In this document: positions 1-64,000 of the stretch, piece by piece
How positions within the stretch are numbered: the first letter of the stretch is position 1
How the letters are laid out: every line of letters begins with the position of its first letter
Assembly: GCA_041586155.1 (NCBI GenBank)
Contig: JBFHAT010000005.1
Span: 10,520-74,519, forward strand
Reading direction: 5' to 3'
Length of the DNA stretch: 64,000 nucleotides
Source of the DNA: Acidimicrobiia bacterium
GTDB lineage: Bacteria > Actinomycetota > Acidimicrobiia > Spongiisociales > JAENVV01
Program-made: the position numbers and the translations under genes
Notes under the pieces: model-generated
The model's database searches: none
Seen by the model: only the letters and a program-made list of their open reading frames with translations
Told to the model about the DNA's origin: nothing

Positions 1-1205
1 CCGGCAATGTCGTGAGGGACTCCGTTGCCGTCGGCGTGGTCTCGGGAGACAACGCCTCCGGGTTCTGGTGGCCGAGCCAGGCGAACGGTCTGCCCAACAC
101 CTGGGTCTTCGAAGGTAACACCGCCCACAACAACAGCCGGCATGGGATCTTCGTCTGGCAGAACACCTCGACGCTAGGACATGTCATCGACGACTACGCC
201 GCATACCACTGCGGTCTCGATGGGATCCATCACGGCGCTTACTCGAACGTCGGGTACAGCTACCAGAACAGCACGCTGTACCGCAACGGCCGGTCCGGCC
301 TCTCCCAGCACGCGCAGACCAACCCGACCCAGGCCGCCAAGTTCCCTGGCCGCCGCCTCTCCTTCGAGCGTCTGACCTTCATCGGAAGCAGCTACGCGGT
401 ACGGCTCGGCAGCCACAACGCTGAGGCAGGGGTGCCGACCCTGTATCGCGATTGTGGGTTCGAGCTGCAGGCACAGAACAAGGTGCTCGTCGACGAGGGC
501 ACCCTCGAACCAGGTCATTACGACTTCGTCAACTGCGGGCTCGAGCCGAGCGACTTCGACATCTCGGTCATGCGGCCTGGGTCGCTCATCAGGGTGCAGC
601 GAGCCAACGGGACTGCGTATCAGATCGACCACACCGGGGCCGTGACCACCATCGCCGCTTTCGACGGCGCCCGCGGCGGATTCATCGACGTGCCACCCAG
701 CCATTGGGCGTATGCCCCCATCACGGCGGTGGCGGCGGCCGGCATCGCCCTGGGGTACAGCGACGGGACGTTCCGGCCCGGCGAGCTGGTGACGCGAGCG
801 CAAGCCGTCGTGTTCGTGGGTCGAGCGGCTGCGCTCCCCAACCCGTTGGGGGCCACGTCCCAGTTCAGGGACGTACCCCAAGATCACTGGGCGTTCGGGC
901 CGATCTCGGCGGCGGTGGCTGCAGGCATCGCCGCCGGGCGTGAAGATGGCACGTTCGGACCGGGCGAGACCGCAACTCGAGCCCATATCGCCGCATTCAT
1001 CTTCAGGGCGATCGGCGAGAAAGAGAACCCGACGCATGGAGGAGCCTTCACTGACGTCCCTGCCTCCGCCTGGTTCGCCGGAGTCGTGGAACGACTCGCC
1101 GAGCTGGGCGTGATCGCCGGCTACGAAGATGGGACCTTCCGCCCCAACGAGAACACCAGCCGGGCGCAGATGGCGGCAATGATCTCCCGCGCATGGAAGT
1201 TGTGA
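1..1205 (+). CDS. SLH-domain surface protein with N-terminal parallel beta-helix-like region; 5' partial, reading frame open to the window edge
   Basis: The 12..1205 ORF is open upstream to position 1. The C-terminal half has three SLH-like repeats (FIDVPPSHWAYAPITAVAAAGIALGYSDGTFRPGELVTRAQA; FRDVPQDHWAFGPISAAVAAGIAAGREDGTFGP...TRAHIAAFIFRA; FTDVPASAWFAGVVERLAELGVIAGYEDGTFRPNENTSRAQMAAMISRA). The N-terminal part is rich in N/G/T, typical of beta-helix repeats. Confidence 0.75.
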   Translation, partial: GNVVRDSVAVGVVSGDNASGFWWPSQANGLPNTWVFEGNTAHNNSRHGIFVWQNTSTLGHVIDDYAAYHCGLDGIHHGAYSNVGYSYQNSTLYRNGRSGLSQHAQTNPTQAAKFPGRRLSFERLTFIGSSYAVRLGSHNAEAGVPTLYRDCGFELQAQNKVLVDEGTLEPGHYDFVNCGLEPSDFDISVMRPGSLIRVQRANGTAYQIDHTGAVTTIAAFDGARGGFIDVPPSHWAYAPITAVAAAGIALGYSDGTFRPGELVTRAQAVVFVGRAAALPNPLGATSQFRDVPQDHWAFGPISAAVAAGIAAGREDGTFGPGETATRAHIAAFIFRAIGEKENPTHGGAFTDVPASAWFAGVVERLAELGVIAGYEDGTFRPNENTSRAQMAAMISRAWKL

Positions 1206-1232
1206 TCGGACAGCACGGTTAGCCTGACCGGG

Positions 1233-2387
1233 ATGCGCGTCCTCCATGTGATCGACGGGTTGGGGGGATCCGGCGGCGCCGAGAACCGCATGTGCGAAGA
1301 GGTCCTCGAGCTCGCCGGCCAGACCGACCCGCCCCAGCAGATGGTCGTTCGACTGTACGAGCGCGACTTTCTACAGCCTCGCTTGGAGGAGGCCGGTGTT
1401 GCCGTCGTGGCGCTCGGGCTGGCCGGAGCGCGAGGAGCTCGCAACTGGCCCCTGGCGGCGTGGCGTCTCGTGCAGATCACTCGGAGGTTTCGCCCAGACG
1501 TGATCCATACGTCACTGTTCTCTGCGAACCTGGCCGGCCAGCTGGCCGGGATCGCCACCCGCACTCCCGTCGTGTCGACGATGACCCTGACCGGCGACAT
1601 GCGCCTGCACCGGATGCTGCAACCGGGGGCGGCGTCATGGCGAGCAGGTCTGCTTCGCTGGATCGCCGCCCGAGTGGCCAAGATGGCTCCCGTCGAATAC
1701 CGGGCCATCACCCACGACGTCAAGGACACGTCGTGCGTGGCGATGCCGTTCCCGCCGGACCGAGTGTTCGTCATCCCTCGAGGTCTCGCTCCTACGAGGG
1801 GAACGGCCCCGAGCGATCGGTCTCGCTTCGGTCTACCCGATGGCGTACCCCTGTTCGTCAACGTCGGGCGGCTCACCAAGCAGAAAGGACAGACGCTGCT
1901 CATCGAGGCATTCAGCCGGATCAGACAGGACATCCCCGATGCGATCTTGGCCATTGCCGGTGAGCGGAGCGACGCCACTCACGACGTCGAACGAGCAGTG
2001 ACGTCACATCAGTTGAACGGCGCCGTCCACCTCCTCGGGTTCCGGTCCGACCTCGACCAGCTGCTGGCATCAGCCGACATCTTCTTGTTCAGCTCTCTGG
2101 CTGAAGGTCTCGGCACGGCCGTCCTCGAAGCGGTCGTCGCCGGCCTACCCGTCGTCACCTTCGACATCCCGCCGGTGACCGAGGTGGTGGACGGTGCGCC
2201 TGGTGTGACCATCGTGCCGATGGAAGACGCCGCTGCGCTGGCTGCCGCCGCAGTGAACGCCTGGCGCACGCTGCAGGCCGGAGAGCGAACCGGCGATGGT
2301 CGAGCGTGGGTCTACGACCGCTACGAGCTCGGAGTCGTCGGGTCCCGGCTCAGACGGGAGCTGGAGCGGGTTGCCGGCTCAGCCTGA
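1233..2387 (+). CDS. Glycosyltransferase family 4 (group 1)
   Basis: MRVLHVIDGLGGSGGAE N-terminus. C-terminal GT4 signature EGLGTAVLEAVVAGLPVV. 384 aa. Confidence 0.8.
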   Translation: MRVLHVIDGLGGSGGAENRMCEEVLELAGQTDPPQQMVVRLYERDFLQPRLEEAGVAVVALGLAGARGARNWPLAAWRLVQITRRFRPDVIHTSLFSANLAGQLAGIATRTPVVSTMTLTGDMRLHRMLQPGAASWRAGLLRWIAARVAKMAPVEYRAITHDVKDTSCVAMPFPPDRVFVIPRGLAPTRGTAPSDRSRFGLPDGVPLFVNVGRLTKQKGQTLLIEAFSRIRQDIPDAILAIAGERSDATHDVERAVTSHQLNGAVHLLGFRSDLDQLLASADIFLFSSLAEGLGTAVLEAVVAGLPVVTFDIPPVTEVVDGAPGVTIVPMEDAAALAAAAVNAWRTLQAGERTGDGRAWVYDRYELGVVGSRLRRELERVAGSA

Positions 2388-3272
2388 CCCGAGCTCGAAC
2401 GACGCCGTCATCCATTCCCAGATCAAGTCTCCAAGCGCTTCCTGGGTCGGTAGCGCCGCCCGGCCGTGGACTTTGCCGTCGAGGACCTCGATCTGCATCG
2501 CTGGACCGGCTCGCTCGACCAGGGCTTCCAAGCGGCCGGGCAACGCCGCCTGGAAATCCTCCCATCCGTCCTCGGTACCGAACACGAACAAGACCGGGAC
2601 GCCTCGCTCGATCACTCCCGTCAACGCATCCAAGAACGGACGACTCACCCAGGGCGGCGTGCCGTCGCCGGGCCGGATTCGAGCCAATGCCGCCCTGGCT
2701 TTCGTTCGCGCCAATATCCGAGCGGCCCCTGCGATGCGCGCCAGCTGCTTGGGTTTCAGGAGCATCGTCGGCTCGAGCGCTCCCACTCCCCGGCTCATGA
2801 ACTCCAGTGTGGATCCCTCCGCCAGCCTGGTGGCGGTACCCTCGCCGCGATCGAAGTCGCGCACCAGAGGGGCGATCAGCACCAGGCCGGCCAGATCTTC
2901 GATGCGGTCCGCCGCCGCCAGCGCGTTCCTGGCGCCGAAACACTGACCGATGAGCACGTGTCGGCTCACACCCCGGCTTCGTAGCGAATCGACGGCCCCC
3001 ACGACGTCAGCGGCGAAATAACGGTTCGATCCCATCTCCCCGATCAAGCCTGTGCTGTCCCCGGCTCCGTGATAGTCGAATCGCAAGGTGCGGACTCCGA
3101 CGGAGGCAAGGCGGGTTTCCAGCGGGGTCCACAGCGGGCTGCGGGTCACGGCCGCCGTGTAACCCCCGCCGCGCAAGACCGTGACTCCAAGTGAACCGGG
3201 TTGGTCGGGCTCGGTGCAAGTTCCAAAAAGCGTCTCACCGGCGGCTTCGAAGAAGAGCGGATGAGTTGTCAT
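2379..3272 (-). CDS. Alpha/beta-fold hydrolase, second of an adjacent pair (resembles the exosortase-system-associated hydrolase 1/2 families)
   Basis: Start taken at MTTHPLFFEAAGETLFG, an internal Met of ORF 2379..3431, which gives a 4-bp ATGA overlap with the upstream gene. Sequence has the a/b hydrolase pattern (HG..GDS.G). Confidence 0.6.
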   Translation of the reverse strand: MTTHPLFFEAAGETLFGTCTEPDQPGSLGVTVLRGGGYTAAVTRSPLWTPLETRLASVGVRTLRFDYHGAGDSTGLIGEMGSNRYFAADVVGAVDSLRSRGVSRHVLIGQCFGARNALAAADRIEDLAGLVLIAPLVRDFDRGEGTATRLAEGSTLEFMSRGVGALEPTMLLKPKQLARIAGAARILARTKARAALARIRPGDGTPPWVSRPFLDALTGVIERGVPVLFVFGTEDGWEDFQAALPGRLEALVERAGPAMQIEVLDGKVHGRAALPTQEALGDLIWEWMTASFELGSG

Positions 3273-4147
3273 CGATCCGCCCCCAGGTTCTCCACCCAGG
3301 CAACCGTCTGGTCGATGAGCAGCCTGGTCAGCATCTTGTTCTCTTCTGTCTCGAACCGGTCGGCTTCGAACCACCACGCTTCCTCGTGACCCGTGGAGGA
3401 CGCCGTGACCTCGACACCTGCATCCTGCCACCCAGCCGCGACAAGGGCCAGATCCTCGGCCAGCTCGGAACGGCGCGACACCTGCAGCACGAGCGCTGCC
3501 TCGGAGGCGGCTTCGCTGATCAGTCGGGGAACGTCGATCGGCGCGACCGACCGATGGAGGTCACGCTCGATGAGGTAGTCGAGAACGACCAGACTGCCTT
3601 CGTTCTCGAGCATCGTGACGAGATCGGATCCCGAATGGCGCTTGTCTGCGCCGGAGGTCAGCTCCTGGACCTGCCGCACCCTGATGATGTCGGCCAGATA
3701 TCCCGCCGGATCGATGACCGGATCCCAGAGCACGAGCGGTGCCCCACCGCGCCGGACGGCTGCCCGGGCTGCCACGATGCCACCCCACCGCACCCCCATC
3801 AGGATCATGCGATCAGGACGACAACGCTCGGCGAGGGCACCGGCGGCAGCGTCGGCGTCGTCGGTCATGGACGCAACGGTCATCCCGCCGGGCACGTCGT
3901 CACTCAGACCCGTATTGCGGTATTGGAATCGCTGCACGGCCGCTCCGGCTGCGGCCAGCGCACGCGCCAAGAGCACTTCACGCCGATAGTTCTTGAAGTA
4001 CTCGGCGTAGATCGGGCTGCAGATCACCACTCCCGTCCCACTGGGCTGATCGGGCAGATACCGATGCCCGAAGAGCCCCGGACCAACTAGATCAGCTTCT
4101 TCGAGGAATCCCTCCGCCTGGCGAACAGCTCCCGCTCCAGGGCTCAT
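3269..4147 (-). CDS. Alpha/beta-fold hydrolase, first of the adjacent pair
   Basis: 292 aa with VVICSPIYAEY...GLSDD motifs of the a/b hydrolase fold. Overlaps both neighbours by 4 bp, so it reads as part of an operon. Confidence 0.6.
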   Translation of the reverse strand: MSPGAGAVRQAEGFLEEADLVGPGLFGHRYLPDQPSGTGVVICSPIYAEYFKNYRREVLLARALAAAGAAVQRFQYRNTGLSDDVPGGMTVASMTDDADAAAGALAERCRPDRMILMGVRWGGIVAARAAVRRGGAPLVLWDPVIDPAGYLADIIRVRQVQELTSGADKRHSGSDLVTMLENEGSLVVLDYLIERDLHRSVAPIDVPRLISEAASEAALVLQVSRRSELAEDLALVAAGWQDAGVEVTASSTGHEEAWWFEADRFETEENKMLTRLLIDQTVAWVENLGADR

Positions 4148-5256
4148 CCGGCCCCCTCGCCCGCCGGCGCAGCTTCACTCGCGTCGACGCCTCGCCCGCT
4201 TCCCTGTCCGGCCCGTCGGCTGCTGGCTTCTTCGCGCATCGCCAGCAACCGACCGCTGGGACCGACTGGTCGGAGCAGTGCGAAATCGACGGCATCGGTC
4301 GCACCGAGGGCGTACTTGTGGGGCTCGGACCCTCTGAGCAGATCCAGGCTGGACAACCCTTCGCTTCGCGCCCAGTCGAGGGCAGTCACGGTGAGGGCGA
4401 TACCGATGCCGTATCGGGCAAATTCGGGATTCCATCCTGTTTTGTAGCTGGCGAACGTTGTGCGGTGCCTGAACCCGAGGAGACCGGCGATCGCTTCGCC
4501 GTCCTTCTCCATCAGCAACAGCCACGGCCCGTCAGGTCCAGTCGCTCGCCGGGCGACGTCCGACAGGAAACGCAGGCGAAGCTCGTCGAACAGCCCGCCA
4601 CCTCGACCATCCCAGCGGCTGGCGTGCAGCTCTTGAAGCGAGCTGAGCCCGTCGGCGACCGCCGGGCCTGGCGAGACCCATCGTGGCTTCACGCCGAGCC
4701 CTTCGAGCTGTCGAGCTCGGCGTCTCACGTTCTCCCGCATCTTCTTCGACCAACGACCCTCGATGTCGTCGCTCAGCTGGAACGCCGGGCACCGAATCCG
4801 GTCCACCACGGTAGCTCCGGCGATCCGCAGCAATGCCGGTTCGTGCTGCTCGGCCACCGACTCGAACAGCAGCGTGCGGCCGGACCCCGTCTCGATGGCC
4901 GCTGCCACCAGCGCATGCTCGACGTCGCCGCCTGTCTCGCAAATGGGTCCGAGATGGTCGCCCGCCCCCGCGCCGGACCCGGCGAGACCCAAATAGCGAA
5001 GTGGCACGGGAACTCGCCTGTGGACTCGGCGTTGCAGCTCGGACAGCGCCAGCAGGCCAAGGAGAGTCCCATCATCGTCGCGAGCGGTGAGCACAGTCAG
5101 GGCTGCGTTGGGCTCGAGCACCTCATGCCAGGAGCGAATCCAGCTCGCCGTTTGGAAGAAGTTCGACACCCCGGCTCGGGCGAACAGACGATCCCATTCA
5201 CCCTCCAACTCGTCGAGCGCTTCATCGCCCGGAACGGCGGACACCTGAACAGTCAT
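4144..5256 (-). CDS. FemAB/CelD-like GNAT-fold acyltransferase (BioF2-like acetyltransferase domain)
   Basis: 370 aa. The family is ~350 aa with the WNPEFARYGIGIALTVTALDWARSEG region. It sits directly beside the hydrolase pair, as in PEP-CTERM accessory cassettes. Confidence 0.55.
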   Translation of the reverse strand: MTVQVSAVPGDEALDELEGEWDRLFARAGVSNFFQTASWIRSWHEVLEPNAALTVLTARDDDGTLLGLLALSELQRRVHRRVPVPLRYLGLAGSGAGAGDHLGPICETGGDVEHALVAAAIETGSGRTLLFESVAEQHEPALLRIAGATVVDRIRCPAFQLSDDIEGRWSKKMRENVRRRARQLEGLGVKPRWVSPGPAVADGLSSLQELHASRWDGRGGGLFDELRLRFLSDVARRATGPDGPWLLLMEKDGEAIAGLLGFRHRTTFASYKTGWNPEFARYGIGIALTVTALDWARSEGLSSLDLLRGSEPHKYALGATDAVDFALLRPVGPSGRLLAMREEASSRRAGQGSGRGVDASEAAPAGEGAG

Positions 5257-6377
5257 GGCCGGGCCGATTCCTCGACTTCGTACATCGTCAGCAATTGTCG
5301 GACGATGACGTCGGGCGTGAAGGCTTCGGCTTTACGTCGGCCTTCCGCCCCGCACGACATCCGTAGTTCGGCGCTCTCCGCCAGTTGCTTGATCCGGGCG
5401 GCGGCCAAGCCGGTATCACCGGGCGGAAACAGGAGACCGGCCTGGCCGTCGGTGTCCAGAAGCTGACGGATCGGCTCGAGGTCGGACGCCACGACCGGAA
5501 TCCCGTTGAGCATCGCCTCGGCCGTGATGCGGGAGAACGATTCATCGCGAGATGCCACGAGCACGATGTCGCATTGTTCATAGATGCGACGAACGTCGGA
5601 GTCAGGCCCGCGCATCACGAGGTCGACTCCTTGAATTGCATCCAGCTGCTGCCATACGGGGGTTGCGTAGTCGGAATCGAGCCTTTTCGTGAAGAGGCGC
5701 CACTGCAGATCCAGGCCGCGACAGCCTTCGATGATGTCGGGAAGCAGATCGAAGCCCTTGCGATGACGGCCGGCGCTGAGATACCCGACGACGAGGGGCC
5801 CATCACCGTCACTTCTCTCGGCGACGACATCAGCCGGATCGATCGGGTTAGGGACGATGGTCACCTCGTCCCACGTACACAGGCCATTCTCGACAGCAAC
5901 CGACGCGGCGGTGCGAGACACCGCGGCAAACCGGGGGCGCTGCAGCAACCACCGGAGAATGGGCCCGAGCCTCCGACCCCACGGTGAACCGACCGGGTCG
6001 TGCACCCATACGGTGACCGGCGCACGGGTGACCAATGCTGGGAGCACCGACAGGCTGAGCGCCCGGGTGGCGTTGGCGTGAATCGCATCGATTCTCGTGC
6101 GATGCCGAAGGGACCATCGCGCCAGTCTCAACGCCGCCCATATCCGATGCATTCGGTTGGGAAAGCGCGGCTTCCATGGCAAGTCGATCGTCTCTTCGGC
6201 CAGCCCTCGTTCCCGGACGAGCGCTCCGAATTCACCCTGCATCGGCGCCGCGAGCATCCTCACGACGCGCGGCCCGATCTCCTCGAGCAGCGTCGCCAGA
6301 CTCCGGTTCGAGCCGCCGAGTGGCGCCGGAACCGCGACGAAGAGCACCACCGGCCGTGCCGGCTGGTCGGGACTCAT
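5253..6377 (-). CDS. Glycosyltransferase family 4
   Basis: 374 aa. GT4 C-terminal domain (ESFSRITAEAMLNGIPVVASD). Overlapping start/stop with both neighbours. Confidence 0.75.
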   Translation of the reverse strand: MSPDQPARPVVLFVAVPAPLGGSNRSLATLLEEIGPRVVRMLAAPMQGEFGALVRERGLAEETIDLPWKPRFPNRMHRIWAALRLARWSLRHRTRIDAIHANATRALSLSVLPALVTRAPVTVWVHDPVGSPWGRRLGPILRWLLQRPRFAAVSRTAASVAVENGLCTWDEVTIVPNPIDPADVVAERSDGDGPLVVGYLSAGRHRKGFDLLPDIIEGCRGLDLQWRLFTKRLDSDYATPVWQQLDAIQGVDLVMRGPDSDVRRIYEQCDIVLVASRDESFSRITAEAMLNGIPVVASDLEPIRQLLDTDGQAGLLFPPGDTGLAAARIKQLAESAELRMSCGAEGRRKAEAFTPDVIVRQLLTMYEVEESARP

Positions 6378-7228
6378 GCTCGTCCCCAGAGATCAAAGCC
6401 GGGACCCACCAGCGAGCGCAGGTCTGCGAGGTCATCTGCCAATTGGTCCCAGATCCAGGCCTCGGTCGAAGGATCGATGTCGAGTGTGTCCCGCTCCAGC
6501 GGCCTGCTCAACGCCACCCGAAGACGCTGTTTGGCGAAGCGGGGCATCATGCGGCTCACTGCCGTGCCTCGAGCGGCTCTGCGCACCCGGTTGACGATCC
6601 CTGGTGCCTGGCGCTTGTCGGCGGTGCGGTTGAGTTCGCGCTCCACCGTCGCGATCGGCACGGTCGGATCGACCCCGATGAACGAGAAGATCTCATCGAG
6701 GACGGCTTCGCGCTCGTTGAGGAGCCGGTCCGACGACACCACCATGATCTGATCGCGAGGGAAGTGATCGAGGTAGAGGCGCAACTGGTAGGCGTACCTA
6801 CTGACATCGAGGTAGTCGGGACTCGCCCGCAGCGCCTCGGCGATCGGTCGTTCCTCCCTGCCCCTGTCGACGTAGTGGGCGTATTGGCTGCGGATCCGTG
6901 CCACCGGATCCCGGATGACATACACGAGCTGGATCGCCGGATACTCCTTGGCGATGCGAGCGGGCACGTCGGGAATCTTGGGTGCCTGCGAGTAACTGGT
7001 AGAGGCTTCGCCAATCGCCGTCTCGTCCCCGGCGTCGGCGAACAGCGACAGATACCAGTCGAGCCCCCGCGCCATGTTGACCGAGAAATAATGCGGTTCC
7101 TTGCGCTGGGGCATGAAGACGTCCGGGTGGGACCGCAGATACGCCGAGAGGCTCGTCGTGCCCGATTTGGCGGCACCGATCACCATGAATGTCGGATGTC
7201 TCGTCACGCGTTCACCCCCCTGGACCAT
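6374..7228 (-). CDS. Sulfotransferase (PAPS-dependent family)
   Basis: 5'-PSB-like motif MVIGAAKSGTTSL close to the N-terminus, followed by HPDVFMPQRKEPHYF. 284 aa. The start could instead be the internal Met at MVIGAAK. Confidence 0.75.
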   Translation of the reverse strand: MVQGGERVTRHPTFMVIGAAKSGTTSLSAYLRSHPDVFMPQRKEPHYFSVNMARGLDWYLSLFADAGDETAIGEASTSYSQAPKIPDVPARIAKEYPAIQLVYVIRDPVARIRSQYAHYVDRGREERPIAEALRASPDYLDVSRYAYQLRLYLDHFPRDQIMVVSSDRLLNEREAVLDEIFSFIGVDPTVPIATVERELNRTADKRQAPGIVNRVRRAARGTAVSRMMPRFAKQRLRVALSRPLERDTLDIDPSTEAWIWDQLADDLADLRSLVGPGFDLWGRA

Positions 7229-7254
7229 CGGATGTTAGCCAGGGAGGGTCCCGG

Positions 7255-8253
7255 TCACGAGCGGCCCCGGGCGTGGTGGATCGCCGGGTGGAGCCCACTG
7301 AGGATGATGGCGAGCCGGTCGAGCGATGTCGTCGAGTTCACCCGCAAACGGGAGATGCGGAGCCGCGCCCCCGGCGGCATGGGCTGCAAGTGATGATCGA
7401 ACAGGAAACCGAGGACGTAGCCGAGCTCGTCGAGCACCGACTCGGCCCGGCCGTCCCAGTTGCCGTTGGGATAGGCGAACGCACGCGGGGACCGTCCCAT
7501 CCACGCTGCAAGTTGGCGGTGCGCCGCCTCGATCTCATGCCGGATCTTGTCGGTCGGGCATCGATCGAGACACGGGTGGCTCATCGTGTGGTTCTCGATC
7601 ACCACGCCGCCACGCTCGAGCGCCGCCAGGTCATCGACGCTGAGTTGGGGACTCTGCACGGGTTCGCCGTCGACGGACGCCCGCAGCCATTCGATGGCTT
7701 CCAGCCGCTGGGAATCGGGCACGACTTTGAGCCGCTGGACCAAGGTGCCCGGACCCGGAAGGGGGTCGACGGCCCCGCGAGCCAGCAACGCCTCGACCTC
7801 GACCCACCACAGCGGCCGGCTCGTGCCGATCACCCCGGGAACCACGAAGGCGACGCCGGGTACCCCGCGCGCTTTCATCATCGGCAGGGCGGTGTCTCGC
7901 ACGGAGCGGATGCCATCATCGAACGTGATCAGCAGCGCGTTGGGCGGCAACGAGATTCGGCCGGCGGTGGCATCGATGGCATCTGCCAGTGAAATCGGAT
8001 GGTATGCCGACCGATACAGGTCCAGATGCGCCTCGAACTGGGCGGCGTCGTCGATGCCGTGGTACGCCACCACGGCGAGATCGCGACCGGCTCGCCGGCG
8101 AAAGAATGGCTGCAGGGGCGAACGCCGGAGGGTGGCATCGGCCAGGCGGTTCGGAACGATCAATCTACCTCCCAGCGTGAACCATAACGCGCGCCCCGTG
8201 ACCGGGTCGCTGGTTGAAGCGTGCCGACAATGGAGTAACGTTGCTCCGCACAA
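7255..8253 (-). CDS. Polysaccharide deacetylase (NodB homology domain)
   Basis: ITFDDGIRSV...NHTMSHP motifs. ORF 7255..8385 would overlap the divergent ABC gene, so the start was tentatively moved to the in-frame TTG at 8253. The start is uncertain. Confidence 0.6.
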   Translation of the reverse strand: MCGATLLHCRHASTSDPVTGRALWFTLGGRLIVPNRLADATLRRSPLQPFFRRRAGRDLAVVAYHGIDDAAQFEAHLDLYRSAYHPISLADAIDATAGRISLPPNALLITFDDGIRSVRDTALPMMKARGVPGVAFVVPGVIGTSRPLWWVEVEALLARGAVDPLPGPGTLVQRLKVVPDSQRLEAIEWLRASVDGEPVQSPQLSVDDLAALERGGVVIENHTMSHPCLDRCPTDKIRHEIEAAHRQLAAWMGRSPRAFAYPNGNWDGRAESVLDELGYVLGFLFDHHLQPMPPGARLRISRLRVNSTTSLDRLAIILSGLHPAIHHARGRS

Positions 8254-8275
8254 GACTGTACAAAGGGAGGGATCG

Positions 8276-9340
8276 ATGGCTGCGCGGGGCCGGTCACGTT
8301 GGACGCGGCGCGATGCCGGCGCGTCACCCGAGGACCGTCGGCTTGTGCCCGACGGCGGACCGGTGGTGAGCATCTCCAATGTCACGAAGGTCTACACGCC
8401 GTACCCGCCCTTCATGCGGATCTTGCTGCGGTCGTCGATCAAGTCCAGCATCGTGGCGCTCAACGATGTCTCTGTAGACGTCGAAGCGGGCAGCATCCTC
8501 GCCATCGTCGGACCCAACGGTGCCGGAAAATCGACACTGTTTCGGATATTGACCGGGCTCACCACCCCCACCGAGGGGTCGGCCACCATCTGCGGTTTCG
8601 ATGTGACATCACAGGCGTTCCATGTGCGCAGCCGGGTGGGTTTTGCGCCCGCCGACGAGCGTACGCTGCTGTTGCGCCACACCTGCCGTGAGAACCTGAT
8701 GTTCCACGGCAAGCTGCAGGGAATGGAGCTGCGCGGACTGCTGCGCGAAGTCGACGCGACGCTGGAGCTCGTCGGGCTCGGAAAGGCGAAGAACCGGGCA
8801 GGCATCGCGCTGTCGTCGGGTATGAAGGCCAGGTTGCAGCTCGCCCGAGCCTTGCTCCATCGCCCGGCGGTGCTCATCCTCGACGAGCCGACCGGCGCGA
8901 TCGACCCCCTCGCCGCTTACGAAGTGCTCGAGATCATCAAGCAAGCTGCCCGCGAGCGCAACATCGCCACACTCATCAGCTCCCATCGCCTGGAGGAGAT
9001 CGAAGCGCTCCACGACAACGTCGTGCTCATGGATCAGGGCAAGATCGTGTACAAGGGTGACCTCGACGTCATGCGAGAGACCTGGGACAAGCCGGGATTG
9101 GAGATCGTGTTCGAGGACGCGGCCTCCGCCACCCGGGTCGCCGAGTTGGTGGTGAACATGGGATTGGCGACCATCAGCGAGCACGACGGCGTCGTACTGA
9201 CGCTGTCCTCCGACCTGGGCACCGGAAAGCTGATCCACGCCCTGACCGGCCAGACCGAGCAGATCCGTTCGTTTCGAGAAGTCAAGCTGCCGCTGCGGGA
9301 TCTGCTCGCCAAGATCCTCTTGTCAGGAGATGCGACATGA
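8276..9340 (+). CDS. ABC transporter ATP-binding protein (ABC-2/Wzt-like) with C-terminal extension
   Basis: Walker A GPNGAGKST, signature LSSGMKARLQLA, Walker B ILDEPT. ATG at 8276 is preceded by AAAGGGAGGG. An alternative GTG start is at 8345. The start of ORF 7547..9340 is upstream antisense noise. Confidence 0.8.
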   Translation: MAARGRSRWTRRDAGASPEDRRLVPDGGPVVSISNVTKVYTPYPPFMRILLRSSIKSSIVALNDVSVDVEAGSILAIVGPNGAGKSTLFRILTGLTTPTEGSATICGFDVTSQAFHVRSRVGFAPADERTLLLRHTCRENLMFHGKLQGMELRGLLREVDATLELVGLGKAKNRAGIALSSGMKARLQLARALLHRPAVLILDEPTGAIDPLAAYEVLEIIKQAARERNIATLISSHRLEEIEALHDNVVLMDQGKIVYKGDLDVMRETWDKPGLEIVFEDAASATRVAELVVNMGLATISEHDGVVLTLSSDLGTGKLIHALTGQTEQIRSFREVKLPLRDLLAKILLSGDAT

Positions 9341-10155
9341 ATGGTCATCCCGTCGTGGCCGGCACGCGTCGACTCCGTCAGGTCGGGTCGGCCTTCTTCC
9401 GCCTCGGGCTGCAGCAGACCCTTGCGTACCCGTTGTCATTCGTCCAGAGCCAGCTCAGCTCCATCGTGCCGGCGATCATCTTCTTCTTCGTGGCGAAGCT
9501 GGTCGCCCAGGAGAACTACTACACGTCGGTGATCATCGGACTGGTCGCGGCGGGGGTCCTCGACGCCGGTGTTCGAGGCTTCACGCGGGAGATCGACGTG
9601 GCAATCAACCGAGGGTGGTTGGAGATGTTCCTCGTCGAACCGGTGCGCTGGCGTTTCCTCCCATTTGGGATGGCCCTGTGGCCCATCACCCTCGGCCTGG
9701 CCAGCGTCTCGATGATCGCCCTCACGGCCGCCGCCTTGGGTGCACAGTTCCGGCTCGAGAACCTCCCACTCGCCCTCGTGTTCCTTCTGTTGGCGCTCGC
9801 CGCCGGACTGGTGATCGGAACACTGTCCGCCTCCCTCAAGGTGCTGGCAAAATCCGGCGATCCCGTCCTCTTCGTGTACGGGCTGCTCACCCAGATCTTC
9901 GCCGGCGTGTACTTCGATCTCGACGTGATCCCTGCGCCACTGCGCGTCATCTCGTGGGCGTTGCCCCACACGTACGCCATCGCCGCGCTGCGACGCCTGC
10001 TGCTGCCCGAAGGCAGCCAACTCCCGTCGATCTCGGTGGCGACATCCACCTGGGTACTGGTGGCGTTCTGCGTAGTCGGATATCCGGTGGCACTGTGGGT
10101 CTACGGACGGGCACTGGAATACGGCCGCCGTCTGGGGGTGCTCAGTGGCTATTGA
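9337..10155 (+). CDS. ABC-2 type transporter permease (Wzm-like)
   Basis: 272 aa with six predicted TM segments. ATGA overlap with the ATPase gene. Confidence 0.75.
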   Translation: MNGHPVVAGTRRLRQVGSAFFRLGLQQTLAYPLSFVQSQLSSIVPAIIFFFVAKLVAQENYYTSVIIGLVAAGVLDAGVRGFTREIDVAINRGWLEMFLVEPVRWRFLPFGMALWPITLGLASVSMIALTAAALGAQFRLENLPLALVFLLLALAAGLVIGTLSASLKVLAKSGDPVLFVYGLLTQIFAGVYFDLDVIPAPLRVISWALPHTYAIAALRRLLLPEGSQLPSISVATSTWVLVAFCVVGYPVALWVYGRALEYGRRLGVLSGY

Positions 10156-11131
10156 ACCCGGAGAACCCCAGCCGGTGTTTCCGATATTCACGGGCGCCGG
10201 TCGTTCGGGCACCACCTTGTATCGCTCGATCTTCGACTCGCACCCTGACCTCTTCGTCGCACACGAAGCGCATTTTCTCGGTCCCATGGCGGCACGGGCC
10301 GGGCGATACGAGATGAACGGAGCATTCGACCGACAGCGCTTCGTCGACGACCTCTACGACGACCACAAATTCGTGGTGCTGGGCGTCGACCGCCGAGAGG
10401 TGGCCGAAGCCTTCGACGTCGCCGGTCCTGCCGACTTCGCGACCGCCGCCCGGACGGTGTTCGGCGTGCTGGCGCAGCGGGCGGGCAAGCCGAGATATGG
10501 CGACAAATCTCCCAACTATGCGAGCCGCATCACCGAGATCGCGTCCGTCCTGCCCGAGACGAAGTTCGTTCACATCGTGCGGGACGGCCGCAACGTCGCC
10601 CTTTCGCTGCTCGACCGGGGGATCGGACCTGGCACCCTCATCGACGCCGCGAGCCATTGGTCTTCCGTGGTTCGCAAGGTCGGCAATGCGAGCCGTGAGC
10701 TGGGGCCGGACCGGATCCTCCAATCGAGGTACGAGGATCTCATCGCCGAGCCAGAGTCGGAGGTGAGAAGGATCTGCGACTTCTTGCATCTGCCGTTCGA
10801 TCCCCGCATGCTGGCGTATCGGGAGCGAGTGGACGAGATCCTCGAACCGCTGAAAGCGGTCGAATGGGACTGGGCGCATGAGAACCTCTCCGCTCCACTC
10901 GATCCGACGTTACGTGACTGGCGATCGACGATGGAATCGGACGACGTGGCGGCGTTCGAATCGGTTGCGGCCGAGGAGCTGGAGCGCCACGGGTACACCA
11001 TCGCTTCGGATCCGGCAGACCGGCCGGCTGTGCGAGCCGCTGCCAAGGGTCGATGGCTCGGTAAGCGGGTGGCCTTCCGGATACGGCAACCACTCCGGAA
11101 ACGACGCCACCGCCGCCGTCTCGAGCCGTGA
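10145..11131 (+). CDS. Sulfotransferase
   Basis: IFTGAGRSGTTLYRSIFDSHPDLFVAHE 5'-PSB motif. GTG start overlaps the permease stop. Confidence 0.75.
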   Translation: MAIEPGEPQPVFPIFTGAGRSGTTLYRSIFDSHPDLFVAHEAHFLGPMAARAGRYEMNGAFDRQRFVDDLYDDHKFVVLGVDRREVAEAFDVAGPADFATAARTVFGVLAQRAGKPRYGDKSPNYASRITEIASVLPETKFVHIVRDGRNVALSLLDRGIGPGTLIDAASHWSSVVRKVGNASRELGPDRILQSRYEDLIAEPESEVRRICDFLHLPFDPRMLAYRERVDEILEPLKAVEWDWAHENLSAPLDPTLRDWRSTMESDDVAAFESVAAEELERHGYTIASDPADRPAVRAAAKGRWLGKRVAFRIRQPLRKRRHRRRLEP

Positions 11132-12033
11132 GCTCTCTGGGTCCTCGGCCCAGCTTCTTCATCGTTGGTGCACCAAAATGCGCCACGACGTCGATGTACG
11201 AGTACCTGCGCGCCCACCCCGATGTCTTCATGCCCGACAGACGGGAGATGAACTACTTCGGCTCTGATCTGCCGCTGCCGAATCGGCTGCCAGATCTCGA
11301 AACCTATCTGTCGTTCTTCACCGAAGCGCAACCCGGCCAGGTCGTAGGGGAAAAGTCCGTGAATTACCTGTTCTCGCGGTCGGCTGCGCACGAGCTCTTG
11401 GAGTTCGATCCCGAGGCGAAAGCGATCATCATGCTGCGCAACCCGGCGGACGTCGTGTTCTCGTTGCACCGCCAGTTCTTGTTCTCGGCCAACGAGGACA
11501 TCATCGACTTGGCCTCGGCCCTCGATGCCGAGGATGAACGCATTCGAGGGCTCCGGATCCCGGCAGGCGCCCACAACCCGGCGATGCTGGCGTACACGAG
11601 AGTTGCCTCGTTTGCGCCGCAGGTGCGGCGGTACCTGGATCAATTCGGTCCGGATCGGATCGCCGTGGTGATCTTCGACGACTTCGCTGCAGACCCCGAG
11701 CGTGAATATCGGTCGGTGCTCCGGTTCATCGGCGTCGATCCCGGATACGAACCTGACTTCGAGGTCCACAATCCGGCCAAGCGGGTACCGAATGTGGCGG
11801 TGCGTAAGTTCATGAAGACCCATCGCGGCCTCAGTGCCGTGATCAACCGCATCGTCCCTGAAGACCTGCTCGACCGTGCCCGTTCGAGTTTGGCCCGACT
11901 CCAACCGCAACCCGAGCGCCAGCTCGATCCGGATCTCCGTCGACGGCTCGTCGAGGTGTTCGACGACGACATCAGCCAGCTCGAAGCGCTGATCGACCGC
12001 GACCTGTCGGGCTGGCGGCTCGTACCGGCTTAG
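11128..12033 (+). CDS. Sulfotransferase
   Basis: FFIVGAPKCATTSMYEYLRAHPDVFMP motif. GTGA overlap with the preceding gene. Confidence 0.75.
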   Translation: MSSLGPRPSFFIVGAPKCATTSMYEYLRAHPDVFMPDRREMNYFGSDLPLPNRLPDLETYLSFFTEAQPGQVVGEKSVNYLFSRSAAHELLEFDPEAKAIIMLRNPADVVFSLHRQFLFSANEDIIDLASALDAEDERIRGLRIPAGAHNPAMLAYTRVASFAPQVRRYLDQFGPDRIAVVIFDDFAADPEREYRSVLRFIGVDPGYEPDFEVHNPAKRVPNVAVRKFMKTHRGLSAVINRIVPEDLLDRARSSLARLQPQPERQLDPDLRRRLVEVFDDDISQLEALIDRDLSGWRLVPA

Positions 12034-13046
12034 ACGACCTCGAGCTCGCGCAGGATCCGAAACACCTCCGCGCCGATCGGAGCGGTGCGAGAGATCGGGA
12101 TGTGGGCGAAGTCGACCTGTGCCTGCACGCCTTCGAGCTTCAACAGACGATCGATGTCGACCACATGGAAATCGAGCCGAGCGGAGAGTTCGCTGAGCGC
12201 CAGATTGAACTCGCGCCGGCGCAGCGGATGGGCCGACCCCAGCAGCTGGTAGTTGTGATGCTGACTGCCCGGATCGACCACCAGGCTGTTGTAGATGATG
12301 ACGTGTGCGCCGACTTTCTCACGAATCAGCCTGATCACCTCTTCCAGATTCTTCTGAAAGTCGGCGACATCGATCCGGCCGATGCTCTCGAAGTTCTTCT
12401 TGAACCAGCGGGCGACCTCCGGGTCAGGTAGCACCTTGTCCGTCAGGTTGTTGAGCCAGAAGCCGCCCGGATCGATCAGGTATCCCTCGCTTCGGTGGCG
12501 GTAGACGACGCGCACGAGATCCGAGCCGATGGAGAGGATGACGACCGTCTTGGGAAACCGGCCAAAGCGGGGATGGTCATCGATGACGAAGTCTTTCTCG
12601 GTGAACAGGCGAGGTCCGAAATAGTGCTCTTCGAGCCGGAGCCGGCGCCTCACCTCCGCGGTGTCGGCGGTGGCTGCGTCGCCGAGCGTCTGGAGCATCT
12701 GATCGGTCCGGTGCGCCCCCAACTCGCCACCTGTGCCTTGTTTGAAGATGCCGACCGTGCCCTCGAGTCCGGGACCGATCAGCGGCGCCGCAGTGAATGT
12801 GGACGGCAAGTCGCAGCCGCCACGCAGCAGCACCCCCACCCGCCGCGCATCGGGATCGTTCTTGGAGCGGATCACGGCGAAATTGGGACCGGTGTACTGC
12901 ACGAAGTCGGGGCCGGTCTTCTTCCGGACGCGATCGACCACCGCCTTGCGGTACGTGGCCTTGAAACGCCGCTCGAATGCCGTGTCGGTACCGGCGAGCT
13001 TGCGCCAACCTTTGACGCCTTTACGTAGCAGCTTCTGCATCGTCAC
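12030..13046 (-). CDS. Hypothetical protein, possible SGNH/GDSL-like hydrolase
   Basis: VVILSIGSDLVRV is block-I-like and DFAHIPISR is DxxH block-V-like. Assignment is tentative. Confidence 0.35.
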   Translation of the reverse strand: MTMQKLLRKGVKGWRKLAGTDTAFERRFKATYRKAVVDRVRKKTGPDFVQYTGPNFAVIRSKNDPDARRVGVLLRGGCDLPSTFTAAPLIGPGLEGTVGIFKQGTGGELGAHRTDQMLQTLGDAATADTAEVRRRLRLEEHYFGPRLFTEKDFVIDDHPRFGRFPKTVVILSIGSDLVRVVYRHRSEGYLIDPGGFWLNNLTDKVLPDPEVARWFKKNFESIGRIDVADFQKNLEEVIRLIREKVGAHVIIYNSLVVDPGSQHHNYQLLGSAHPLRRREFNLALSELSARLDFHVVDIDRLLKLEGVQAQVDFAHIPISRTAPIGAEVFRILRELEVV

Positions 13047-13456
13047 AGCTCCTCGGCGGTACGGTCCATCACCTCGGCCACGACCCTCATCTTCGAGGTG
13101 GAGTCAGGACTCCCGCCGTTGTCGCCGAACTCGGGCGCGACGTGAGCCAGCACGTCTCCAACCCGGAACGGGCTGCCCTCACCCAGCTCGATCGAGCGCA
13201 TCGTGCCTGGTTCTGACGCAATGATACGGAACCGCAGCCGCAGCTTGACGGTCCGCGTTTGTTCCGACTTCGCGCGACGCCGCCTGAGCAGACGGGAGGC
13301 GTCTTTGGTTCGATCTACGGCCTCCGATTCGCGCGCCTCGATCTCGCAAAGAACGTCACCGAAGGCGATCGCGCCGCCCTCGGCGACGTGCCATTTCGTG
13401 ACCGAGCCGCCGATCACGCCCATGCCGAGCTCGGGTACTTCGACCGACAGGATCAC
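13043..13456 (-). CDS. Small lipoyl/biotinyl-attachment-like domain protein lacking the modifiable lysine
   Basis: VPELGMGVIGGSVTKWHVAEGGAIAFGDVLCEIEARESEAV resembles the E2 lipoyl domain, but the position of the lipoyl-Lys is Arg. 137 aa. Confidence 0.4.
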   Translation of the reverse strand: MILSVEVPELGMGVIGGSVTKWHVAEGGAIAFGDVLCEIEARESEAVDRTKDASRLLRRRRAKSEQTRTVKLRLRFRIIASEPGTMRSIELGEGSPFRVGDVLAHVAPEFGDNGGSPDSTSKMRVVAEVMDRTAEEL

Positions 13457-14130
13457 TCGGCGCCGTCCCGACTGCCCGACTGGACGAGCAAAGGTCGGCG
13501 TTCGAAGAATCCGTAGTCCTCGAGAATGCGCAGTGCCTCTGCGGCGAGTGCCGCGTTGGCAGCTGCGGAGTACTCGAGAGGACCCGCGACATGGTCGGCG
13601 GCCCCCATTTCCGCCAGGATCCGATCCGCATCGATGATCGAGACGCCCTCTCTGATCGACAGTTGGAGCAACGCCAGGTCGACCTGCTGTGCTCGCCGGG
13701 TGAAGGGGTCGGGCTGGTCGTGGTAGTTCGAGATCGTCACGGTGGGGTCGATAGTCGAAGCATTCAGGAAGACGACGTAGATCTCGTCATCCTTGAACCT
13801 CTTCACGACTCTCTCCATCGCCCCCAGGAAACCGTCGGGATGAGATGCACCGACCAGCACGTCGGGATGCGGGCCTAGGAACACGAGATCGGGCCGGTCG
13901 GCGATGGCGCGACTCCGACCGGACTCCAGCTCAGACAACAGGTCGGGATAGCCGCCCCGCGCCTCGATCGTGAGGTCGACCTGCACGCCGTGCTTGCGCC
14001 GGACGAGGTCGGCGAGCCCTTCTTGGAGGACGCTTCCTCCATCGGCTCGCGACACCAGCGCGTCGACGAGTTCCTTGTTCCCCTTGACGACGACCGACAG
14101 GCGGTCCTGGCCGCCGAGACGAGGTGACAT
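13453..14130 (-). CDS. Hypothetical protein
   Basis: 225-aa ORF in an operon-like overlapping arrangement between the ACP and the lipoyl-like gene. No confident family assignment. Confidence 0.4.
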   Translation of the reverse strand: MSPRLGGQDRLSVVVKGNKELVDALVSRADGGSVLQEGLADLVRRKHGVQVDLTIEARGGYPDLLSELESGRSRAIADRPDLVFLGPHPDVLVGASHPDGFLGAMERVVKRFKDDEIYVVFLNASTIDPTVTISNYHDQPDPFTRRAQQVDLALLQLSIREGVSIIDADRILAEMGAADHVAGPLEYSAAANAALAAEALRILEDYGFFERRPLLVQSGSRDGAE

Positions 14131-14135
14131 CGATC

Positions 14136-14395
14136 CTACGCCGCCGGCGAGCGCCTGCTCTCGATCAGCGTCGTGATCGCAGAGATGTCCTTGAAGTTGT
14201 CGAGCGTGACGTCTTCAGGCTCGATCTCGATGCCGAATTCCTCCTTGATGTGCCCGAGGAGGAGGAAGATGCCAAGCGAGTCGATGATCTCACGTTCGAG
14301 GAGGTCGGTGTCGTCTTCCAGGGCCTGATCAGGCCGGCCTTCCATGAATTCTTGGCGGATGAACGCTTTGACCGCTGCAGCAGTGTTCTCCACGA
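14136..14395 (-). CDS. Acyl carrier protein (phosphopantetheine-binding)
   Basis: LLEREIIDSLGIFLLLGHIKEEFGIEIEPEDV contains the DSL phosphopantetheine attachment motif. Start taken at GTG 14395, ~86 aa. The upstream part of ORF 14136..14621 is probably not translated. Confidence 0.6.
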
Positions 14396-14738
14396 ATAAC
14401 CCCTTTCGCGCGCCATGGTGTCTTGGGCAAGCCCGGCCGAAGCAGGCTTGCGCCTCCCAGCGCCTCGCCTGCCGGAGCGTGATGGTCATCCACTCCCTTG
14501 CCACCATCAATCCACAGCGGTGCGGCTGAACTCTATCGGCGGCCCGCGCGGCTGTCCACCCGCCGGTCACCCCCACCTCGACAGCAAAGGAGCACGTCGG
14601 TAAGGTGCTCAGAACCCACAACTTCCCAGACGCCGCCTGATCCCAGCAGGCCCGCGAAGCCCTTCATCCACTTCGGCGCATTGCCGATAGGGTTCGAAGA
14701 CGACCCGATGCTGGTCGAGGCGCCAGGAGTCTCCCAGA

Positions 14739-15944
14739 ATGAAACACACCATCCTCATCTCGATCACGGCTGCGGTGACCGCCGCCACTCTCTTCGTCGC
14801 GGCGCCGTCGCCGGCAGTTGCATCGAGCAGCCTCAGCCCGATCGGCGTGGTCGGTTGCTCGAACACCCGGAACGCAGTCACCGGATACCACGATGTGTCG
14901 TCGGCCAATGCCTTCTGGAGCGCCGCGTCCATCGCCAGCTACGGCGGCGGCTCCGTCGTGCAATGGGAGAAGGCCAGCGACCCACGCTGGGCGACATTCG
15001 ACGAACAGCTGGCCGCCCGCGGGGCAGCAGCCGTGTGGCTGCAGCTGTGCGTCGCCGACAGCTTCAACGGACCCCTCACCGTCGCAGACAACATCGTCGC
15101 TCTGATCCGCCAGCGCACCAATGTTCCCATCTATGCGTCGGCCATCGACGACACGCCATCGTGCAACCGGTCGAATCCGGCTCTGTCCCAGGACATGGTG
15201 GACCACCTCGTCGCCAACGGATCGGCGGAGCGTGGCCCGGTCATGCAGCCCCTCACGGCCAGCCAAACACTCGACGGTTGTCACGCCAACGACGTGGGCG
15301 ACGATGTGTGGGGTGAGACGTTGGCTCTGTTCTTCACCGGGATCGGCGAGGGGGACGATCCGTCGCCGACCCCCAACCCCAGCCCCAACCCCAGCAGTGG
15401 ATCCGGCCTGTTCATCGACGACGACAACAGCCCCCACGAGACAAACATCGAGTGGATCGCCAAGGCCGGGATCACGCTGGGCTGCAATCCTCCCGCCAAC
15501 GATCGCTACTGCCCCGACGACTCCATCACCCGAGGGCAGATGGCGACGTTCCTCGTGCGCGCCCTCGACCTTCCCCCGGCTCGAGGAGCGGTCGGGTTCA
15601 AAGACGACGACGGCATCCATGAAGGCAACATCGAAGCTGTCGCGGCGGCAGGTATCGCATTCGGATGCAACCCCCCGAGCAACGACCGGTTCTGCCCATA
15701 CGACCCGGTCACCCGGGCGCAGATGGCCTCGTTCCTCGCACGAGCGTTCGATCTCCCTCACGTCTCCAACGGCCCGACCTTCATCGATGACGATGGGTCC
15801 GTGCACGAGGCCAACATCGAAGCGATCGCGGCTGCCGGCATCACGGTGGGATGCAACCCGCCCAAAGGCGACAGGTTCTGCCCTGACGATCCGGTGACCC
15901 GCGCCCAGATGGCCACCTTCCTCGTACGGGCGCTCACTCAATGA
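14739..15944 (+). CDS. Secreted protein: SGNH-like N-terminal domain plus three Cys-containing SLH-like repeats
   Basis: Signal peptide MKHTILISITAAVTAATLFVAAPSPAVA. GCSNTR and DGCHAN motifs. Three ~55-aa repeats of the form FIDDDxxxHExNIExIAxAGIxxGCNPPxxDRxCPxDxxTRxQMAxFLxRA. RBS CCAGGAG. Confidence 0.6.
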   Translation: MKHTILISITAAVTAATLFVAAPSPAVASSSLSPIGVVGCSNTRNAVTGYHDVSSANAFWSAASIASYGGGSVVQWEKASDPRWATFDEQLAARGAAAVWLQLCVADSFNGPLTVADNIVALIRQRTNVPIYASAIDDTPSCNRSNPALSQDMVDHLVANGSAERGPVMQPLTASQTLDGCHANDVGDDVWGETLALFFTGIGEGDDPSPTPNPSPNPSSGSGLFIDDDNSPHETNIEWIAKAGITLGCNPPANDRYCPDDSITRGQMATFLVRALDLPPARGAVGFKDDDGIHEGNIEAVAAAGIAFGCNPPSNDRFCPYDPVTRAQMASFLARAFDLPHVSNGPTFIDDDGSVHEANIEAIAAAGITVGCNPPKGDRFCPDDPVTRAQMATFLVRALTQ

Positions 15945-17182
15945 TCGGGGTGCCGATCGGCTGACGAGCCTCGGGCTCTCCGTGCACTGATCGCCCATAG
16001 GCCGGCGCCCACGACCATTCCCGCAATGACCGCCAAGGCGAGCCAAACCGCCGCCGAGGACGACGATTGTGGAGCCGGCACATCCGGCGGAACGGCCTGT
16101 CCGAGTGTCGTACTGGGTGTTTCGACCCTCGACGTGGTGGTGGTTTCCGCGTCGACGGTCGTCTCGGGGGCCGAGGTGGCAGGAACCGTGCTGGCTGGGG
16201 CGACGTCGGTGGTCACCACCGGCGGCACCGTCTCCGGCGTCACGCCGTCGGCGTAGAACCAAGGCGTCGCCGTCGGGTCCGTCAAGAAATGAGCGAGGAG
16301 CAGTTCGCCGACCTTCTCCTCGCCCGAAAGCACGGGGTGAATGCCCTCCTGGAAGTCGTCGCAACTCCATACCAGCCCGTCGGCGCGAGGCTGCATTCCA
16401 TCGGCCCACATGTAGGGTCCCCACCCGATCCAAGGGGCGAGGCCGGAGGAGGGATCGAGCTCCGGAGCGTCCTCGACCTGGAGTTCGATCGTCCATTTCA
16501 CCGAGAACCCGTTCTCGTAGGCGATCGGTTCCCCTTGATCGGCGTAACCGCCGTAGATGCGGCTCGACAGGTAGACGAGCCGCAAATTGGGAAACCGCTC
16601 CCGCAACACCTGCAACACCTCGACCATCTGGCCGACGTACCGCTCACCCTCGCGTGGGAACCGGCTCGGACCTCGATCCTGGGCCGGCAGCTTGACCCAG
16701 GCCACCTGCACCTGCTCGGCGGTCAGCCCTGCCTCGTCGAGCAGGCTGTCGACTTGAAGCCAGGGCCGGCCCGACGAAGAGGTCCACACCCCCAGAGGCG
16801 CACCGTTCTGGGCGAGGTTGGCAGTTCGCAGCGCCGGATTGACCCGACCATCTCTGGCGACCAGCCGTTCGAAGGCAGCGAACTCCGTTCGCGTGTTCGA
16901 TACGCCAATCGACACGAGACCGATCGAACCATCCGATGCGGGGGAGCCGTCCAGTCCACGCGGCACAACATCGGCGGCAGCCGCCAGCCCCTGTTGCAGG
17001 TGATGATCGGGCGGAAGATTGGACCCGTCGTACAGGCCGCCGGCCTCGCCTCGATACTCGCCACCCACCAACTCGGTCAGCGGCACCAGGCCGGTGCGGT
17101 CGTTCGTACAGTCCTTGGCGGCGCGTTGCGCAGCCGCTGGTGCACCACTCAGCACCAGCAGGACCGCGATGATCATTGCCAC
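15938..17182 (-). CDS. Secreted SGNH-like hydrolase paralog with Thr/Pro-rich linker and C-terminal TM anchor
   Basis: Signal peptide. GVSNTR and DDFQEGIHP motifs. Linker TPETVPPVVTTDVAPASTVPATSAPETT. C-terminal AVWLALAVIAGMVVGAGLWAISARRARG. Confidence 0.55.
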   Translation of the reverse strand: MAMIIAVLLVLSGAPAAAQRAAKDCTNDRTGLVPLTELVGGEYRGEAGGLYDGSNLPPDHHLQQGLAAAADVVPRGLDGSPASDGSIGLVSIGVSNTRTEFAAFERLVARDGRVNPALRTANLAQNGAPLGVWTSSSGRPWLQVDSLLDEAGLTAEQVQVAWVKLPAQDRGPSRFPREGERYVGQMVEVLQVLRERFPNLRLVYLSSRIYGGYADQGEPIAYENGFSVKWTIELQVEDAPELDPSSGLAPWIGWGPYMWADGMQPRADGLVWSCDDFQEGIHPVLSGEEKVGELLLAHFLTDPTATPWFYADGVTPETVPPVVTTDVAPASTVPATSAPETTVDAETTTTSRVETPSTTLGQAVPPDVPAPQSSSSAAVWLALAVIAGMVVGAGLWAISARRARGSSADRHPDH

Positions 17183-17345
17183 GAACAGTGGCCGTCCACG
17201 TTGGTTGATGACTCACTCTCCGGTCGTGCCGAGCTTCGATGACACCCCGCCGACGGCACGGGCGTCGATCCGGGGGGAGTTGCCCAGAGCGACACACGTT
17301 AGATGGGTCGGCCGGCTACCGGATCCGTGGTGTTCTCCGAACTTT

Positions 17346-17374
17346 CTTCACAAAACGCCCCAATGTGCGTACTA
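17346..17374 (+). promoter_or_regulatory. Candidate sigma-70-type promoter for the Wzz-like gene (TTCACA-17 bp-TACTAT)
   Basis: AT-richer hexamers with 17-bp spacing, ~50 bp upstream of ATG 17425 within a 240-bp intergenic region. Confidence 0.3.
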
Positions 17375-17424
17375 TTGTCGGCGGGCGCGGCGGAGGCACC
17401 GCGAGTAAAGGGTGGGAAGGAACC

Positions 17425-19323
17425 ATGGCTCTGCGCAGGTTGAGGCGTTTACTCCGCTCACATTGGGTGATCGTGGCAGCACTCGGCATGGTCGGCCTGG
17501 GAGCAGGGATCTTCTTTGCCGACATGCAGAATCAATCCATCGAACCACTCTACGAGGGAACCGCGCTCGTAAACGTGGGCTCGCCTGCCACGGACCGTGA
17601 CCGTGCCGCCGTCGCCGAGCAGCTGGAAATCGCCGAGGACACCGCCACCCGCGCCAACCGGGACGTCATCGACAACTTCCTCGGTCAGGTCAGTGTCGAC
17701 GAACGCAGCGGCGACCTCCTGTTCGTCTCCCGAGGCGAGACCGAGCGGGAAGCGCTCGTCACCGCCGAGGGAATGCGCCTCGCCTACTTCGAGCAGTTGC
17801 GGGAGGACACCGCCGACGCCAACTCCGGGCGCATCAACGAGATCCTGGCCGAGGGCGCAGCGCTGCTGGCCCGCTTGAACGAGATGGATGCCGAAGCCGC
17901 CGCCCTGGCGGCCGCCGAAGTGGTTCCGATCCGCGAGCTCACCGCCGAAGAACAAGCGGACCTCGACTTCCTCCAGGCGCAGATCGACGGGCTCGTACAG
18001 CGAAGCTTCTCGCTGTCGGCAGACCTCATCCTCGCCGAGGTCGGCGAGAGCCGTTCCGGCACCGTCGAGGAGATCACCGAGCAGCTCGAGCTCATCGCCG
18101 CCAGGCTCGACGAGCTGTACCAGGCCCGTGACCGACTTCTGGGAGATTTGGAACCACCCGACCGCGCGGGACAGGCACCGGCCGCCGCCGAACAGGAGAC
18201 GTCCACGGAGCCGATCCTCACGGAAGGACGAGGAGCTCCCTTTGCGCTCGAGGGGATCGAGCCGCCCCAACTGGAGGGAACATGGACCCGCAGTGCGCTC
18301 GAGGAGCGGCTCACCGAGCTCGAGACCGAATTCGAGACACTCTTCGCCGCTCAGAATGAACCGCCGCCGGCGGCTCCGGACCTGGAACCCGTCGTCGTCG
18401 ACAATCTCACTCCCACCCGTACCGCTCCCCCACTGAGCGGCGCCGTCGGGCTCCTGGGCGGCGCCTTGCTGGCCGCCGGGGCGCTGGCAGCCGAAGACCG
18501 CATCCGACGCCGGGTGTTCGTGGGCCCCGACGCGGCGCCGCTCCGGCTCCTCGCCGAGATGCCCCCGGCCACCGGTCGGCTCATCGAAGGGATGGGTGGC
18601 GCTCCGGCACGTTGGGCGCCCGGACTGCAACAATTACGCAACTCGATTCTCGAAGCGGCCGACGAGCGAATCAACGACCCCATCGTCGGGATCACGCCCG
18701 CTCGGGTCAGCAAGACCGAAGTCGAGGCGCTCGTGAAGGACCTCGGCCAGAGCCTCGCCGCGACCGACCGCACGGTTCTGCTCTTGGATCTCGACTTCAC
18801 GACGTCGATGGAAGACGACACCGACCCCACGACACTCTCGATGGCCCAACTGCTGCGTGACGTTCGGCGTGGCGGCGATGCAGACATCACCCGCCTCAAG
18901 ACGGCACTGGCCGAATCGGTGATCCCTCACGCCTCCTTCTCGATGATTCCGGCGGGCTTCACGACCGAAGATCCGACCGACGTGGTGGCCACCGCAGCGT
19001 TCGCCACGATGATCCAGGCCGCCCGCGAGCAAGCGGACATCGCCGTGATCGTCGCTCCCGACATCACCGACACCTCCGCCCACGCCATGCTCCGCAAGTT
19101 CGACCACGTGGTCGTGCTGATGCGAGCGGGACGCACGCGCTGGCCGGACTTTGGTGCGGCGATCGAACATCACCGCGAGAACCTGCTCGGCGCGGTCCTG
19201 ATGGTGGGCAGAGAACCGCGCGTCCGGCGCTGGATCCCCAGGCTCCGGATCCCCAAGCCACGTCTCCCCAAGATCGCGTTGGGCCGCAAGCCCAAGATGC
19301 GACGGGCCGCCAAAGGCTCCTGA
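17425..19323 (+). CDS. Polysaccharide co-polymerase (Wzz/PCP2-like) with coiled-coil region and degenerate C-terminal P-loop (BY-kinase/MinD-like) domain
   Basis: ATG 17425 preceded by GGGAAGGA. TM1 WVIVAALGMVGLGAGIFFA, a long Ala/Glu/Leu coiled coil, then TM2. The C-terminal domain has VLLLDLDF and IVAPD motifs but no GxxxxGK[ST]. Confidence 0.6.
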   Translation: MALRRLRRLLRSHWVIVAALGMVGLGAGIFFADMQNQSIEPLYEGTALVNVGSPATDRDRAAVAEQLEIAEDTATRANRDVIDNFLGQVSVDERSGDLLFVSRGETEREALVTAEGMRLAYFEQLREDTADANSGRINEILAEGAALLARLNEMDAEAAALAAAEVVPIRELTAEEQADLDFLQAQIDGLVQRSFSLSADLILAEVGESRSGTVEEITEQLELIAARLDELYQARDRLLGDLEPPDRAGQAPAAAEQETSTEPILTEGRGAPFALEGIEPPQLEGTWTRSALEERLTELETEFETLFAAQNEPPPAAPDLEPVVVDNLTPTRTAPPLSGAVGLLGGALLAAGALAAEDRIRRRVFVGPDAAPLRLLAEMPPATGRLIEGMGGAPARWAPGLQQLRNSILEAADERINDPIVGITPARVSKTEVEALVKDLGQSLAATDRTVLLLDLDFTTSMEDDTDPTTLSMAQLLRDVRRGGDADITRLKTALAESVIPHASFSMIPAGFTTEDPTDVVATAAFATMIQAAREQADIAVIVAPDITDTSAHAMLRKFDHVVVLMRAGRTRWPDFGAAIEHHRENLLGAVLMVGREPRVRRWIPRLRIPKPRLPKIALGRKPKMRRAAKGS

Positions 19324-19376
19324 TCCACCCGCGCGGCCCCCGCTAGCGTGGATGGGCGTCCCGCTTCGGAGCCGTC

Positions 19377-20516
19377 ATGAGCCCAACCGAGCCGATTCTC
19401 CTGTCCCCCCCGGACGTGTCGATCGCCGACCGTGAAGCGCTCGGCCGCGCTTTCGACGGAGGCTGGATCGCCCCTTTGGGCCCCGAGGTAGACGAGTTCG
19501 AGCGAGAATTGGCGGCGTTCGTCGGAATGCCTCACGCCGCAGCACTCAGCAGCGGAACGGCGGCGCTCCACCTCGCGTTGCTCGTCGGTGGTGTCGAAGC
19601 CGGCGATCGCGTTTTTGTCTCCGATCTCACATTTGCCGCCACCGCCAACGCCGTCCGGTACGTGTCCGCCGAGCCGGTGTTCATCGACAGCGACCGCACC
19701 ACCTGGAACATGGATCCCGATCTCCTCGAAAGCGCGCTCGAGAGCGCAGCAGCAGAAGGAGAACTCCCGGCGGCGGTGATCGCCGTCGACCTCTACGGCC
19801 AGTGCGCCGACTACCGGCGAATCGAGCAGATCTGCCGTCAATTCGACGTTCTCCTCATCGAGGACGCCGCCGAGGCGTTGGGAGCCGACCTCGACGGCGG
19901 CCGGGCCGGCAGCTTCGGCGATCTGTCGGTGCTCTCGTTCAACGGCAACAAGATCATCACGACCAGCGGTGGTGGAGCCCTGCTCGCCCGAAATGAAGAC
20001 TGGATCAGACGCGCCACCTTCCTCGCCACCCAGGCGCGGGATGCCGCCCCCCATTACGAGCACTCCACGCTCGGATACAACTACCGACTCAGCAATCTCC
20101 TCGCCGCGCTAGGTCGTTCACAGCTGGCCGACCTCGAGCGCCGGGTAGAGGCGCGACGGAGCCACAACCATGCCTACCGGGCTGCGCTGGCCGACATCCC
20201 CGGCGTCGAGTTCATGCCTGAGTTGGATGGTGGCCGATCCACGTTCTGGCTGACCACCCTGACGTTCGACGCCGCGCAGAGTGGCGTCGACCGCGAGACG
20301 GTGCGACGGCATCTCGTCGACCGGGGGATCGAGGCGCGTCCGGTGTGGAAACCGATGCACCTCCAACCTCTCTACGCGGAGTGCGCCACCATCGGCGGCG
20401 CTGTCAGCGCTGACCTGTTCGAACGAGGGCTGTGTCTGCCAAGCGGGTCGACGATGGGTGACGCCGACCGCGAGCGAGTGATCTCGGGTGTCCGAGAGGC
20501 GCACGAGCTGCACTGA
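19377..20516 (+). CDS. DegT/DnrJ/EryC1/StrS-family PLP-dependent sugar aminotransferase
   Basis: 379 aa. Family-typical N-terminus. Lys-containing region SFNGNKIITTSGGGALL. Confidence 0.85.
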   Translation: MSPTEPILLSPPDVSIADREALGRAFDGGWIAPLGPEVDEFERELAAFVGMPHAAALSSGTAALHLALLVGGVEAGDRVFVSDLTFAATANAVRYVSAEPVFIDSDRTTWNMDPDLLESALESAAAEGELPAAVIAVDLYGQCADYRRIEQICRQFDVLLIEDAAEALGADLDGGRAGSFGDLSVLSFNGNKIITTSGGGALLARNEDWIRRATFLATQARDAAPHYEHSTLGYNYRLSNLLAALGRSQLADLERRVEARRSHNHAYRAALADIPGVEFMPELDGGRSTFWLTTLTFDAAQSGVDRETVRRHLVDRGIEARPVWKPMHLQPLYAECATIGGAVSADLFERGLCLPSGSTMGDADRERVISGVREAHELH

Positions 20517-20581
20517 CCAAGCGCGTTGCAAAATGACGCTCGATCGACAATCCTGGAGGCCGCGCCGGTCGGGAGTGGCGC

Positions 20582-21652
20582 ATGAGGGGGGACATCGTCG
20601 TGTTGAGGAACACCGAATCGGCCACCGCCGAATCACCGCAGGCTGCGAGCCCGGAACCGTTCGCCTGGCGGAGGATCGCATACCCGATCGCTCTCGCCGT
20701 CGTGTACCTGACTTGGTTGACGTACATGGCGACGAGCGACCGATGGGGTCTCTTCGCAGAGCATTGGCCCGTGTCGCTCACGATGAGCCTCGGGTCGTTC
20801 GTGGCGGGGGCGACCGCCGAGGGTGGAGCTGCGGTGGCGTTCCCGGTCTTCACCAAGGTGCTGCACATCGAGCCGACGACGGCGCGGACGTTTGGCCTCC
20901 TCATCCAATCGGTGGGGATGACCATGGCCGCCCTCGTCATCGTCGTCCGGCGAGTGACCATCCTGCCCCGGGTGATCTTGTGGGTCTCACTTGGAGGGGT
21001 GGCCGGTCAGGTGATCGGCACCTTCTGGGTGGGCCTCGCCAGCCCCTACTCGAAGATCCTGTTCACGTTCGTCGCCACCGTCTTTGGTGTGGCGCTGGCC
21101 GTCTCACGGTGGGCCTTGAAATGGAACCCGCTGCGGTCGATGCCCGGCTGGGGCAAGGCACATCGGACGACCTTCGTGGCCCTGGGGGTCGCAGGCGGCA
21201 TCGTGGCAGCCAACACGGGATCGGGCATCGACATGGTGACGTTCATCGTCCTCACCCTTGCGATTGGAATCGACGAGAAGGTCAGCACTCCGACCACCGT
21301 GGTGATCATGGCAATCAACTCCGTCGTGGGCACCATGCTCCACGCCTTCGTGGTCCGGGACGTCGGCATCGCTTTCGAATATTGGCTCGTCGCAGTCCCG
21401 ATCGTCGTCATCGGCGCTCCCTTCGGCGCCTACTTCGCCTCCAAGGCCACCAGAGACCAGATCATCTGGCTGCTGCTCACGCTGATCACCATCGAGCTCA
21501 TCTCGACGCTGTGGCTCGTTCCGTTCTCACGTACCGCCATCATCGTGACGTCGATCGCCGTCGTCGTCTGCGCCGTCGGGTTCTGGGCGATGCTCCACCA
21601 TCGCCACCGACGACTCAGTCCTCGCCTCGTCCCCCGACCCAGCGAGACCTGA
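20582..21652 (+). CDS. TSUP-family (TauE/SafE-like) membrane permease
   Basis: Two internal repeats each with a glycine-rich motif (FVAGATAEGGAAVAFPVF and VAANTGSGIDMVTF). ~8 TM segments. Confidence 0.55.
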   Translation: MRGDIVVLRNTESATAESPQAASPEPFAWRRIAYPIALAVVYLTWLTYMATSDRWGLFAEHWPVSLTMSLGSFVAGATAEGGAAVAFPVFTKVLHIEPTTARTFGLLIQSVGMTMAALVIVVRRVTILPRVILWVSLGGVAGQVIGTFWVGLASPYSKILFTFVATVFGVALAVSRWALKWNPLRSMPGWGKAHRTTFVALGVAGGIVAANTGSGIDMVTFIVLTLAIGIDEKVSTPTTVVIMAINSVVGTMLHAFVVRDVGIAFEYWLVAVPIVVIGAPFGAYFASKATRDQIIWLLLTLITIELISTLWLVPFSRTAIIVTSIAVVVCAVGFWAMLHHRHRRLSPRLVPRPSET

Positions 21653-22384
21653 TCGAGGCCTCAGCCCCGCGACGCGCTCGGTCCACCATTCGGCGAGAGC
21701 GGCAACGGCGGTGATTCCGACGCCCACCGTCAGCGCTCGGGTCGCCGAGGGCGCCAACCCGGCGATGCGCGACCATCCCACGACGATCACGACGTGCCAA
21801 CCCACCACCAGCCACGCCGGACGTATCGGTCGTAGGCCCATCAGCGCCAGCGCAGCCAGCGAGCCGAGGCCCCCCACGAGACCGCTCGGTCGCACCGCTC
21901 CGTCGAGCAGCACGGTGGCGGCGGCCAGCGACGTCGCCGCCAGCGCTCCCACCCAGGCAACGCTCGTCCGTGGCCGCAGCCACATGAGGGCCATCATTGG
22001 GATCGATGCGCCCAGCAGCACTGCCGACAGCTCGGTGTCCGGCGTGGTCGCCCAGACCCCTCCCAAGCTGACGAGCCAGGTCACAGACGGGTGCCAGCGG
22101 GTCCGTGCCTGCCGCAATCCCCATGCAGCTGCCAGCGCCGCGATCGCCGCCGCGAGCAACCATTGCGGACCCAACGCCCATGCCCGTTCGACTGCGGCCG
22201 GCCGCACTGCGGCGACGAAGCCCGTCGCGATCCCTCCCGCGAGCGCCATGAACAGAAGACCGTCGATGAACCGGCGCCACCTGGCCGGCATGACCGTGCC
22301 CACGGCCGCGGCAATCAGGCCTGCGCCGAGCCCTGCCCGGAACTCCGCGGTTCGTAGGAGCTCCACCAACACCAACGGATCCAA
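21527..22384 (-). CDS. Hypothetical polytopic membrane protein
   Basis: Multiple hydrophobic segments. Lies 18 bp downstream of UPF0182. Its 3' end overlaps the convergent TSUP gene by ~125 bp, so the boundaries are uncertain. Confidence 0.35.
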   Translation of the reverse strand: MDPLVLVELLRTAEFRAGLGAGLIAAAVGTVMPARWRRFIDGLLFMALAGGIATGFVAAVRPAAVERAWALGPQWLLAAAIAALAAAWGLRQARTRWHPSVTWLVSLGGVWATTPDTELSAVLLGASIPMMALMWLRPRTSVAWVGALAATSLAAATVLLDGAVRPSGLVGGLGSLAALALMGLRPIRPAWLVVGWHVVIVVGWSRIAGLAPSATRALTVGVGITAVAALAEWWTERVAGLRPRSGLAGSGDEARTESSVAMVEHRPEPDGADDDGDRRHDDGGT

Positions 22385-22401
22385 CCGTCCCTCCGGGATG
22401 C

Positions 22402-25263
22402 TCAGGCGTCGGCCAGCAACTCGCGCGCCCGCTCGATGAGCGTGCCCGCTTCTTCGACCTTGGCCTGGTATGTACCGAGATCGCCCTCGGCCAGCGCCGC
22501 ATTGGCCTCTTCGAACGCATCCGAAGCAGCCTGCAAGAGCTGAACGACGTCATCGGGCACGATCGGCGCCGGTCCATCGCCACCACTCGGCACGTCCAGC
22601 GTGCCTGCGAACTCGGGGACCACCACCGACAGAGCCTCATCGAGCGACTCCCCGAATCCGATCCGGTCCGAATACGCCACCACCACCCGCTTGAACTCAG
22701 GAATCTGCCCGGCGTCGCCTTGGAGGTACACCGGCTGCACATAGAGGATCGAATCTTCGATGGGCACCACCAGCATCTGACCTTGGATGAAGGTCGAACC
22801 CTCCTGGCCCTCGAGCGTGCGCAACGCCGAGAATTCGGAGTCCTGATTGATGTCCTGGCCGATCAGGGCGGGTCCGTCGAACTGCCGATCGCGAGGCAGC
22901 GTGTACACGATCATCTCGCCGTAGGAGCCAGGATCACTCTTCGCAACCAGGAACGCGATCATGTTCGCCTTCGCCTCAGGCGTGAAAGGCTGCATGATCA
23001 GAAACGACAGGTCGGACTCGCCCGGAAGCCGGATCAACAGGTAGTAGGGCTCCATCCGGCGAATCTCACTGCGGTTCTGGTCGAACAGCGGACGGCGGAT
23101 GGGATCTTGGGGTGACGTCGCCGGGTCGAGCGCGATGTCCCAGCGGTCCGAGTCGGTGAAGAAGTCGCGGGCTCCGACGACGTGATAGCGCCGGTACATG
23201 TCGGCCTGCACACGGAACATGTCCTCGGGATACCGGAAGTGCTCGTCCAGCCCCTCCGGCATCTGCGAGGCATCGGTGAACAAGGACGGGAAGGCGTTGC
23301 GGTAAGAAGCCAGCACAGGGTCATCCGGATCGATGACGTAGTAGGTGATCTCACCGGTGTACGCGTCGACGGTCGCCTTCACGGAGTTGCGCAGATAGTT
23401 GAACCGGTTCGGAAGGTAGGGCTCGGTTCCCAGCGCCCCGGGCTGTGGGTCACGCAGCCGAGCCGTGTCGGCCGGCTGCGAGTAAGGGAACCACTCACTC
23501 GTCGTGTACAGATCGACGATCCACACCAGCCGGCCGTCGAGGACCACCATGTAGGGATCCGAGTCGACGTTGAGGAATGGGGCGGCGTTGGCGACCCGGT
23601 CGACGACATTGCGGCGCATCAGCACCCGGCTGTCCGAACGCAGCTGCTGGCTGATGATGATGTTGAAGTCGGAGTACCTGATGGCGAACGCAACCCGCCT
23701 CAACAGCCCGCCCACCTCGACGCCGCCCGAGCCGTCGTAGGTGTTGAACTCGATCGCGTCGTCGCCTTCACCGACGGGCCGGTCCACCTCTTTCTCGTCG
23801 GTGCCGGCGATGACGATCGAACTGGCCGGCAGCGCCTCTCCGAAGTAGATGCGTGGCTGCTCGATCTCCAGCGTGGGATCGGTCGCCTGGGGTGGAATGT
23901 CCCGGACCAGGTAGTCGGGCTTGCCCTCATCGGTCACCTCGTTGGCTTGACTGACCACCGCACCGAAACCGTGCGTGAAAACGAGATGGCTGTTGATCCA
24001 GTCGTCGCTCGTCTCGCTCCGCACCAGCTCGCGTGGTGACAGCAGCACCTGTGTGAGCGCTCCATCGATCTCGTACCTGTCGACGTCGACGTCTTCGAAC
24101 TCGTAGAACGGGCGCAGCTCCTGGCTGCTCTTGTACGTCGATCGCAACACGGCCGGATCCCACAACCGGAGATTGTCGAGGGTGCCGGTGCTGTCGCTGA
24201 GATCCTCGGCCGACAGGCTCTGGCGGGCGGTGAACGGTTTGATCTCGACGTCGTCGATGCCGTAAGCGAGCCGGGTGAGCTCGATGTTGTGCTCGACGAA
24301 AGGGATCTCCTTGTTGATCTCGTCCGGTACCACGCGCAGCTGCTGCACGGCGGCGGGCACCACGCCGCCGCCGATGATCGAGACGAGCAGCCACGCTCCG
24401 ACGGCAATCCCGGGGAGCATCCAGCCGCTCATCCTGATGTTCGCCAAGAGGACCGCTGCGACCGCCACCGACACGAACACGAGCAGCGTCAACGCCGGAC
24501 GTTGTGCATTGACATCGGTGTAGGAGGCCCCGGCAACGCCCCCGCGCACCGAGAACAGGAGTTCATAGGTGTCAAGCCGGTAGCTGGCGGCCTTGATGAG
24601 GAACAGGCCGGCCAGCAGCGCGGAGAGTTGCACCCGTGCCCCACGGGAGATCTGCGGCGCCCGATTGGCGAGCAGTCGAATGCTGCCGTTCATGAAGTGG
24701 AGGAACGCCACGACCACGGCGGTCAGAGCGACGAGTTGGAAGGAGTACGTCGCCAGGGCTCGCAGAAACGGCAGCCGGAACAGATAGAAGCCGAGATCGA
24801 TCCCGAAGATGGGATCAGCCTGACCGAAGCTCTGCGGATTCTGGAACAGCACGAAATCGGTGGTCCATGCTCCCGCTCCCAGCCCGGTCATCAAGGCCAG
24901 GAAGCCGGCGACGATGAGACGAACCCTGATGCGCCGGCTGGCCACCCAGTCTTGGAACCGCTCGACGACTTCCTCGCTCTCGTCGACGGGAAAGATGGGC
25001 GTCGCAGTTCGGTCGATCACGACCATGTTGAGATAGACGAAGCCGAACCCGAGCGCGATGGCACTGACGATCAGCCCCACCCGCAAGACGAGGAGTTCGC
25101 TCCACACCGCGGCGAAGTCCACGGAGCGGAACCAAAGCAGCTCGGTCCAGAGCGTCGAGAGAACCTGCAGCGCCAGGTAGAAGAGGATCAGGCCGATGAC
25201 CAGTCGGACCCAACGCCTCCGCGACGGGCCTTGGGCGGTGCGGGCGGGCTCACTCTGCAGCAT
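22402..25263 (-). CDS. UPF0182 family large membrane protein
   Basis: 953 aa. N-terminal multi-TM region then a large extracytoplasmic domain. Conserved actinobacterial UPF0182 architecture, adjacent to a PDZ/Lon-like protease as in mycobacteria. Confidence 0.8.
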   Translation of the reverse strand: MLQSEPARTAQGPSRRRWVRLVIGLILFYLALQVLSTLWTELLWFRSVDFAAVWSELLVLRVGLIVSAIALGFGFVYLNMVVIDRTATPIFPVDESEEVVERFQDWVASRRIRVRLIVAGFLALMTGLGAGAWTTDFVLFQNPQSFGQADPIFGIDLGFYLFRLPFLRALATYSFQLVALTAVVVAFLHFMNGSIRLLANRAPQISRGARVQLSALLAGLFLIKAASYRLDTYELLFSVRGGVAGASYTDVNAQRPALTLLVFVSVAVAAVLLANIRMSGWMLPGIAVGAWLLVSIIGGGVVPAAVQQLRVVPDEINKEIPFVEHNIELTRLAYGIDDVEIKPFTARQSLSAEDLSDSTGTLDNLRLWDPAVLRSTYKSSQELRPFYEFEDVDVDRYEIDGALTQVLLSPRELVRSETSDDWINSHLVFTHGFGAVVSQANEVTDEGKPDYLVRDIPPQATDPTLEIEQPRIYFGEALPASSIVIAGTDEKEVDRPVGEGDDAIEFNTYDGSGGVEVGGLLRRVAFAIRYSDFNIIISQQLRSDSRVLMRRNVVDRVANAAPFLNVDSDPYMVVLDGRLVWIVDLYTTSEWFPYSQPADTARLRDPQPGALGTEPYLPNRFNYLRNSVKATVDAYTGEITYYVIDPDDPVLASYRNAFPSLFTDASQMPEGLDEHFRYPEDMFRVQADMYRRYHVVGARDFFTDSDRWDIALDPATSPQDPIRRPLFDQNRSEIRRMEPYYLLIRLPGESDLSFLIMQPFTPEAKANMIAFLVAKSDPGSYGEMIVYTLPRDRQFDGPALIGQDINQDSEFSALRTLEGQEGSTFIQGQMLVVPIEDSILYVQPVYLQGDAGQIPEFKRVVVAYSDRIGFGESLDEALSVVVPEFAGTLDVPSGGDGPAPIVPDDVVQLLQAASDAFEEANAALAEGDLGTYQAKVEEAGTLIERARELLADA

Positions 25264-25305
25264 GGCGGCCCATTCTATGGATACGGCGTGGGTAGACCGG
25301 CTGGC

Positions 25306-27006
25306 TCAGCGGCTCACGACGATGGTGCAGCTGCAATCACCGTGAAGTGGGGGCATCGGCAGGTTCTTGCGCAAGTGGGCGGCGACGTCCATCGGGCCGG
25401 CATTGCCTTGGGCGTTGCACTCGTCACATGAGACCGACCCCACCAGCCAGCCCATTCGAGCCATTCCGAGCGCGTACAGTCCCCGAGCGACGCCCCGGTG
25501 GTAGGCCAAACGTGCATATTCTCGAATGCGACGCTCGGCTTCGTCGGTCCGCCACCGCCGGAAGGTGCGTGACACCGCCGCACCCGCGGCACGTGCTCCG
25601 CTCGCCTCCTTCGCCCCGGCGGTGAGGTCCGCCTCGATGGCCGAAGTGAAGGCGCCGGTCTGTTCGTTGACGTCTTCCGCTTCGGGCTTGGGCCGCCCCA
25701 ACGACTCACCTGTCATCGCCTCAGCGGCCGAGTAGCCGGCGGCGAACGACTCCTGGGCGAGGATCACGAAGTCGCCGTGCAGCGACTTGTCGATTTCTTC
25801 GACCTCGGGCTTCCATGGGCCCTTGCCGTTGTTGATCTCCTCGAGCGCCGTGTTCTGCCAGTCCGTCAGTTGACGTTTCACCGATCTCAGGATCCGGTTG
25901 GTGATGGGGAGCAACAGTTGATCACGGAGCGAGAACGGGTCCACCACACCTTGCTCGAGGGTCACCAGCGGGGCGGGAGCGCTTCCGCCTTCTGCCCGCA
26001 GCGAGTCGAACAAGCCGGCCAGCACGTCCACTTCGGGTTCGGGGCCAGCGGCCGGTTCCTCTTCCTTGAGACGTCGCACCTCGTCTGCCATGGCTGACGC
26101 ATCGACCGGGTCTACCCGGGTCGGTTTGGCCGCCGGGATGATCCGAATCGTCTCGTCCGCCCAAGTGACGCCCCGTCCGCCGCCCGCGGCCGCAGCCTCG
26201 GTGTCGCCGGCTTTGGGCTGCTCACTTTCCTCGGCTTCTGGCTGAGCTTCCGGTTCCTCGACCGTCTCGACGACTCGCGGAACAGCCGACAGCGCCTGTC
26301 GCTTCTCCTCCAGATCAGATTCGAGGCGCGCCACGGTGGCCCGCACGGACTCGAGCTCGGCCAGAAGGTCGTTTCGGCGCACCTCGAGGGCCCGAGCCCG
26401 CTCCTGAGCCTGGTCGGCCGACTTCTGAGCGGCCTCCACGATCTCGTCACGCTCGGCGCGGGCCTCGACGAGGATCCGCTCAGCTTCGACCTTGGCGAGC
26501 CTCACCTGCTCGTCTGCTTCGCGGCGGGCATTCGACGTCATCCGATGAGCGTCACGTTCGGCTTGCCCCGTCATGGCGAGCGCCTCCCGCTCGGCCTCCT
26601 TGAGGATCTGCTCGGCCGTGGCCTGGGCACCTGCAATGAGCTGCGAGGACGCCGTCCAAGCATCGCCGCGCAGCGCCTCGGAGTCCTCTGCAGCGGAGCG
26701 CCGTGCGTAGTCGACTTCGGCCTTGGCCTCGGCTCGCCACAACGCCACTTCGTCGGTCGCACGCTTGCGGAGGTTCTCGGCTGCTTCCTGAGCGGCGTTG
26801 AGGATCTGGGAAACCTCGAATCCCAGCGCGTCGAAATCGTGCTTCTTCTCGCCGAGCTGCTCGAGCCGCGACGCCAGCCGCTCACGCTCCTCCCGAGTCC
26901 GCTGCAGCGCGACTTCGAGCTCTGCGAGGTGACGGTCGACTTCTGCCTGCTCGTAGCCCCGGAAACCGATCTTGAACGGCCGCTCCTGCGGCGAAGGCTC
27001 GGACAT
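25306..27006 (-). CDS. DivIVA-domain coiled-coil protein with long C-terminal extension
   Basis: Start at MSEPSPQERPFKIGFRGYEQAEVD (DivIVA N-terminal motif). Extensive coiled coil. C-terminus has CDEC...CSC. Confidence 0.65.
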   Translation of the reverse strand: MSEPSPQERPFKIGFRGYEQAEVDRHLAELEVALQRTREERERLASRLEQLGEKKHDFDALGFEVSQILNAAQEAAENLRKRATDEVALWRAEAKAEVDYARRSAAEDSEALRGDAWTASSQLIAGAQATAEQILKEAEREALAMTGQAERDAHRMTSNARREADEQVRLAKVEAERILVEARAERDEIVEAAQKSADQAQERARALEVRRNDLLAELESVRATVARLESDLEEKRQALSAVPRVVETVEEPEAQPEAEESEQPKAGDTEAAAAGGGRGVTWADETIRIIPAAKPTRVDPVDASAMADEVRRLKEEEPAAGPEPEVDVLAGLFDSLRAEGGSAPAPLVTLEQGVVDPFSLRDQLLLPITNRILRSVKRQLTDWQNTALEEINNGKGPWKPEVEEIDKSLHGDFVILAQESFAAGYSAAEAMTGESLGRPKPEAEDVNEQTGAFTSAIEADLTAGAKEASGARAAGAAVSRTFRRWRTDEAERRIREYARLAYHRGVARGLYALGMARMGWLVGSVSCDECNAQGNAGPMDVAAHLRKNLPMPPLHGDCSCTIVVSR

Positions 27007-27094
27007 TGGCTGAAACGATACCGAACGGTTCCGCGGATGCGAAGAATCCGCCTGGCGAACGGCTGGTCCGCCCACCCTTCCGAGCCAGGGCGGC

Positions 27095-28165
27095 TCAGCC
27101 GAGGCCGGTCAGAAACTCGATCGCTTCGTCAACGGTTGCGACACGAACGAGCTCGACGTTCGCCTCGGCTGTCTGCGCCTCGGCCCAATTGTCGGCAGGT
27201 ACCAGCATGAAGTCTGCGCCCGCCTCGGCGGCGGCATAGACCTTCTGCCGGACGCCTCCGATTGGACCGATGGAACCGTCCGGTCTGATCGAACCGGTGC
27301 CGGCGACGACCAGGCCGTGACTCAGATCCTCGTCTGACAGCAGATCGATCAGGGTCAGCGTGTACATCAACCCGGCCGACGGCCCGCCGACGTTTCCGTC
27401 GTCGATGTCGATCTCGATCGGGGTCACGTAGTCGAAGTTGTGAGTGGTGGCCAGAAATCCGATCATCGGTCGATTGGGATCGTCGGCGTTGGGCACCAGG
27501 GTGACGGTGCGCTCGATGACCTCGCCATCCCGTTCGATCGTCAGCGTCACCTCGTCGCCGATGCTCCGTTCAGAAATCAGGCTGATGAGGTCGCCGGCCA
27601 GGTCGACCGGCACTCCGTCGACCGAGACAATGACGTCGTCTGCCCGCAGGATGCCTTCCACCGGAGAGCCTTCGCTGAATCCGGCCACGAGCACGCCTTC
27701 GCCGGTGAATTCGACTTCGAAGCCGGCCCGCTCCAACGCGACCAGGACCGCCGTCGCCTTCGACTCATCCATCAGCTCGCGATTTCGCTCCGCGTACTGC
27801 TCATCGGAGATTCCCGACGGCCGCACCCGCTCCCGGTCGTAGATGTCAGACTGGGGGTCGAGCCCTGCCACGACGAACTCCAGCGCACTGAGCGCAGACG
27901 AGCTGGACACGGTGAGCATATAGAACTCGCCGGTGAGTGGGTCGGGGTCGGCCAGCACCACCATCTCGTCGATTTCCCGCACCGGGCCGGGCGTGAAGGC
28001 GACGTACGGCACTTTGATGACCATCGAGAGTGCCACGATGATCGCCAGGACGATCATCGCCCCAGCCAGACGATACGGCCAGCGAGGCATTGGCGCTCCG
28101 TCGTGTACGGCCACCTCCAGCTCGGGCGGCGCCGACCGGTTCAGGTCCGTCTCCATCGCCGGCAT
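27095..28165 (-). CDS. PDZ domain plus Lon-protease (S16) C-terminal domain protein (YlbL-like)
   Basis: TM anchor, PDZ (GEGVLVAGFSEGSPVEGILRADDVIVSVDGVPV) and Lon_C-like (GPSAGLMYTLTLIDLL...AGTGSI). Start chosen at an internal Met. The upstream part of ORF 27095..28705 is low-complexity. Confidence 0.7.
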   Translation of the reverse strand: MPAMETDLNRSAPPELEVAVHDGAPMPRWPYRLAGAMIVLAIIVALSMVIKVPYVAFTPGPVREIDEMVVLADPDPLTGEFYMLTVSSSSALSALEFVVAGLDPQSDIYDRERVRPSGISDEQYAERNRELMDESKATAVLVALERAGFEVEFTGEGVLVAGFSEGSPVEGILRADDVIVSVDGVPVDLAGDLISLISERSIGDEVTLTIERDGEVIERTVTLVPNADDPNRPMIGFLATTHNFDYVTPIEIDIDDGNVGGPSAGLMYTLTLIDLLSDEDLSHGLVVAGTGSIRPDGSIGPIGGVRQKVYAAAEAGADFMLVPADNWAEAQTAEANVELVRVATVDEAIEFLTGLG

Positions 28166-28258
28166 GGTACCCCGGGCGTGGTGGCAACCCTGCCGGGGCG
28201 TGGGCGAGTAACGTCGTGGCGACGCCGAGTCTGTGATCTCGACCATCGAGGAGGAACC

Positions 28259-28837
28259 GTGCTCGCCCATCCTGCCGTGCTGACCGGACACGTCCTGCCC
28301 CGCCGGGCTGTCATCACCGTGCTCGCCGTGGTCGGGTTCGCGGCGCTGACGGCCGTCGCCGCCCAGTTCGCCATCCCCCTTCCCTTCACTCCGGTGCCCA
28401 TCACGGGACAGACCCTTGCGGTGTTGTTGACAGGGGCCGCGCTCGGAAGCCGGGCCGGAGCCGCCAGCCAGCTCCTCTATGTCGGGGTGGGCGCCCTCGG
28501 CGCCCCTGTGTACGCGGAGGGCGCCGGCGGTTGGGACGCGGCCACGGGCCCAACCGCCGGATACTTCGCCGGTTTCGTGGTAGCCGCGTACGTCGTCGGA
28601 TTGCTGGCCGAGCGCAAGCAGGACCGCAGTTTCGCCACCTCGCTGCCCGCGTTCTTGACCGGATCGGTGATCATCTACGGCTTCGGCCTGGCGTGGTTGC
28701 TGCAATCACTCGACGTCGACCTGGCAACGGCGCTGGGCCTCGGTCTGGCGCCGTTCGTCGTGGGGGACATCGTCAAAGCGCTGATCGCGGCCGGCATCAC
28801 GCCGACGGCGTGGAGGCTGGTGGGCCGCTCCAGCTAG
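28259..28837 (+). CDS. bioY: BioY-family biotin transporter (ECF S component)
   Basis: GTG start preceded by GAGGAGGA. VPITGQTLAVLLTGAALG...GPTAGYFAGF motifs. Confidence 0.75.
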   Translation: MLAHPAVLTGHVLPRRAVITVLAVVGFAALTAVAAQFAIPLPFTPVPITGQTLAVLLTGAALGSRAGAASQLLYVGVGALGAPVYAEGAGGWDAATGPTAGYFAGFVVAAYVVGLLAERKQDRSFATSLPAFLTGSVIIYGFGLAWLLQSLDVDLATALGLGLAPFVVGDIVKALIAAGITPTAWRLVGRSS

Positions 28838-28844
28838 CGGCTGC

Positions 28845-29690
28845 TCAAGCCGTCTGGTGGTCCTCGCCCAGGTAGGCCTTGATCACCTCGGGGTTGCGCT
28901 GGATTTCGTGGGGTGGGCCGGTGGCGATCGGTACCCCGAAATCGAGCACCATGATGCGGTCGGCAATGTCCATCACCAGCCCCATGTCGTGCTCGACCAG
29001 GATCATGGCGATGTCGAGCTCGTCGCGGATGTCGAGAATGAACCGAGCCATATCCTCGGTCTCTTCGAGGTTCATCCCGGCAACGGGCTCGTCCAACAGC
29101 AACAGCTCGGGCCCCATGGCCAGCGCCCGGCCCAGCTCGACCCTCTTCTGCACCCCGTAGGGCAGAAGCCCGACCGGGTATTTGCGCCACTGCTCGATCT
29201 CCAAGAAATCGATGATGTCTTCGACCTGGACCCGATTGGCGATCTCCTCCCGCTTGGCCCGCCCCCACCACACGGCCCCGGCCAGCCAACCGTGCTTCAT
29301 GCGGACGTGCCGCCCGGTGAGGATGTTCTCGAGCACGGTCATGTGCGGGAACAACGCAATGTTCTGGAACGTGCGGGCGATGCCCAGCTCGGCGGTCTTG
29401 TTGGGCTTGAGACCCGTGATCGACCTGCCCTTCCATCGGATCTGACCTTCCTGAGGCCGATACACCTGATTGACGCAGTTGAAGATCGAGGTCTTGCCGG
29501 CGCCGTTGGGGCCGATCACGGAGAAGAGCTCACCAGTATCGACGTGGAATGAAACACCGTCGATCGCCTTCAAACCCTTGAACGAGAGGTGGATGTCCTC
29601 CACCTCGAGCAGATGCTCGTAGGGCTCTGCGACGTCATGAGCGGTCTCGAGACCCTCGAGGGTGTGATGCGAGCGGACGACGTCAGCCAC
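28845..29690 (-). CDS. livG: ABC transporter ATP-binding protein, LivG-type
   Basis: Walker A GPNGAGKTS. LivG-like N-terminal region. 281 aa. Confidence 0.8.
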   Translation of the reverse strand: MADVVRSHHTLEGLETAHDVAEPYEHLLEVEDIHLSFKGLKAIDGVSFHVDTGELFSVIGPNGAGKTSIFNCVNQVYRPQEGQIRWKGRSITGLKPNKTAELGIARTFQNIALFPHMTVLENILTGRHVRMKHGWLAGAVWWGRAKREEIANRVQVEDIIDFLEIEQWRKYPVGLLPYGVQKRVELGRALAMGPELLLLDEPVAGMNLEETEDMARFILDIRDELDIAMILVEHDMGLVMDIADRIMVLDFGVPIATGPPHEIQRNPEVIKAYLGEDHQTA

Positions 29691-29723
29691 GAACGGTCCT
29701 CTCGCTCGGTGCCGGCCGGGAAC

Positions 29724-30518
<795 letters not shown>

Positions 30519-30574
30519 CTCTCCCTCCGTGGAGCGCCGGGGGCGAAACGCCCCCGGCGCTCATTCGTCTGTCG

Positions 30575-31978
30575 CTACTCCAGCTTGAAGCAGGCCTCGC
30601 TGAACTCGTACTCCGCAGCGATGTCGGACGTGTAGAGCGCTTCCAAGACCTCGAGGCCGGACCCGCCGGCTTCCAGGTCGGCCGTGCTCGGCTTGCCGAT
30701 GTACATGGCCCGCTGCAGGTTCTCGTTGGGAGAGCCGCTGTACGACTCCGGCGGCGCCATGCCGTTGAAGTCGACCGATTCCATGCTCTTGCCCGCGGCC
30801 AGGACGCCAGCCTGGGTCATGTCGCCGTTGTCGTACGCCTGCCGCAGGATCTGCTCCAACAGCACAGCCTCGACCACTCCCGCCAGGAAGTACTCGCTGG
30901 GCGGGGCGTCGGGATTCTGCGCCAGCACGGCTTCGCGAGCGGCCGTGGTTCCCGGATTGGGGTCGCTCCACGGCGCCAGTGGGAAGCCGAAGATCATGTC
31001 GCGTACCGCCGCGTCCCGGATCGGCGAGTCAGGGGCGATGAAGCCCTGGTTCCAGTCGACGAACGAGCCGGACCACACCGCCTGGAGGCCGGCTGCCAGC
31101 GTCTGCCCGTAGATACCCGAGTAGGCACCCGGCGACGTCGATACCCACACGATGTCCGGAGCGCCCGCAATGATGCCCTGCGCCACTTCGGCCAGCGACG
31201 CCTCATCAGCGGCGTTGACCTTGCCTTCACCGTCGTAGACGATGTCGAGACCGAGGGCTTCGGCGGCCAGCTTGGCGCCCTGCGCCGAGTCCTGGCCGTA
31301 GTCACCGGCGTTGGAGGCGATGGCGATCGTCGCCGCGTCCGGATTCTGGTCCTTGATGTAGCCGAGAACGTTCATCGACTCGATGCAGTACGGCGTTCCG
31401 TGCGCCAGCACGTTCGAGTTGAGTTCCGGGTCGGTCCAGCCCGAGTACCACGTGAGGGGGATGGCGAGGATACCGTCGGCCTGCAGGTCGGGCACGATGT
31501 TCACCGTATGGGGCGAACCGGTCGAATGCCCGAGGGCCACGACCTCGTCTTTGATCTCGGAGTACTTCTGGGTATGGACGTCTTCGGCGTAGCCGGTGTC
31601 TTCGATCACCAGTTCCACTTGGAGACCGTTGATGCCTCCCTCGGCGTTGACCTTGTCCCACCAAGCCTGCTGGCCCGCCACGACCGGGGTCACCAGCGCC
31701 GAGAAGACGCCGGTCAGGTCGGACAACAGTCCGACCTTGATCACGCCCGCTTCGAGATCCACGCCTATATCCGTGGCGATCTCTCCAGCGGGCGCTGTCT
31801 CGTCAGGAGCGGTGGTCTCGTCGGGGGCAGTGGTCTCGTCAGGGGCAGTTGTCTCTTGGGGTGCGGCCGTCGTCGCCGGAGCGTCGCCCTCGGTCGTATC
31901 GGCGGCGCCGCCACCGCAGGCCGCCACCACCAGCCCCAAGGCCAGCAACACAGCCAGCCATCTGGCTCTCATCGTCAT
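30575..31978 (-). CDS. Liv-type ABC substrate-binding lipoprotein (periplasmic binding protein type I)
   Basis: Lipoprotein signal MTMRARWLAVLLALGLVVAAC. A TTAPDETTAPDE repeat linker, then a PBP1 domain. Confidence 0.75.
   Translation of the reverse strand: MTMRARWLAVLLALGLVVAACGGGAADTTEGDAPATTAAPQETTAPDETTAPDETTAPDETAPAGEIATDIGVDLEAGVIKVGLLSDLTGVFSALVTPVVAGQQAWWDKVNAEGGINGLQVELVIEDTGYAEDVHTQKYSEIKDEVVALGHSTGSPHTVNIVPDLQADGILAIPLTWYSGWTDPELNSNVLAHGTPYCIESMNVLGYIKDQNPDAATIAIASNAGDYGQDSAQGAKLAAEALGLDIVYDGEGKVNAADEASLAEVAQGIIAGAPDIVWVSTSPGAYSGIYGQTLAAGLQAVWSGSFVDWNQGFIAPDSPIRDAAVRDMIFGFPLAPWSDPNPGTTAAREAVLAQNPDAPPSEYFLAGVVEAVLLEQILRQAYDNGDMTQAGVLAAGKSMESVDFNGMAPPESYSGSPNENLQRAMYIGKPSTADLEAGGSGLEVLEALYTSDIAAEYEFSEACFKLE
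31797..31868. repeat. 18-bp tandem repeat (~4 units) encoding the (T)TAPDE linker of the substrate-binding lipoprotein
   Basis: Units gtctcgtcaggagcggtg, gtctcgtcgggggcagtg, gtctcgtcaggggcagtt, gtctcttggggtgcggcc, read directly from the sequence. Confidence 0.6.
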
Positions 31979-32017
31979 TTCAGTTCTTCCTCCTGGTTCT
32001 GATTCGTCGAAGGCCAC

Positions 32018-33256
32018 TCAATAAGTGAACGGCCAACCCTTCCAGTAATTGCGAATGCGGATCCAGATCCCGTACAAGCCCAACGGCTCGAAGATGAGGA
32101 ACCCGATGATGAGAAGACCGTAGAGGACCAGGTTCAGCTGGGCTACCGACAATCCCGGACCGACCCCTGGCAGCGTGTTCACCAATCCGAAGTCGGAGCC
32201 GTCGGTCGCCACGACGAAGTCGAGCACAGAGGCGAGCAGGCTGTCCCCCTCCTCGACGATCCCTTGAACCCACAGAGTGAATTCTTCGACCACTCGCGGC
32301 AACACGATCACGAACACGGCGCCGAGGATGGTACCCGACACGGTGCCGGCCCCGCCGATGAGGACGATGGCGATGAACTGCACGGACAGAAACAGATCCC
32401 AGCGTTCGGGAATGAGCCGGCCGACGAACGAAGCGAGTAGCGCACCGGCCACTCCGGCGAAGAACGAGGAGATGCCGAACGCCAGCAGCTTGTAACGGAA
32501 CTCGTCGACCCCAGTGATCTCGGCGGCGACGTCCCGATCTCGAATCGACTGGAAGGCCCGCCCCACCCGCGTCCTCTGCAAGTTCTTGGCCACGAGCACG
32601 AACAGCAACGCCAATGCGACGAGGAACAGGTACGTCTTGGCCTCCGAGGACAAATCCACCCCCAACCACGGGCCGTCCGACGTCAAGTCGAGCAGGGGCT
32701 CGTCCTCCCTCCAGAATCGGATGTGGAACTCGGGAAACGACCGCCCCGCCTGGGCGCCGCCCGTGACGGACCGCCAGTTGCGGAAGAGGTAGTCGCCTGC
32801 GAAGACAAGCCCCAGCGTCACGAACGCCAGGTACAGACCACGAACCCGCACAGCGGTTGGGCCGACCGCCACTCCCACCAGCGCGGCCACCACTCCGGCA
32901 GCGGGCAGCCAGATCCACATGGGAAGCTCCCACCCGATGTGCTCGACCGTCGGTGCGCCGCCCAGCACCGCGGCGACGTAGGCTCCCACGCCCATGAAGA
33001 AAGCATGACCGAGCGATACCTGACCAGCGAGACCGGTGAGGATGTTGAGGCCCAAACCGCCAATGGCGAAGATCGCCACGCTCGACAGGAGTCGGAGCCA
33101 ATCGTCGGCAGCGAGGAACTTCAGGCCAGGCACGATCCCCAGCGGAAGGGTCGCAGCCACGATCAGGGCAAACATGGCAACGACCCGCTTGGTCGTCGTG
33201 TTGAGGATCGCCTGATCGTCCTCGTAGGAGGTGTGCAGCAGAGGTCGGCCTCTCAT
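32018..33256 (-). CDS. livM: Branched-chain-type ABC permease, LivM-like
   Basis: 412 aa polytopic membrane protein with LivM-type motifs (GLNILTGLAGQVSLGHAFFMGVGAY). Confidence 0.75.
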   Translation of the reverse strand: MRGRPLLHTSYEDDQAILNTTTKRVVAMFALIVAATLPLGIVPGLKFLAADDWLRLLSSVAIFAIGGLGLNILTGLAGQVSLGHAFFMGVGAYVAAVLGGAPTVEHIGWELPMWIWLPAAGVVAALVGVAVGPTAVRVRGLYLAFVTLGLVFAGDYLFRNWRSVTGGAQAGRSFPEFHIRFWREDEPLLDLTSDGPWLGVDLSSEAKTYLFLVALALLFVLVAKNLQRTRVGRAFQSIRDRDVAAEITGVDEFRYKLLAFGISSFFAGVAGALLASFVGRLIPERWDLFLSVQFIAIVLIGGAGTVSGTILGAVFVIVLPRVVEEFTLWVQGIVEEGDSLLASVLDFVVATDGSDFGLVNTLPGVGPGLSVAQLNLVLYGLLIIGFLIFEPLGLYGIWIRIRNYWKGWPFTY

Positions 33257-33284
33257 TGGTGCATCTCCCGGGGGTGGACTCTTC

Positions 33285-34310
33285 TCATACCCGCCGGATC
33301 TCCTCCGTGCCGAACAGCCCGTAGGGCCTGATCAGCAGCACTACGAGCATGACCAGGTAGGGAACGACGCCGCCGAATCCGGTTCCGAGGAACTCGAACG
33401 TCAGGTAGGTGCTGGCAGCCGCCTCGGCGAAGCCGATAGCAAAACCGCCCACCAGGGCGCCGACGATCGAGTCGAGCCCGCCGAGGATGATCGCCGGAAA
33501 GGCCCTGAACGCGAAGAACGCAGTCAGCGTGTCGACCCCGCCGGGCCGGCGGGGGAACATCGAGATGAACATCCCTCCGATCGCCGCCAGCGCCGCCCCG
33601 ATTGCCCAGGAGATCGAGAAGATCCGGCCAACCGAGATGCCCTGGGCGCGGGCCGCTTCCTGGTCCCATGCCGTCGCTCGCATGGCGATCCCGGTGCGCG
33701 AGCGGAAGAACCAGGTCACCCCGATGACCAGCAGCGCGGTCAGGATCATCTGGAAGGCAGTCGTGTAGGGCAGGCGCAGCGAGCAGAGGTCGGTGAGCTG
33801 GATACTGGGCTCGTAGCCTCCCGTCTCGCATCCGAACCCCATCTGCTTGAGGCCGAACGGATCGCCCATGGGTCTGGGATTCAAACCGAGGAAGTCGTTC
33901 GCAACGGTGCGGAGCACGATGTCCATTCCGAGCGTGACGATCGCAACGGCGAAGAGGGCTTCCCCCAGCATCGGTCGGAGGAACAGGCGCTCCAGCACCA
34001 TGCCCAAGGCGGCGGCGAACAGCACCGCGAACACGAGCGACAGCCCCCATCGGATCCACTGCGGCGAGCCCTCCATCCACCGTCCGGGGATGTTGATGAT
34101 GGTGGCGAACGAAGCGACGAAGAAGGCCCCCAGCGCTCCGAGCGCACCGTGGGCGAAGTTGAGCACCTGGGTCGCCTTGAAGATGATCACGAAGCCCAGG
34201 GCGAGCACGGCGTAGATGGCACCGAGGCTGAGGCCATTGACGACCATGAACCCGAAGCTCGACGCCTCCGGTCCGGCCTGAGCGAGGACGACCACCCCGT
34301 TGACCGTCAC
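33285..34310 (-). CDS. livH: Branched-chain-type ABC permease, LivH-like
   Basis: 341 aa. FMVVNGLSLGAIYAVLALGFVIIFKATQVLNFAHG motif. Confidence 0.75.
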   Translation of the reverse strand: MTVNGVVVLAQAGPEASSFGFMVVNGLSLGAIYAVLALGFVIIFKATQVLNFAHGALGALGAFFVASFATIINIPGRWMEGSPQWIRWGLSLVFAVLFAAALGMVLERLFLRPMLGEALFAVAIVTLGMDIVLRTVANDFLGLNPRPMGDPFGLKQMGFGCETGGYEPSIQLTDLCSLRLPYTTAFQMILTALLVIGVTWFFRSRTGIAMRATAWDQEAARAQGISVGRIFSISWAIGAALAAIGGMFISMFPRRPGGVDTLTAFFAFRAFPAIILGGLDSIVGALVGGFAIGFAEAAASTYLTFEFLGTGFGGVVPYLVMLVVLLIRPYGLFGTEEIRRV

Positions 34311-36184
34311 GTCCGATACATGTCGTCGATGAGCTCCTCGAACATGCTCGCCATCGAGGATCGTTTCAGCTTCTGGGTGGCCGTCAACTCGCCGTCTTCG
34401 TGGTCGAGCTCCTTGGGGATCATCCGGAACTTTCGGACGTTCTCTACGCGGGCGAATTTGTCGTTCGTCTCGTTGATCACACCCTGGATGAGCTCGACCA
34501 CCTCCGGCTTCTCGGAGAGGTCGCGGTAGGTCGTGTACGGGATACCACGGCGGGTGGCCCAGTCGCCGACCGTGTCGTATTCGATACCGATCAGCGCACT
34601 CAGGAACTTGCGGCCCTCACCGGTGACCATCGCCTCCTTGACGTAAGGCGACGTCTTGAGGCTGTTCTCGATCTCGGACGGCGACACGTTCTTGCCGCCC
34701 GAGGTGATGATGATGTCCTTCATGCGATCGACGATCTTCACGTGGGTCCCATCCACCCACTCACCGACGTCACCGGTCTTGAGCCAACCGTCTTCCGTGA
34801 AGGTCTCGGCGGTCTGGTCCGGCTTGTTCCAATATCCCCTGAACACACCGGCGTGTTGGGTCTGGATCTCTCCGGTCTCCTCGTCGAGTCGCAGACCGAT
34901 GCCCGGGTAGGGGACGCCCACCGTTCCCAGCTTCATCTCACCGACCGGGTTGTACGTGGCCACAGCCGCGTTCTCCGTCATGCCGTACAGCTCGAACACG
35001 TCGACGCCCAATCCGTGGAAGAACTCGATCACCTCGGGGGCGATGGGGGCGGCTCCGCTGGCGGCCCACCGGCAGCGCCGCAGACCCACCCGCTCCCGAA
35101 GCGCCCGGAATACGATTGGATACCCGACCCAGTAGGCGAGACGCCCGGTCAGCGAATGGTCCCCGCCATTGGCGATGCGCTGTTTGCCCACGTAGCGAGC
35201 CAGAGCAAAACCGATCTGAAACCAGAGGCGCTTGAACGGGGTGGCGTCCTTGGCCTTGATGACGATCCCGGCGTGCAGCTTCTCCCAGATCCGGGGAACG
35301 GCAAAAAACAGCGTCGGCTGCACTTCGCGCAGGTTCTCTTGTACGGTCTCGATCGATTCGGCGAAGTTCAGTACGGACCCGGCAGCGCACATCGTCCAGG
35401 TCGAGAAGATCCGTTCGGCGACGTGGCACAGCGGCAGGTAGGTGAGGATCTGATCGGTGGCATTGGGCCTGCGGTTGCCTCGCATCCGGTTCTTGGCAGT
35501 GATCAGGGTGTGGATGCAGTACTCCACGTTGCCGTTGTCGAGCATCGCCCCTTTGGGCGGACCCGTGGTACCGGACGTGTAGACCAGCGTCATGACGTCC
35601 TCGGCGGTGGCTTGGGCCATCCGTTCTTCGACGGCACCGCTGTGATCGGCTCGATGCCGGCGGCCCAAGGCGATGAAGTCGTCCCAGAAGAGGAAGCGGT
35701 CGTCGTCGCGAAACGCACGGAACCCTCGTGGTTCGACGTGGATCACCCGAGCCAGGTTCGGCAGTCGATCGATGATCTCGAGGACCTTGTCGGCCTGCTC
35801 CTGGTCTTCGGCCAGGTGGACCTTGGCACCCGAGTCGCTCAGCAAGTACTCCACCTCGGCAGTTGGGTTGGTCGGATACAGCCCGACCGAGATTCCCCTG
35901 ACCGCCACGGCGGCAAGGTCGAGCACCACCCATTCGGGGCGGTCCTCAGACTGGATCGACACTCGATCCCCCACCTCGACCCCAAGGGCTAGAAGCCCGT
36001 GGGCGGCGTCCACGATCAGCTCCCACAGCTCCGACCACGTGATCTCCTGCCAGATGCCGTAGTCCTTCTCACGCATGGCGACCTGATCAGGGCTCGACTC
36101 CGCCCATTCCTTGACCCGGACGGCGATAGTCCGGTAGCCGGTCTCAGTACCGGGCGAGGCGACCTCGCCCATGGTTGCCGTCAT
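34307..36184 (-). CDS. Long-chain fatty-acid--CoA ligase (AMP-dependent synthetase/ligase)
   Basis: AMP-binding motifs (YTSGTTGPPKG; GYGMTE-like YGMTENAAVAT). C-terminal long-chain ACS region. Start at ATG 36184 preceded by GGAG. ATGA overlap with livH. Confidence 0.8.
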   Translation of the reverse strand: MTATMGEVASPGTETGYRTIAVRVKEWAESSPDQVAMREKDYGIWQEITWSELWELIVDAAHGLLALGVEVGDRVSIQSEDRPEWVVLDLAAVAVRGISVGLYPTNPTAEVEYLLSDSGAKVHLAEDQEQADKVLEIIDRLPNLARVIHVEPRGFRAFRDDDRFLFWDDFIALGRRHRADHSGAVEERMAQATAEDVMTLVYTSGTTGPPKGAMLDNGNVEYCIHTLITAKNRMRGNRRPNATDQILTYLPLCHVAERIFSTWTMCAAGSVLNFAESIETVQENLREVQPTLFFAVPRIWEKLHAGIVIKAKDATPFKRLWFQIGFALARYVGKQRIANGGDHSLTGRLAYWVGYPIVFRALRERVGLRRCRWAASGAAPIAPEVIEFFHGLGVDVFELYGMTENAAVATYNPVGEMKLGTVGVPYPGIGLRLDEETGEIQTQHAGVFRGYWNKPDQTAETFTEDGWLKTGDVGEWVDGTHVKIVDRMKDIIITSGGKNVSPSEIENSLKTSPYVKEAMVTGEGRKFLSALIGIEYDTVGDWATRRGIPYTTYRDLSEKPEVVELIQGVINETNDKFARVENVRKFRMIPKELDHEDGELTATQKLKRSSMASMFEELIDDMYRT

Positions 36185-36335
36185 GACGCTCCTAGGAGGG
36201 TGGCGTGTGCAGATCGCGGCGAACCGTAGCGGCCCGAGCACTCACCGCAAGCAGATACCATATCGGCGCCAGCCGGCGGAGGACCTCGGAAACGAGGAAA
36301 ATCGATCGCCTGGGTGATGCGGCCGGAGGGTGCGC

Positions 36336-36770
36336 TCAGGCGCCCTGGACCCATTCGGCGCCCTCGGCGGCGTACTCCTTCTTCCAGATCGGTGCCCGAT
36401 GCTTCAACTCGTCGATGATGTGGCGCGCAGCGGCGAACGAGTCGGCTCGGTGCGACGACGAGACCGCCACGACCACGGATTCCTCGCCGACACGCACGGT
36501 GCCGATCCGGTGCTCGACCGCCAGATGAGTGATGTCCCAGCGTTCCCGCGCTTCGGCGCAGATGGCGGCGATCCTGGTCTCGACCTGTTCGACGTATGCC
36601 TCGTACTCCAGGTGGGTCACGTCGGTACGACCCGGGGCGTGGTCGCGGACGATGCCCGAAAAGAGCACGGCCGCGCCGGCCGACGGGTCCTGAACGGATT
36701 CGTAGAGCGCGACCGGGTCGAGGGGCCGCTCGACGACCAGCACGTGCGTTCGTAGTCCGGTCCCGCCCAT
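36336..36770 (-). CDS. moaE: Molybdopterin synthase catalytic subunit MoaE
   Basis: AGAAVLFSGIVRD...HRIG...SSHRADSF...PIWKKE motifs. Start chosen at an internal Met. The N-terminal boundary is uncertain. Confidence 0.7.
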   Translation of the reverse strand: MGGTGLRTHVLVVERPLDPVALYESVQDPSAGAAVLFSGIVRDHAPGRTDVTHLEYEAYVEQVETRIAAICAEARERWDITHLAVEHRIGTVRVGEESVVVAVSSSHRADSFAAARHIIDELKHRAPIWKKEYAAEGAEWVQGA

Positions 36771-36801
36771 AGAATGCAGTGTACGTTCCGAGGTGAGCCC
36801 C

Positions 36802-37896
36802 ATGAGCGACGACCTGTTCAGCCAACTATTCGAGCTCTTCAACGCCCCAGGTCCCGTCAATTGGCGACTGGGAGCCGAGATCGCCAAACAACTCGCCGGT
36901 GAGGCATCACCGGTCGACCCATGGCTGGCTGAGGAATACCAGGACCTGGCCCGACTGGCTCAGCTCCAGATCGAAGCGATGACTCCCCTCTCTCCGGATC
37001 CGGCTTCCAATATGGAGCCGCTCGACCGGCGAGGGTGGATCCTCGCCAACCTCGAGGCCTACGGCTATCTGGTCGCCGGCCTCGACCCGCTCGACTCAGC
37101 TGACACCGTGTCGAGTAGCGATCCGATGGGGATGTTCGTGAAGCCACTCGTTCCCGCGCTGCTCGGCATGCAGATGGGCTCGTTTGTCGGGTTCCTGGGC
37201 CATCGAGTGCTGGGCAACTTCGACGTCGGGTACCCGACCGAGCATCCTGCGCCCCTGCGATTGATCGTGCCGAACGTCGAAGACTTCGCGGCCGACCATC
37301 AGCTCGATCCGCGCGAGGTGAGGCTGTGGTCGGCGATCCGCGAGGTCGCCCACCAGTCGATCTACGCGATCGACTGGATCCGTCCCGACGTCTTGCGACG
37401 CGCCGCCGACTATGTGGCGGGCATCGGCCTCGACCTCTCGAACCTGTTGGAAAGGTTCCAGTCGGTGACCGATCCGACCGAGATCCAATCGATGATGGAG
37501 GATCCCCTCGGCCTGTCGGGTATCTTCTCCGACGAGCACCAGCGACCCGCCCTGGGTGATCTGCATGCCATCGTTGCGACGATGGCCGGGTATGCCGAAT
37601 TCCTGCTGGACGGTATGGGCCGCAAGCTGCTCCCTTCTCTCGAAGCGATTCGTGCGGCTCATCGGATCGCTCGTGACGAGCCCGCCACCGGCGAACAGCT
37701 GCTCGACCGATTAGTCGGCGTCGAGATCGGAGCCGGAGTGTTCGACGACGCCGCTGCGTTCGTTCGCCAGGTCGCCGACCGTTGGGGTGACGATGCCGCC
37801 CACCGGCTGCTCGAGGGGCCAGACATGGTGCCGTCGATGGATGAGATCAGCGATCCGGTCGCGTGGGCCGCCCGCGTGCTCCTGCCCGACCTCTGA
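36802..37896 (+). CDS. Conserved hypothetical protein (hydrolase-like, DUF2342-type)
   Basis: 365-aa ORF with actinobacterial codon usage and no TM. The family call comes from overall resemblance only. Confidence 0.4.
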   Translation: MSDDLFSQLFELFNAPGPVNWRLGAEIAKQLAGEASPVDPWLAEEYQDLARLAQLQIEAMTPLSPDPASNMEPLDRRGWILANLEAYGYLVAGLDPLDSADTVSSSDPMGMFVKPLVPALLGMQMGSFVGFLGHRVLGNFDVGYPTEHPAPLRLIVPNVEDFAADHQLDPREVRLWSAIREVAHQSIYAIDWIRPDVLRRAADYVAGIGLDLSNLLERFQSVTDPTEIQSMMEDPLGLSGIFSDEHQRPALGDLHAIVATMAGYAEFLLDGMGRKLLPSLEAIRAAHRIARDEPATGEQLLDRLVGVEIGAGVFDDAAAFVRQVADRWGDDAAHRLLEGPDMVPSMDEISDPVAWAARVLLPDL

Positions 37897-37908
37897 CCTG
37901 CTCGGCGG

Positions 37909-38799
37909 CTAGTCGAACAGGCCCCGCCACAGCTTGCGGAAGAAGCCTTCTTCCGGTCGTGGCAGATCGGCCAGCACCCGTCCCTGCAGATCGAGCGGAA
38001 GCTCACCCACCAGGACGAACCCGCCTTCGGGCGAAGTCCATGCAATGGCGGCCGAACCGAGCGAGAACGCACGCTGATATCGATTGCCCTCGATGGTGCT
38101 GTCGGGCACCTGTGCCAGCTCCGGCACCTCGATCTGCTTCTCTGAGTTGAGAACGGTGAAGGAGAAGACGCCGTCGCCGTAATAGGCAGCGGCGATCTCC
38201 GGCTCGGGTCCCTCGGACACGGACAGGCGATCGAAGCCTCCCACCACCGAGGGAAGGGCGCGCTCGTTGAACGAATCGACCGACTCCATCACCACCTCAG
38301 CCAGGTCGACGTCGGCGGTGAGCCCAGGCTGTCCCGGCTCGAACGAGACGAACCTCGTCGAACAGTAGGTCGTGCCGTCGGCGTTGAACACGTCGGACGC
38401 CAGCAGCACGCCGGTGGTGACGTCGAAGCGCATCCTGAGGCGGATTGTTTCGGCCTCGAGAACCTCGACGATCTCGACCGGGCGTTGCAGAAAACGGCCG
38501 CTCCGACCATCGCGTACGTCGTAGCGGCCGGACTCGATCCAACCGGCGTCGACGGCGACCATCGCTGCCCGCACGACTCCGCCGGCGTCGCGCGACACGA
38601 CCACGCCCTCAGCCTGCGACACCTCGAAGACATCGGACGTGCGACCGTCGGGCGTGTTGCACACCACGGTTTGCTCGCCGGTGTACACGGCCTCTGCTTG
38701 CCGGCTGAGCAGCTCTTCGAGATCGACGGCGCCGGCCAGCGGCCCGAAGACGCTGAGCCCCGCCACGACGGCGATGATGGTCGTCAACCGGGCGGTCAC
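37909..38799 (-). CDS. MucB/RseB-like protein (sigma-E regulatory, LolA-like fold)
   Basis: GTG start overlaps the anti-sigma stop (GTGA). N-terminal hydrophobic anchor LTTIIAVVAGLSVFG. Follows sigE and its anti-sigma. Confidence 0.45.
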   Translation of the reverse strand: MTARLTTIIAVVAGLSVFGPLAGAVDLEELLSRQAEAVYTGEQTVVCNTPDGRTSDVFEVSQAEGVVVSRDAGGVVRAAMVAVDAGWIESGRYDVRDGRSGRFLQRPVEIVEVLEAETIRLRMRFDVTTGVLLASDVFNADGTTYCSTRFVSFEPGQPGLTADVDLAEVVMESVDSFNERALPSVVGGFDRLSVSEGPEPEIAAAYYGDGVFSFTVLNSEKQIEVPELAQVPDSTIEGNRYQRAFSLGSAAIAWTSPEGGFVLVGELPLDLQGRVLADLPRPEEGFFRKLWRGLFD

Positions 38800-39224
38800 C
38801 GGGTGCCTCCCTGCGTCGGCTGACCGAGGTTCTGGGTGATGACGGGATCGTGCAATTGCTGCTGCTGATACTGCAACGACACATCGTCCAATGTGATCCC
38901 GACCACGTCGGGAGCGGATGCGGTGGCGGCGGCGACGAACACGATGATCGCGGCGGCGGCTGCGGCCACCCAACTCAGGGGTCGCCGTCGCAGCGGCACG
39001 ACCTCGGCCGGAGACCCGACCCCGGCGAGGAGCCCGACCGGGAGCTCGAGGACGGGCAGCGACCGCAGCGCACTACGGGCTGCATGGAGGTCTGCCATTT
39101 CGAGACGACAGCGCTCGCAGTCGGCGAGGTGTTCGACGACCATCAGCGACTCGGCGGCGGACGTTTCGCCATCGAGATAGGCGGAGGCCAGCTCGCCGAG
39201 GTGGTTTCCGGCCGCTCTCGTCAT
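38796..39224 (-). CDS. Anti-sigma factor (zinc-finger HC2 type)
   Basis: ASAYLDGETSAAESLMVVEHLADCERC motif. C-terminal TM segment. Overlaps the sigE stop. Confidence 0.7.
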   Translation of the reverse strand: MTRAAGNHLGELASAYLDGETSAAESLMVVEHLADCERCRLEMADLHAARSALRSLPVLELPVGLLAGVGSPAEVVPLRRRPLSWVAAAAAAIIVFVAAATASAPDVVGITLDDVSLQYQQQQLHDPVITQNLGQPTQGGTR

Positions 39225-39724
39225 GAAAGCGCCTCACGCAGCAATTTCCGACCGCGATGGATCCGAGACCGCACGGTGCCGACAGGGACGTCGGTGGCTG
39301 CGGCGATCTCGTCGTAGCTGAGGCCGATCAGATCGCACATCACGACCGACTCCCGAAAGTCGTACGGCAGGGCGAGCAGCGCTTTCTGGACGTCTTCGCC
39401 GAGCCGGATCGAGGCGAGCACATCGTCGGGGGCAGGAGTGACCGCGTATCCGGTCCGGTCGAGGTCGTCAGGCAGCCTCGTCGTCGGTCGCCGCTGCCGC
39501 CGACGAACATCATCGAGGAAGGCGTTGCGGGTGATCCTCCACAACCAGCCTTCGAAGCTCCCGGGAACGTACCGTTCCAACCCTCGGCGAACCCGCAGCA
39601 ACACTTCTTGAGTGAGGTCGGCCGCGTCGTCCGGATTGCCGGTGAGTCGATACGCGAAGTTATAGATCTTCCGCCCATGGGTGTGCGCAACTTCTTCCCA
39701 CGTCAGGGGCACTTGCTCAGCCAT
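39221..39724 (-). CDS. sigE: ECF RNA polymerase sigma factor (SigE-like)
   Basis: Region 2 (IYNFAYRLTGNPDDAADLTQEVLLRV) and region 4 (LSYDEIAAATDVPVGTVRSRIHRGR). Confidence 0.85.
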   Translation of the reverse strand: MAEQVPLTWEEVAHTHGRKIYNFAYRLTGNPDDAADLTQEVLLRVRRGLERYVPGSFEGWLWRITRNAFLDDVRRRQRRPTTRLPDDLDRTGYAVTPAPDDVLASIRLGEDVQKALLALPYDFRESVVMCDLIGLSYDEIAAATDVPVGTVRSRIHRGRKLLREALS

Positions 39725-39768
39725 TGCGGCCTATCCCCATAACGGGGCCGGGCGGAGAAAAGTTCCGC

Positions 39769-39966
39769 TCAGTCCGAATCTTTTTTGGACGCCTCCGCCA
39801 CCGGTGCTTCAGCGTCGTCTTCGGACGCTCCGGCCTCGATGCCCTTGCGGAATTCCTTGGCCGACGCTCCAAGCGAACGAGCGAGATCCGGGAGCTTCTT
39901 CGCCCCGAACAGCAGCACGACGATGAGGGCGATGATGAGCCATTCCCATCCAGATGGTGTGCGCAT
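39769..39966 (-). CDS. tatA: Sec-independent protein translocase TatA
   Basis: GWEWLIIALIVVLLFGAKKLPDLARSLG followed by an amphipathic/acidic tail. 65 aa. Confidence 0.8.
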   Translation of the reverse strand: MRTPSGWEWLIIALIVVLLFGAKKLPDLARSLGASAKEFRKGIEAGASEDDAEAPVAEASKKDSD

Positions 39967-40083
39967 TGGGTCGATCTCCTTTCGGGCTGCAAACTCTAGT
40001 CCCTCCTCGCAGTTTGTCAGTCGGCAGAAACCGAGCCCATGAGTAGGACGTCTCTCGACACCCGATGGTTCCGACCCTGCCCA

Positions 40084-40395
40084 TCACCGACTGGAGAGGA
40101 GGAAGTCGGCTGCCATCGACGCAGCCACCCACACGGGTAGCGCGCTCAGCCCGATCGCGCCGATGGACCGGATGAGCGTCCATCGCTGCCCAAACGCCTC
40201 GGAGATCAGCACGAGCAACGTGGCGCCGACGATGTACGCCCCGCCCAGTCCGGCGACGAACAAGAGACCGATGCCCGGGTCCGAAGCGGCACTCTGACTC
40301 TGCGAGGACTCGGCGGCCATCGTGACGACGCCGACCACTGCGAGGCCGGTCACGCCCAGCACGAGGTACGGACACCATCGGCGAGCCAGCAACAC
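40084..40395 (-). CDS. Hypothetical small membrane protein
   Basis: 103 aa with three hydrophobic segments. Confidence 0.35.
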   Translation of the reverse strand: MLLARRWCPYLVLGVTGLAVVGVVTMAAESSQSQSAASDPGIGLLFVAGLGGAYIVGATLLVLISEAFGQRWTLIRSIGAIGLSALPVWVAASMAADFLLSSR

Positions 40396-40476
40396 CGTGG
40401 TCAGCTCCTCCGTCGATCGGGATCCGAGGGAACCAAATCTCCGGGCACGGCGGTCCGGCCTGGCCTCTCGCTGCGC

Positions 40477-41409
40477 CTAGCTCAGAGCCAGAGAATCGAC
40501 GAAATGCTGCAGCCGCTCCCTGGTGACGAAGCGGACCCTCGAATCGTTGCGCTCGCGCTCGTACACCTCGAACGGCCCATACTTGTCGCTCACCAGGAGG
40601 CCCCGATCGGCCTTGGATGCGAGAAAGGTCACGGTGAAGTCGCGGATGGCCGTCTCGGACACTTCTTGGTATCCGCCCGGCTCGTGGGGCACGTCGTAGA
40701 TGAGTGTCGTGGTTCCGGCCCGGGAGGCTCTGTAGAGATGGTCGTCCTCCTGAGTGACCTGGTAGCCGAACACCGCGAGCGTTCCCCGCACCAGCTCTCC
40801 CGCCGACATCGTGGACGGATCGATGCCCTGCGCCCGCAATCCGACGTCGACCGCCTTGGGAATGCGCAGCTCCCTGCCGATCGGGACCAACTCGCCCTCG
40901 GTGGACGTCGACGTCGTCTGCGGCGTCGCATCGCTGCGGCCGGTGAACTGCTCTTCGAGCGGATCGATGTCGACCGCCGAGAGATCCAGCACCGCCGCAC
41001 CGGACAGTGGCGGCGGCAGTTCGCCGGGAGCAGGAAGTCGGATCCGGCCGACCTCGCGCACCTCGCCCCTCCCTGCGAATGCGACCACCTCGGTGACCTG
41101 GTCGATCGGCAGATGATGGCGCTTCTCGCGGGTGACCTCGAGGGCCTCGTTGATCAAGAGCTCTTGCATCAGCTCGTCGGGTCCGTCACTCTCCGGCAAG
41201 GGGACATCGAACGTGACCTGTGCTTCGTGTTCTTGGACGTGGAAGGCGGCAACCGCAGGTCGCGGACGATCGACCGAGAGCTCCATCGCCGGTGCCCCAT
41301 CGGGGGTCACCAGCGCTTCCTTGGCGGTTTGCGTCCGGCGCCTGGTCATGATTGCAAACGCCATCAGCAGGAGACCGATGATGATGATCACGATGCCAAC
41401 CGTCTGCAC
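40477..41409 (-). CDS. Hypothetical membrane-anchored protein
   Basis: Ile-rich N-terminal TM (MQTVGIVIIIIGLLLMAFAIM), unusual for a GC-rich genome and therefore likely real. A long linker, then a ~110-aa C-terminal domain. The antisense ORF 40504..41712 was rejected. Confidence 0.45.
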   Translation of the reverse strand: MQTVGIVIIIIGLLLMAFAIMTRRRTQTAKEALVTPDGAPAMELSVDRPRPAVAAFHVQEHEAQVTFDVPLPESDGPDELMQELLINEALEVTREKRHHLPIDQVTEVVAFAGRGEVREVGRIRLPAPGELPPPLSGAAVLDLSAVDIDPLEEQFTGRSDATPQTTSTSTEGELVPIGRELRIPKAVDVGLRAQGIDPSTMSAGELVRGTLAVFGYQVTQEDDHLYRASRAGTTTLIYDVPHEPGGYQEVSETAIRDFTVTFLASKADRGLLVSDKYGPFEVYERERNDSRVRFVTRERLQHFVDSLALS

Positions 41410-41472
41410 TGCAAGCCTTTCGTCGTGTCGTGCCCGAGTGTAGATGCTGTGCGGATCGGCCTACGGCCAAAG

Positions 41473-41754
41473 TCAGACGGCCTGCTTCCTCCGCGCCGCG
41501 ATTGCTCGGTCCTTGCGGATTCGGCGTCGCTCGCGTTCGGACAATCCACCCCAGATCCCGAACTTCTCGCTGTGCTGAATGGCGAACTCCAGGCACTCCA
41601 CTCGAACCTCGCAAGCGCCGCAGATGGCCTTGGCTTTCCTGGTCGACGCACCCCGCTCGGGAAAGAACAGATCTGCGTCGGCCCCGCGGCAATTCGAGTA
41701 GTCCTGCCATGACAAGTCGTGAAGCGCCAGCGCCTCGATCAGCTTCCGTTGCAC
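41473..41754 (-). CDS. whiB: WhiB-family transcriptional regulator (Fe-S, four Cys)
   Basis: C..C..C cluster CRGADADLFFPERG...CGACEVRVEC. GW-turn FGIWGGLSERERRRI. GTG start at 41754 inferred. Confidence 0.7.
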   Translation of the reverse strand: MQRKLIEALALHDLSWQDYSNCRGADADLFFPERGASTRKAKAICGACEVRVECLEFAIQHSEKFGIWGGLSERERRRIRKDRAIAARRKQAV

Positions 41755-42091
41755 CGTGTCCCTCTCACTCTTCCCCTCCTCGTCCCTCTGACGCTCCCCT
41801 CGAGGTTTCCTCCGGCGCACGCCCGTGTTGGTCCGGGCCGGCCGTGAGACAACTCCGCGTCTCCGGTTTCCGGGTGGCCTACATCCCGATGGTCGGTTTT
41901 CGCGATCCGCTCCGCTCGCTCGAACCACTCACATCCGTGTAATTACACCATTGTGATTGTGGACCTCTCGGCCCCGGCCTGTCAAGCCCGACACCTCCAA
42001 AAGCCCCTCTCCGACGCCGATTTGGGTCCTGCGACCTACCGGCGAGGGCCGCGCTGGCATAATGGGCCGGCACCGAGAGAGCAGGAGCATC

Positions 42092-42814
42092 GTGGCAACC
42101 ACCGAGCTTGAGCGCCCCCGCCGCCAGATCTGGCTCGTCGACCTCTATCGCTCCGACATCGGCAAGAAGTACGCGATGGCACTCTCGGGCATCATCCTCT
42201 TGGGGTTCGTCGTCGCCCACATGGTCGGCAACCTCCATCTCTTCGAGGGCCCAGAGAAGATGAACGAGTACGGCGAGTTCCTTCGCGATTTCGGCGAGCC
42301 GGTTGCGCCCCGCAGCGTGGTGCTGTGGCTCCTTCTGCGGATCCCCCTGATCGGCGCCTTTGCCGTGCACATCCATGCCGCCTACGCCCTGACGTACGTC
42401 AACGCCAAGGCCAGGCCCGACAAATACCAGCAGCCCCGAGAGTGGCTGGCGGCCAGTTACGCGTCACGCACGATGCGATGGTCCGGAACGATCGTGCTTC
42501 TCTTTCTGATCTGGCACCTGGCCGATCTCACCTGGGGTTGGACGTTCGTGAACCCTGACTTCGAACGGGGTATGCCCTACGAGAACGCGGTGGCATCGAT
42601 GAGCCGCGCGGGTGTCGCGGCGCTCTACGTCGTGGCCAACGTCGCGCTCGGATTTCACATCTTTCACGGCGCATGGAGCCTGTTCCAGAGCATCGGCGCC
42701 AACCATCCCCGCTTCAATCGGTGGCGCCGGTGGCTCGCCCAAGGGCTGGCGACCGTCGTCGTACTGGGCAATGTGGCTTTTCCCATCGCCATCTTCACCG
42801 GTTTCGTGGGTTGA
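42092..42814 (+). CDS. sdhC: Succinate dehydrogenase/fumarate reductase cytochrome b subunit (single-anchor, Bacillus/Mtb Sdh1 type)
   Basis: Five TM helices with conserved His residues. GTG start after GCAGGAG. Directly upstream of sdhA. Confidence 0.75.
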
Positions 42815-42828
42815 GGAGGTCTGGCGAA

Positions 42829-44748
42829 ATGATCACCCTCGACGCACGCATCCCGGAGGGCCCCATCGACCGGCTCTGGGAGAACCACAAGTTCGAGATG
42901 AAGCTGGTCAACCCCAACAACAAGCGCAAGTTCACGGTGATCGTGGTCGGCACCGGACTCGCCGGTGCCTCGGCTGCCGCCACCATGGCCGAGTTGGGCT
43001 ACCGCGTGAAGGCCTTCACCTACCACGACTCCGCGCGGCGAGCCCATTCCATCGCCGCCCAGGGCGGCATCAACGCCGCCAAGAACTACCACGGCGACGG
43101 AGACTCGATCTTTCGGTTGTTCTACGACACCGTGAAAGGCGGTGACTTTCGGTCCCGGGAAGCAAACGTCTACCGGCTGGCCGAGGTGTCGGTCAACATC
43201 ATCGACCAGGCCACCGCCCAAGGCGTCCCGTTCGCCCGCGAGTACGGCGGGCTCCTCGACAACCGCAGCTTTGGTGGAGCGCAGGTGTCTCGTACCTTCT
43301 ACGCCAGGGGCCAGACCGGCCAACAGCTGCTGCTCGGGTCGTACCAGGCGTTGTCGCGTCAGGTAGCGCTGGGCAACGTCGAGCTGCACCGACGAAGCGA
43401 GATGCTCGAACTCGTCATGAAAGACGGGCGAGCCGTGGGCATCGTCACCCGCGACCTCGTCACCGGCGAGATCGCCTCCCACAGCGCACACGCAGTGGTC
43501 CTGGCCACCGGCGGCTACTCGAATGTCTACTACCTCTCCACCAATGCAATGGCGTGCAACACCACCGCCATCTGGCGAGCTCACCGCAAGGGGGCGGCGT
43601 TTGCCAACCCGTGTTTCACCCAGATCCATCCGACCTGTATCCCCTCTTCGGAGGAGTTCCAGTCGAAGCTGACGCTCATGTCGGAGTCGCTGCGCAACGA
43701 CGGTCGCATCTGGGTACCGATGAAAGCCGGGGACACCCGCCCGCCTCACGAGATCCCCGACGCTGAGCGGGACTACTACCTCGAGCGCAAGTACCCGGCG
43801 TTCGGCAACCTGGTGCCTCGCGACGTGGCCAGCCGCAACGCCAAGACGATGGTGGATCAAGGCAAGGGTGTCGGCCCCCTCGAGAACGGCGTCTACCTCG
43901 ACTTTGCCGACTCGATCGCCCGCCTCGGCCGCGACGTCATCGAAGAACGGTACGGAAACCTTTTCGAGATGTACGAGCGGATCACCGACGAGGACCCCTA
44001 CCAGATGCCGATGAGAATCTATCCGGCTCCCCACTACACGATGGGCGGATTGTGGGTCGACTACCACTTGATGACGACGATCGACGGGTTGTTCGCCATC
44101 GGCGAGGCCAACTTCTCCGACCATGGCGCCAACCGGCTTGGAGCATCAGCGCTCATGCAGGGATTGGCGGACGGGTACTTCGTGCTTCCCTACACCATTG
44201 GCAACTACCTTGCCGATTTCCTCGGCGAGGACCCGGTGCATCCCGAGGACTCGGCTTTCGGGGAGGTGGAGCAGGACGTGAGGGACCGCGTTGCCCGCTG
44301 GCTGTCAGTCAAGGGGAGCCGCACGATCGACTGGTTTCACCGCGAATTGGGCAAGATCATGCTCGAGTACTGCGGCATGACTCGTTCGCAGGCCGGGTTG
44401 GAGAAGGCATTGTCGGAGATCCCGGCGCTCCACGATGAGTTTCGCAATGACGTGCGGGTGCTCGGCTCATCCGGCACCCTGAACTCGTCGTTGGAGAAGG
44501 TCGGCCGAGTGGACGACTTCTTCGAACTGGCCCAAGCCATGTGCGTCGACGCCCTCGACCGAGCCGAGTCGTGCGGCGGCCACTTCCGCGAGGAGTACCA
44601 AACCGAAGAAGGCGAGGCGCTCCGACGTGACGACGAGTTCGCTTACGTTTCGGCCTGGGAATGGTCGGGTGATCCGGGGGCTCCGGTGCTCCACGAGGAG
44701 CCTCTCGAATTCGAGCACGTCGAGCTGACTCAGAGGAGCTACAAGTAA
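42829..44748 (+). CDS. sdhA: Succinate dehydrogenase flavoprotein subunit
   Basis: FAD-binding [27 protein letters not shown] covalent FAD His region. 639 aa. RBS GAGGAGG. Confidence 0.9.
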
Positions 44749-45512
44749 TGGACCTGACTCTCGAGGTGTGGCGGCAGCCACACGCCGACGCGCCCGGCTC
44801 CATGGTCACCTACGAAGCGAGGGACATCTCTCCCGACATGTCGTTTCTGGAGATGCTCGACGTGGTGAACGAGCGTCTCATCCAAGACGGAGAGGAGCCC
44901 ATCGTTTTCGACCACGACTGCCGCGAAGGAATCTGCGGCTCGTGCGGTCTCATGATCAACGGCCAGGCCCACGGCCCTCAGCTCGGCACCGCCACCTGCC
45001 AGCTGCACATGCGCAAGTTCGCGAATGGCGACACGATCATGATCGAGCCCTGGCGGGCCGCCGGCTTTCCGGTGATCAAGGATCTCGTCGTCGACCGAAC
45101 CGCCTTCGACCGCATCATCGAGGCCGGCGGCTACATCACCGTGCCCACCGGTTCGGCGCCCGACGCCAACCTCATTCCGGTCCCGAAGGAGGCGGCCGAC
45201 ACCGCCTTCGACGCCGCCGCGTGTATCGGGTGCGGCGCCTGTGTTGCAGCCTGTCCCAATTCGGCGGCGCAACTGTTCACGGCGGCCAAGGTCGCTCATC
45301 TCAATCTGCTGCCCCAAGGCCAGCCCGAGCGCTGGACCCGGGTTGAGGCCATGGTCGACACCATGGAGGAGTACTTCGGCTCGTGCACCAACCACGGAGA
45401 GTGCGAGAAGGCCTGCCCCAAGTCCATCTCGATCGACTTCATCGCGCTGCTCAACCGCGACTACATCAAGGCCAAGGTGATCAACCGTCGCCTGGCCGGT
45501 CAGACCCGCTGA
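44748..45512 (+). CDS. sdhB: Succinate dehydrogenase iron-sulfur subunit
   Basis: 2Fe-2[11 protein letters not shown] and 4Fe-4[13 protein letters not shown] clusters. TAATG overlap with sdhA. Confidence 0.9.
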
Positions 45513-45548
45513 CGAGGCCTTCGGCCGTCGATCGCAGTCACCGAACGT

Positions 45549-45577
45549 GGCCGATCTCCATTGTGGAACGATCGGCC
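45549..45577 (+). terminator. Hairpin downstream of sdhB (8-bp GC stem GGCCGATC/GATCGGCC, 13-nt loop); possible U-tract-less terminator or regulatory hairpin
   Basis: Inverted repeat read from the sequence 37 bp after the sdhB stop. No T-tract. The loop contains CATTGTGG. Confidence 0.3.
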
Positions 45578-45644
45578 GACTGGTACCATCGACGCGGGGT
45601 TGAAGGGCTCGTCCGGGGGCCCACCGCTAGGGAGCGTGTTACGG

Positions 45645-46082
45645 ATGGCCTATCGCCATAGATGGCGTCAGAGAAGGGAAGACGATGGCGCCGCGCTGGT
45701 CGAGTTCGCCATTCTCGCCCCATTCTTGATTCTGCTGGCGCTGGGGATGGTCGAAGCCGGATGGGCGTTCAACGCCAAGCTCGACGTGACCCATGCCGCC
45801 CGCGAGGCCGGCCGACTCGCGGCAGTCAATACCGATACCGCCGCCAACATGGTGGCCGAGGCGTGCAGCCGTATGGACCTCTCCAACAACACCACCATCG
45901 AGCTGACTCGCACGGGGGCTCAGATCGGCGACGAGCTGGCCGTCGACGTGATTCACAACTACACGAGCATCACCGGCGGCTTCATCCCGTTCTTCAACGG
46001 CATCACCGTCAACTCGACCGTGGAGATGCGCCTCGAACAAGACGCCACCTGGTCGGGGATCGCGGGGCCGATCTCATGTTGA
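45645..46082 (+). CDS. TadE-like protein (Flp pilus assembly/pseudopilin-like N-terminus)
   Basis: DDGAALVEFAILAPFLILLALGMVEAGWAF TadE motif. 145 aa. Confidence 0.65.
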   Translation: MAYRHRWRQRREDDGAALVEFAILAPFLILLALGMVEAGWAFNAKLDVTHAAREAGRLAAVNTDTAANMVAEACSRMDLSNNTTIELTRTGAQIGDELAVDVIHNYTSITGGFIPFFNGITVNSTVEMRLEQDATWSGIAGPISC

Positions 46083-47578
46083 GCCGGTTCCGTCGCAACG
46101 AGCGAGGCGCCACCGCCGTGATGGTCGCCTCGATGATGCTGCTGCTGATGGGCATCGCCGCCCTCGTCGCCGACTGGGGCATGGGCACCTCGGTGCGCCG
46201 GGCCGCTCAGAACGCCTCCGACGCCTCTTCACTGGGCTCGGCGATCGAGTTCACCATCAACGCCGGCGCCAACCCGATGCAAGCAGCGGTAGACGAGGTG
46301 TATGACCTGGTGAACCGCAATATGGCCGATGCGCCGACCGCGGCAGACTGGACCGCCTGCGTCGACCCCACCCCGCTCGCCCGGCGAACCTTGAGCGACG
46401 GCGCGCTGTTGGGGGTGGTGGGTGGTTCCGACTGCATCAGCTGGAGCGCCAACTTCGACGAAGTCCGGGTGCGCATCCCCACCCGAGGCGTCGACACGTT
46501 CTTCGGGTCGGTGTTCGGCATCAACCAGATCGACGTGGCAGCAGAAGCACACGCTGCGGTGGTCGGCAACAGCGGCGGAGGCGGTTTCGCCTTTCCCACC
46601 GGGGTGTTCAGCGACGCCGGCGGCACCGAATTCTGCATGAAGACCGGCACCGGCGCCCAATCCCACAACAGCTGCGGTGACCCCACCACCGGCGACTTCG
46701 GCAACTTCCGGCCCTACTGGTACGCCGAGATCGCCCCCGGCGGCCCCAACTCGGAGTGCACGTCGGGCGAGCAACCCACTCCGATGTCACGGGTCATGGC
46801 GGTCGGCATGGACCACGAGCTGGGTCACTGGATCGCCGGCAGCGACCGGAGGAACGGCGCCGGATGCCCGGCCGCGGCCGGCCCGCCCAAGCCCAACATG
46901 CTCGACTCTGCAGCTGGCTACACGAAGACCGACATCAGCAACGGGCTGGTCAAGGGCGGCGTCTACGACGGCGCATTCGCCGGGCGACTCGACGGTGGCT
47001 ACGACACCGGATGGGGCACCACCACCGTCTTCGGCTTCACGATCGACAACCGTCCGCTGTGGACGATGATCGATCCGAGCGTGGGCACTCCGGAATGCAT
47101 CGCGGCGCGGGCCCATCCAGCCGCTCCCGCCGACGCCGCCGCCTATGACGCTGCCTGGGCGGACATGCTGGCATGCCTCAGCAACCACACAGGGCTTCTG
47201 TTCACCTCAGCCATTGAGAGCTCGGCCCGGCTTTCAGCGGTCCCGAAATTCATCGAGACCACGCCGCTGCCCAACAACTCGTGCTGCTACCACGTCGACT
47301 ACATCGTCCCGATGTGGATCCAGGACCTCTACGTCGTCCTCTCTCCCCAGCTCACGTGCAACGGCACCCTCGACAACGACCCGGTGGAGGGAACCTGTGT
47401 CTCCCGGCCCGGGCTGAACGGCACGATCAGCATCGTCGCACCGGGGCAACGGGTCCTCGACTCGGCCAGCGGGGTCGTGCTCGAATGCGACCATCTGCCC
47501 GACGATCTGTGCAACTCGCTCAGCGGAGGCCCTGGGGGCGGCACCAACAGCTTCACCGGCGTCGAGCTGACCCGCTGA
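46076..47578 (+). CDS. TadG-like N-terminal domain protein with Cys-rich extracellular region containing an HELGH motif
   Basis: ERGATAVMVASMMLLLMGIAALVADWGMG (TadG-like N-terminal motif). Start overlaps the TadE stop. Cys-rich 470-aa C-terminal region. MDHELGHW at 46811..46834. Confidence 0.6.
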   Translation: MLSRFRRNERGATAVMVASMMLLLMGIAALVADWGMGTSVRRAAQNASDASSLGSAIEFTINAGANPMQAAVDEVYDLVNRNMADAPTAADWTACVDPTPLARRTLSDGALLGVVGGSDCISWSANFDEVRVRIPTRGVDTFFGSVFGINQIDVAAEAHAAVVGNSGGGGFAFPTGVFSDAGGTEFCMKTGTGAQSHNSCGDPTTGDFGNFRPYWYAEIAPGGPNSECTSGEQPTPMSRVMAVGMDHELGHWIAGSDRRNGAGCPAAAGPPKPNMLDSAAGYTKTDISNGLVKGGVYDGAFAGRLDGGYDTGWGTTTVFGFTIDNRPLWTMIDPSVGTPECIAARAHPAAPADAAAYDAAWADMLACLSNHTGLLFTSAIESSARLSAVPKFIETTPLPNNSCCYHVDYIVPMWIQDLYVVLSPQLTCNGTLDNDPVEGTCVSRPGLNGTISIVAPGQRVLDSASGVVLECDHLPDDLCNSLSGGPGGGTNSFTGVELTR

Positions 47579-47655
47579 AGGCGACCGGCATGGCCGGATG
47601 CCGTAGTTAACCGCTGCTAACATCGCCCCTCCCGTTCGACGAAAGAGGCGAGAGC

Positions 47656-48045
47656 ATGGGCGTGAAATACCTCAGCGAAGAATGGGCCAACGCATTCACC
47701 GATGCGCTGGCCAACCACGACGGCTTCCAGAGTGCCATCGGCACCACCGACCTCGGAGTCCAGTTCCAGGTCACCGACGCCCCCGACGGCGGCACCGTCG
47801 ACTACTACCTCGACATCGGCAACGGATCCGCCAAGATGGCGCTGGGTCAGCTCGAAGACCCCGAGGTCACGATCGCTTCCGACTACGAGACGGCCGCGGG
47901 CATCTCGAAAGGTGAGCTCAACACCCAGGCAGCCTTCATGACCGGAAAGATCAAGGTGACCGGCAACCTGGCGGTGTTGATGATGCATCAGCCGATCGTG
48001 TCCAACTGGACCGCCGCCGCCCAGACCGTCGACATCGACTACTAG
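47656..48045 (+). CDS. SCP2 (sterol carrier protein 2-like) domain protein
   Basis: 129 aa. LSEEWANAF...AAFMTGKIKVTGNLAVLMM is the typical SCP2 C-terminal motif. Confidence 0.7.
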   Translation: MGVKYLSEEWANAFTDALANHDGFQSAIGTTDLGVQFQVTDAPDGGTVDYYLDIGNGSAKMALGQLEDPEVTIASDYETAAGISKGELNTQAAFMTGKIKVTGNLAVLMMHQPIVSNWTAAAQTVDIDY

Positions 48046-48061
48046 CGTCTCACCAGATCTC

Positions 48062-48091
48062 ACTCATTGTGGTAACCTGACCACAATGAGT
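48062..48091 (+). terminator. Perfect 12-bp-arm inverted repeat (ACTCATTGTGGT-aacctg-ACCACAATGAGT) after the SCP2 gene; hairpin or protein-binding palindrome
   Basis: Read directly from the sequence. AT-richer than the surroundings. No U-tract. Confidence 0.35.
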
Positions 48092-48179
48092 CGAAGGACC
48101 TATAGAACTCCGCTCACCGGACCGATAACCTCCAGAGGGGTCGCCAACCGGCATCACGCCGTATGAGGGAGTGGAGAAC

Positions 48180-48623
48180 ATGACGATCCGGGGCAGAATC
48201 GACTCGCGCCGTACCACGCTCGGCGAGGAGCGCGGCGCCGCCCTCGTCGAGTTCGCCGTAAGCGCCATGCTGCTGTTCACCCTCTTGTTCGGCATCATCG
48301 AGGCGGGGTGGGCCTTGTCGAATCAGCTCGATCTGCGGCATTCGGCACGCGAAGGCGCCCGAGTGGCGGCCGTCGGCGCCAACAACGCCGACATCGTCAA
48401 CGCCGTATGCGATGCCATCAAGCCGGGACCCTTCCGAGCATCGGCAACCGTGGCGATCAACGGAGGGACCGACGTCGGAGACACCGTCGATGTCACCGTC
48501 ACCGCCACCAGCAACGGGCTTTCCGGATTCCTCCCGGTCTTCAACAACATCATCATGGACGACACGGCCATCATCTACCTCGAACAGTCGCCCAACTTCG
48601 GAGCGGGCGGCACCTGTCCATGA
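48180..48623 (+). CDS. TadE-like protein (second copy)
   Basis: ERGAALVEFAVSAMLLFTLLFGIIEAGWAL. ATG 48180, with an alternative GTG at 48171. Confidence 0.65.
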   Translation: MTIRGRIDSRRTTLGEERGAALVEFAVSAMLLFTLLFGIIEAGWALSNQLDLRHSAREGARVAAVGANNADIVNAVCDAIKPGPFRASATVAINGGTDVGDTVDVTVTATSNGLSGFLPVFNNIIMDDTAIIYLEQSPNFGAGGTCP

Positions 48624-50110
48624 TCGGCCGGCTCCGCACCGACGAGCGCGGCTCGACGCTGCTCATCGTGGCCTCGTCGCTGCTCGTCCTGATGGGTTTC
48701 GCCGCCCTGGCCGTTGATTGGGGGCTGGGCACCAACCAGCGGCGCGCCGACCAGAACGCCTCCGACTTCGGAGCACTGGGGGCCGTACAGTTCGCCAACC
48801 TCGACGTGACCGCCACCTGCAATCAGTCCAACGTCCGCATGCGGGCCGCCTGCAACGGCGCCGAAGCGGCAATGACCGTTGTCGACCTCAATCTGACCTT
48901 CACCCCGGACTGGACGCAGGCACCGTGCGATCCCAATCGCCCGGCCGAGTTCACGATCGTGTCGCCGCTGACCGACTGCATCAGCTTCACGTCGTCGCTC
49001 GACCGCGCCCGGGTGAGAACTCCGATCATTCCGGTCAACACCCAATTCGGAGCGGTCTTCGGCGTCACCGAGATCGACACCGCCGCCGAAGCAGAGGCAG
49101 GGGCCCGTTCGCTGCTGGGCGGGGCGGTGCTGCCGTTCGGAATCCCCAGCAACTTGGCCGGATCTTCATACGAGTGCTTGCGGTCGGGGGCGCATCCCCA
49201 GTGGGGACCCTGTGCGGGCGGTACCACCGGAAACTACGGGTCACTCGACGTTCCCACGTACGGCTCCGAGGAATTCGTGCAGGCCAACGGCGGCTATGTA
49301 CCAACCATCACCCGCTGCAACGGCGACACCAACGGACGCCTGACCTGGAACATTGCTGCCGGGGTGGATCATCCGATGAGCACCTACACCGTCGGCGATC
49401 CGATCGTGAACGATCGGGCCTCCTGCCCGGTGTTCAACGCCGAGCCCAACCAGGTCGCCGCCCAGACCGGCATCGGCTCCGCGCTCGAGCCGGGCCTGTT
49501 TCAGTCGACCAGCGCCTACTCGGAAGACGGCACCGTGATCCCCGGTCGGCTCAGCCGGGGCGGCAACCAGGTGCAGATCAAGAACGGGGTGTGGGCCGAC
49601 GACACCCCGCTGTGGGACTTCCTGTTGCCGGGAACTTGTGCCGGTGTGCCCGGGGTGACCGGTCAGGTCGACAACCACGCCGAGATGGAGCTGTGCCTCG
49701 ACGCCTGGATGGCCGGCACCGTGGTGGGCATCATCTTCGACCCCGACATTGGGACCTCGGTCCGGTACGGTTTCGCCCCCGAGCTCGACCGCCCCTTCGG
49801 GCCGGGCACCCAGGACTACTTCATCGAGCGTTTCCGGCCTGTCTACCTCGACACGAGCTGGTTCAAGTGCACCGCCTCCGGCCAATGCGACACCGTTCAT
49901 TCGCCGGGTGAGCTCGACCCGTCGATCAGCAATCCCACCGACTCGTGTGCCGCCATCGCCGACCCGGTGCTGACCTGCGGCCTCTTGGTCGCCTCACAGG
50001 ACATCGCTGCCCTGTCGGCCTACATGCTGCAACCCGACATGCTGCCGGCCTCGATCCGCCAGCCCATTCCTGCCGACGACGACCAGCTCGCCTACAACCT
50101 GTCGGGCTGA
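48620..50110 (+). CDS. TadG-like N-terminal domain protein, Cys-rich extracellular paralog (no HExxH)
   Basis: ERGSTLLIVASSLLVLMGFAALAVDWGLG. ATGA overlap with the TadE copy. Colinear similarity to the 46076..47578 product. Confidence 0.6.
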   Translation: MIGRLRTDERGSTLLIVASSLLVLMGFAALAVDWGLGTNQRRADQNASDFGALGAVQFANLDVTATCNQSNVRMRAACNGAEAAMTVVDLNLTFTPDWTQAPCDPNRPAEFTIVSPLTDCISFTSSLDRARVRTPIIPVNTQFGAVFGVTEIDTAAEAEAGARSLLGGAVLPFGIPSNLAGSSYECLRSGAHPQWGPCAGGTTGNYGSLDVPTYGSEEFVQANGGYVPTITRCNGDTNGRLTWNIAAGVDHPMSTYTVGDPIVNDRASCPVFNAEPNQVAAQTGIGSALEPGLFQSTSAYSEDGTVIPGRLSRGGNQVQIKNGVWADDTPLWDFLLPGTCAGVPGVTGQVDNHAEMELCLDAWMAGTVVGIIFDPDIGTSVRYGFAPELDRPFGPGTQDYFIERFRPVYLDTSWFKCTASGQCDTVHSPGELDPSISNPTDSCAAIADPVLTCGLLVASQDIAALSAYMLQPDMLPASIRQPIPADDDQLAYNLSG

Positions 50111-50148
50111 TCTCACTCATCGGGCGATCTCAACCGAGCCCGTCGTGG

Positions 50149-51087
50149 TCACTCGAGCGACAGCGAGTGGAGCTCGTCCACCTTGGCTTTCACCGCTTCA
50201 GCCGCGTCGTGGAGAGCAGCACGCTCTCCGTCGGTCAGGTCCAGCTCCACCACCTGCTCGACGCCGTTGGCGCCCAGCGTCGCCGGGACGCCAAGATAGA
50301 CCTCGTTGATGCCGTACTCGCCGCCGACCCATGCACAGACCGGCATCTGGTCGTGTGAGTCGGTGACGATGGCCCTCACCATTGCCGCTGCAGCGGACGA
50401 TGGGGCGTAGTAGGCAGAGCCGGTCTTCAGAAGCGCGACGATCTCCGCGCCGCCGTCGCTGGTGCGTTGCACCAGGCTGGCGATGGTGTCATCGTCGAGG
50501 ACCTCGGTGAGGGGCGCCCCGTCGACCCGACACTGGGAAGGAACGGGGACCATCGTCTCGCCGTGCGAACCGAGGGTGAGTGCTTCGATCTTCTGGATAT
50601 CGACGCCGGTCTGTTCCGAGATTAAGTGGGCGAATCGCGAAGAGTCGAGGATCCCGGCCTGTCCCATGACCTTGTTGCGGGAGAGACCGCTGACCTCGGC
50701 GGCGAGCGTCGTCATGTGATCGAGCGGATTGGTCACCACCACCAACGTCGCGTCGGGCGACGCGTCCATGATCTGTTCGGTCACGGCTTTGACGATCTTG
50801 GCGTTCACCTCCAGCAGATCCATGCGACTCATCCCCGGCTTGCGAGGAAGGCCGGCGGTGATCACCACGACCTCGCTACCGGCCGTGTCGGCATACGAAT
50901 TGGTTCCGACCACCTTGGTCGAGTACCGCTCCACCGGCCGGCTCTGATTCATGTCGAGGGCCAGGCCTTGGGGCAGACCTTCGACGATGTCGGTCAGGAC
51001 GACCTCATCGACGATGTCTGCCTGAGCGAGGCGCATCGCAGTCGTCGAGCCGTACTTCCCGGCTCCCACTACGGTTACTCTGCGCAT
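50149..51087 (-). CDS. mdh: Malate dehydrogenase (LDH-like NAD-dependent)
   Basis: VTVVGAGKYGSTTA Rossmann motif. LDxxR substrate region. Start ATG 51087 with AAGGAG. Confidence 0.85.
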   Translation of the reverse strand: MRRVTVVGAGKYGSTTAMRLAQADIVDEVVLTDIVEGLPQGLALDMNQSRPVERYSTKVVGTNSYADTAGSEVVVITAGLPRKPGMSRMDLLEVNAKIVKAVTEQIMDASPDATLVVVTNPLDHMTTLAAEVSGLSRNKVMGQAGILDSSRFAHLISEQTGVDIQKIEALTLGSHGETMVPVPSQCRVDGAPLTEVLDDDTIASLVQRTSDGGAEIVALLKTGSAYYAPSSAAAAMVRAIVTDSHDQMPVCAWVGGEYGINEVYLGVPATLGANGVEQVVELDLTDGERAALHDAAEAVKAKVDELHSLSLE

Positions 51088-51137
51088 GCTGCGGAACTCC
51101 TTCACTGGCGAGGGCCGTAGCGTAGCTGCCCTGCCTC

Positions 51138-52292
51138 ATGCGAATCATCAAGCCCTACCTCCTTGCGGCCGTCTTGGCCGTCTCCGTGGCCGCCTGCGCC
51201 GGCTCGCCCGATCCCACGCCGACCACCACCCGGCCGGAGCTTGTGGACCGGATCTTCGACCTGACCGACCCCGTCATCCAGGCCGAGGTGGGTGCCCCGC
51301 CGTTCGAACCGGTCGGGTGGCAGCGCTTCGTCGGTCCGTTGACCGCCGTCGGCGACACCGCCCTGCCTGATCCGCGGGAGGTGGAGATCATCGCTGCTGC
51401 AGCGGCCGATGCGGTGCCGCAGTTGCTCGACGGCGTACGCAATCTGGTTCGCACGTCGGATGCGCCTCCCTCTCACCTCGACACGTCGGCGGCGGTGGCG
51501 GTCGCCGTCGGACCCGATATCTATCTGCTGGACCGGGTTTTCTCGGTCGAGGCTCGGGCTGGGCGATATCAGGTGGCGTATGCGATCAACCACGAGCTGA
51601 CCCACGTCCAGCAGTGGCTGGCGCTGGACGACGCATATCTGAACGCCGCTGCCCGGGGCGAGGTCGACGCGATCGAGCTGGATTCCGGCTCAGACGCCGT
51701 GCGGGCGTTCGCCGCCGCCACCGGTTGGACCGACACCGGCGACGAGCCGTGGCAGGCGCAGTGGGTGATCGACAGCGATTCCGTCCCTGCCACCGAATAC
51801 GGGACGGCCGGCCCGGCCGAGGACATGGCCGAGACCGTTGCGCTCGCTGCGTCGGGTAGGAGCAACTGGCTCGACCCGGCCCGCCGCGTCTGGCTGTCCG
51901 AGTGGCTGGGGGCGCCGCTGACGGATCTCGATGCTGGTCAGCCCTTCGTACCCGAAGGCGCCTCCGAGGTGAACTCGGCCGACCTCCTCTACGACGAGGA
52001 AGCCGTTGCGGCGCAGAAGGGCGAGCGGCGGCGCGTCGAGCCGCTGTATTTCCAGCTGCCCGCCGACGTCGACGCAGCCGAAGTCCTCGCCGCCGACATC
52101 GCCGAGGAACTAGGACGGCGAGGGCTGACCGGGACGATGGCCACCATCGACGACGAGCGGCTCATGCGGTTCGGAGGCTCCTTCGAGAGGGGCGACGGCG
52201 TTGGATTCCGGGTGGAGCTGTGGGACTTCCGCACCTCGACCTTCGAAAGGGGGCCGGGTGAGCCGATTCTGAGCTACGTGATGATCTGGTGA
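51138..52292 (+). CDS. Lipoprotein with HExxH motif (putative zinc metallopeptidase)
   Basis: Lipobox LAVSVAAC. INHELTHVQQW motif. 384 aa. Confidence 0.45.
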   Translation: MRIIKPYLLAAVLAVSVAACAGSPDPTPTTTRPELVDRIFDLTDPVIQAEVGAPPFEPVGWQRFVGPLTAVGDTALPDPREVEIIAAAAADAVPQLLDGVRNLVRTSDAPPSHLDTSAAVAVAVGPDIYLLDRVFSVEARAGRYQVAYAINHELTHVQQWLALDDAYLNAAARGEVDAIELDSGSDAVRAFAAATGWTDTGDEPWQAQWVIDSDSVPATEYGTAGPAEDMAETVALAASGRSNWLDPARRVWLSEWLGAPLTDLDAGQPFVPEGASEVNSADLLYDEEAVAAQKGERRRVEPLYFQLPADVDAAEVLAADIAEELGRRGLTGTMATIDDERLMRFGGSFERGDGVGFRVELWDFRTSTFERGPGEPILSYVMIW

Positions 52293-53128
52293 ACGTCGAC
52301 GTCGAGGCCCACGTCGAGCTGAGCGACCGAGTGAGTCAACCAGCCGAGTGAAAGCACGTCGACGCCGGTCTCGGCGATCTCGCGCGCGTTCTCCAAAGTG
52401 ATTCCGCCGGACGCCTCCGTCACCATCTTCCCGTCGACCATCGCCACGGCTTCGCGCAGGGTCGCCGGGTCCATGTTGTCGAGCAGGACGACATCTACCG
52501 GGTCTTCCAGGAGCACGGCGAGCTGCTCGAGCGCATCAACCTCGACCTCGATCTTCACGGTGTGACCCACCGACGCCCGCACGGCGCGTACCGCCTCGGC
52601 GATGCCTCCTGCCACAGCGATGTGATTGTCCTTGATCATGACGGCGTCGCCGAGCGAAAAGCGATGGTTGGCGCCTCCGCCCATGCGTACGGCGTGCTTC
52701 TCGAGAGCCCGCAATCCTGGGGTGGTCTTGCGGGTGTCGGCGATCGCCGCGCCGGTACCTTCGACTGCCAGCACCACGGCTCGAGTCATCGTGGCGATTC
52801 CCGACATTCGCCCCAGCAGGTTGAGCGCCGTCCGCTCGCCGAGGAGGATCCCGCGTGCCGGGCCCGTGAGCTCGGCGAGCACCTGTCCTGCTCCGACTTC
52901 GTCGCCGTCATGACACAACGATCGAAAGGCGATCCGACCATCGGCGTATGCAAAAGCGGCCGCGGCGACCTCCAATCCGGCCGCCGTACCATCTTGGCGG
53001 GTACTGAGCACCGCCGACGCCGACGCACCTGGAGGGATCACCGCCTCGGTCGTCAGGTCGCCGGCGGCGCCGAGATCCTCCTGGAACGCCGTTTCGATCA
53101 CCGGGAGATACATCGATCGATGCAGCAT
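52274..53128 (-). CDS. nadC: Nicotinate-nucleotide pyrophosphorylase (quinolinate phosphoribosyltransferase)
   Basis: Start at internal Met MLHRSMYLPV. QPRTase motifs (GGGANHRFSLGDAVMIKDNH). Overlaps the nadB stop. Confidence 0.85.
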   Translation of the reverse strand: MLHRSMYLPVIETAFQEDLGAAGDLTTEAVIPPGASASAVLSTRQDGTAAGLEVAAAAFAYADGRIAFRSLCHDGDEVGAGQVLAELTGPARGILLGERTALNLLGRMSGIATMTRAVVLAVEGTGAAIADTRKTTPGLRALEKHAVRMGGGANHRFSLGDAVMIKDNHIAVAGGIAEAVRAVRASVGHTVKIEVEVDALEQLAVLLEDPVDVVLLDNMDPATLREAVAMVDGKMVTEASGGITLENAREIAETGVDVLSLGWLTHSVAQLDVGLDVDVHQIIT

Positions 53129-54657
53129 CACCGGGTCAGTTGGGGGAGTCGACCGAGCGCCGGCCGAAGCTTCGTGGTGCGGCGTTCCTGTGCTCGTGGG
53201 TCGGGTGTGGGGTGGTCGAGCCGGTAGTGCGCCCCGCGGCTCTCCCGCCGCTCGAGGGCGGCGGTGGCGATCAGCCGGGCGACTTCGTGGAGATTTCTTC
53301 CTTCCCCTGATGCACGCGCTTGGTCCGTCAGGGCATCGATCTGCTGGAGTCCGGCGCGGAGCGACTCGGCCGATCGTTCGACACCGACGTGCTCCCACAT
53401 CGCCGAGCGCAGTGGATCGAGGCCGACACCGCGACGATCGCGGGTGTCAAGCGCATCGTGCGGCACCAGGAGAGAGCCATCATCGATGGAGGTTCGATGA
53501 CGACGCACGGCGTCGGCTGTCAATCGGCCGAACACGAGGCCCTCCAGAAGGCTGTTGGACGCGAGGCGGTTGGCACCGTGGATCCCGGTGGATGCAGCCT
53601 CCCCCACTGCGAACAAGCCGGGCAGGCTCGTGGCGCCGTCGGGGGCGGCATCGATGCCGCCCATGAAGTAATGGCAGGCGGGCGAGACGGGCAGCGGCTG
53701 ATATCGGGGGTCGAGGCCCGCAGCCATTGCCGACGCAAAGACCGTGGGGAATCGCTCGGGGAATGCTGCGCCGATCATCGTGGCGTCCAGATAGGCGTCG
53801 CCCCGGTGACGGTAGTTGGCTCGCGCCACGACGTCGCGCGGGGCGAGCTCGGCATCGGGGTGAAGGTCGAGCATGTAGCGGTGTCCGGAGCCGTCGATCA
53901 GGTGCGCTCCTTCGCCGCGGAGCGCCTCGGTCAGAAGCGGCATGGGATCGAGTCGTGCATCGAGCGCCGTCGGATGGAACTGCACGAACTCCATGTCGGC
54001 CAACACGGCCCCCGCCCGGGCTGCCATGGCAATTCCGTCGCCGGTGACGACGGTCGGATTCGTAGTCCGGGCGTATACCTGACCGATGCCGCCCGTAGCG
54101 ATCACCACCGCCGGAGCCAGCCAGACCTCGGTTTCGTTCCGGCTGGTCAGCATCACGACCCCTACCACCGACCCCGAGCGATCCAGCACCAGGTCGACGG
54201 CGAAATGATCCTCATGGACTTCGAGATCGGTTCGGTTGTCGACGGCCTCGGTCAGCGTGCGCATGATCTCGGCGCCGGTTGCGTCGCCATTGGCGTGGAC
54301 GATCCGCCTCCGGCCATGCCCGCCTTCCCGGCCCAGGGCGAGGTCACCCGATGTCGTCCGGTCGAACCGGGCACCCAGCCGGATGAGCTCGGCGACGGCG
54401 TCGGGCCCGCCCCTCGTCAGCACCTCGACCGCGTCGGCCACGGCCAGTCCCGCCGACACCGACAGAGTGTCCTGGGCATGGAGATCGGGGTGATCATCTT
54501 CCCCGAGTGCCGACGCGACTCCCCCTTGGGCCCAATCGGAGGAACCCGCTCCAAGACGCGTCTTCGTGGCGATGATGGCAGGGCCGGCGGCCAGTGCCAC
54601 CGACAGTCCGCCGACGCCGGAGCCGATGATGACGGGTCGGTCGTGACGAACGATCAA
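53128..54657 (-). CDS. nadB: L-aspartate oxidase
   Basis: FAD motif VIIGSGVGGLSVA. Succinate-dehydrogenase-like flavoprotein fold. 509 aa. Confidence 0.85.
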   Translation of the reverse strand: MIVRHDRPVIIGSGVGGLSVALAAGPAIIATKTRLGAGSSDWAQGGVASALGEDDHPDLHAQDTLSVSAGLAVADAVEVLTRGGPDAVAELIRLGARFDRTTSGDLALGREGGHGRRRIVHANGDATGAEIMRTLTEAVDNRTDLEVHEDHFAVDLVLDRSGSVVGVVMLTSRNETEVWLAPAVVIATGGIGQVYARTTNPTVVTGDGIAMAARAGAVLADMEFVQFHPTALDARLDPMPLLTEALRGEGAHLIDGSGHRYMLDLHPDAELAPRDVVARANYRHRGDAYLDATMIGAAFPERFPTVFASAMAAGLDPRYQPLPVSPACHYFMGGIDAAPDGATSLPGLFAVGEAASTGIHGANRLASNSLLEGLVFGRLTADAVRRHRTSIDDGSLLVPHDALDTRDRRGVGLDPLRSAMWEHVGVERSAESLRAGLQQIDALTDQARASGEGRNLHEVARLIATAALERRESRGAHYRLDHPTPDPRAQERRTTKLRPALGRLPQLTR

Positions 54658-54659
54658 GG

Positions 54660-55601
54660 TCAGACCTTGACGGCCAGCATCCGCTCGACGGCCTCCCGGG
54701 CGCGGTCGGCCACGTCAGGATCGACCGTCACCTCGTATGTCATGGTCTCGAGGCTGCGGCGGATGTTGTCGAGTGTGATGCGCTTCATGTGTGGGCACAG
54801 GTTGCACGGCACGATGAACTCGATATCGGGATACTCGGCAGACACGTTGTCGCTCATCGAGCATTCGGTCACCATCATGACCTGATCAGGCTGATTGGCT
54901 CCGACCCAGTTGATCATGCCGGAGGTGGACCCGACGAAGTCGGCTTCGTCCAGCACATCACCAGGGCATTCGGGATGGGCGATGATCTGGAGCTCGGGAT
55001 GGCTCTTGCGGTACGACCGCAACTCGTCGCCGGTGAACCGCTCGTGCACCATGCAGGAGCCCTCCCAGAAGATCAGCTCCTTGTCGGTCTGGCCGGCAAC
55101 CCACCCGCCCAGGTACTGGTCGGGGATGAAGATGACGCGATCGCTGTCGAGCGATTCGACCACCTGCACAGCGTTCCCCGAGGTGCAACAGATCGTCGAT
55201 TCGGCCTTGACCTCTGCCGAGGTGTTGACGTAGGTGACGACGGGAACGCCCGGATGCTGCTCCTTGAGCCTGCGCACGTCGTCTGCGGTGATCCCTTCGG
55301 CGAGCGAACACCCGGCTCGTAGATCCGGGATCAGCACGGTCTTCTCCGGGTTGGCGATCTTGGCGGTCTCTGCCATGAAGTGGACACCCGCCATCACGAT
55401 CACGTCGGCGTCGGTCTCGGCCGCCATGCGTGCCAGCGCCAGTGAGTCTCCCCTCAGGTCGGCGGCCAAGTGGTAGATGTCGGGAGTCATGTAGTTGTGG
55501 GCGAGAATGACGGCGTTGCGTTGCCGCTTGAGTTGCTGGATACGATCGAGCACCGGCTCCTTGATCGCCAGCTCGATGTCGGGAATGGCATGTGTGGTCA
55601 C
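54660..55601 (-). CDS. nadA: Quinolinate synthase A
   Basis: NadA motifs ([17 protein letters not shown], three-Cys). Start reassigned to GTG 55601 (AAGAGG RBS), because the ATG at 55637 would place a 21-bp palindromic operator inside the coding region. Confidence 0.8.
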
Positions 55602-55611
55602 TGGGCACCTC

Positions 55612-55632
55612 TTATACTCGTAATGAGTATAA
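55612..55632. promoter_or_regulatory. 21-bp palindrome TTATACTC-gtaat-GAGTATAA; candidate NrtR operator controlling nadA-nadB-nadC
   Basis: Perfect 8-bp arms read from the sequence, located between the nrtR stop and nadA, ~10 bp upstream of the GTG start. Confidence 0.5.
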
Positions 55633-55675
55633 CTCATCGTGAGAGGAGGTCAATTCCCGCCTTTCACCATGGCCA

Positions 55676-56566
55676 TCACCAGGGCCTGCCCACGCCGGGG
55701 CGGGGATGTTCGCTCGTGACTTCACGCCGGAAGCGAAACAGCTCGGCCGGGCGGCCCCCGGTGGAGGTGGTGGCGCCGGTCCCCTCGACCAGGCCGGCTC
55801 GCTCGACGAGCCGCCGAAAATTCTGCTTGTGGAGCGGGGTGCCGGCCAGCGCCTCCACGACGCGCTGCAACTGCAGCAGCGTGAATTCATCCGGCAGCAG
55901 CTCGAACACCACCGGCCGGTAGGTCAACTTGCCACGGAGGCGTCCGATCGCAGTGGCGATGATGCGCCGGTGGTCCGAAGCCATCGACCGGCTTGGCGGC
56001 AGGTCCTCGGGAATCTCGGACCGCCGGTCGGTGTGGGCCTCGGCCACCAATGCCGCCTCGTACATCAGCTCGTACCGCTCGAGGACTCGTACCCCGTCCC
56101 ATGGGAAGCCATCGGTGGCGAACGTCCTTCGGAGTCGGGCCTGGCGAGCCGGGTCCGGTCCGGCCCAGTCGACGAGACGCGGGACGATCACGTCGTCGAT
56201 CACCGCAGGCCTACCCGCACGATGGTCCTCCCACGGATAGAGGTCGTACCAATCGGTCCAGCCGGCGGAAGCGGCCGGGCTGGTCTCGGCAACCAGCCCC
56301 ACATAGGCGACCGACAGCAGGCGGCCGGCGTCGGCTTCCGGACGACGGCCGATGTCACCGAAGGTGTAGAGCTGCTCGAGGTAGCCGAGCTCCAAGCCGG
56401 TCTGATCCCGCACCCAGCGGCGCACTGCCAGCTCGAGAGTGCGATCGCGTTCGGGTTCCAGCGGGCCCGACGGGAGACTGGGCAGCCCGCCGGCCAGCAC
56501 CGCCAGCACGCGGGGCGTGTTCTCGGTGACGGCGACGATGACGCCGTCGAGAGTGATCGAGATCAT
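55676..56566 (-). CDS. nrtR: NrtR-family Nudix-related transcriptional regulator
   Basis: N-terminal Nudix-like domain and a C-terminal winged-helix domain. Positioned upstream of nadABC. 296 aa. Confidence 0.65.
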   Translation of the reverse strand: MISITLDGVIVAVTENTPRVLAVLAGGLPSLPSGPLEPERDRTLELAVRRWVRDQTGLELGYLEQLYTFGDIGRRPEADAGRLLSVAYVGLVAETSPAASAGWTDWYDLYPWEDHRAGRPAVIDDVIVPRLVDWAGPDPARQARLRRTFATDGFPWDGVRVLERYELMYEAALVAEAHTDRRSEIPEDLPPSRSMASDHRRIIATAIGRLRGKLTYRPVVFELLPDEFTLLQLQRVVEALAGTPLHKQNFRRLVERAGLVEGTGATTSTGGRPAELFRFRREVTSEHPRPGVGRPW

Positions 56567-56643
56567 GTGGCAACGAGGCTACAACCGCGTGCCGGCCCGG
56601 CGGCGCGCCAGGGCGGACTACCGCAGGTAGGCCCGGCCGCGAG

Positions 56644-57849
56644 TCAAACCATGCGCTCGATCATCGCATCGGCGAATTCCGACGTCTTCACCTCGGTCGC
56701 TCCGTCCATGAGCCGGGCGAAGTCGTAGGTCACGATGCGGTCGCCGATGGCGCCTTCCAGGCCGGTGACGATCAGGTCGGCAGCCTCGCGCCACCCCATG
56801 TATCGCAACATCAACTCGCCCGACAGGATCACCGAACCCGGGTTGACCTTGTCCTGACCGGCGTACTTCGGAGCCGTGCCATGGGTGGCTTCGAACACCG
56901 CCACGCCCGTCTCGTAGTTGATGTTGCCGCCGGGAGCGATGCCGATCCCGCCTACCTGGGCGGCAAGGGCGTCCGACAGGTAGTCACCGTTCAGGTTCAT
57001 CGTGGCGATGACGTCGTAGTTGGCCGGCCGAGTCAGGACCTGCTGGAGCATGGCGTCGGCGATCACGTCCTGGATGAGGATCTTCTCCCCGGGGTCGCCC
57101 CCCGATTCCTCCCAGGACACCACCTGCTCCGAGAACTCGTCGCGGGCCACCTCATACCCCCAATTGCGGAAGGCGCCCTCGGTGAATTTCATGATGTTGC
57201 CCTTGTGGACGAGCGTCACGGATTCTCGGTTGTTGGCGATGGCGTACTGGATGGCTGCGCGGACGAGGCGCTTGGATCCGGACTCGGAGATCGGCTTGAT
57301 CCCCAGGCCCGAGTCGGGTCGGATGTCCCAGCCGAACTCCTCCCGAACGAACTCGAGAAGGCGCTTGGCGTCCTCGGTGCCCTTCTCGAGCTCCTTGCCT
57401 GCGTAGACGTCTTCGGTGTTCTCACGGAAGATGACCATGTCGACCAGGTCCGGCTGCTTGACCGGCGATGGCACTCCCTGGAACCAGCGAACCGGTCGCA
57501 GGCAGACGTAGAGGTCGAGTTTCTGACGCAACGCCACGTTCAGGCTGCGAATCCCGCCGCCGACCGGCGTGGTCAGCGGGCCCTTGATGCCGACGAGGTA
57601 TTGCTCGAACGCCGCCACGGTGTCACCAGGCAGCCATTCACCGGTACGGTCGTATGCGCTCTCGCCCGCCAGGACTTCCGTCCAGGCGATGGTCCGATCT
57701 GCGCCGTACGCCTCGGCAACGGCGGCGTCAAACACCCGCACTGCGGCCGCCCAGATGTCAGGCCCGATCCCATCGCCTTCGATGAACGGGATGATGGGGT
57801 CGTTGGGGACGACCAGCCCTTCCGGGCCCATCGTGATCGGCGTGGCCAT
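56644..57849 (-). CDS. icd: Isocitrate dehydrogenase (NADP-dependent, homodimeric type)
   Basis: 401 aa. Characteristic IDH motifs ([18 protein letters not shown]). Confidence 0.9.
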
Positions 57850-57912
57850 GTCAGCTCCTGAGTGGGCGAGCGGCGATTATCGCACGACCGGCGGGGCGCA
57901 GCCGAACCGCTC

Positions 57913-58770
57913 TCATTCGGCTCTGCGCTCGGCTGCCGAGACGGTGTTGTCCATGAGCATGGCAACCGTCATCGGCCCGACTCCACCAGGAACCGGGGTG
58001 ATGGCGCCGGCCACCTCCACGACCGACTCGAAGTCGACGTCACCCACGAGCCGGTTGTCGTCGGTGCGGTTGATGCCGACGTCGATCACGGTGGCGCCTG
58101 GCTTGATGAAGTCGGCGTTGATCAGCCTCGGCACACCCACGGCTGCGACGACGATGTCGGCGCGGCGGGTTTCGGCGGCGAGGTCGGCGGTGCGCGAGTG
58201 AGCCAAGGTCACGGTGGCGTCGGCGCCGCGGGCACCCAGCAACAGCCCCAGGGGACGCCCCACCAGAAAGGACCGCCCGACCACGACGGCATTGTTCCCC
58301 CGTACCTCGATGCCATGGTGCGACAGGATTCGCATGACGCCCCGAGGTGTACACGGCGCCAGCACCGGCCGATCGAGCACGAGCAGGCCCAGGTTGTACG
58401 GGTGGAGTCCGTCGGCGTCCTTGCGCGGATCCATCAGCTCGGTGATGGCTTCGGAGTCGAGCCCGGATGGAAGCGGAAGCTGCACGAGGATGCCATCGAC
58501 GCGGGAGTCGGCGTTGAGGCTCCTGATGAGCTGCTCGACATCGGTCTGCGACGCATCGGCCGGCAGTTCGTAGTGATAGGAGTTGATGCCCGTCTCTTCG
58601 GCCAGGCGCCGCTTGTTGCGCACGTATACGTGTGACGCCGGGTCATCACCCACCAACACGGTGGCAAGACCCACCGCGATCCCCCTCGCTCCCAAGGCGG
58701 CAACCCGCCGGCTCACGTCGTCCTTCACCGTCGCTGCGACGGTCTTGCCGTCGAGAATCTTCGCTGTCAA
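57913..58770 (-). CDS. folD: Bifunctional methylenetetrahydrofolate dehydrogenase/cyclohydrolase
   Basis: ILDGK N-terminus. VGDDPASHVYV...PGGVGPMT motifs. Confidence 0.9.
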   Translation of the reverse strand: MTAKILDGKTVAATVKDDVSRRVAALGARGIAVGLATVLVGDDPASHVYVRNKRRLAEETGINSYHYELPADASQTDVEQLIRSLNADSRVDGILVQLPLPSGLDSEAITELMDPRKDADGLHPYNLGLLVLDRPVLAPCTPRGVMRILSHHGIEVRGNNAVVVGRSFLVGRPLGLLLGARGADATVTLAHSRTADLAAETRRADIVVAAVGVPRLINADFIKPGATVIDVGINRTDDNRLVGDVDFESVVEVAGAITPVPGGVGPMTVAMLMDNTVSAAERRAE

Positions 58771-60287
58771 TGTAAGAAGTGCCTCCTGTGAGTGAACACC
58801 ATCGCCATGTCGTGTTCGTCGGCGGCGGCGACAACGGTTTCATCGCCCTTCGATCCTCCCGGCTGCACGACTGCGGTGACCCCGCCAGCGGCCAAGACAT
58901 CGATGCCGTCCGGGAACGGGAAGAACGCATCGCTGGCCGCTACTGCCCCGTCCGCCCGTTCCCCCGCCTTCGCCAGCGCCCGCTCGGCGGCGCCGACCCT
59001 ACTCTGATCGCCTGCTCCTATCCCGACGGCCAAGCCGTCTGCTACGACGACGATGGCGTTGGACTTGGTGTGGGCCGCCACCGTCCATGCGAATTCGAGA
59101 TCCGCATGCTCACGCTCGGTCGGATGCCTCAGAGTGACCGTCGTCGAACCCGCCAGGTCGAAGCCGACCTCGTCTCGCTGCTGGAGGAGGAACCCGCCAT
59201 CGACGCGTCGCCAATCCGGATCGTCGGTATGGGGCGCGCCGGCTTCGATGAGACGAAGATTGGTCTTGGCGGCCAGGCCCGCGGCGTCGACCACCTCCGG
59301 AACGACGATGATCTCGACGAAGCCGGCAGCCGCCAGCACATCGGCGGTGGCTGCATCGAGCGGTCGATTGAGTGCCACCACGCCGCCGAACGCAGAGAGC
59401 GGGTCGCAGCTCCAGGCGGCCGAAGCGGCATCCGCCAAGTTCGGGCGGATGGCAACACCGCACGGGTTGGCATGTTTGACGATCACGCAGGCCGGTTGGG
59501 CAAACGCCTGGACGAGCCGCCACGCCGCCTCGGCATCTGCGTAGTTGTTGAATGACATCGGCTTGCCCTGCAGCTGGCGCGCCGCCGACCACCAGCCGGC
59601 CGAGCCCTCCTGGCGGTACAAGCCGGCGGGCTGGTGCGGGTTCTCCCCGTACCGGAGCACGGCAAAGCGCTCGACAGCCAGCACTGCTCGTTCGGGAAGA
59701 TCTGGACCTCGCTCCATCCATTCGACGATGGCGGCGTCGTACCGCGCCGTGTGGAAGAAGGCGACCCGCGCCAGCCTCCGGCGAAGCTCGTCGGAGAGCC
59801 CTCCTGCGGCCACTGCGTCGGCCACTTCGTCGTACAGGTCGGGCGACGTCACCACTCCGACGCTTTGATGATTCTTGGCAGCGGCCCGGATCATCGTGGG
59901 TCCACCGATATCGATCTGCTCCACGATCTCAGATTCGGTCACCCCCGCCGTCGCCGCGGTGGCTTCGAACGGATACAGGTTGACGACCACGAGATCGAAC
60001 GGGGTGATGTCGTGCGACCGCAGCTCGGCCATGTGATCGGCATTGCCCTGATCGGCGAGGATGCCGGCGTGGATGCGGGGGTGCAGGGTCTTGACCCGCC
60101 CTCCGAGCATCTCGGGGGCGTTGGTGACGGACTCGACGCTGACGACCGGAAGACCGGCCTCGGCGAGGGTACGAGCGGTGCCGCCCGACGAGACCAGTTC
60201 GACACCCGCATCGACCAGCCGGGAGGCGAATTCGATCAGCCCCGCCTTGTCGAACACGGAGATGAGCGCCCGCCGGACCTCACCCAT
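58767..60287 (-). CDS. purH: Bifunctional AICAR transformylase/IMP cyclohydrolase
   Basis: ALISVFDKAGLIEFA MGS-like domain then AICARFT domain. 506 aa. Confidence 0.9.
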   Translation of the reverse strand: MGEVRRALISVFDKAGLIEFASRLVDAGVELVSSGGTARTLAEAGLPVVSVESVTNAPEMLGGRVKTLHPRIHAGILADQGNADHMAELRSHDITPFDLVVVNLYPFEATAATAGVTESEIVEQIDIGGPTMIRAAAKNHQSVGVVTSPDLYDEVADAVAAGGLSDELRRRLARVAFFHTARYDAAIVEWMERGPDLPERAVLAVERFAVLRYGENPHQPAGLYRQEGSAGWWSAARQLQGKPMSFNNYADAEAAWRLVQAFAQPACVIVKHANPCGVAIRPNLADAASAAWSCDPLSAFGGVVALNRPLDAATADVLAAAGFVEIIVVPEVVDAAGLAAKTNLRLIEAGAPHTDDPDWRRVDGGFLLQQRDEVGFDLAGSTTVTLRHPTEREHADLEFAWTVAAHTKSNAIVVVADGLAVGIGAGDQSRVGAAERALAKAGERADGAVAASDAFFPFPDGIDVLAAGGVTAVVQPGGSKGDETVVAAADEHDMAMVFTHRRHFLH

Positions 60288-60885
60288 CGCGTTTCCACGT
60301 GACCTTGCGACCTTCCACGCTCAATCGACCCTGGGCGAATGCGCGTATCACTTCGGGATAGAGGCGGTGCTCGACCTGCTGGATGCGGGCATGGAGCGAC
60401 TCGATGGTGTCTCCTTCGATGACCGGCACCGCCTCTTGGGCGATGATCGGACCATGATCGACGAGCTCGTCGACGAAATGGACCGTGACGCCCGTCATCT
60501 TGACTCCATGTGCCAGCGCTTCTCGCACCGCGTGGGCGCCGGGAAACGCCGGGAGCAATGCCGGATGGACGTTGATGATGGGGAAGCTGTCGACTGCGGC
60601 GGAGCTGAGAACCCGCATGAAGCCGGCGAGCACCAGCGCCTCGGCACCGGCTCGCTCGGCGGAGGCGATGATGGCGTCCGTGAAGGACGGACGATCGGGA
60701 AACGCCGACCATTCCACGACGTCCGCGGGAATCCCGGCTGCGCGGGCCCGGTCGAGGCCTCCGGCGTGCCGACGGTCTGCGATGACGACCACGATCTCGA
60801 TTTCGGCGACTGGATCGCTCCGCGCATGATCGATCAACGCCTGCAGGTTCGAGCCACTGCCGGAGACGAGGACGGCCACACGCAC
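60280..60885 (-). CDS. purN: Phosphoribosylglycinamide formyltransferase
   Basis: VLVSGSGSNLQAL; INVHPALLPAFPG; formyltransferase N-domain. Confidence 0.9.
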   Translation of the reverse strand: MRVAVLVSGSGSNLQALIDHARSDPVAEIEIVVVIADRRHAGGLDRARAAGIPADVVEWSAFPDRPSFTDAIIASAERAGAEALVLAGFMRVLSSAAVDSFPIINVHPALLPAFPGAHAVREALAHGVKMTGVTVHFVDELVDHGPIIAQEAVPVIEGDTIESLHARIQQVEHRLYPEVIRAFAQGRLSVEGRKVTWKRDG

Positions 60886-60938
60886 CGGACGATTGTAGGG
60901 CGCTCGTCCCCCGGGTCAGGGAACCAGCGGCGAGGTGG

Positions 60939-61861
60939 TCACCGGCCCAATGCTCGGAGCATGGCTGCCCCCATGTCGGTCGGTGTGGGCGCCACCACGA
61001 TGCCAGCCCTTTCGAACGCACCGATCTTGTCGGCTGCAGTCCCTTTGCCGCCTGAGATGATCGCCCCGGCGTGTCCCATCCGCTTGCCGGGTGGGGCCGT
61101 CGTACCGGCGATGAAACCGGCCACGGGCTTGTTCATGTGCTCGGCGACCCACTCGGCGGCTTCCTCCTCGGCGGTGCCACCGATTTCGCCGATGACGATC
61201 ACTCCCTCGGTGTCGGGGTCGTCGTTGAACATGCGCAGACAGTCGACGAAATTCGTGCCGTTCACCGGATCTCCTCCGATTCCGACTGCGGTGGTTTGAC
61301 CCAAGCCGTTGCTCGTCAGCTGGAAAACTGCTTCGTAGGTGAGGGTTCCCGAGCGGCTCACCACACCGATGCTGCCCGGGGTGTGAATGTACCCAGGCAT
61401 GATCCCGATCTTGCACTGCTGGGGAGTGATCACTCCAGGGCAGTTGGGTCCGACGAGGCGCACCGGCTTGTCCTCCAGGTAACGCTTGGCGACCACCATG
61501 TCGGCTACGGGAATGCCTTCCGTGATGCACACGATCAGCTCGATGCCCGCAGCCGCTGCCTCCATGATGGCGTCGGCGGCAAACGGCGGCGGCACGTAGA
61601 CGACGCTCGCGTTGGCCCCGGTGTCCGCCTTCGCCTCGGCGACCGACCGGTAGATCGGGACATCCACGCGGTATCGGTCGTCGCGCCCCTGTACGCCGCT
61701 GTGGTCGGTGTCACCTTCGAACGCCATGGTTGTCCCCGCCCGCGAGGGGTGAACGCCGGCCACCACGTTGGTCCCGTAGGCGAGTGCCGTGTCGGTGTGG
61801 AACTTGCCGGTCTTACCCAATCCCTGCACCAGCAGCTTGGTGTTCTTGTCAACCAGGACGC

Positions 61862-61865
<4 letters not shown>
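60939..61865 (-). CDS. sucD: Succinyl-CoA ligase subunit alpha
   Basis: CoA-binding domain plus ligase-CoA domain. Catalytic His region. 308 aa. Confidence 0.9.
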
Positions 61866-63081
<1,216 letters not shown>

Positions 63082-63085
<4 letters not shown>

Positions 63086-63489
63086 ACGTTCCTCGTAAAA
63101 CGTTCTTCGATGTGCTCGGCCACCCAATCGGCGATGTCACCGAGTGGCGCGCCGGGAGTGAAGATCGCGGCGAGACCAGCCTCGAGCAGCGGCTGGACAT
63201 CTTCGTCCGGGATGATGCCCCCACCGAACACGACGATGTCGTCCGCGTCACGCTCGCGCAGCGCTTCGACCACGCGGGGAAACAACGTCATGTGTGCGCC
63301 TGACAGCACCGAGAGGCCGATTGCGTCGACGTCCTCCTGAATGGCGGTCTCGGCGATCTGGTCAGGAGTCTGGTGAAGCCCTGAGTAGATGATCTCGTTG
63401 CCTGCGTCGCGCAGCGCCCGGGCCACCACCTTGGCGCCACGGTCGTGACCGTCGAGGCCAGGCTTGGCGATGAGGATTCGGCGCGGCAT
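63082..63489 (-). CDS. Cobalamin (B12)-binding domain protein (methylmalonyl-CoA mutase C-terminal domain-like)
   Basis: [27 protein letters not shown] (DxHxxG B12-binding motif). 135 aa. Confidence 0.75.
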
Positions 63490-63500
63490 CGACTGGGAGC

Positions 63501-64000
63501 CTAGCCCCGCTCCCCTCGACCCTCGTCGCCGAGCTTGACGAGAGGAGCCCACGCCAGAAGGAGCCGCTTTCGCCCGTGTCCGGCGAAGTCGATCTGCGCC
63601 TCGGCCGAAGCATCGCTGCCGGCAACCTCGACGACCACCCCGGTACCGAACAGGTCGTGTCGAACCCTGTCTCCGACGTCGATCTCCAATCCCGAAACGG
63701 TGGATCGGGGGCCGTCGGCCCTCTCTTTCGCCGGATCACGCAGTCGCTGGACCTTCTCGTAGGTGCCGTCTGGTAGCTCCGCCAGGAAACGGGAAGGAAA
63801 GTTCGAGTTCGACATTCCGAACATCGTCCTGGCGTCGGCATAGGAAAGAAACAGGTAATCCATCGCCCGCGTGATTCCCACGTAGCAGAGCCGCCGCTCC
63901 TCCTCGAGCTCCTCAGGGCTCCCGAGGCTGCGTTGATGAGGAAATACCCCTTCCTCCATGCCGACGATGAACACGACAGGGAATTCGAGGCCCTTGGCGT
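63501..64000 (-). CDS. pcrA: ATP-dependent DNA helicase PcrA/UvrD, C-terminal part (5' end beyond window)
   Basis: UvrD C-terminal motifs (LCYVGITRA; C-terminal Tudor-like tail). The ORF runs off the window end. Confidence 0.75.

Follow-up and report, generated by a model that had tools for sequence, protein, structure and literature searches.

The convergent gene pair and the anatomy of its products

From our analysis of a 64,000-nucleotide stretch of the Acidimicrobiia contig JBFHAT010000005.1 (hereafter the window), two genes, A and B, were found in convergent orientation with overlapping stop codons and 7 bp in common (15938-15944), as a previous sequence-only reading of this DNA had described. 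Both have coding-type GC3 values (0.82 in A and 0.77 in B), and a GGAG is located 10-13 nt upstream of the ATG of A. Protein A differs by one residue from the public protein P0122, and protein B is 100% identical to P0002; the exact B protein had no match in the contig index, and a 412-aa twin of B was present on a 1.9-kb contig, without gene context. The features of the two genes are as follows.

14739..15944, + strand: gene A (401 aa; ORF listing), encoding a signal peptide, a compact SGNH-like domain, a Pro/Ser linker and three SLH repeats
14739..14822, + strand: predicted signal peptide of A (aa 1-28, MKHTILISITAAVTAATLFVAAPSPAVA), from the Kyte-Doolittle peak at aa 3-24, Lys2 and the AVA-S end
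14826..15353, + strand: catalytic domain of A (aa 30-205, about 175 aa), from the AF2 model and the hhalign match to the B family (97.7%)
14853..14870, + strand: block I of A, G39-C40-S41-N42-T43-R44, with S41 as putative nucleophile, from family conservation
14940..14954, + strand: putative block II of A, Y68-G-G-G-S72, with a proposed oxyanion role of the Gly residues
15273..15290, + strand: block V of A, D179-G-C181-H182-A-N184, in the loop preceding the last helix, from family conservation
15354..15404, + strand: linker of A, DDPSPTPNPSPNPSSGS, read from the sequence
15405..15941, + strand: three SLH repeats of A (aa 223-283, 284-344 and 345-401; Pfam SLH, E 3.8e-11)
15938..17182, - strand: gene B (414 aa; ORF listing), encoding a signal peptide, an SGNH domain with N-terminal extension, a Thr/Pro linker, a TM anchor and a basic tail
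17129..17182, - strand: predicted signal peptide of B (aa 1-18), from the hydrophobic N-terminus ending in APAAA-Q
16256..17128, - strand: catalytic domain of B (aa 19-309, about 290 aa), from more than 772 homologs, the AF2 model and Foldseek
16889..16906, - strand: block I of B, G93-V-S95-N96-T-R98 (S95 and N96 in 31/31)
16802..16813, - strand: putative block II of B, A124-Q-N-G127 (family consensus A-Q-G-G), with a proposed role as in A
16334..16348, - strand: block V of B, E279-G-I-H282-P, in the loop preceding helix 285-301, from family conservation
16055..16255, - strand: Thr/Pro/Val-rich linker of B (aa 310-376), from composition
15989..16054, - strand: C-terminal TM helix of B, AAVWLALAVIAGMVVGAGLWAI (aa 377-398; Kyte-Doolittle above 2)
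15941..15988, - strand: predicted cytoplasmic basic tail of B, SARRARGSSADRHPDH, read from the sequence

Both products are probably exported, in agreement with the surface location proposed for them earlier, as suggested by the hydrophobic N-terminal signals, the extracytoplasmic Cys pairs and an SLH or TM anchor in each case. The three Cys-pair repeats that had been described on A as SLH-like score above the Pfam SLH cut-off (43.2 bits against 20.8). They are about 60 aa each, are 60-73% identical to one another, and carry the F-x-D...G-I...T-R-x-Q-x-A motifs of the SLH domain (PF00395), and ORF 12-1205 has canonical SLH repeats with which they align; the NCBIfam match of A is likewise the SLH region of inl_like_NEAT_1. 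The repeats differ from canonical SLH domains in that a Cys-containing stretch, G-C-N-P-P-x-x-D-R-[YF]-C-P, replaces the G-Y-x-D-G-T-F-R-P turn, with a 3-residue insertion and a probable disulfide. The fusion of the same domain to Cys-pair SLH repeats, including this altered turn, is kept in P0136, P0161 and P0170.

In B, the Thr/Pro linker, C-terminal TM segment and basic tail were found as previously read, and residues T, P and V account for 15, 11 and 10 of the 63 positions at aa 310-372. The linker has similar counterparts in P0003-P0019 and P0030, which are the closest homologs, and equivalent TM segments occur in the closest homologs too. We found no sortase/exosortase-type motif ahead of the TM helix of B, and no motif conserved before the helix in B or its orthologs, which led us to reject a sortase, PEP-CTERM or GlyGly-CTERM sorting signal; lipoprotein anchoring was rejected for want of a lipobox Cys. 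The C-terminal modules, once regarded as unusual, are ordinary anchoring devices, a variant SLH array in A and a membrane-spanning anchor in B.

Two large families of one superfamily

The two N-terminal domains had been described as paralogs. Pairwise BLASTP between A and B gave nothing significant (identity of about 18%), which speaks against close paralogy, and the homology is seen through family profiles only. An hhalign comparison of the profiles of the two families (A4 and A2) gave a probability of 97.7% (E 1.6e-12) over 180 collinear columns, in which GCSNT lies opposite GMSNT, DGCHAN lies opposite DGTHPS, and the Ser, acid and His are in register; the alignment that had been proposed as a check of the two domains thus detects homology at the profile level. 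The A-family HMM also picked up B-family ORFs of the locus set at E of about 1e-4. These comparisons put A and B in separate families within a single superfamily. The 338-aa cytoplasmic ORF at 12030-13046 shows no such kinship to the B family, the hhalign probability being 0.8%.

Neither family is small. A word-indexed search returned a single homolog of A, whereas an exhaustive HMMER search returned at least 554 clusters at 50% identity, with a range that extends beyond Acidimicrobiia as far as Patescibacteria and DPANN archaea, and A is consequently not an orphan. The B family comprises more than 772 clusters and is broad (Planctomycetota, Verrucomicrobia, Armatimonadota, Sumerlaeota), often in tandem arrays. 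Outside Acidimicrobiia most members are secreted and soluble and end in other domains (dockerin, TIG, EF-hand, TIGR03437), so that the family overall is not dedicated to the glycan locus discussed below. Members of both families are annotated as 'hypothetical', and some B homologs appear in JGI as 'lysophospholipase L1-like esterase'. No catalytic-domain model of Pfam or NCBIfam matches A or B above threshold, and HMM searches of PDB sequences with profiles A1, A2 and A4 gave chance matches only.

The core G-x-S-N-T-R is common to both proteins (GCSNTR at aa 39-44 of A and GVSNTR at aa 93-98 of B), although the literal string IGV(x)GxSNTR given for them earlier holds only roughly, the actual sequences being IGVVGCSNTR in A and VSIGVSNTR in B. 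Nor is this block I a special shared signature, since the Asn is present in 31/31 of the compared B family and in only 55/152 of the A family; non-GDS variants such as GQSNM, GSSEL and GTSYS have already been catalogued in SGNH proteins (PMC10792757, PMC12313940). In the A family, block I otherwise retains G in 147/147, C in 138 and S41 in 146/147; the putative block II retains Y68 in 135/152, G70 in 129/152 and G71 in 139/152; and block V retains D179 in 139/152, C181 in 151/151, H182 in 145/151 and N184 in 114. In the B family, S95 is likewise invariant (31/31), and the putative block II has A124 in 29/31, Q in 25/31, G at position 126 in 23/31 and G127 in 27/31. Block V was located where it had been read, as DGCHAN at aa 179-184 of A and EGIHP at aa 279-283 of B. 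Its family conservation in B is D 29/30, G 31/31, H282 30/31 and P 31/31, and B alone in its compared family has Glu (E279) in the place of this Asp. The Ser, acid and His rank as the best-kept positions in each of these large families, so the motifs did not arise by chance. A few members lack the Ser or the His (P0121, and two A-family proteins with G or S for His). The catalytic domain of A also has four conserved Cys, of which C40 and C104 are lost together in the family; in the B family, C25 and C274 are both present in 22 sequences and both absent in 9.

Fold and placement among SGNH enzymes

We then compared AF2 models of both proteins with known structures. In the model of B (pLDDT 91.4), S95 opens helix 95-110 directly after strand 86-93. 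Foldseek against the PDB matched this model at probability 1.00 to more than 30 SGNH entries (E 6e-7 to 1e-3), a fold of three alpha/beta/alpha layers with a five-stranded parallel sheet, and no other fold ranked above them. All 19 matches at E<=1e-3 are SGNH proteins, among them PatB (8gr2, 8tlb), PAF-AH, EstL5, ChoE and a sialic acid esterase. Slightly beyond this limit come 2apj (rank 21, E 1.1e-3) and the CE3 esterase 5b5s (rank 23, E 1.3e-3). As modelled, B has the SGNH fold, and the SGNH-like domain claimed earlier is in its case directly supported by the modelled fold. The model of A (pLDDT 95.0, pTM 0.91) has alternating strands and helices (including E6-9, E69-74 and E102-106), with S41 opening helix 1 just where strand 1 ends. 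Foldseek of this model against the PDB gave no significant match: the best hit (E 0.017) was to unrelated folds, and SGNH entries appeared at E 0.04-0.09 only (4s1p, TM 0.52/0.50; 8gld, which is Ape1). A kinship of A to GH128 or GH6 was rejected, with TM of 0.27-0.32 only. The secondary-structure topology of the A model nevertheless matches that of the B model, and together with the profile homology this indirectly supports an SGNH-like domain in A.

The motif positions agree with this placement. In both models the G-x-S Ser starts helix 1, and the D-x-x-H loop (D-G-C-H in A, D-G-T-H in the B family and E-G-I-H in B itself) precedes the last helix; the Ser and block V sites match the positions in the SGNH block table (PMC10792757). 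The conserved G-G turns of the putative block II in the two families, Y-G-G-G-S in A and A-Q-G-G in B, align with each other at the level of profiles. The Asn of block III (G-x-N-D) is not conserved in either family; at its position the A family has W-W-Q-L-C and the B family has W-[VIL]-K-L-A-x, with N in 9/31. Some known SGNH groups, such as the [++-++] group, likewise lack this Asn (PMC10792757).

Compared with the SGNH/GDSL superfamily as represented by E. coli TesA/TAP (PDB 1IVN), B shares the flavodoxin-like fold, and both proteins share the position of the putative nucleophile directly after strand 1 and have a Gly-rich turn as a putative block II. Block V of TesA, DGIHPN, corresponds almost letter for letter to DGCHAN of A and DGTHPS of the B family (PMC10792757 Table 2). 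With an approximate TesA query sequence, hhalign of both profiles gave low probabilities (2% and 11%), although block V aligned, and we do not count this comparison towards membership. A and B differ from the superfamily in lacking the GDS motif and the conserved block III Asn, and in falling below the gathering thresholds of Pfam Lipase_GDSL, Lipase_GDSL_2 and SASA. Sub-threshold matches (E 0.0065-0.15) still point towards it: B-family proteins touched Lipase_GDSL, SASA and GDSL_2, and four members of the A family touched Lipase_GDSL_2. When ten A-family proteins were scanned with Pfam, no weak GDSL_2 match was recovered. A is a minimal 175-aa version, whereas B has large insertions and a conserved 60-aa N-terminal extension (GGLYPxGxNxxPxxH). 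The CE6/CE20/SASA esterases (block I GQSNM; At4g34215 2APJ, 1ZMB) also share the S-N of block I, the G-G of the putative block II and the D-x-x-H of block V (PMC10792757, PMC12313940), and in addition to the 2apj match weak Pfam SASA matches were obtained for two B-family members. They differ in having GQSNM in place of G-[MV]-S-N-T and a QGESD block III that A and B lack; the SASA matches are no better than E 0.06, well short of the cut-off, and the Asn is not conserved in the A family.

Locus context and possible roles

Orthologs of both genes recur in Acidimicrobiia loci with sulfotransferase, GT4, ACP, DegT and TauE genes, which supports the tie to the locus glycan that had been suggested. 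The TM-anchored B orthologs in loci L013, L015 and L017 have the same sulfotransferase/GT4/ACP/DegT/TauE/UPF0182 surroundings, and in at least four independent contigs the B subclade of Acidimicrobiia, which has a linker and TM anchor of its own, retains its position in the glycan locus. P0136, the closest ortholog with the architecture of A, is surrounded by genes for sulfotransferases, GT4, an AMP-binding enzyme and ACP, and three A-domain genes stand there in tandem; P0001 adjoins two Hydrolase_4 genes and GT4. This recurrence in a cluster for a sulfated sugar polymer makes A and B plausible as putative trimming enzymes for the polymer. We lean towards the reading that they are extracytoplasmic SGNH serine hydrolases of two unannotated families, which would deacylate the glycan of the locus.

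On this reading, A would be exported through its Sec signal peptide and retained at the wall by its three SLH repeats binding a wall polymer, and B would follow the Sec route and be held on the external side of the membrane by its long Thr/Pro stalk and C-terminal TM helix. In each protein, the His of the D/E-G-x-H loop (D179/H182 in A and E279/H282 in B) may activate the Ser at the N-terminus of helix 1 (S41 and S95), which would then attack an ester on the sugar polymer, the oxyanion being stabilised by the backbone NH of the Ser and the conserved Gly-Gly turn. The glycan, presumably sulfated and probably acylated, would be built in the cytoplasm by the surrounding locus and exported through the ABC-2 transporter, after which A and B may remove or redistribute its O-acyl groups.

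One or both proteins may instead be extracytoplasmic O-acyltransferases in the style of PatB/PatB1, the OatA C-domain, AlgX/AlgJ or DltD, which add acyl groups to the exported glycan; this we hold to be rather unlikely. PatB, PatB1 and Ape1, which O-acetylate or de-O-acetylate peptidoglycan or SCWP, are likewise extracytoplasmic membrane or wall SGNH enzymes acting on envelope glycans. The two best Foldseek matches of B are the C. jejuni O-acetyltransferase PatB, and Ape1 is among the weak matches of A, but the structural alignment of B has 12% identity with no sequence similarity, and a similarity of fold cannot tell a transferase from a hydrolase. In favour of a transferase, the locus in the window encodes ACP, GNAT and alpha/beta hydrolases, and an AMP-binding ligase and acyl-CoA dehydrogenases are further present in related loci. 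The substrate of A and B is presumably a sulfated heteroglycan, unlike peptidoglycan. To our knowledge, every system of the PatB/OatA/AlgX/DltD kind depends on an acyl translocase in the membrane (MBOAT or AT3). Pfam scanning of ORFs in the window locus showed none, nor did the annotations of neighbouring genes in L013, L015, L017 and L018, and no PatA (MBOAT) partner of A and B was found nearby. Transferase branches typically have a non-GDS block I, GSSEL in DltD and GTSYS in AlgX (PMC10792757), and the SGNH-type PatB1 of B. anthracis O-acetylates the SCWP bound by SLH proteins (PMC7759979, a review citing Sychantha 2017). Hydrolysis is favoured over transfer because no MBOAT/AT3 translocase was found in the window locus.

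Less likely still, A and B may be general secreted carbohydrate esterases that scavenge external acetylated polysaccharides, with the present neighbourhood being incidental. The breadth of the B family, its tandem arrays and its fusions to dockerin, CARDB, TIG or TIGR03437 would suit such a role, as would the acetyl-xylan and sialate esterases among the Foldseek matches of B and the A ortholog P0161, which is encoded outside any glycan locus beside glnA and a regulator. The constancy of position in the Acidimicrobiia B subclade argues against it, as do the recurrence of A-type genes in glycan loci and the cell-bound anchoring, which suits action on the own envelope. That the domains are non-catalytic binding or structural surface modules retaining an SGNH scaffold, as the missing block III Asn, the Asp-to-Glu change in B and the few members without His or Ser might suggest, is very improbable, for conservation over hundreds of divergent sequences is highest at the Ser, His and acid, and A and B each keep all three.

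Returning to the reading of A and B as surface serine hydrolases, a bolder extension is doubtful. The A type would be a minimal SGNH lineage of about 175 aa, braced by disulfides and so far unrecognised, the A and B types together would make up a tailoring layer outside the cytoplasm, dedicated to a sulfated envelope glycan with ACP-dependent acylation that typifies Acidimicrobiia, and the invariant Cys of D-G-C-H, the most conserved residue of the A type, would serve in catalysis or redox control and not in a disulfide alone. The chemistry of A and B is expected to be conventional, and what these observations offer is better annotation and a way into an unstudied envelope polymer rather than a new mechanism. 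Two sizeable families can be assigned to the SGNH esterase/transacylase superfamily, and putative catalytic residues can be named for each, which is a gain in annotation for many metagenomic proteins. In essence, the pair points to a locus conserved in Acidimicrobiia for an envelope glycan that is sulfated and probably acylated, with A and B as its proposed surface tailoring enzymes.

Genes A and B and their predicted surface anchors

A sequence-only reading had taken a convergent gene pair at 14739-17182 to encode secreted SGNH-like paralogs with a non-canonical block I and unusual C-terminal modules. Both ORFs lie at these positions with overlapping stops.

Genes A and B and the parts of their products
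14739-15944, forward strand: gene A, ORF of 401 aa
A, aa 1-28: hydrophobic signal sequence
A, aa 30-205: N-terminal domain (175 aa)
A, after the domain: Pro/Ser linker
A, C-terminus: three repeats of ~60 aa, pairwise identity 60-73%
15938-17182, reverse strand: gene B, ORF of 414 aa
B, aa 1-18: hydrophobic N-terminus
B, N-terminal domain: 290 aa
B, aa 310-376: Thr-, Pro- and Val-rich linker
B, aa 377-398: TM helix of 22 residues
B, after the TM helix: tail SARRARGSSADRHPDH

The third-position GC (0.82 in A, 0.77 in B) has the bias typical of real genes in this window of 65% GC, and GGAG is found 10-13 nt upstream of the ATG of A. The genes have 7 bp in common (15938-15944), both TGA stop codons included, and no terminator-like hairpin was found between them, so that each transcript must end inside the opposite gene. 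The motifs read for block I (holding the putative nucleophile Ser) and block V (holding the putative triad acid and His) are present, as G39-C-S-N-T-R44 and D179-G-C-H-A-N184 in A and as G93-V-S-N-T-R98 and E279-G-I-H-P283 in B.

The repeats of A exceed the Pfam SLH cut-off (43.2 bits vs 20.8) and can be aligned with the canonical SLH triplet of an ORF at the window's left edge. That ORF (12-1205, forward strand) is truncated by the window start and has a non-SLH N-terminal part before its repeats (E 4.8e-45). Whereas the canonical SLH turn is G-Y-x-D-G-T-F-R-P, the repeats of A carry G-C-N-P-P-x-x-D-R-F-C-P, with a 3-residue insertion between two Cys. All ten Cys of A are paired by position, six of them in the SLH repeats; among homologs of its N-terminal domain (the A-family), every sequence without C104 also lacks C40, and C181 never varies. 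In the corresponding B-family, C25 and C274 are both present in 22 sequences and both absent in 9, with no mixed cases, which points to a disulfide that would tie the N-terminal extension of B to the block V loop. With these putative pairings, the Cys patterns of both families fit exported proteins. Since a sorting motif ahead of the TM helix is absent in B and in its orthologs, the C-terminus of B is read as a plain membrane anchor that would leave the catalytic domain on the outer face. The C-terminal modules are thus as described, SLH repeats with Cys pairs in A and a linker with TM segment in B, but to call them unusual was an over-reading.

Homology of the two domains and their probable SGNH membership

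Pairwise BLASTP of A against B gave nothing significant (best E 0.6). The domain of B has more than 772 homologs; that of A looked like an orphan in a word-indexed search (one match), and when 1.84 billion representatives were scanned exhaustively with HMMER, 554 clusters emerged, of which 432 lay below 1e-10. When the family alignments were compared by hhalign, 180 collinear columns were aligned with a probability of 97.7% (E 1.6e-12), pairing G-C-S-x-T of the A-family with G-M-S-N-T of the B-family, D-G-C-H-A-N with D-G-T-H-P-S, the W-W-Q-L-C strand with V-A-W-V-K-L, V-Y-V-S with A-Y-L-S-S-R, and the G-G turns with each other. A plain A-family HMM also finds B-family ORFs in the fetched loci at E ~1e-4. 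The profile alignment and HMM cross-matches therefore indicate, at the sequence level, that the domains are homologs from two separate families (~18% identity) and not recent paralogs; of the proposed paralogy, the homology stands.

Conserved in 152 extracted A-family domains are G39, C40, S41, W60, W76, W84, W100, C104, S134, C142, G166, P167, D179, C181 (151/151) and H182. In the B-family alignment (n=31), no substitution is seen at S95, N96, G280 or P283, while H282 is found in 30/31 and D279 in 29/30; B alone among 30 relatives has Glu for the putative triad Asp, a conservative change. The Asn after the block I Ser, invariant in the B-family, occurs in only 55/152 A-family domains, and the S-N-T-R shared by A and B is thus partly coincidence.

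No Pfam or NCBIfam model matched A or B outside the SLH region, nor did either family profile match any PDB sequence. The AF2 model of B (pLDDT 91.4, pTM 0.89) gave 19 Foldseek matches in the PDB at E<=1e-3, all of them SGNH hydrolases or transferases: C. jejuni PatB (8gr2, E 6e-7; 8tlb, E 4e-6), brain PAF acetylhydrolase, GDSL esterases, a sialic acid esterase and ChoE among them. Just beyond this threshold were the CE6-like At4g34215 (2apj, rank 21, E 1.1e-3), a CE3 esterase (5b5s, rank 23, E 1.3e-3) and acetyl xylan esterase 7ddy (E 1.5e-3). In the model, the helix after strand 86-93 begins with S95, and E279/H282 lie in the loop preceding the last long helix (285-301), where a published SGNH block table puts blocks I and V (PMC10792757). 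B-family members reach Lipase_GDSL, SASA and GDSL_2 below threshold only, and a few are named 'lysophospholipase L1-like esterase' by JGI. An SGNH-like assignment of A is supported indirectly, by profile homology to B, model topology and weak Lipase_GDSL_2 matches of four A-family members (best E 0.0065). On sequence and model, A and B are predicted to join a well-known enzyme superfamily as new members that lack annotation, and their chemistry is expected to be conventional.

The block I motif is not very unusual. It is G-x-S-N-T-R and not GDS, but 'non-canonical' says too much, since solved SGNH proteins also have GQSNM (2APJ, 1ZMB), GNSFS, GSSEL (DltD) and GTSYS/GTSHS (AlgX) (PMC10792757), and GQSNM recurs in CE20 enzymes (PMC12313940). 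The GQSNM group is resembled by G-[MV]-S-N-T, A-Q-G-G and D-G-T-H-P of B. Block V of both families is near D-G-I-H-P-N of TesA, and hhalign against TesA aligned exactly the block V stretches, at low probability. Both families lack the block III Asn, as do several known SGNH groups.

The glycan locus and the range of the families

A glycan locus takes up the left 21.7 kb of the window (1-21700). It encodes the SLH protein, two GT4 glycosyltransferases, a GNAT, two Hydrolase_4 proteins, a polysaccharide deacetylase, an ABC-2 exporter pair, DegT aminotransferase, TauE, and an ACP accompanied by a small lipoyl-like protein and a pair of unknown paralogs, besides three sulfotransferases.

Sulfotransferases and ACP cassette
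6374-7228: sulfotransferase
10145-11131: sulfotransferase
11128-12033: sulfotransferase
12030-14621, reverse strand: four-gene cassette of a 338-aa ORF, a 137-aa Biotin_lipoyl-like ORF, a 225-aa ORF and the ACP (PP-binding)

BLASTP shows the products of 338 aa and 225 aa to be mutual paralogs (E 2e-6), and both are without signal peptides; the former has a weak Lipase_GDSL_2 match (E 0.0013), the latter no Pfam match. An ORF of 694 aa (17239-19323, forward strand), with an N-terminal TM segment, long Ala/Glu/Leu-rich stretches and no Pfam match, is a candidate for a chain-length or co-polymerase-type protein. At 28845-36241 (reverse strand), a branched-chain amino-acid-type ABC uptake operon (two ATPases, binding protein, two permeases) followed by an AMP-binding enzyme appears unrelated to A and B.

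Several MAG contigs of Acidimicrobiia show synteny with the locus, which is followed by UPF0182 and DivIVA; related loci have an extra FAD/Trp-halogenase-like gene, absent here. The closest homologs of B (46-53% identity), from Acidimicrobiia MAGs, all have the linker, TM helix and basic tail. Around them are sulfotransferases, the lipoyl-like protein, DegT and TauE in contig loci L013 and L015 (L015 also with UPF0182 and DivIVA), and GT4 genes, a deacetylase and a 700-aa unknown in L017. The four-gene cassette is found again in L013 and L015, and the 700-aa protein is a no-Pfam counterpart of the 694-aa ORF. L005 and L009 each have three B-family copies, and L002, L011, L015 and L017 have two each. 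Beyond Acidimicrobiia, the B-family occurs in Planctomycetota, Verrucomicrobia, Armatimonadota and Sumerlaeota, frequently in tandem arrays and with fusions to dockerin, TIG, EF-hand, SLH or TIGR03437 domains.

The whole architecture of A, with three Cys-pair SLH repeats, recurs in the homologs P0136, P0161 and P0170. The P0136 locus (L018) has sulfotransferases, GT4, ACP, an AMP-binding ligase, acyl-CoA dehydrogenases and three consecutive A-type-domain genes (3990-8191), one of which encodes a 728-aa fusion of the domain to a CEMIP-like beta-helix and SLH. P0001, which has the A-domain without SLH, adjoins two Hydrolase_4 genes, an acetyltransferase and GT4; P0161, adjoining glnA, is the exception in context. 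The A-family reaches Patescibacteria, Nanoarchaeota and Woesearchaeota, usually in the form of standalone proteins (210-250 aa), and the domain occurs twice within P0123 and P0124.

Predicted role at the cell surface

A and B would be exported SGNH-type serine enzymes kept at the cell surface, A bound to the wall via its SLH repeats and B to the membrane via stalk and anchor. The locus glycan would be assembled in the cytoplasm and exported by the ABC-2 transporter, and A and B would then act on it. Because of this order of assembly and export, and because Pfam scanning of the locus showed no acyl translocase of the MBOAT or AT3 type near A and B, we lean, by a modest degree, towards hydrolysis (de-O-acylation or trimming) over acyl transfer. 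The missing translocase also weighs against the main rival, a PatB/PatB1-like O-acyltransferase role, which we consider rather unlikely even though PatB is the top structural neighbour of B, the locus has ACP-linked acyl chemistry, and B. anthracis PatB1 is described as decorating the wall polymer that SLH binds (PMC7759979). Scavenging esterases with no relation to the locus are slightly less probable still, and non-catalytic modules seem very improbable. In essence, the original observation is confirmed and its interpretation is right in outline. What is gained is that two families can be annotated and that attention is drawn to a sulfated-glycan locus conserved in Acidimicrobiia.

Follow-up and report, generated by a model that had tools for sequence, protein, structure and literature searches.

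Paired TadE-like and TadG-like genes in an Acidimicrobiia genome: candidate tip cassettes for a Tad pilus

Introduction

Why would an Acidimicrobiia bacterium carry, in tandem, two pairs of genes for TadE-like and TadG-like proteins with none of the genes of a Tad pilus machine beside them? We address this question for a 64,000-nucleotide stretch of contig JBFHAT010000005.1 (assembly GCA_041586155.1), hereafter the 64-kb window. The original prediction, made from the DNA letters alone, had read these pairs as a surface display system derived from a Tad pilus but put to another use, and had noted an SCP2 gene between the two modules.

Tad pili are established in Actinobacteria, where B. breve has the peptidase encoded at a separate locus (PMC6916266), and Tad genes have been reported in one Acidimicrobiia order (PMC12008989). 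The idea that swappable minor-pilin tips customise Tad pili dates only from 2025-2026, from work on Myxococcus and Caulobacter. In Caulobacter, completion of the pilin sheet by a terminal strand was shown to license fibre assembly, and experiments showed that CpaL, the TadG ortholog, supplies this C-terminal strand while its large middle domain sits atop the tip (PMC13533445). The Kil Tad pilus of Myxococcus has disulfide-rich tip complexes, in which the distal domain of KilN is without a PDB homolog, and three of its four tip clusters are encoded away from the machinery (PMC12075869). Here we compare the gene pairs of the window with these systems and conclude that they are probably tip cassettes of the same general kind.

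Results

Two paralogous modules

Five genes lie on the + strand at the positions given by the original prediction, spanning 45645-50110 of the window (Table 1). Four of them form two paralogous modules, as had been proposed: the large proteins Big1 and Big2 share 33% identity (E=5e-38), and the small partners TadE1 and TadE2 share 37% (E=4e-26). The genes of each module overlap, by 7 nt for TadE1/Big1 and by 4 nt for TadE2/Big2, where an ATGA spans the TadE2 stop codon. The first module (cassette 1) starts 133 nt past sdhB, and this gap holds no consensus terminator.

Table 1. Genes of the two modules and of the interval between them, in coordinates of the 64-kb window
Gene	Position	Strand	Product and domain evidence
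TadE1	45645..46082	+	TadE-type minor pilin, 145 aa; PF07811 E=7e-15
Big1	46076..47578	+	TadG/CpaL-type large apical pilin-like protein, 500 aa; PF13400 and weak Tad_C
SCP2-domain protein	47656..48045	+	129 aa; PF02036 E=1.5e-11
TadE2	48180..48623	+	TadE-type minor pilin, 147 aa; PF07811 E=5e-13
Big2	48620..50110	+	Second TadG/CpaL-type large pilin-like protein, 496 aa; Big1 paralog

Both small proteins score well above the Pfam cutoff of 22.9 bits for PF07811 (55.3 bits for TadE1 and 49.5 bits for TadE2). Each has a class-III signal made up of a charged leader, Gly at -1, Glu at +5 and a hydrophobic helix after it (RREDDG/AALVEF in TadE1 and GEERG/AALVEF in TadE2, with the slash between -1 and +1), and each has two Cys (at 74 and 145 in TadE1, and at 77 and 146 in TadE2). 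The start of TadE2 agrees with metagenome gene calls. The Gly(-1)/Glu(+5) pair (G-xxxx-E) is kept in 98 of 99 TadE-like genes of related loci, although the paralogs among these TadE partners share just 30-40% identity.

Pilin base, leader and terminal strand of the large proteins

Residues 11-54 of Big1 match the Tad family PF13400 with 25.0 bits, above the cutoff of 22.3, and residues 43-160 give a weak Pfam match to Tad_C. Big2 reaches 17.8 bits for PF13400, under the same cutoff of 22.3, and its assignment to Tad is made through its paralogy with Big1. The leader is RNERG/ATAVMV in Big1, with no Glu at +5, and TDERG/STLLIV in Big2. Throughout the 22 aligned sequences of the large-protein family the leader Gly is invariant (22/22), and position +5 is L, V, I or M, never Glu. 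One public annotation puts the start of Big1 15 residues too late, and the signal is therefore lost from that gene model.

The AF2 model of Big1 (pLDDT 83.9, pTM 0.78) has a helix at residues 7-61, a beta-sheet at ~121-163, a Cys-rich distal domain at ~170-484, a low-confidence Gly-rich tether at 485-493 and a terminal strand at 495-498 (VELTR). The Big2 model (pLDDT 70.7) has the same topology, with a helix at 9-60, strands at 121-162, a low-confidence tether and a terminal strand at 492-494 (YNLSG). This is the general plan of the family: an N-terminal helix of ~55 residues, a small beta-sheet, a distal domain of ~330 aa, a Gly-rich tether and a terminal strand. The extreme C-terminus reads [VIL]-x-L-[TVIS]-[RK]-COOH; of 163 family representatives, 156 have L at -3. 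Covariation of the terminal strand with the pilin-sheet columns (120-165) gives a modest signal, 10 top partners vs 4.4 expected (P=0.010). This predicted anatomy matches that of the apical pilins TadG, CpaL and KilN in the Tad tip complexes of 2025-2026.

A Cys-rich distal domain

The original prediction gave the large proteins a Cys-rich extracellular region without a vWA domain, and this is what we find: Big1 and Big2 have 14 Cys each, and a Pfam search gave no vWA domain in either at E<=1. Cys counts across the family are mostly even (8, 10, 12, 14 or 16 in 146 of the 163 representatives). The C-terminal region also proved to lie outside every characterised family in the resources consulted: the last ~330 aa of Big1 and Big2 match no Pfam or NCBIfam family, sequence search of the distal domain retrieves no PDB entry, and Foldseek against the PDB returns nothing under E=0.41. 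In our alignment (A1), the invariant residues of this domain are, in Big1 numbering, Y216, G244-x-D246-H247, R304, D324 and R385, accompanied by the conserved motifs TGDFGNF and IDNRPLW. Big1 and Big2 share 52% identity in helix alpha-1 but 18% in the distal half; among members of the Big1 ortholog group, conservation is highest in the distal domain.

Relatives and genomic site

The large-protein family comprises 389 clusters at E<=1e-30, has no annotation in the libraries searched, and is found almost solely in metagenome-assembled Acidimicrobiia genomes. Its genes always adjoin a TadE gene, often overlapping it (gaps of -6 to +90 nt over 35 modules), and in some relatives a large gene comes with two TadE genes. 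The nearest homologs of TadE1 are the TadE genes that adjoin the nearest homologs of Big1. More generally, the small and large proteins have the same nearest relatives and their divergence is correlated (Mantel r=0.41; none of 2000 permutations reached this value), which indicates that the two evolve as a unit. The two modules of the window fall into different ortholog groups, and we found no repeat at the DNA level linking them; on these comparisons their duplication is ancient, not recent.

The corresponding site of relatives, flanked by sdhCAB and SCP2-mdh, has at least one cassette and as many as six or more, and these arrays include many different distal domains. The position directly after sdhB is kept in at least 10 related loci. 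Family members also occur at unrelated housekeeping sites, for instance in glycogen/trehalose and RNase PH/NDH2 neighbourhoods. The sdhB-mdh site itself looks like a permissive hot spot.

The SCP2 protein, which the original prediction had noted between the modules, is probably a cytoplasmic housekeeping bystander, and its membership in the system is not supported. It has no Cys, no signal and no transmembrane or other hydrophobic segment, and its position is independent of module number: in relatives a single SCP2 gene, with a DHDPS-like gene and mdh as neighbours, follows the complete array at any module count. In one related locus (L039), the gap between SCP2 and mdh holds other surface proteins, e.g. 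FG-GAP.

Search for Tad machinery

The reported lack of tad genes near the modules holds for the whole 64-kb window, in which no tadA/B/C/V or flp gene was found. Pfam scans of its ~50 ORFs gave no member of the T2SSE, T2SSF or peptidase A24 families, and P-loops occur only in ABC transporters or as chance matches. A Flp-type pilin is also absent from the window, because TadE1 and TadE2 are the only ORFs in it that combine a G-xxxx-E class-III signal with a hydrophobic helix. Extending the search to 81 related loci (~0.76 Mb), we found no family member with Tad machinery or a secretion ATPase less than 10 kb away.

Discussion

A model for the cassettes

We think it probable that the gene pairs are interchangeable tip cassettes that depend on a Tad machine from another part of the genome. 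Each pair would be a self-contained tip cassette of a Tad (type IVc, Flp) pilus, and the ATPase, the platform proteins, the prepilin peptidase and the Flp major pilin would all be supplied from other loci. The peptidase would cut TadE after the Gly of G/AALVEF, and Glu5 would then dock TadE into the filament core. The large protein, with a similar leader, would be the apical subunit and the counterpart of TadG, CpaL, KilN or GspK; we propose that it lacks Glu5 because no subunit stands above it. Its N-terminal helix and small beta-sheet would be the base that pairs with TadE in a putative heterodimer, and its disulfide-rich distal domain of ~330 aa would cap the pilus and set what the tip binds or does. 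The flexible Gly-rich tether would let the conserved last strand fold back and complete the pilin-domain sheet. Since the two cassettes have a common base and different heads, the cell could make pili with two tips, and some relatives could make six or more.

We find no support for a repurposing of these modules to a role outside a Tad pilus, because features that are sensible only in a type IV filament are strongly conserved, namely the Gly and Glu of the TadE signal, the leader Gly without Glu at +5 in the large protein, and the Leu at -3 of its C-terminus. Several points speak against the tip-cassette reading. For a family that serves a Tad pilus, it would be unusual never to be found linked to Tad machinery; each window cassette encodes two proteins, as against three in the characterised tip complexes (TadE/F/G, CpaJ/K/L and KilL/M/N); and the covariation signal of the terminal strand is modest. 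In addition, TadG of A. actinomycetemcomitans is not known to be cleaved by TadV.

Comparison with known systems

The large proteins share with TadG (A. actinomycetemcomitans) and CpaL (C. crescentus) an N-terminal PF13400 segment, a pilin module of long alpha-1 and small sheet, a large domain inserted between this module and a conserved C-terminal strand, a TadE-type minor pilin partner and a predicted apical position. They differ in several respects: the distal domain is not the vWA/MIDAS domain of CpaL and many TadG proteins but is Cys-rich and matches nothing in Pfam or the PDB, the genes never adjoin tad machinery genes, each large protein of the window has one TadE partner where CpaL has CpaJ and CpaK, and the host is a monoderm, Acidimicrobiia-type actinobacterium. 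This monoderm host seems to own SLH-anchored surface proteins.

Myxococcus T4aP reportedly have three minor-pilin/PilY1 gene sets, which Treuner-Lange et al. are said to have described in 2020. Like the cassettes proposed here, those are alternative tip or priming sets for one machine, held as separate cassettes; unlike them, they belong to a T4a pilus and include a non-pilin PilY1 adhesin. A further parallel is offered by the Tip1-4 complexes of KilL/KilM/KilN in Myxococcus xanthus, where several paralogous TadE/F/G-like clusters occur per genome, mostly unlinked to the machinery, where the PDB-homolog-free distal domain of the large subunit forms the extremity with many predicted disulfides, and where a common helical base bears variable heads ("adaptable tips") (PMC12075869). 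The window cassettes have two genes rather than the three of the KilL/M/N heterotrimer, they form tandem arrays at one conserved chromosomal site whereas the Kil clusters are scattered, and nothing points to a predatory role. GspK and PilK(PilX) of the T2SS and T4aP resemble the large proteins, as we model them here, in being the largest minor pilin, in lacking Glu5, in capping the tip complex, and in having an inserted domain and a donated terminal beta-strand (PMC13533445). They are of the T2SS/T4a rather than the Tad pilin class, with no detectable sequence similarity to our proteins, whose inserted domain is much larger and disulfide-rich.

Other explanations

A complex independent of any pilus, anchored in the cytoplasmic membrane by its N-terminal helices and exposing the Cys-rich domain on the cell surface without help from a Tad machine, was the view of the original prediction. 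It would account directly for a window without a secretion ATPase, platform, peptidase or Flp gene, for the absence of such genes within 10 kb of ~80 related loci, and for cassettes outside the sdhB-mdh site that lie among unrelated housekeeping genes. Yet the near-universal Gly(-1)/Glu(+5) of TadE has no obvious use in a plain anchor, the conserved leader Gly and terminal strand of the large protein would be equally purposeless there, and a membrane-anchored protein of ~500 aa would hardly clear a monoderm wall. A working Tad pilus with unlinked tip clusters is also already known (PMC12075869), and we regard the membrane complex as rather unlikely. Still less probable, in our estimate, is a bindosome-like pseudopilus, in which the large proteins would be class-III-signal enzymes or binders held with TadE in a short wall-spanning stub; a type IV filament machine (Tad or other) would assemble the stub for substrate capture or catalysis, not for priming or capping a long pilus. 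The invariant polar residues together with TGDFGNF and IDNRPLW do resemble a ligand or active site more than a variable adhesin, and both the strong conservation of the distal domain inside an ortholog group and the diversity of such domains in arrays fit that idea. However, searches of Pfam, NCBIfam and PDB sequences and with Foldseek revealed no similarity to an enzyme or binding protein, a missing Glu5 and a conserved terminal strand mark apical pilins specifically (PMC13533445), and the same unseen machinery would still be required.

With sdhCAB ahead of them on the same strand and mdh after them, the cassettes could conceivably encode co-transcribed membrane partners of complex II, that is, succinate dehydrogenase or TCA accessories. 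The conserved position after sdhB and the short gap lacking a consensus terminator agree with this, but copy number at the site ranges from one to at least six, the family recurs in the glycogen/trehalose and RNase PH/NDH2 contexts, the proteins are extracytoplasmic, disulfide-rich relatives of pilins, and the site, with other surface proteins in the SCP2-mdh gap of L039, resembles a permissive hot spot; we consider a role in complex II very improbable. A bolder version of the tip-cassette reading would have a lineage-specific set of interchangeable filament tips that can expand, from one to six or more, at the fixed sdhCAB-mdh hot spot, with new-fold, disulfide-rich heads whose invariant Asp-His, Arg and Asp residues are catalytic or ligand-binding. 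We hold either this or an autonomous pilin-derived display without a Tad machine to be doubtful.

Significance

Practical importance is modest for now, pending the function of the head domain. The combination of a leader Gly without Glu5, a Gly-rich tether and a terminal [VIL]-x-L-[TV]-[RK] provides a signature for spotting apical Tad pilins in unannotated genomes. If the tip-cassette reading is true, the locus would carry the swappable-tip idea to monoderm, uncultured soil Acidimicrobiia, and would do so in an extreme form: two-gene cassettes with heads that are candidates for a novel fold, in at least six copies at one site in some relatives, and always unlinked to the machinery.

Two TadE–TadG-like cassettes in the window

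The original prediction of two tandem modules, each pairing a small TadE-like with a large TadG-like protein (TadE1 with Big1, TadE2 with Big2), is confirmed in every particular by Pfam matches, paralogy, cysteine counts and gene overlaps. The genes overlap by 7 nt in the TadE1/Big1 pair and by 4 nt in the TadE2/Big2 pair, and in both pairs the large protein has 14 cysteines and the TadE protein two. Both subunits are paralogous, with 37% identity between TadE1 and TadE2 (E = 4e-26) and 33% between Big1 and Big2 (E = 5e-38), as had been expected of the large proteins; their description as Cys-rich without a vWA domain also holds, the head (the distal, C-terminal region of ∼330 residues) not being a vWA domain. 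NCBIfam gave nothing for the products of the five genes from TadE1 to Big2 beyond sub-threshold TadE matches.

Features of the cassette locus and its surroundings, with positions in the window
Feature	Position	Strand	Remarks
SLH-domain protein	12-1205		within the 12-21652 cluster
SLH-domain protein	14739-15944		within the 12-21652 cluster
sdhCAB	41957-45512		upstream of the five-gene block
TadE1	45645-46082	+	Pfam TadE, E = 7e-15
Big1, 500 aa	46076-47578	+	N-terminus PF13400 (Tad/TadG), above gathering score; weak Tad_C match behind it
SCP2	47656-48045	+	Pfam SCP2
TadE2	48180-48623	+	Pfam TadE, E = 5e-13
Big2, 496 aa	48620-50110	+	PF13400 score below threshold; paralog of Big1
mdh (malate dehydrogenase, 318 aa)	50149-51105	−	downstream flank of the five-gene block

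The WhiB gene and the G+C content of 65% identify the window as actinobacterial, and the nearest kin of the studied genes are almost all in metagenome-assembled Acidimicrobiia genomes. A Pfam scan of about 50 window ORFs placed genes for an ECF sigma factor, WhiB and sdhCAB upstream of the cassettes, and mdh, nadCBA, NrtR, icd, folD and purH downstream; further left are a branched-chain amino acid ABC transporter, DivIVA and UPF0182, and a cluster of glycosyltransferases, sulfotransferases and SLH-domain proteins. No consensus terminator was found between sdhB and TadE1, and a hairpin visible in that gap was rejected as a terminator or attenuator, being no stabler than shuffles (z = −0.87). 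Scans of the window gave no tRNA genes and no Rfam matches, so the signature of a tRNA-linked island is absent.

Several neighboring features were recorded alongside. The cluster at 12-21652 resembles an actinobacterial cell-envelope glycan cluster, with three GT4 glycosyltransferases or related genes, four sulfotransferases, an ABC-2 exporter pair, a DegT aminotransferase and a TauE sulfite exporter; its content points to a sulfated wall polymer carrying SLH-anchored surface proteins. Among relatives, the mdh position is taken by either of two malate dehydrogenase types: the window's enzyme matches those of the related loci L006, L035 and L031 at E about 1e-150 to 1e-66, and those of the remaining loci at only about 1e-13 to 1e-21. 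Between mdh and nadC (51138-52292) is a gene for a 384-aa protein with a borderline eCIS_core/DUF4157 (zincin-like) match (E = 1.8e-4) that sits exactly at the 22-bit cutoff; it is kept beside mdh in L006 (E = 4e-73) and L035 (E = 8e-82), and is missing in other relatives. An AT-skew spike (+0.255) at 32001-34000, coinciding with two minus-strand branched-chain amino acid permease genes, is no anomaly; it is explained by the coding composition of those genes. ORFs of 412, 665, 354, 310, 414 and 694 aa without a Pfam match lie at 60061-63068, 37909-38973, 40477-41409 and 15938-19323; the two in 60061-63068 overlap as crudely called, with approximate boundaries.

A family of large proteins with a Cys-rich head

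A word-indexed search retrieved 25 relatives of the large proteins, three of them labeled “TadG” and the others unnamed or “hypothetical”; an exhaustive profile search yielded 389 cluster representatives at E ≤ 1e-30, with more than 150 full-length at E < 1e-70. Among reference genomes the family is present at 32 loci, nearly all in Acidimicrobiia MAGs, the top match being 53% identical. Six cysteines are invariant in the family alignment and others nearly so, as are a G-x-D-H motif (G244, D246, H247), R304, D324, W329 and R385 (all invariant), and the motifs TGDFGNF and IDNRPLW are conserved. A known characterized family over the C-terminal regions, which had been named as evidence against the original prediction, did not emerge: the distal ∼330 residues match no Pfam or NCBIfam family at E ≤ 1, the family profile found no PDB sequence for them, and a Foldseek search of the PDB with the Big1 model gave no fold match (best E = 0.41).

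Big1 and Big2 are 52% identical in the N-terminal helix, 39% in the pilin head, and 25% and 18% in the first and second halves of the distal domain. In an alignment dominated by Big1-type orthologs, conservation of the distal domain equals that of the base (the N-terminal helix and small sheet); thus, heads vary across cassettes and are maintained within a type.

Big1 occurs in the protein collection as two products, one of 500 aa (P0174, Logan) and one of 485 aa (P0001, NCBI and Logan). P0001 starts at Met16 (46076-46123 concerned) and so lacks both the conserved leader and the Gly of the cleavage site (ERG↓ATA), a residue found in 22 of 22 homologs; this late start is probably why it has no recorded Pfam domain. 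Large genes that are truncated or in two or three frame-shifted pieces are found in four loci from long-read MAGs (L021, 7971-11514; L023, 7924-11525; L025, 10001-13485; L035, 10004-10852), and may reflect either misassembly or genuine pseudogenes in cassettes undergoing decay.

Predicted anatomy of the large proteins

The AF2 model of Big1 (pLDDT 83.9, pTM 0.78) opens with an N-terminal helix of 55 residues (7-61). Two short helices lead to a small sheet (121-163) and the large distal domain, after which come a low-confidence Gly-rich stretch (485-493) and a final strand (495-498); the Big2 model repeats this order with less confidence (pLDDT 70.7). N-termini of the large family follow the pattern [DE]-[RK]-G↓A-[TS]-A-[VI]-L, with Gly at the cleavage position in all 22 aligned sequences and, throughout, a hydrophobic residue and never Glu at +5. 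Among the TadE partners, 98 of 99 copies over all loci have G-xxxx-E, the lone exception being a frameshifted reading. The apical minor pilin of type II secretion systems and type IV pili (GspK) lacks Glu5, and the retention of Glu5 in TadE together with its absence from the large proteins fits this arrangement.

The extreme C-terminus of 163 full-length representatives reads [VIL]-x-L-[TVIS]-[RK]-COOH (Leu at −3 in 156, Arg or Lys as the last residue in 122), and is among the best-conserved features of the family, whose members otherwise share just 30–50% identity. In a C-terminus-anchored alignment of 161 sequences, columns 120-165, the pilin-module sheet, are enriched among the covariation partners of the last eight residues (10 of 42 top partners versus 4.4 expected, binomial P = 0.010), which is suggestive only. 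As modeled, the anatomy of the large proteins points to an apical pilin.

The predicted anatomy of Big1 and Big2 follows the CpaL blueprint in each of its parts but the head, which is not a vWA domain. Caulobacter CpaL, the TadG ortholog, joins a distal vWA domain to a pilin module, with a G/A-X4-F/E processing site and a predicted position at the tip with CpaJ and CpaK (mBio 2025, PMC12607857). It behaves like GspK/PilK in that its extreme C-terminal strand completes its own N-terminal pilin-module sheet; about 470 residues between module and strand sit atop the tip, and the strand is required for fiber assembly (PNAS 2026, PMC13533445).

Cassette arrays and the place of SCP2

In relatives the same interval holds from one to at least six TadE+TadG-like cassettes, in the gene order whiB, sdhCAB, cassettes, a DHDPS-like gene, SCP2, mdh, and nadCBA or icd. 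One array (L001/L012, on a 1.06-Mb contig) has at least six TadG-like and at least eight TadE-like genes in 13 kb and continues past the stretch; L009, L010, L023 and L025 have five or six cassettes, L022 four, L019 two and L006 one. The large gene of some cassettes encodes a full-length Big-family protein; in others the similarity is confined to the N-terminal 60–200 positions and the head is different, and some cassettes have two TadE-like genes per large gene. Many TadG-like proteins of L001/L012 (1-7500), L009 (900-5400), L010 (1400-6200), L027 and L031 match the profile N-terminally only, and so have other distal domains.

A TadE gene lies directly 5′ of every large gene (35 complete modules, envelope gap −6 to +90 nt). 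Identity matrices of the small and large subunits are correlated (r = 0.41; none of 2000 permutations as high), and the nearest relatives of both subunits share one foreign cassette, in L006/L010 for module 1 and L023 for module 2. Duplication and evolution thus proceed cassette by cassette, the window's two representing two old subfamilies. No DNA-level repeat links these two; recent duplication and programmed switching (inversion sites, shufflon-like signals) were rejected, the only matches being short ones that mirror protein conservation.

The SCP2 gene, proposed as a possible part of the system, is probably a bystander. In relatives it occurs once per locus whatever the cassette number, downstream of the entire array and adjoining mdh, and on this synteny we reject it as a lipid-handling partner; its product has no signal, hydrophobic segment or cysteine. 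The sole oddity of the window relative to its relatives is that the second cassette lies inside the SCP2–mdh gap. This gap is nearly empty in L006, the closest relative, and in L039 (13123-16148) holds genes for a 446-aa protein without assignment and a 562-aa FG-GAP/ASPIC protein; it seems to be a second position with variable surface-protein content.

Absence of linked machinery and the probable role of the cassettes

As originally predicted, no Tad machinery is nearby: the Pfam scan of the window ORFs found no T2SSE ATPase, T2SSF platform or A24 peptidase, and P-loop scans in all six frames gave ABC transporters and chance matches only. TadE1 and TadE2 are the sole window ORFs combining a G-xxxx-E signal with a hydrophobic helix, so the window is without a Flp pilin. 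We extended the survey to 37 genome and metagenome loci and 44 more (mainly from a JGI metagenome scan), about 0.76 Mb of flanking DNA with the window included, and found no T2SSE-type ATPase; the few ORFs with a P-loop encode ABC transporters or a RadA-like protein, or are antisense artefacts.

This constant unlinkage cuts both ways. It fits the precedent of Myxococcus, where the TadE/F/G homologs KilL/M/N build spearhead-shaped tip complexes rich in predicted disulfides, the large subunit KilN has a distal domain without PDB homolog, and three of four paralogous tip clusters lie apart from the kil machinery genes (Herrou and colleagues, Nature Communications 2025, PMC12075869); those authors propose that TadEFG make customized tips in general. 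The unlinkage also keeps alive the pilus independence of the original prediction, of which the paralogous modules and the missing nearby machinery are upheld. Independence itself, as an autonomous membrane-anchored surface complex, we consider unlikely, since the cleavage-site Gly, the TadE Glu5 and the terminal strand are all conserved and their known role is solely in type IV filament assembly. We give somewhat less credence still to a bindosome-like system that displays an enzymatic or binding domain. That the cassettes are linked to complex II, as the position beside sdhCAB might be read, is highly improbable given the variable cassette copy number and the other genomic contexts of the family, among glycogen/trehalose genes or RNase PH, Ham1 and NDH2. 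We favor, as the probable reading, that the two cassettes provide alternative tips for a Tad pilus, with genes for its motor, peptidase and major pilin lying elsewhere in the genome. Actinobacteria have Tad pili, the peptidase of B. breve being encoded at a locus of its own (PMC6916266), and Tad and T4a genes are reported for an Acidimicrobiia order (PMC12008989).

The system is of a kind already known. The variant is new in four respects: its two-gene cassettes, its predicted head, a Cys-rich domain without recognizable fold, its tandem amplification at a conserved hot spot in a monoderm lineage, and its consistent lack of linkage to the machinery.
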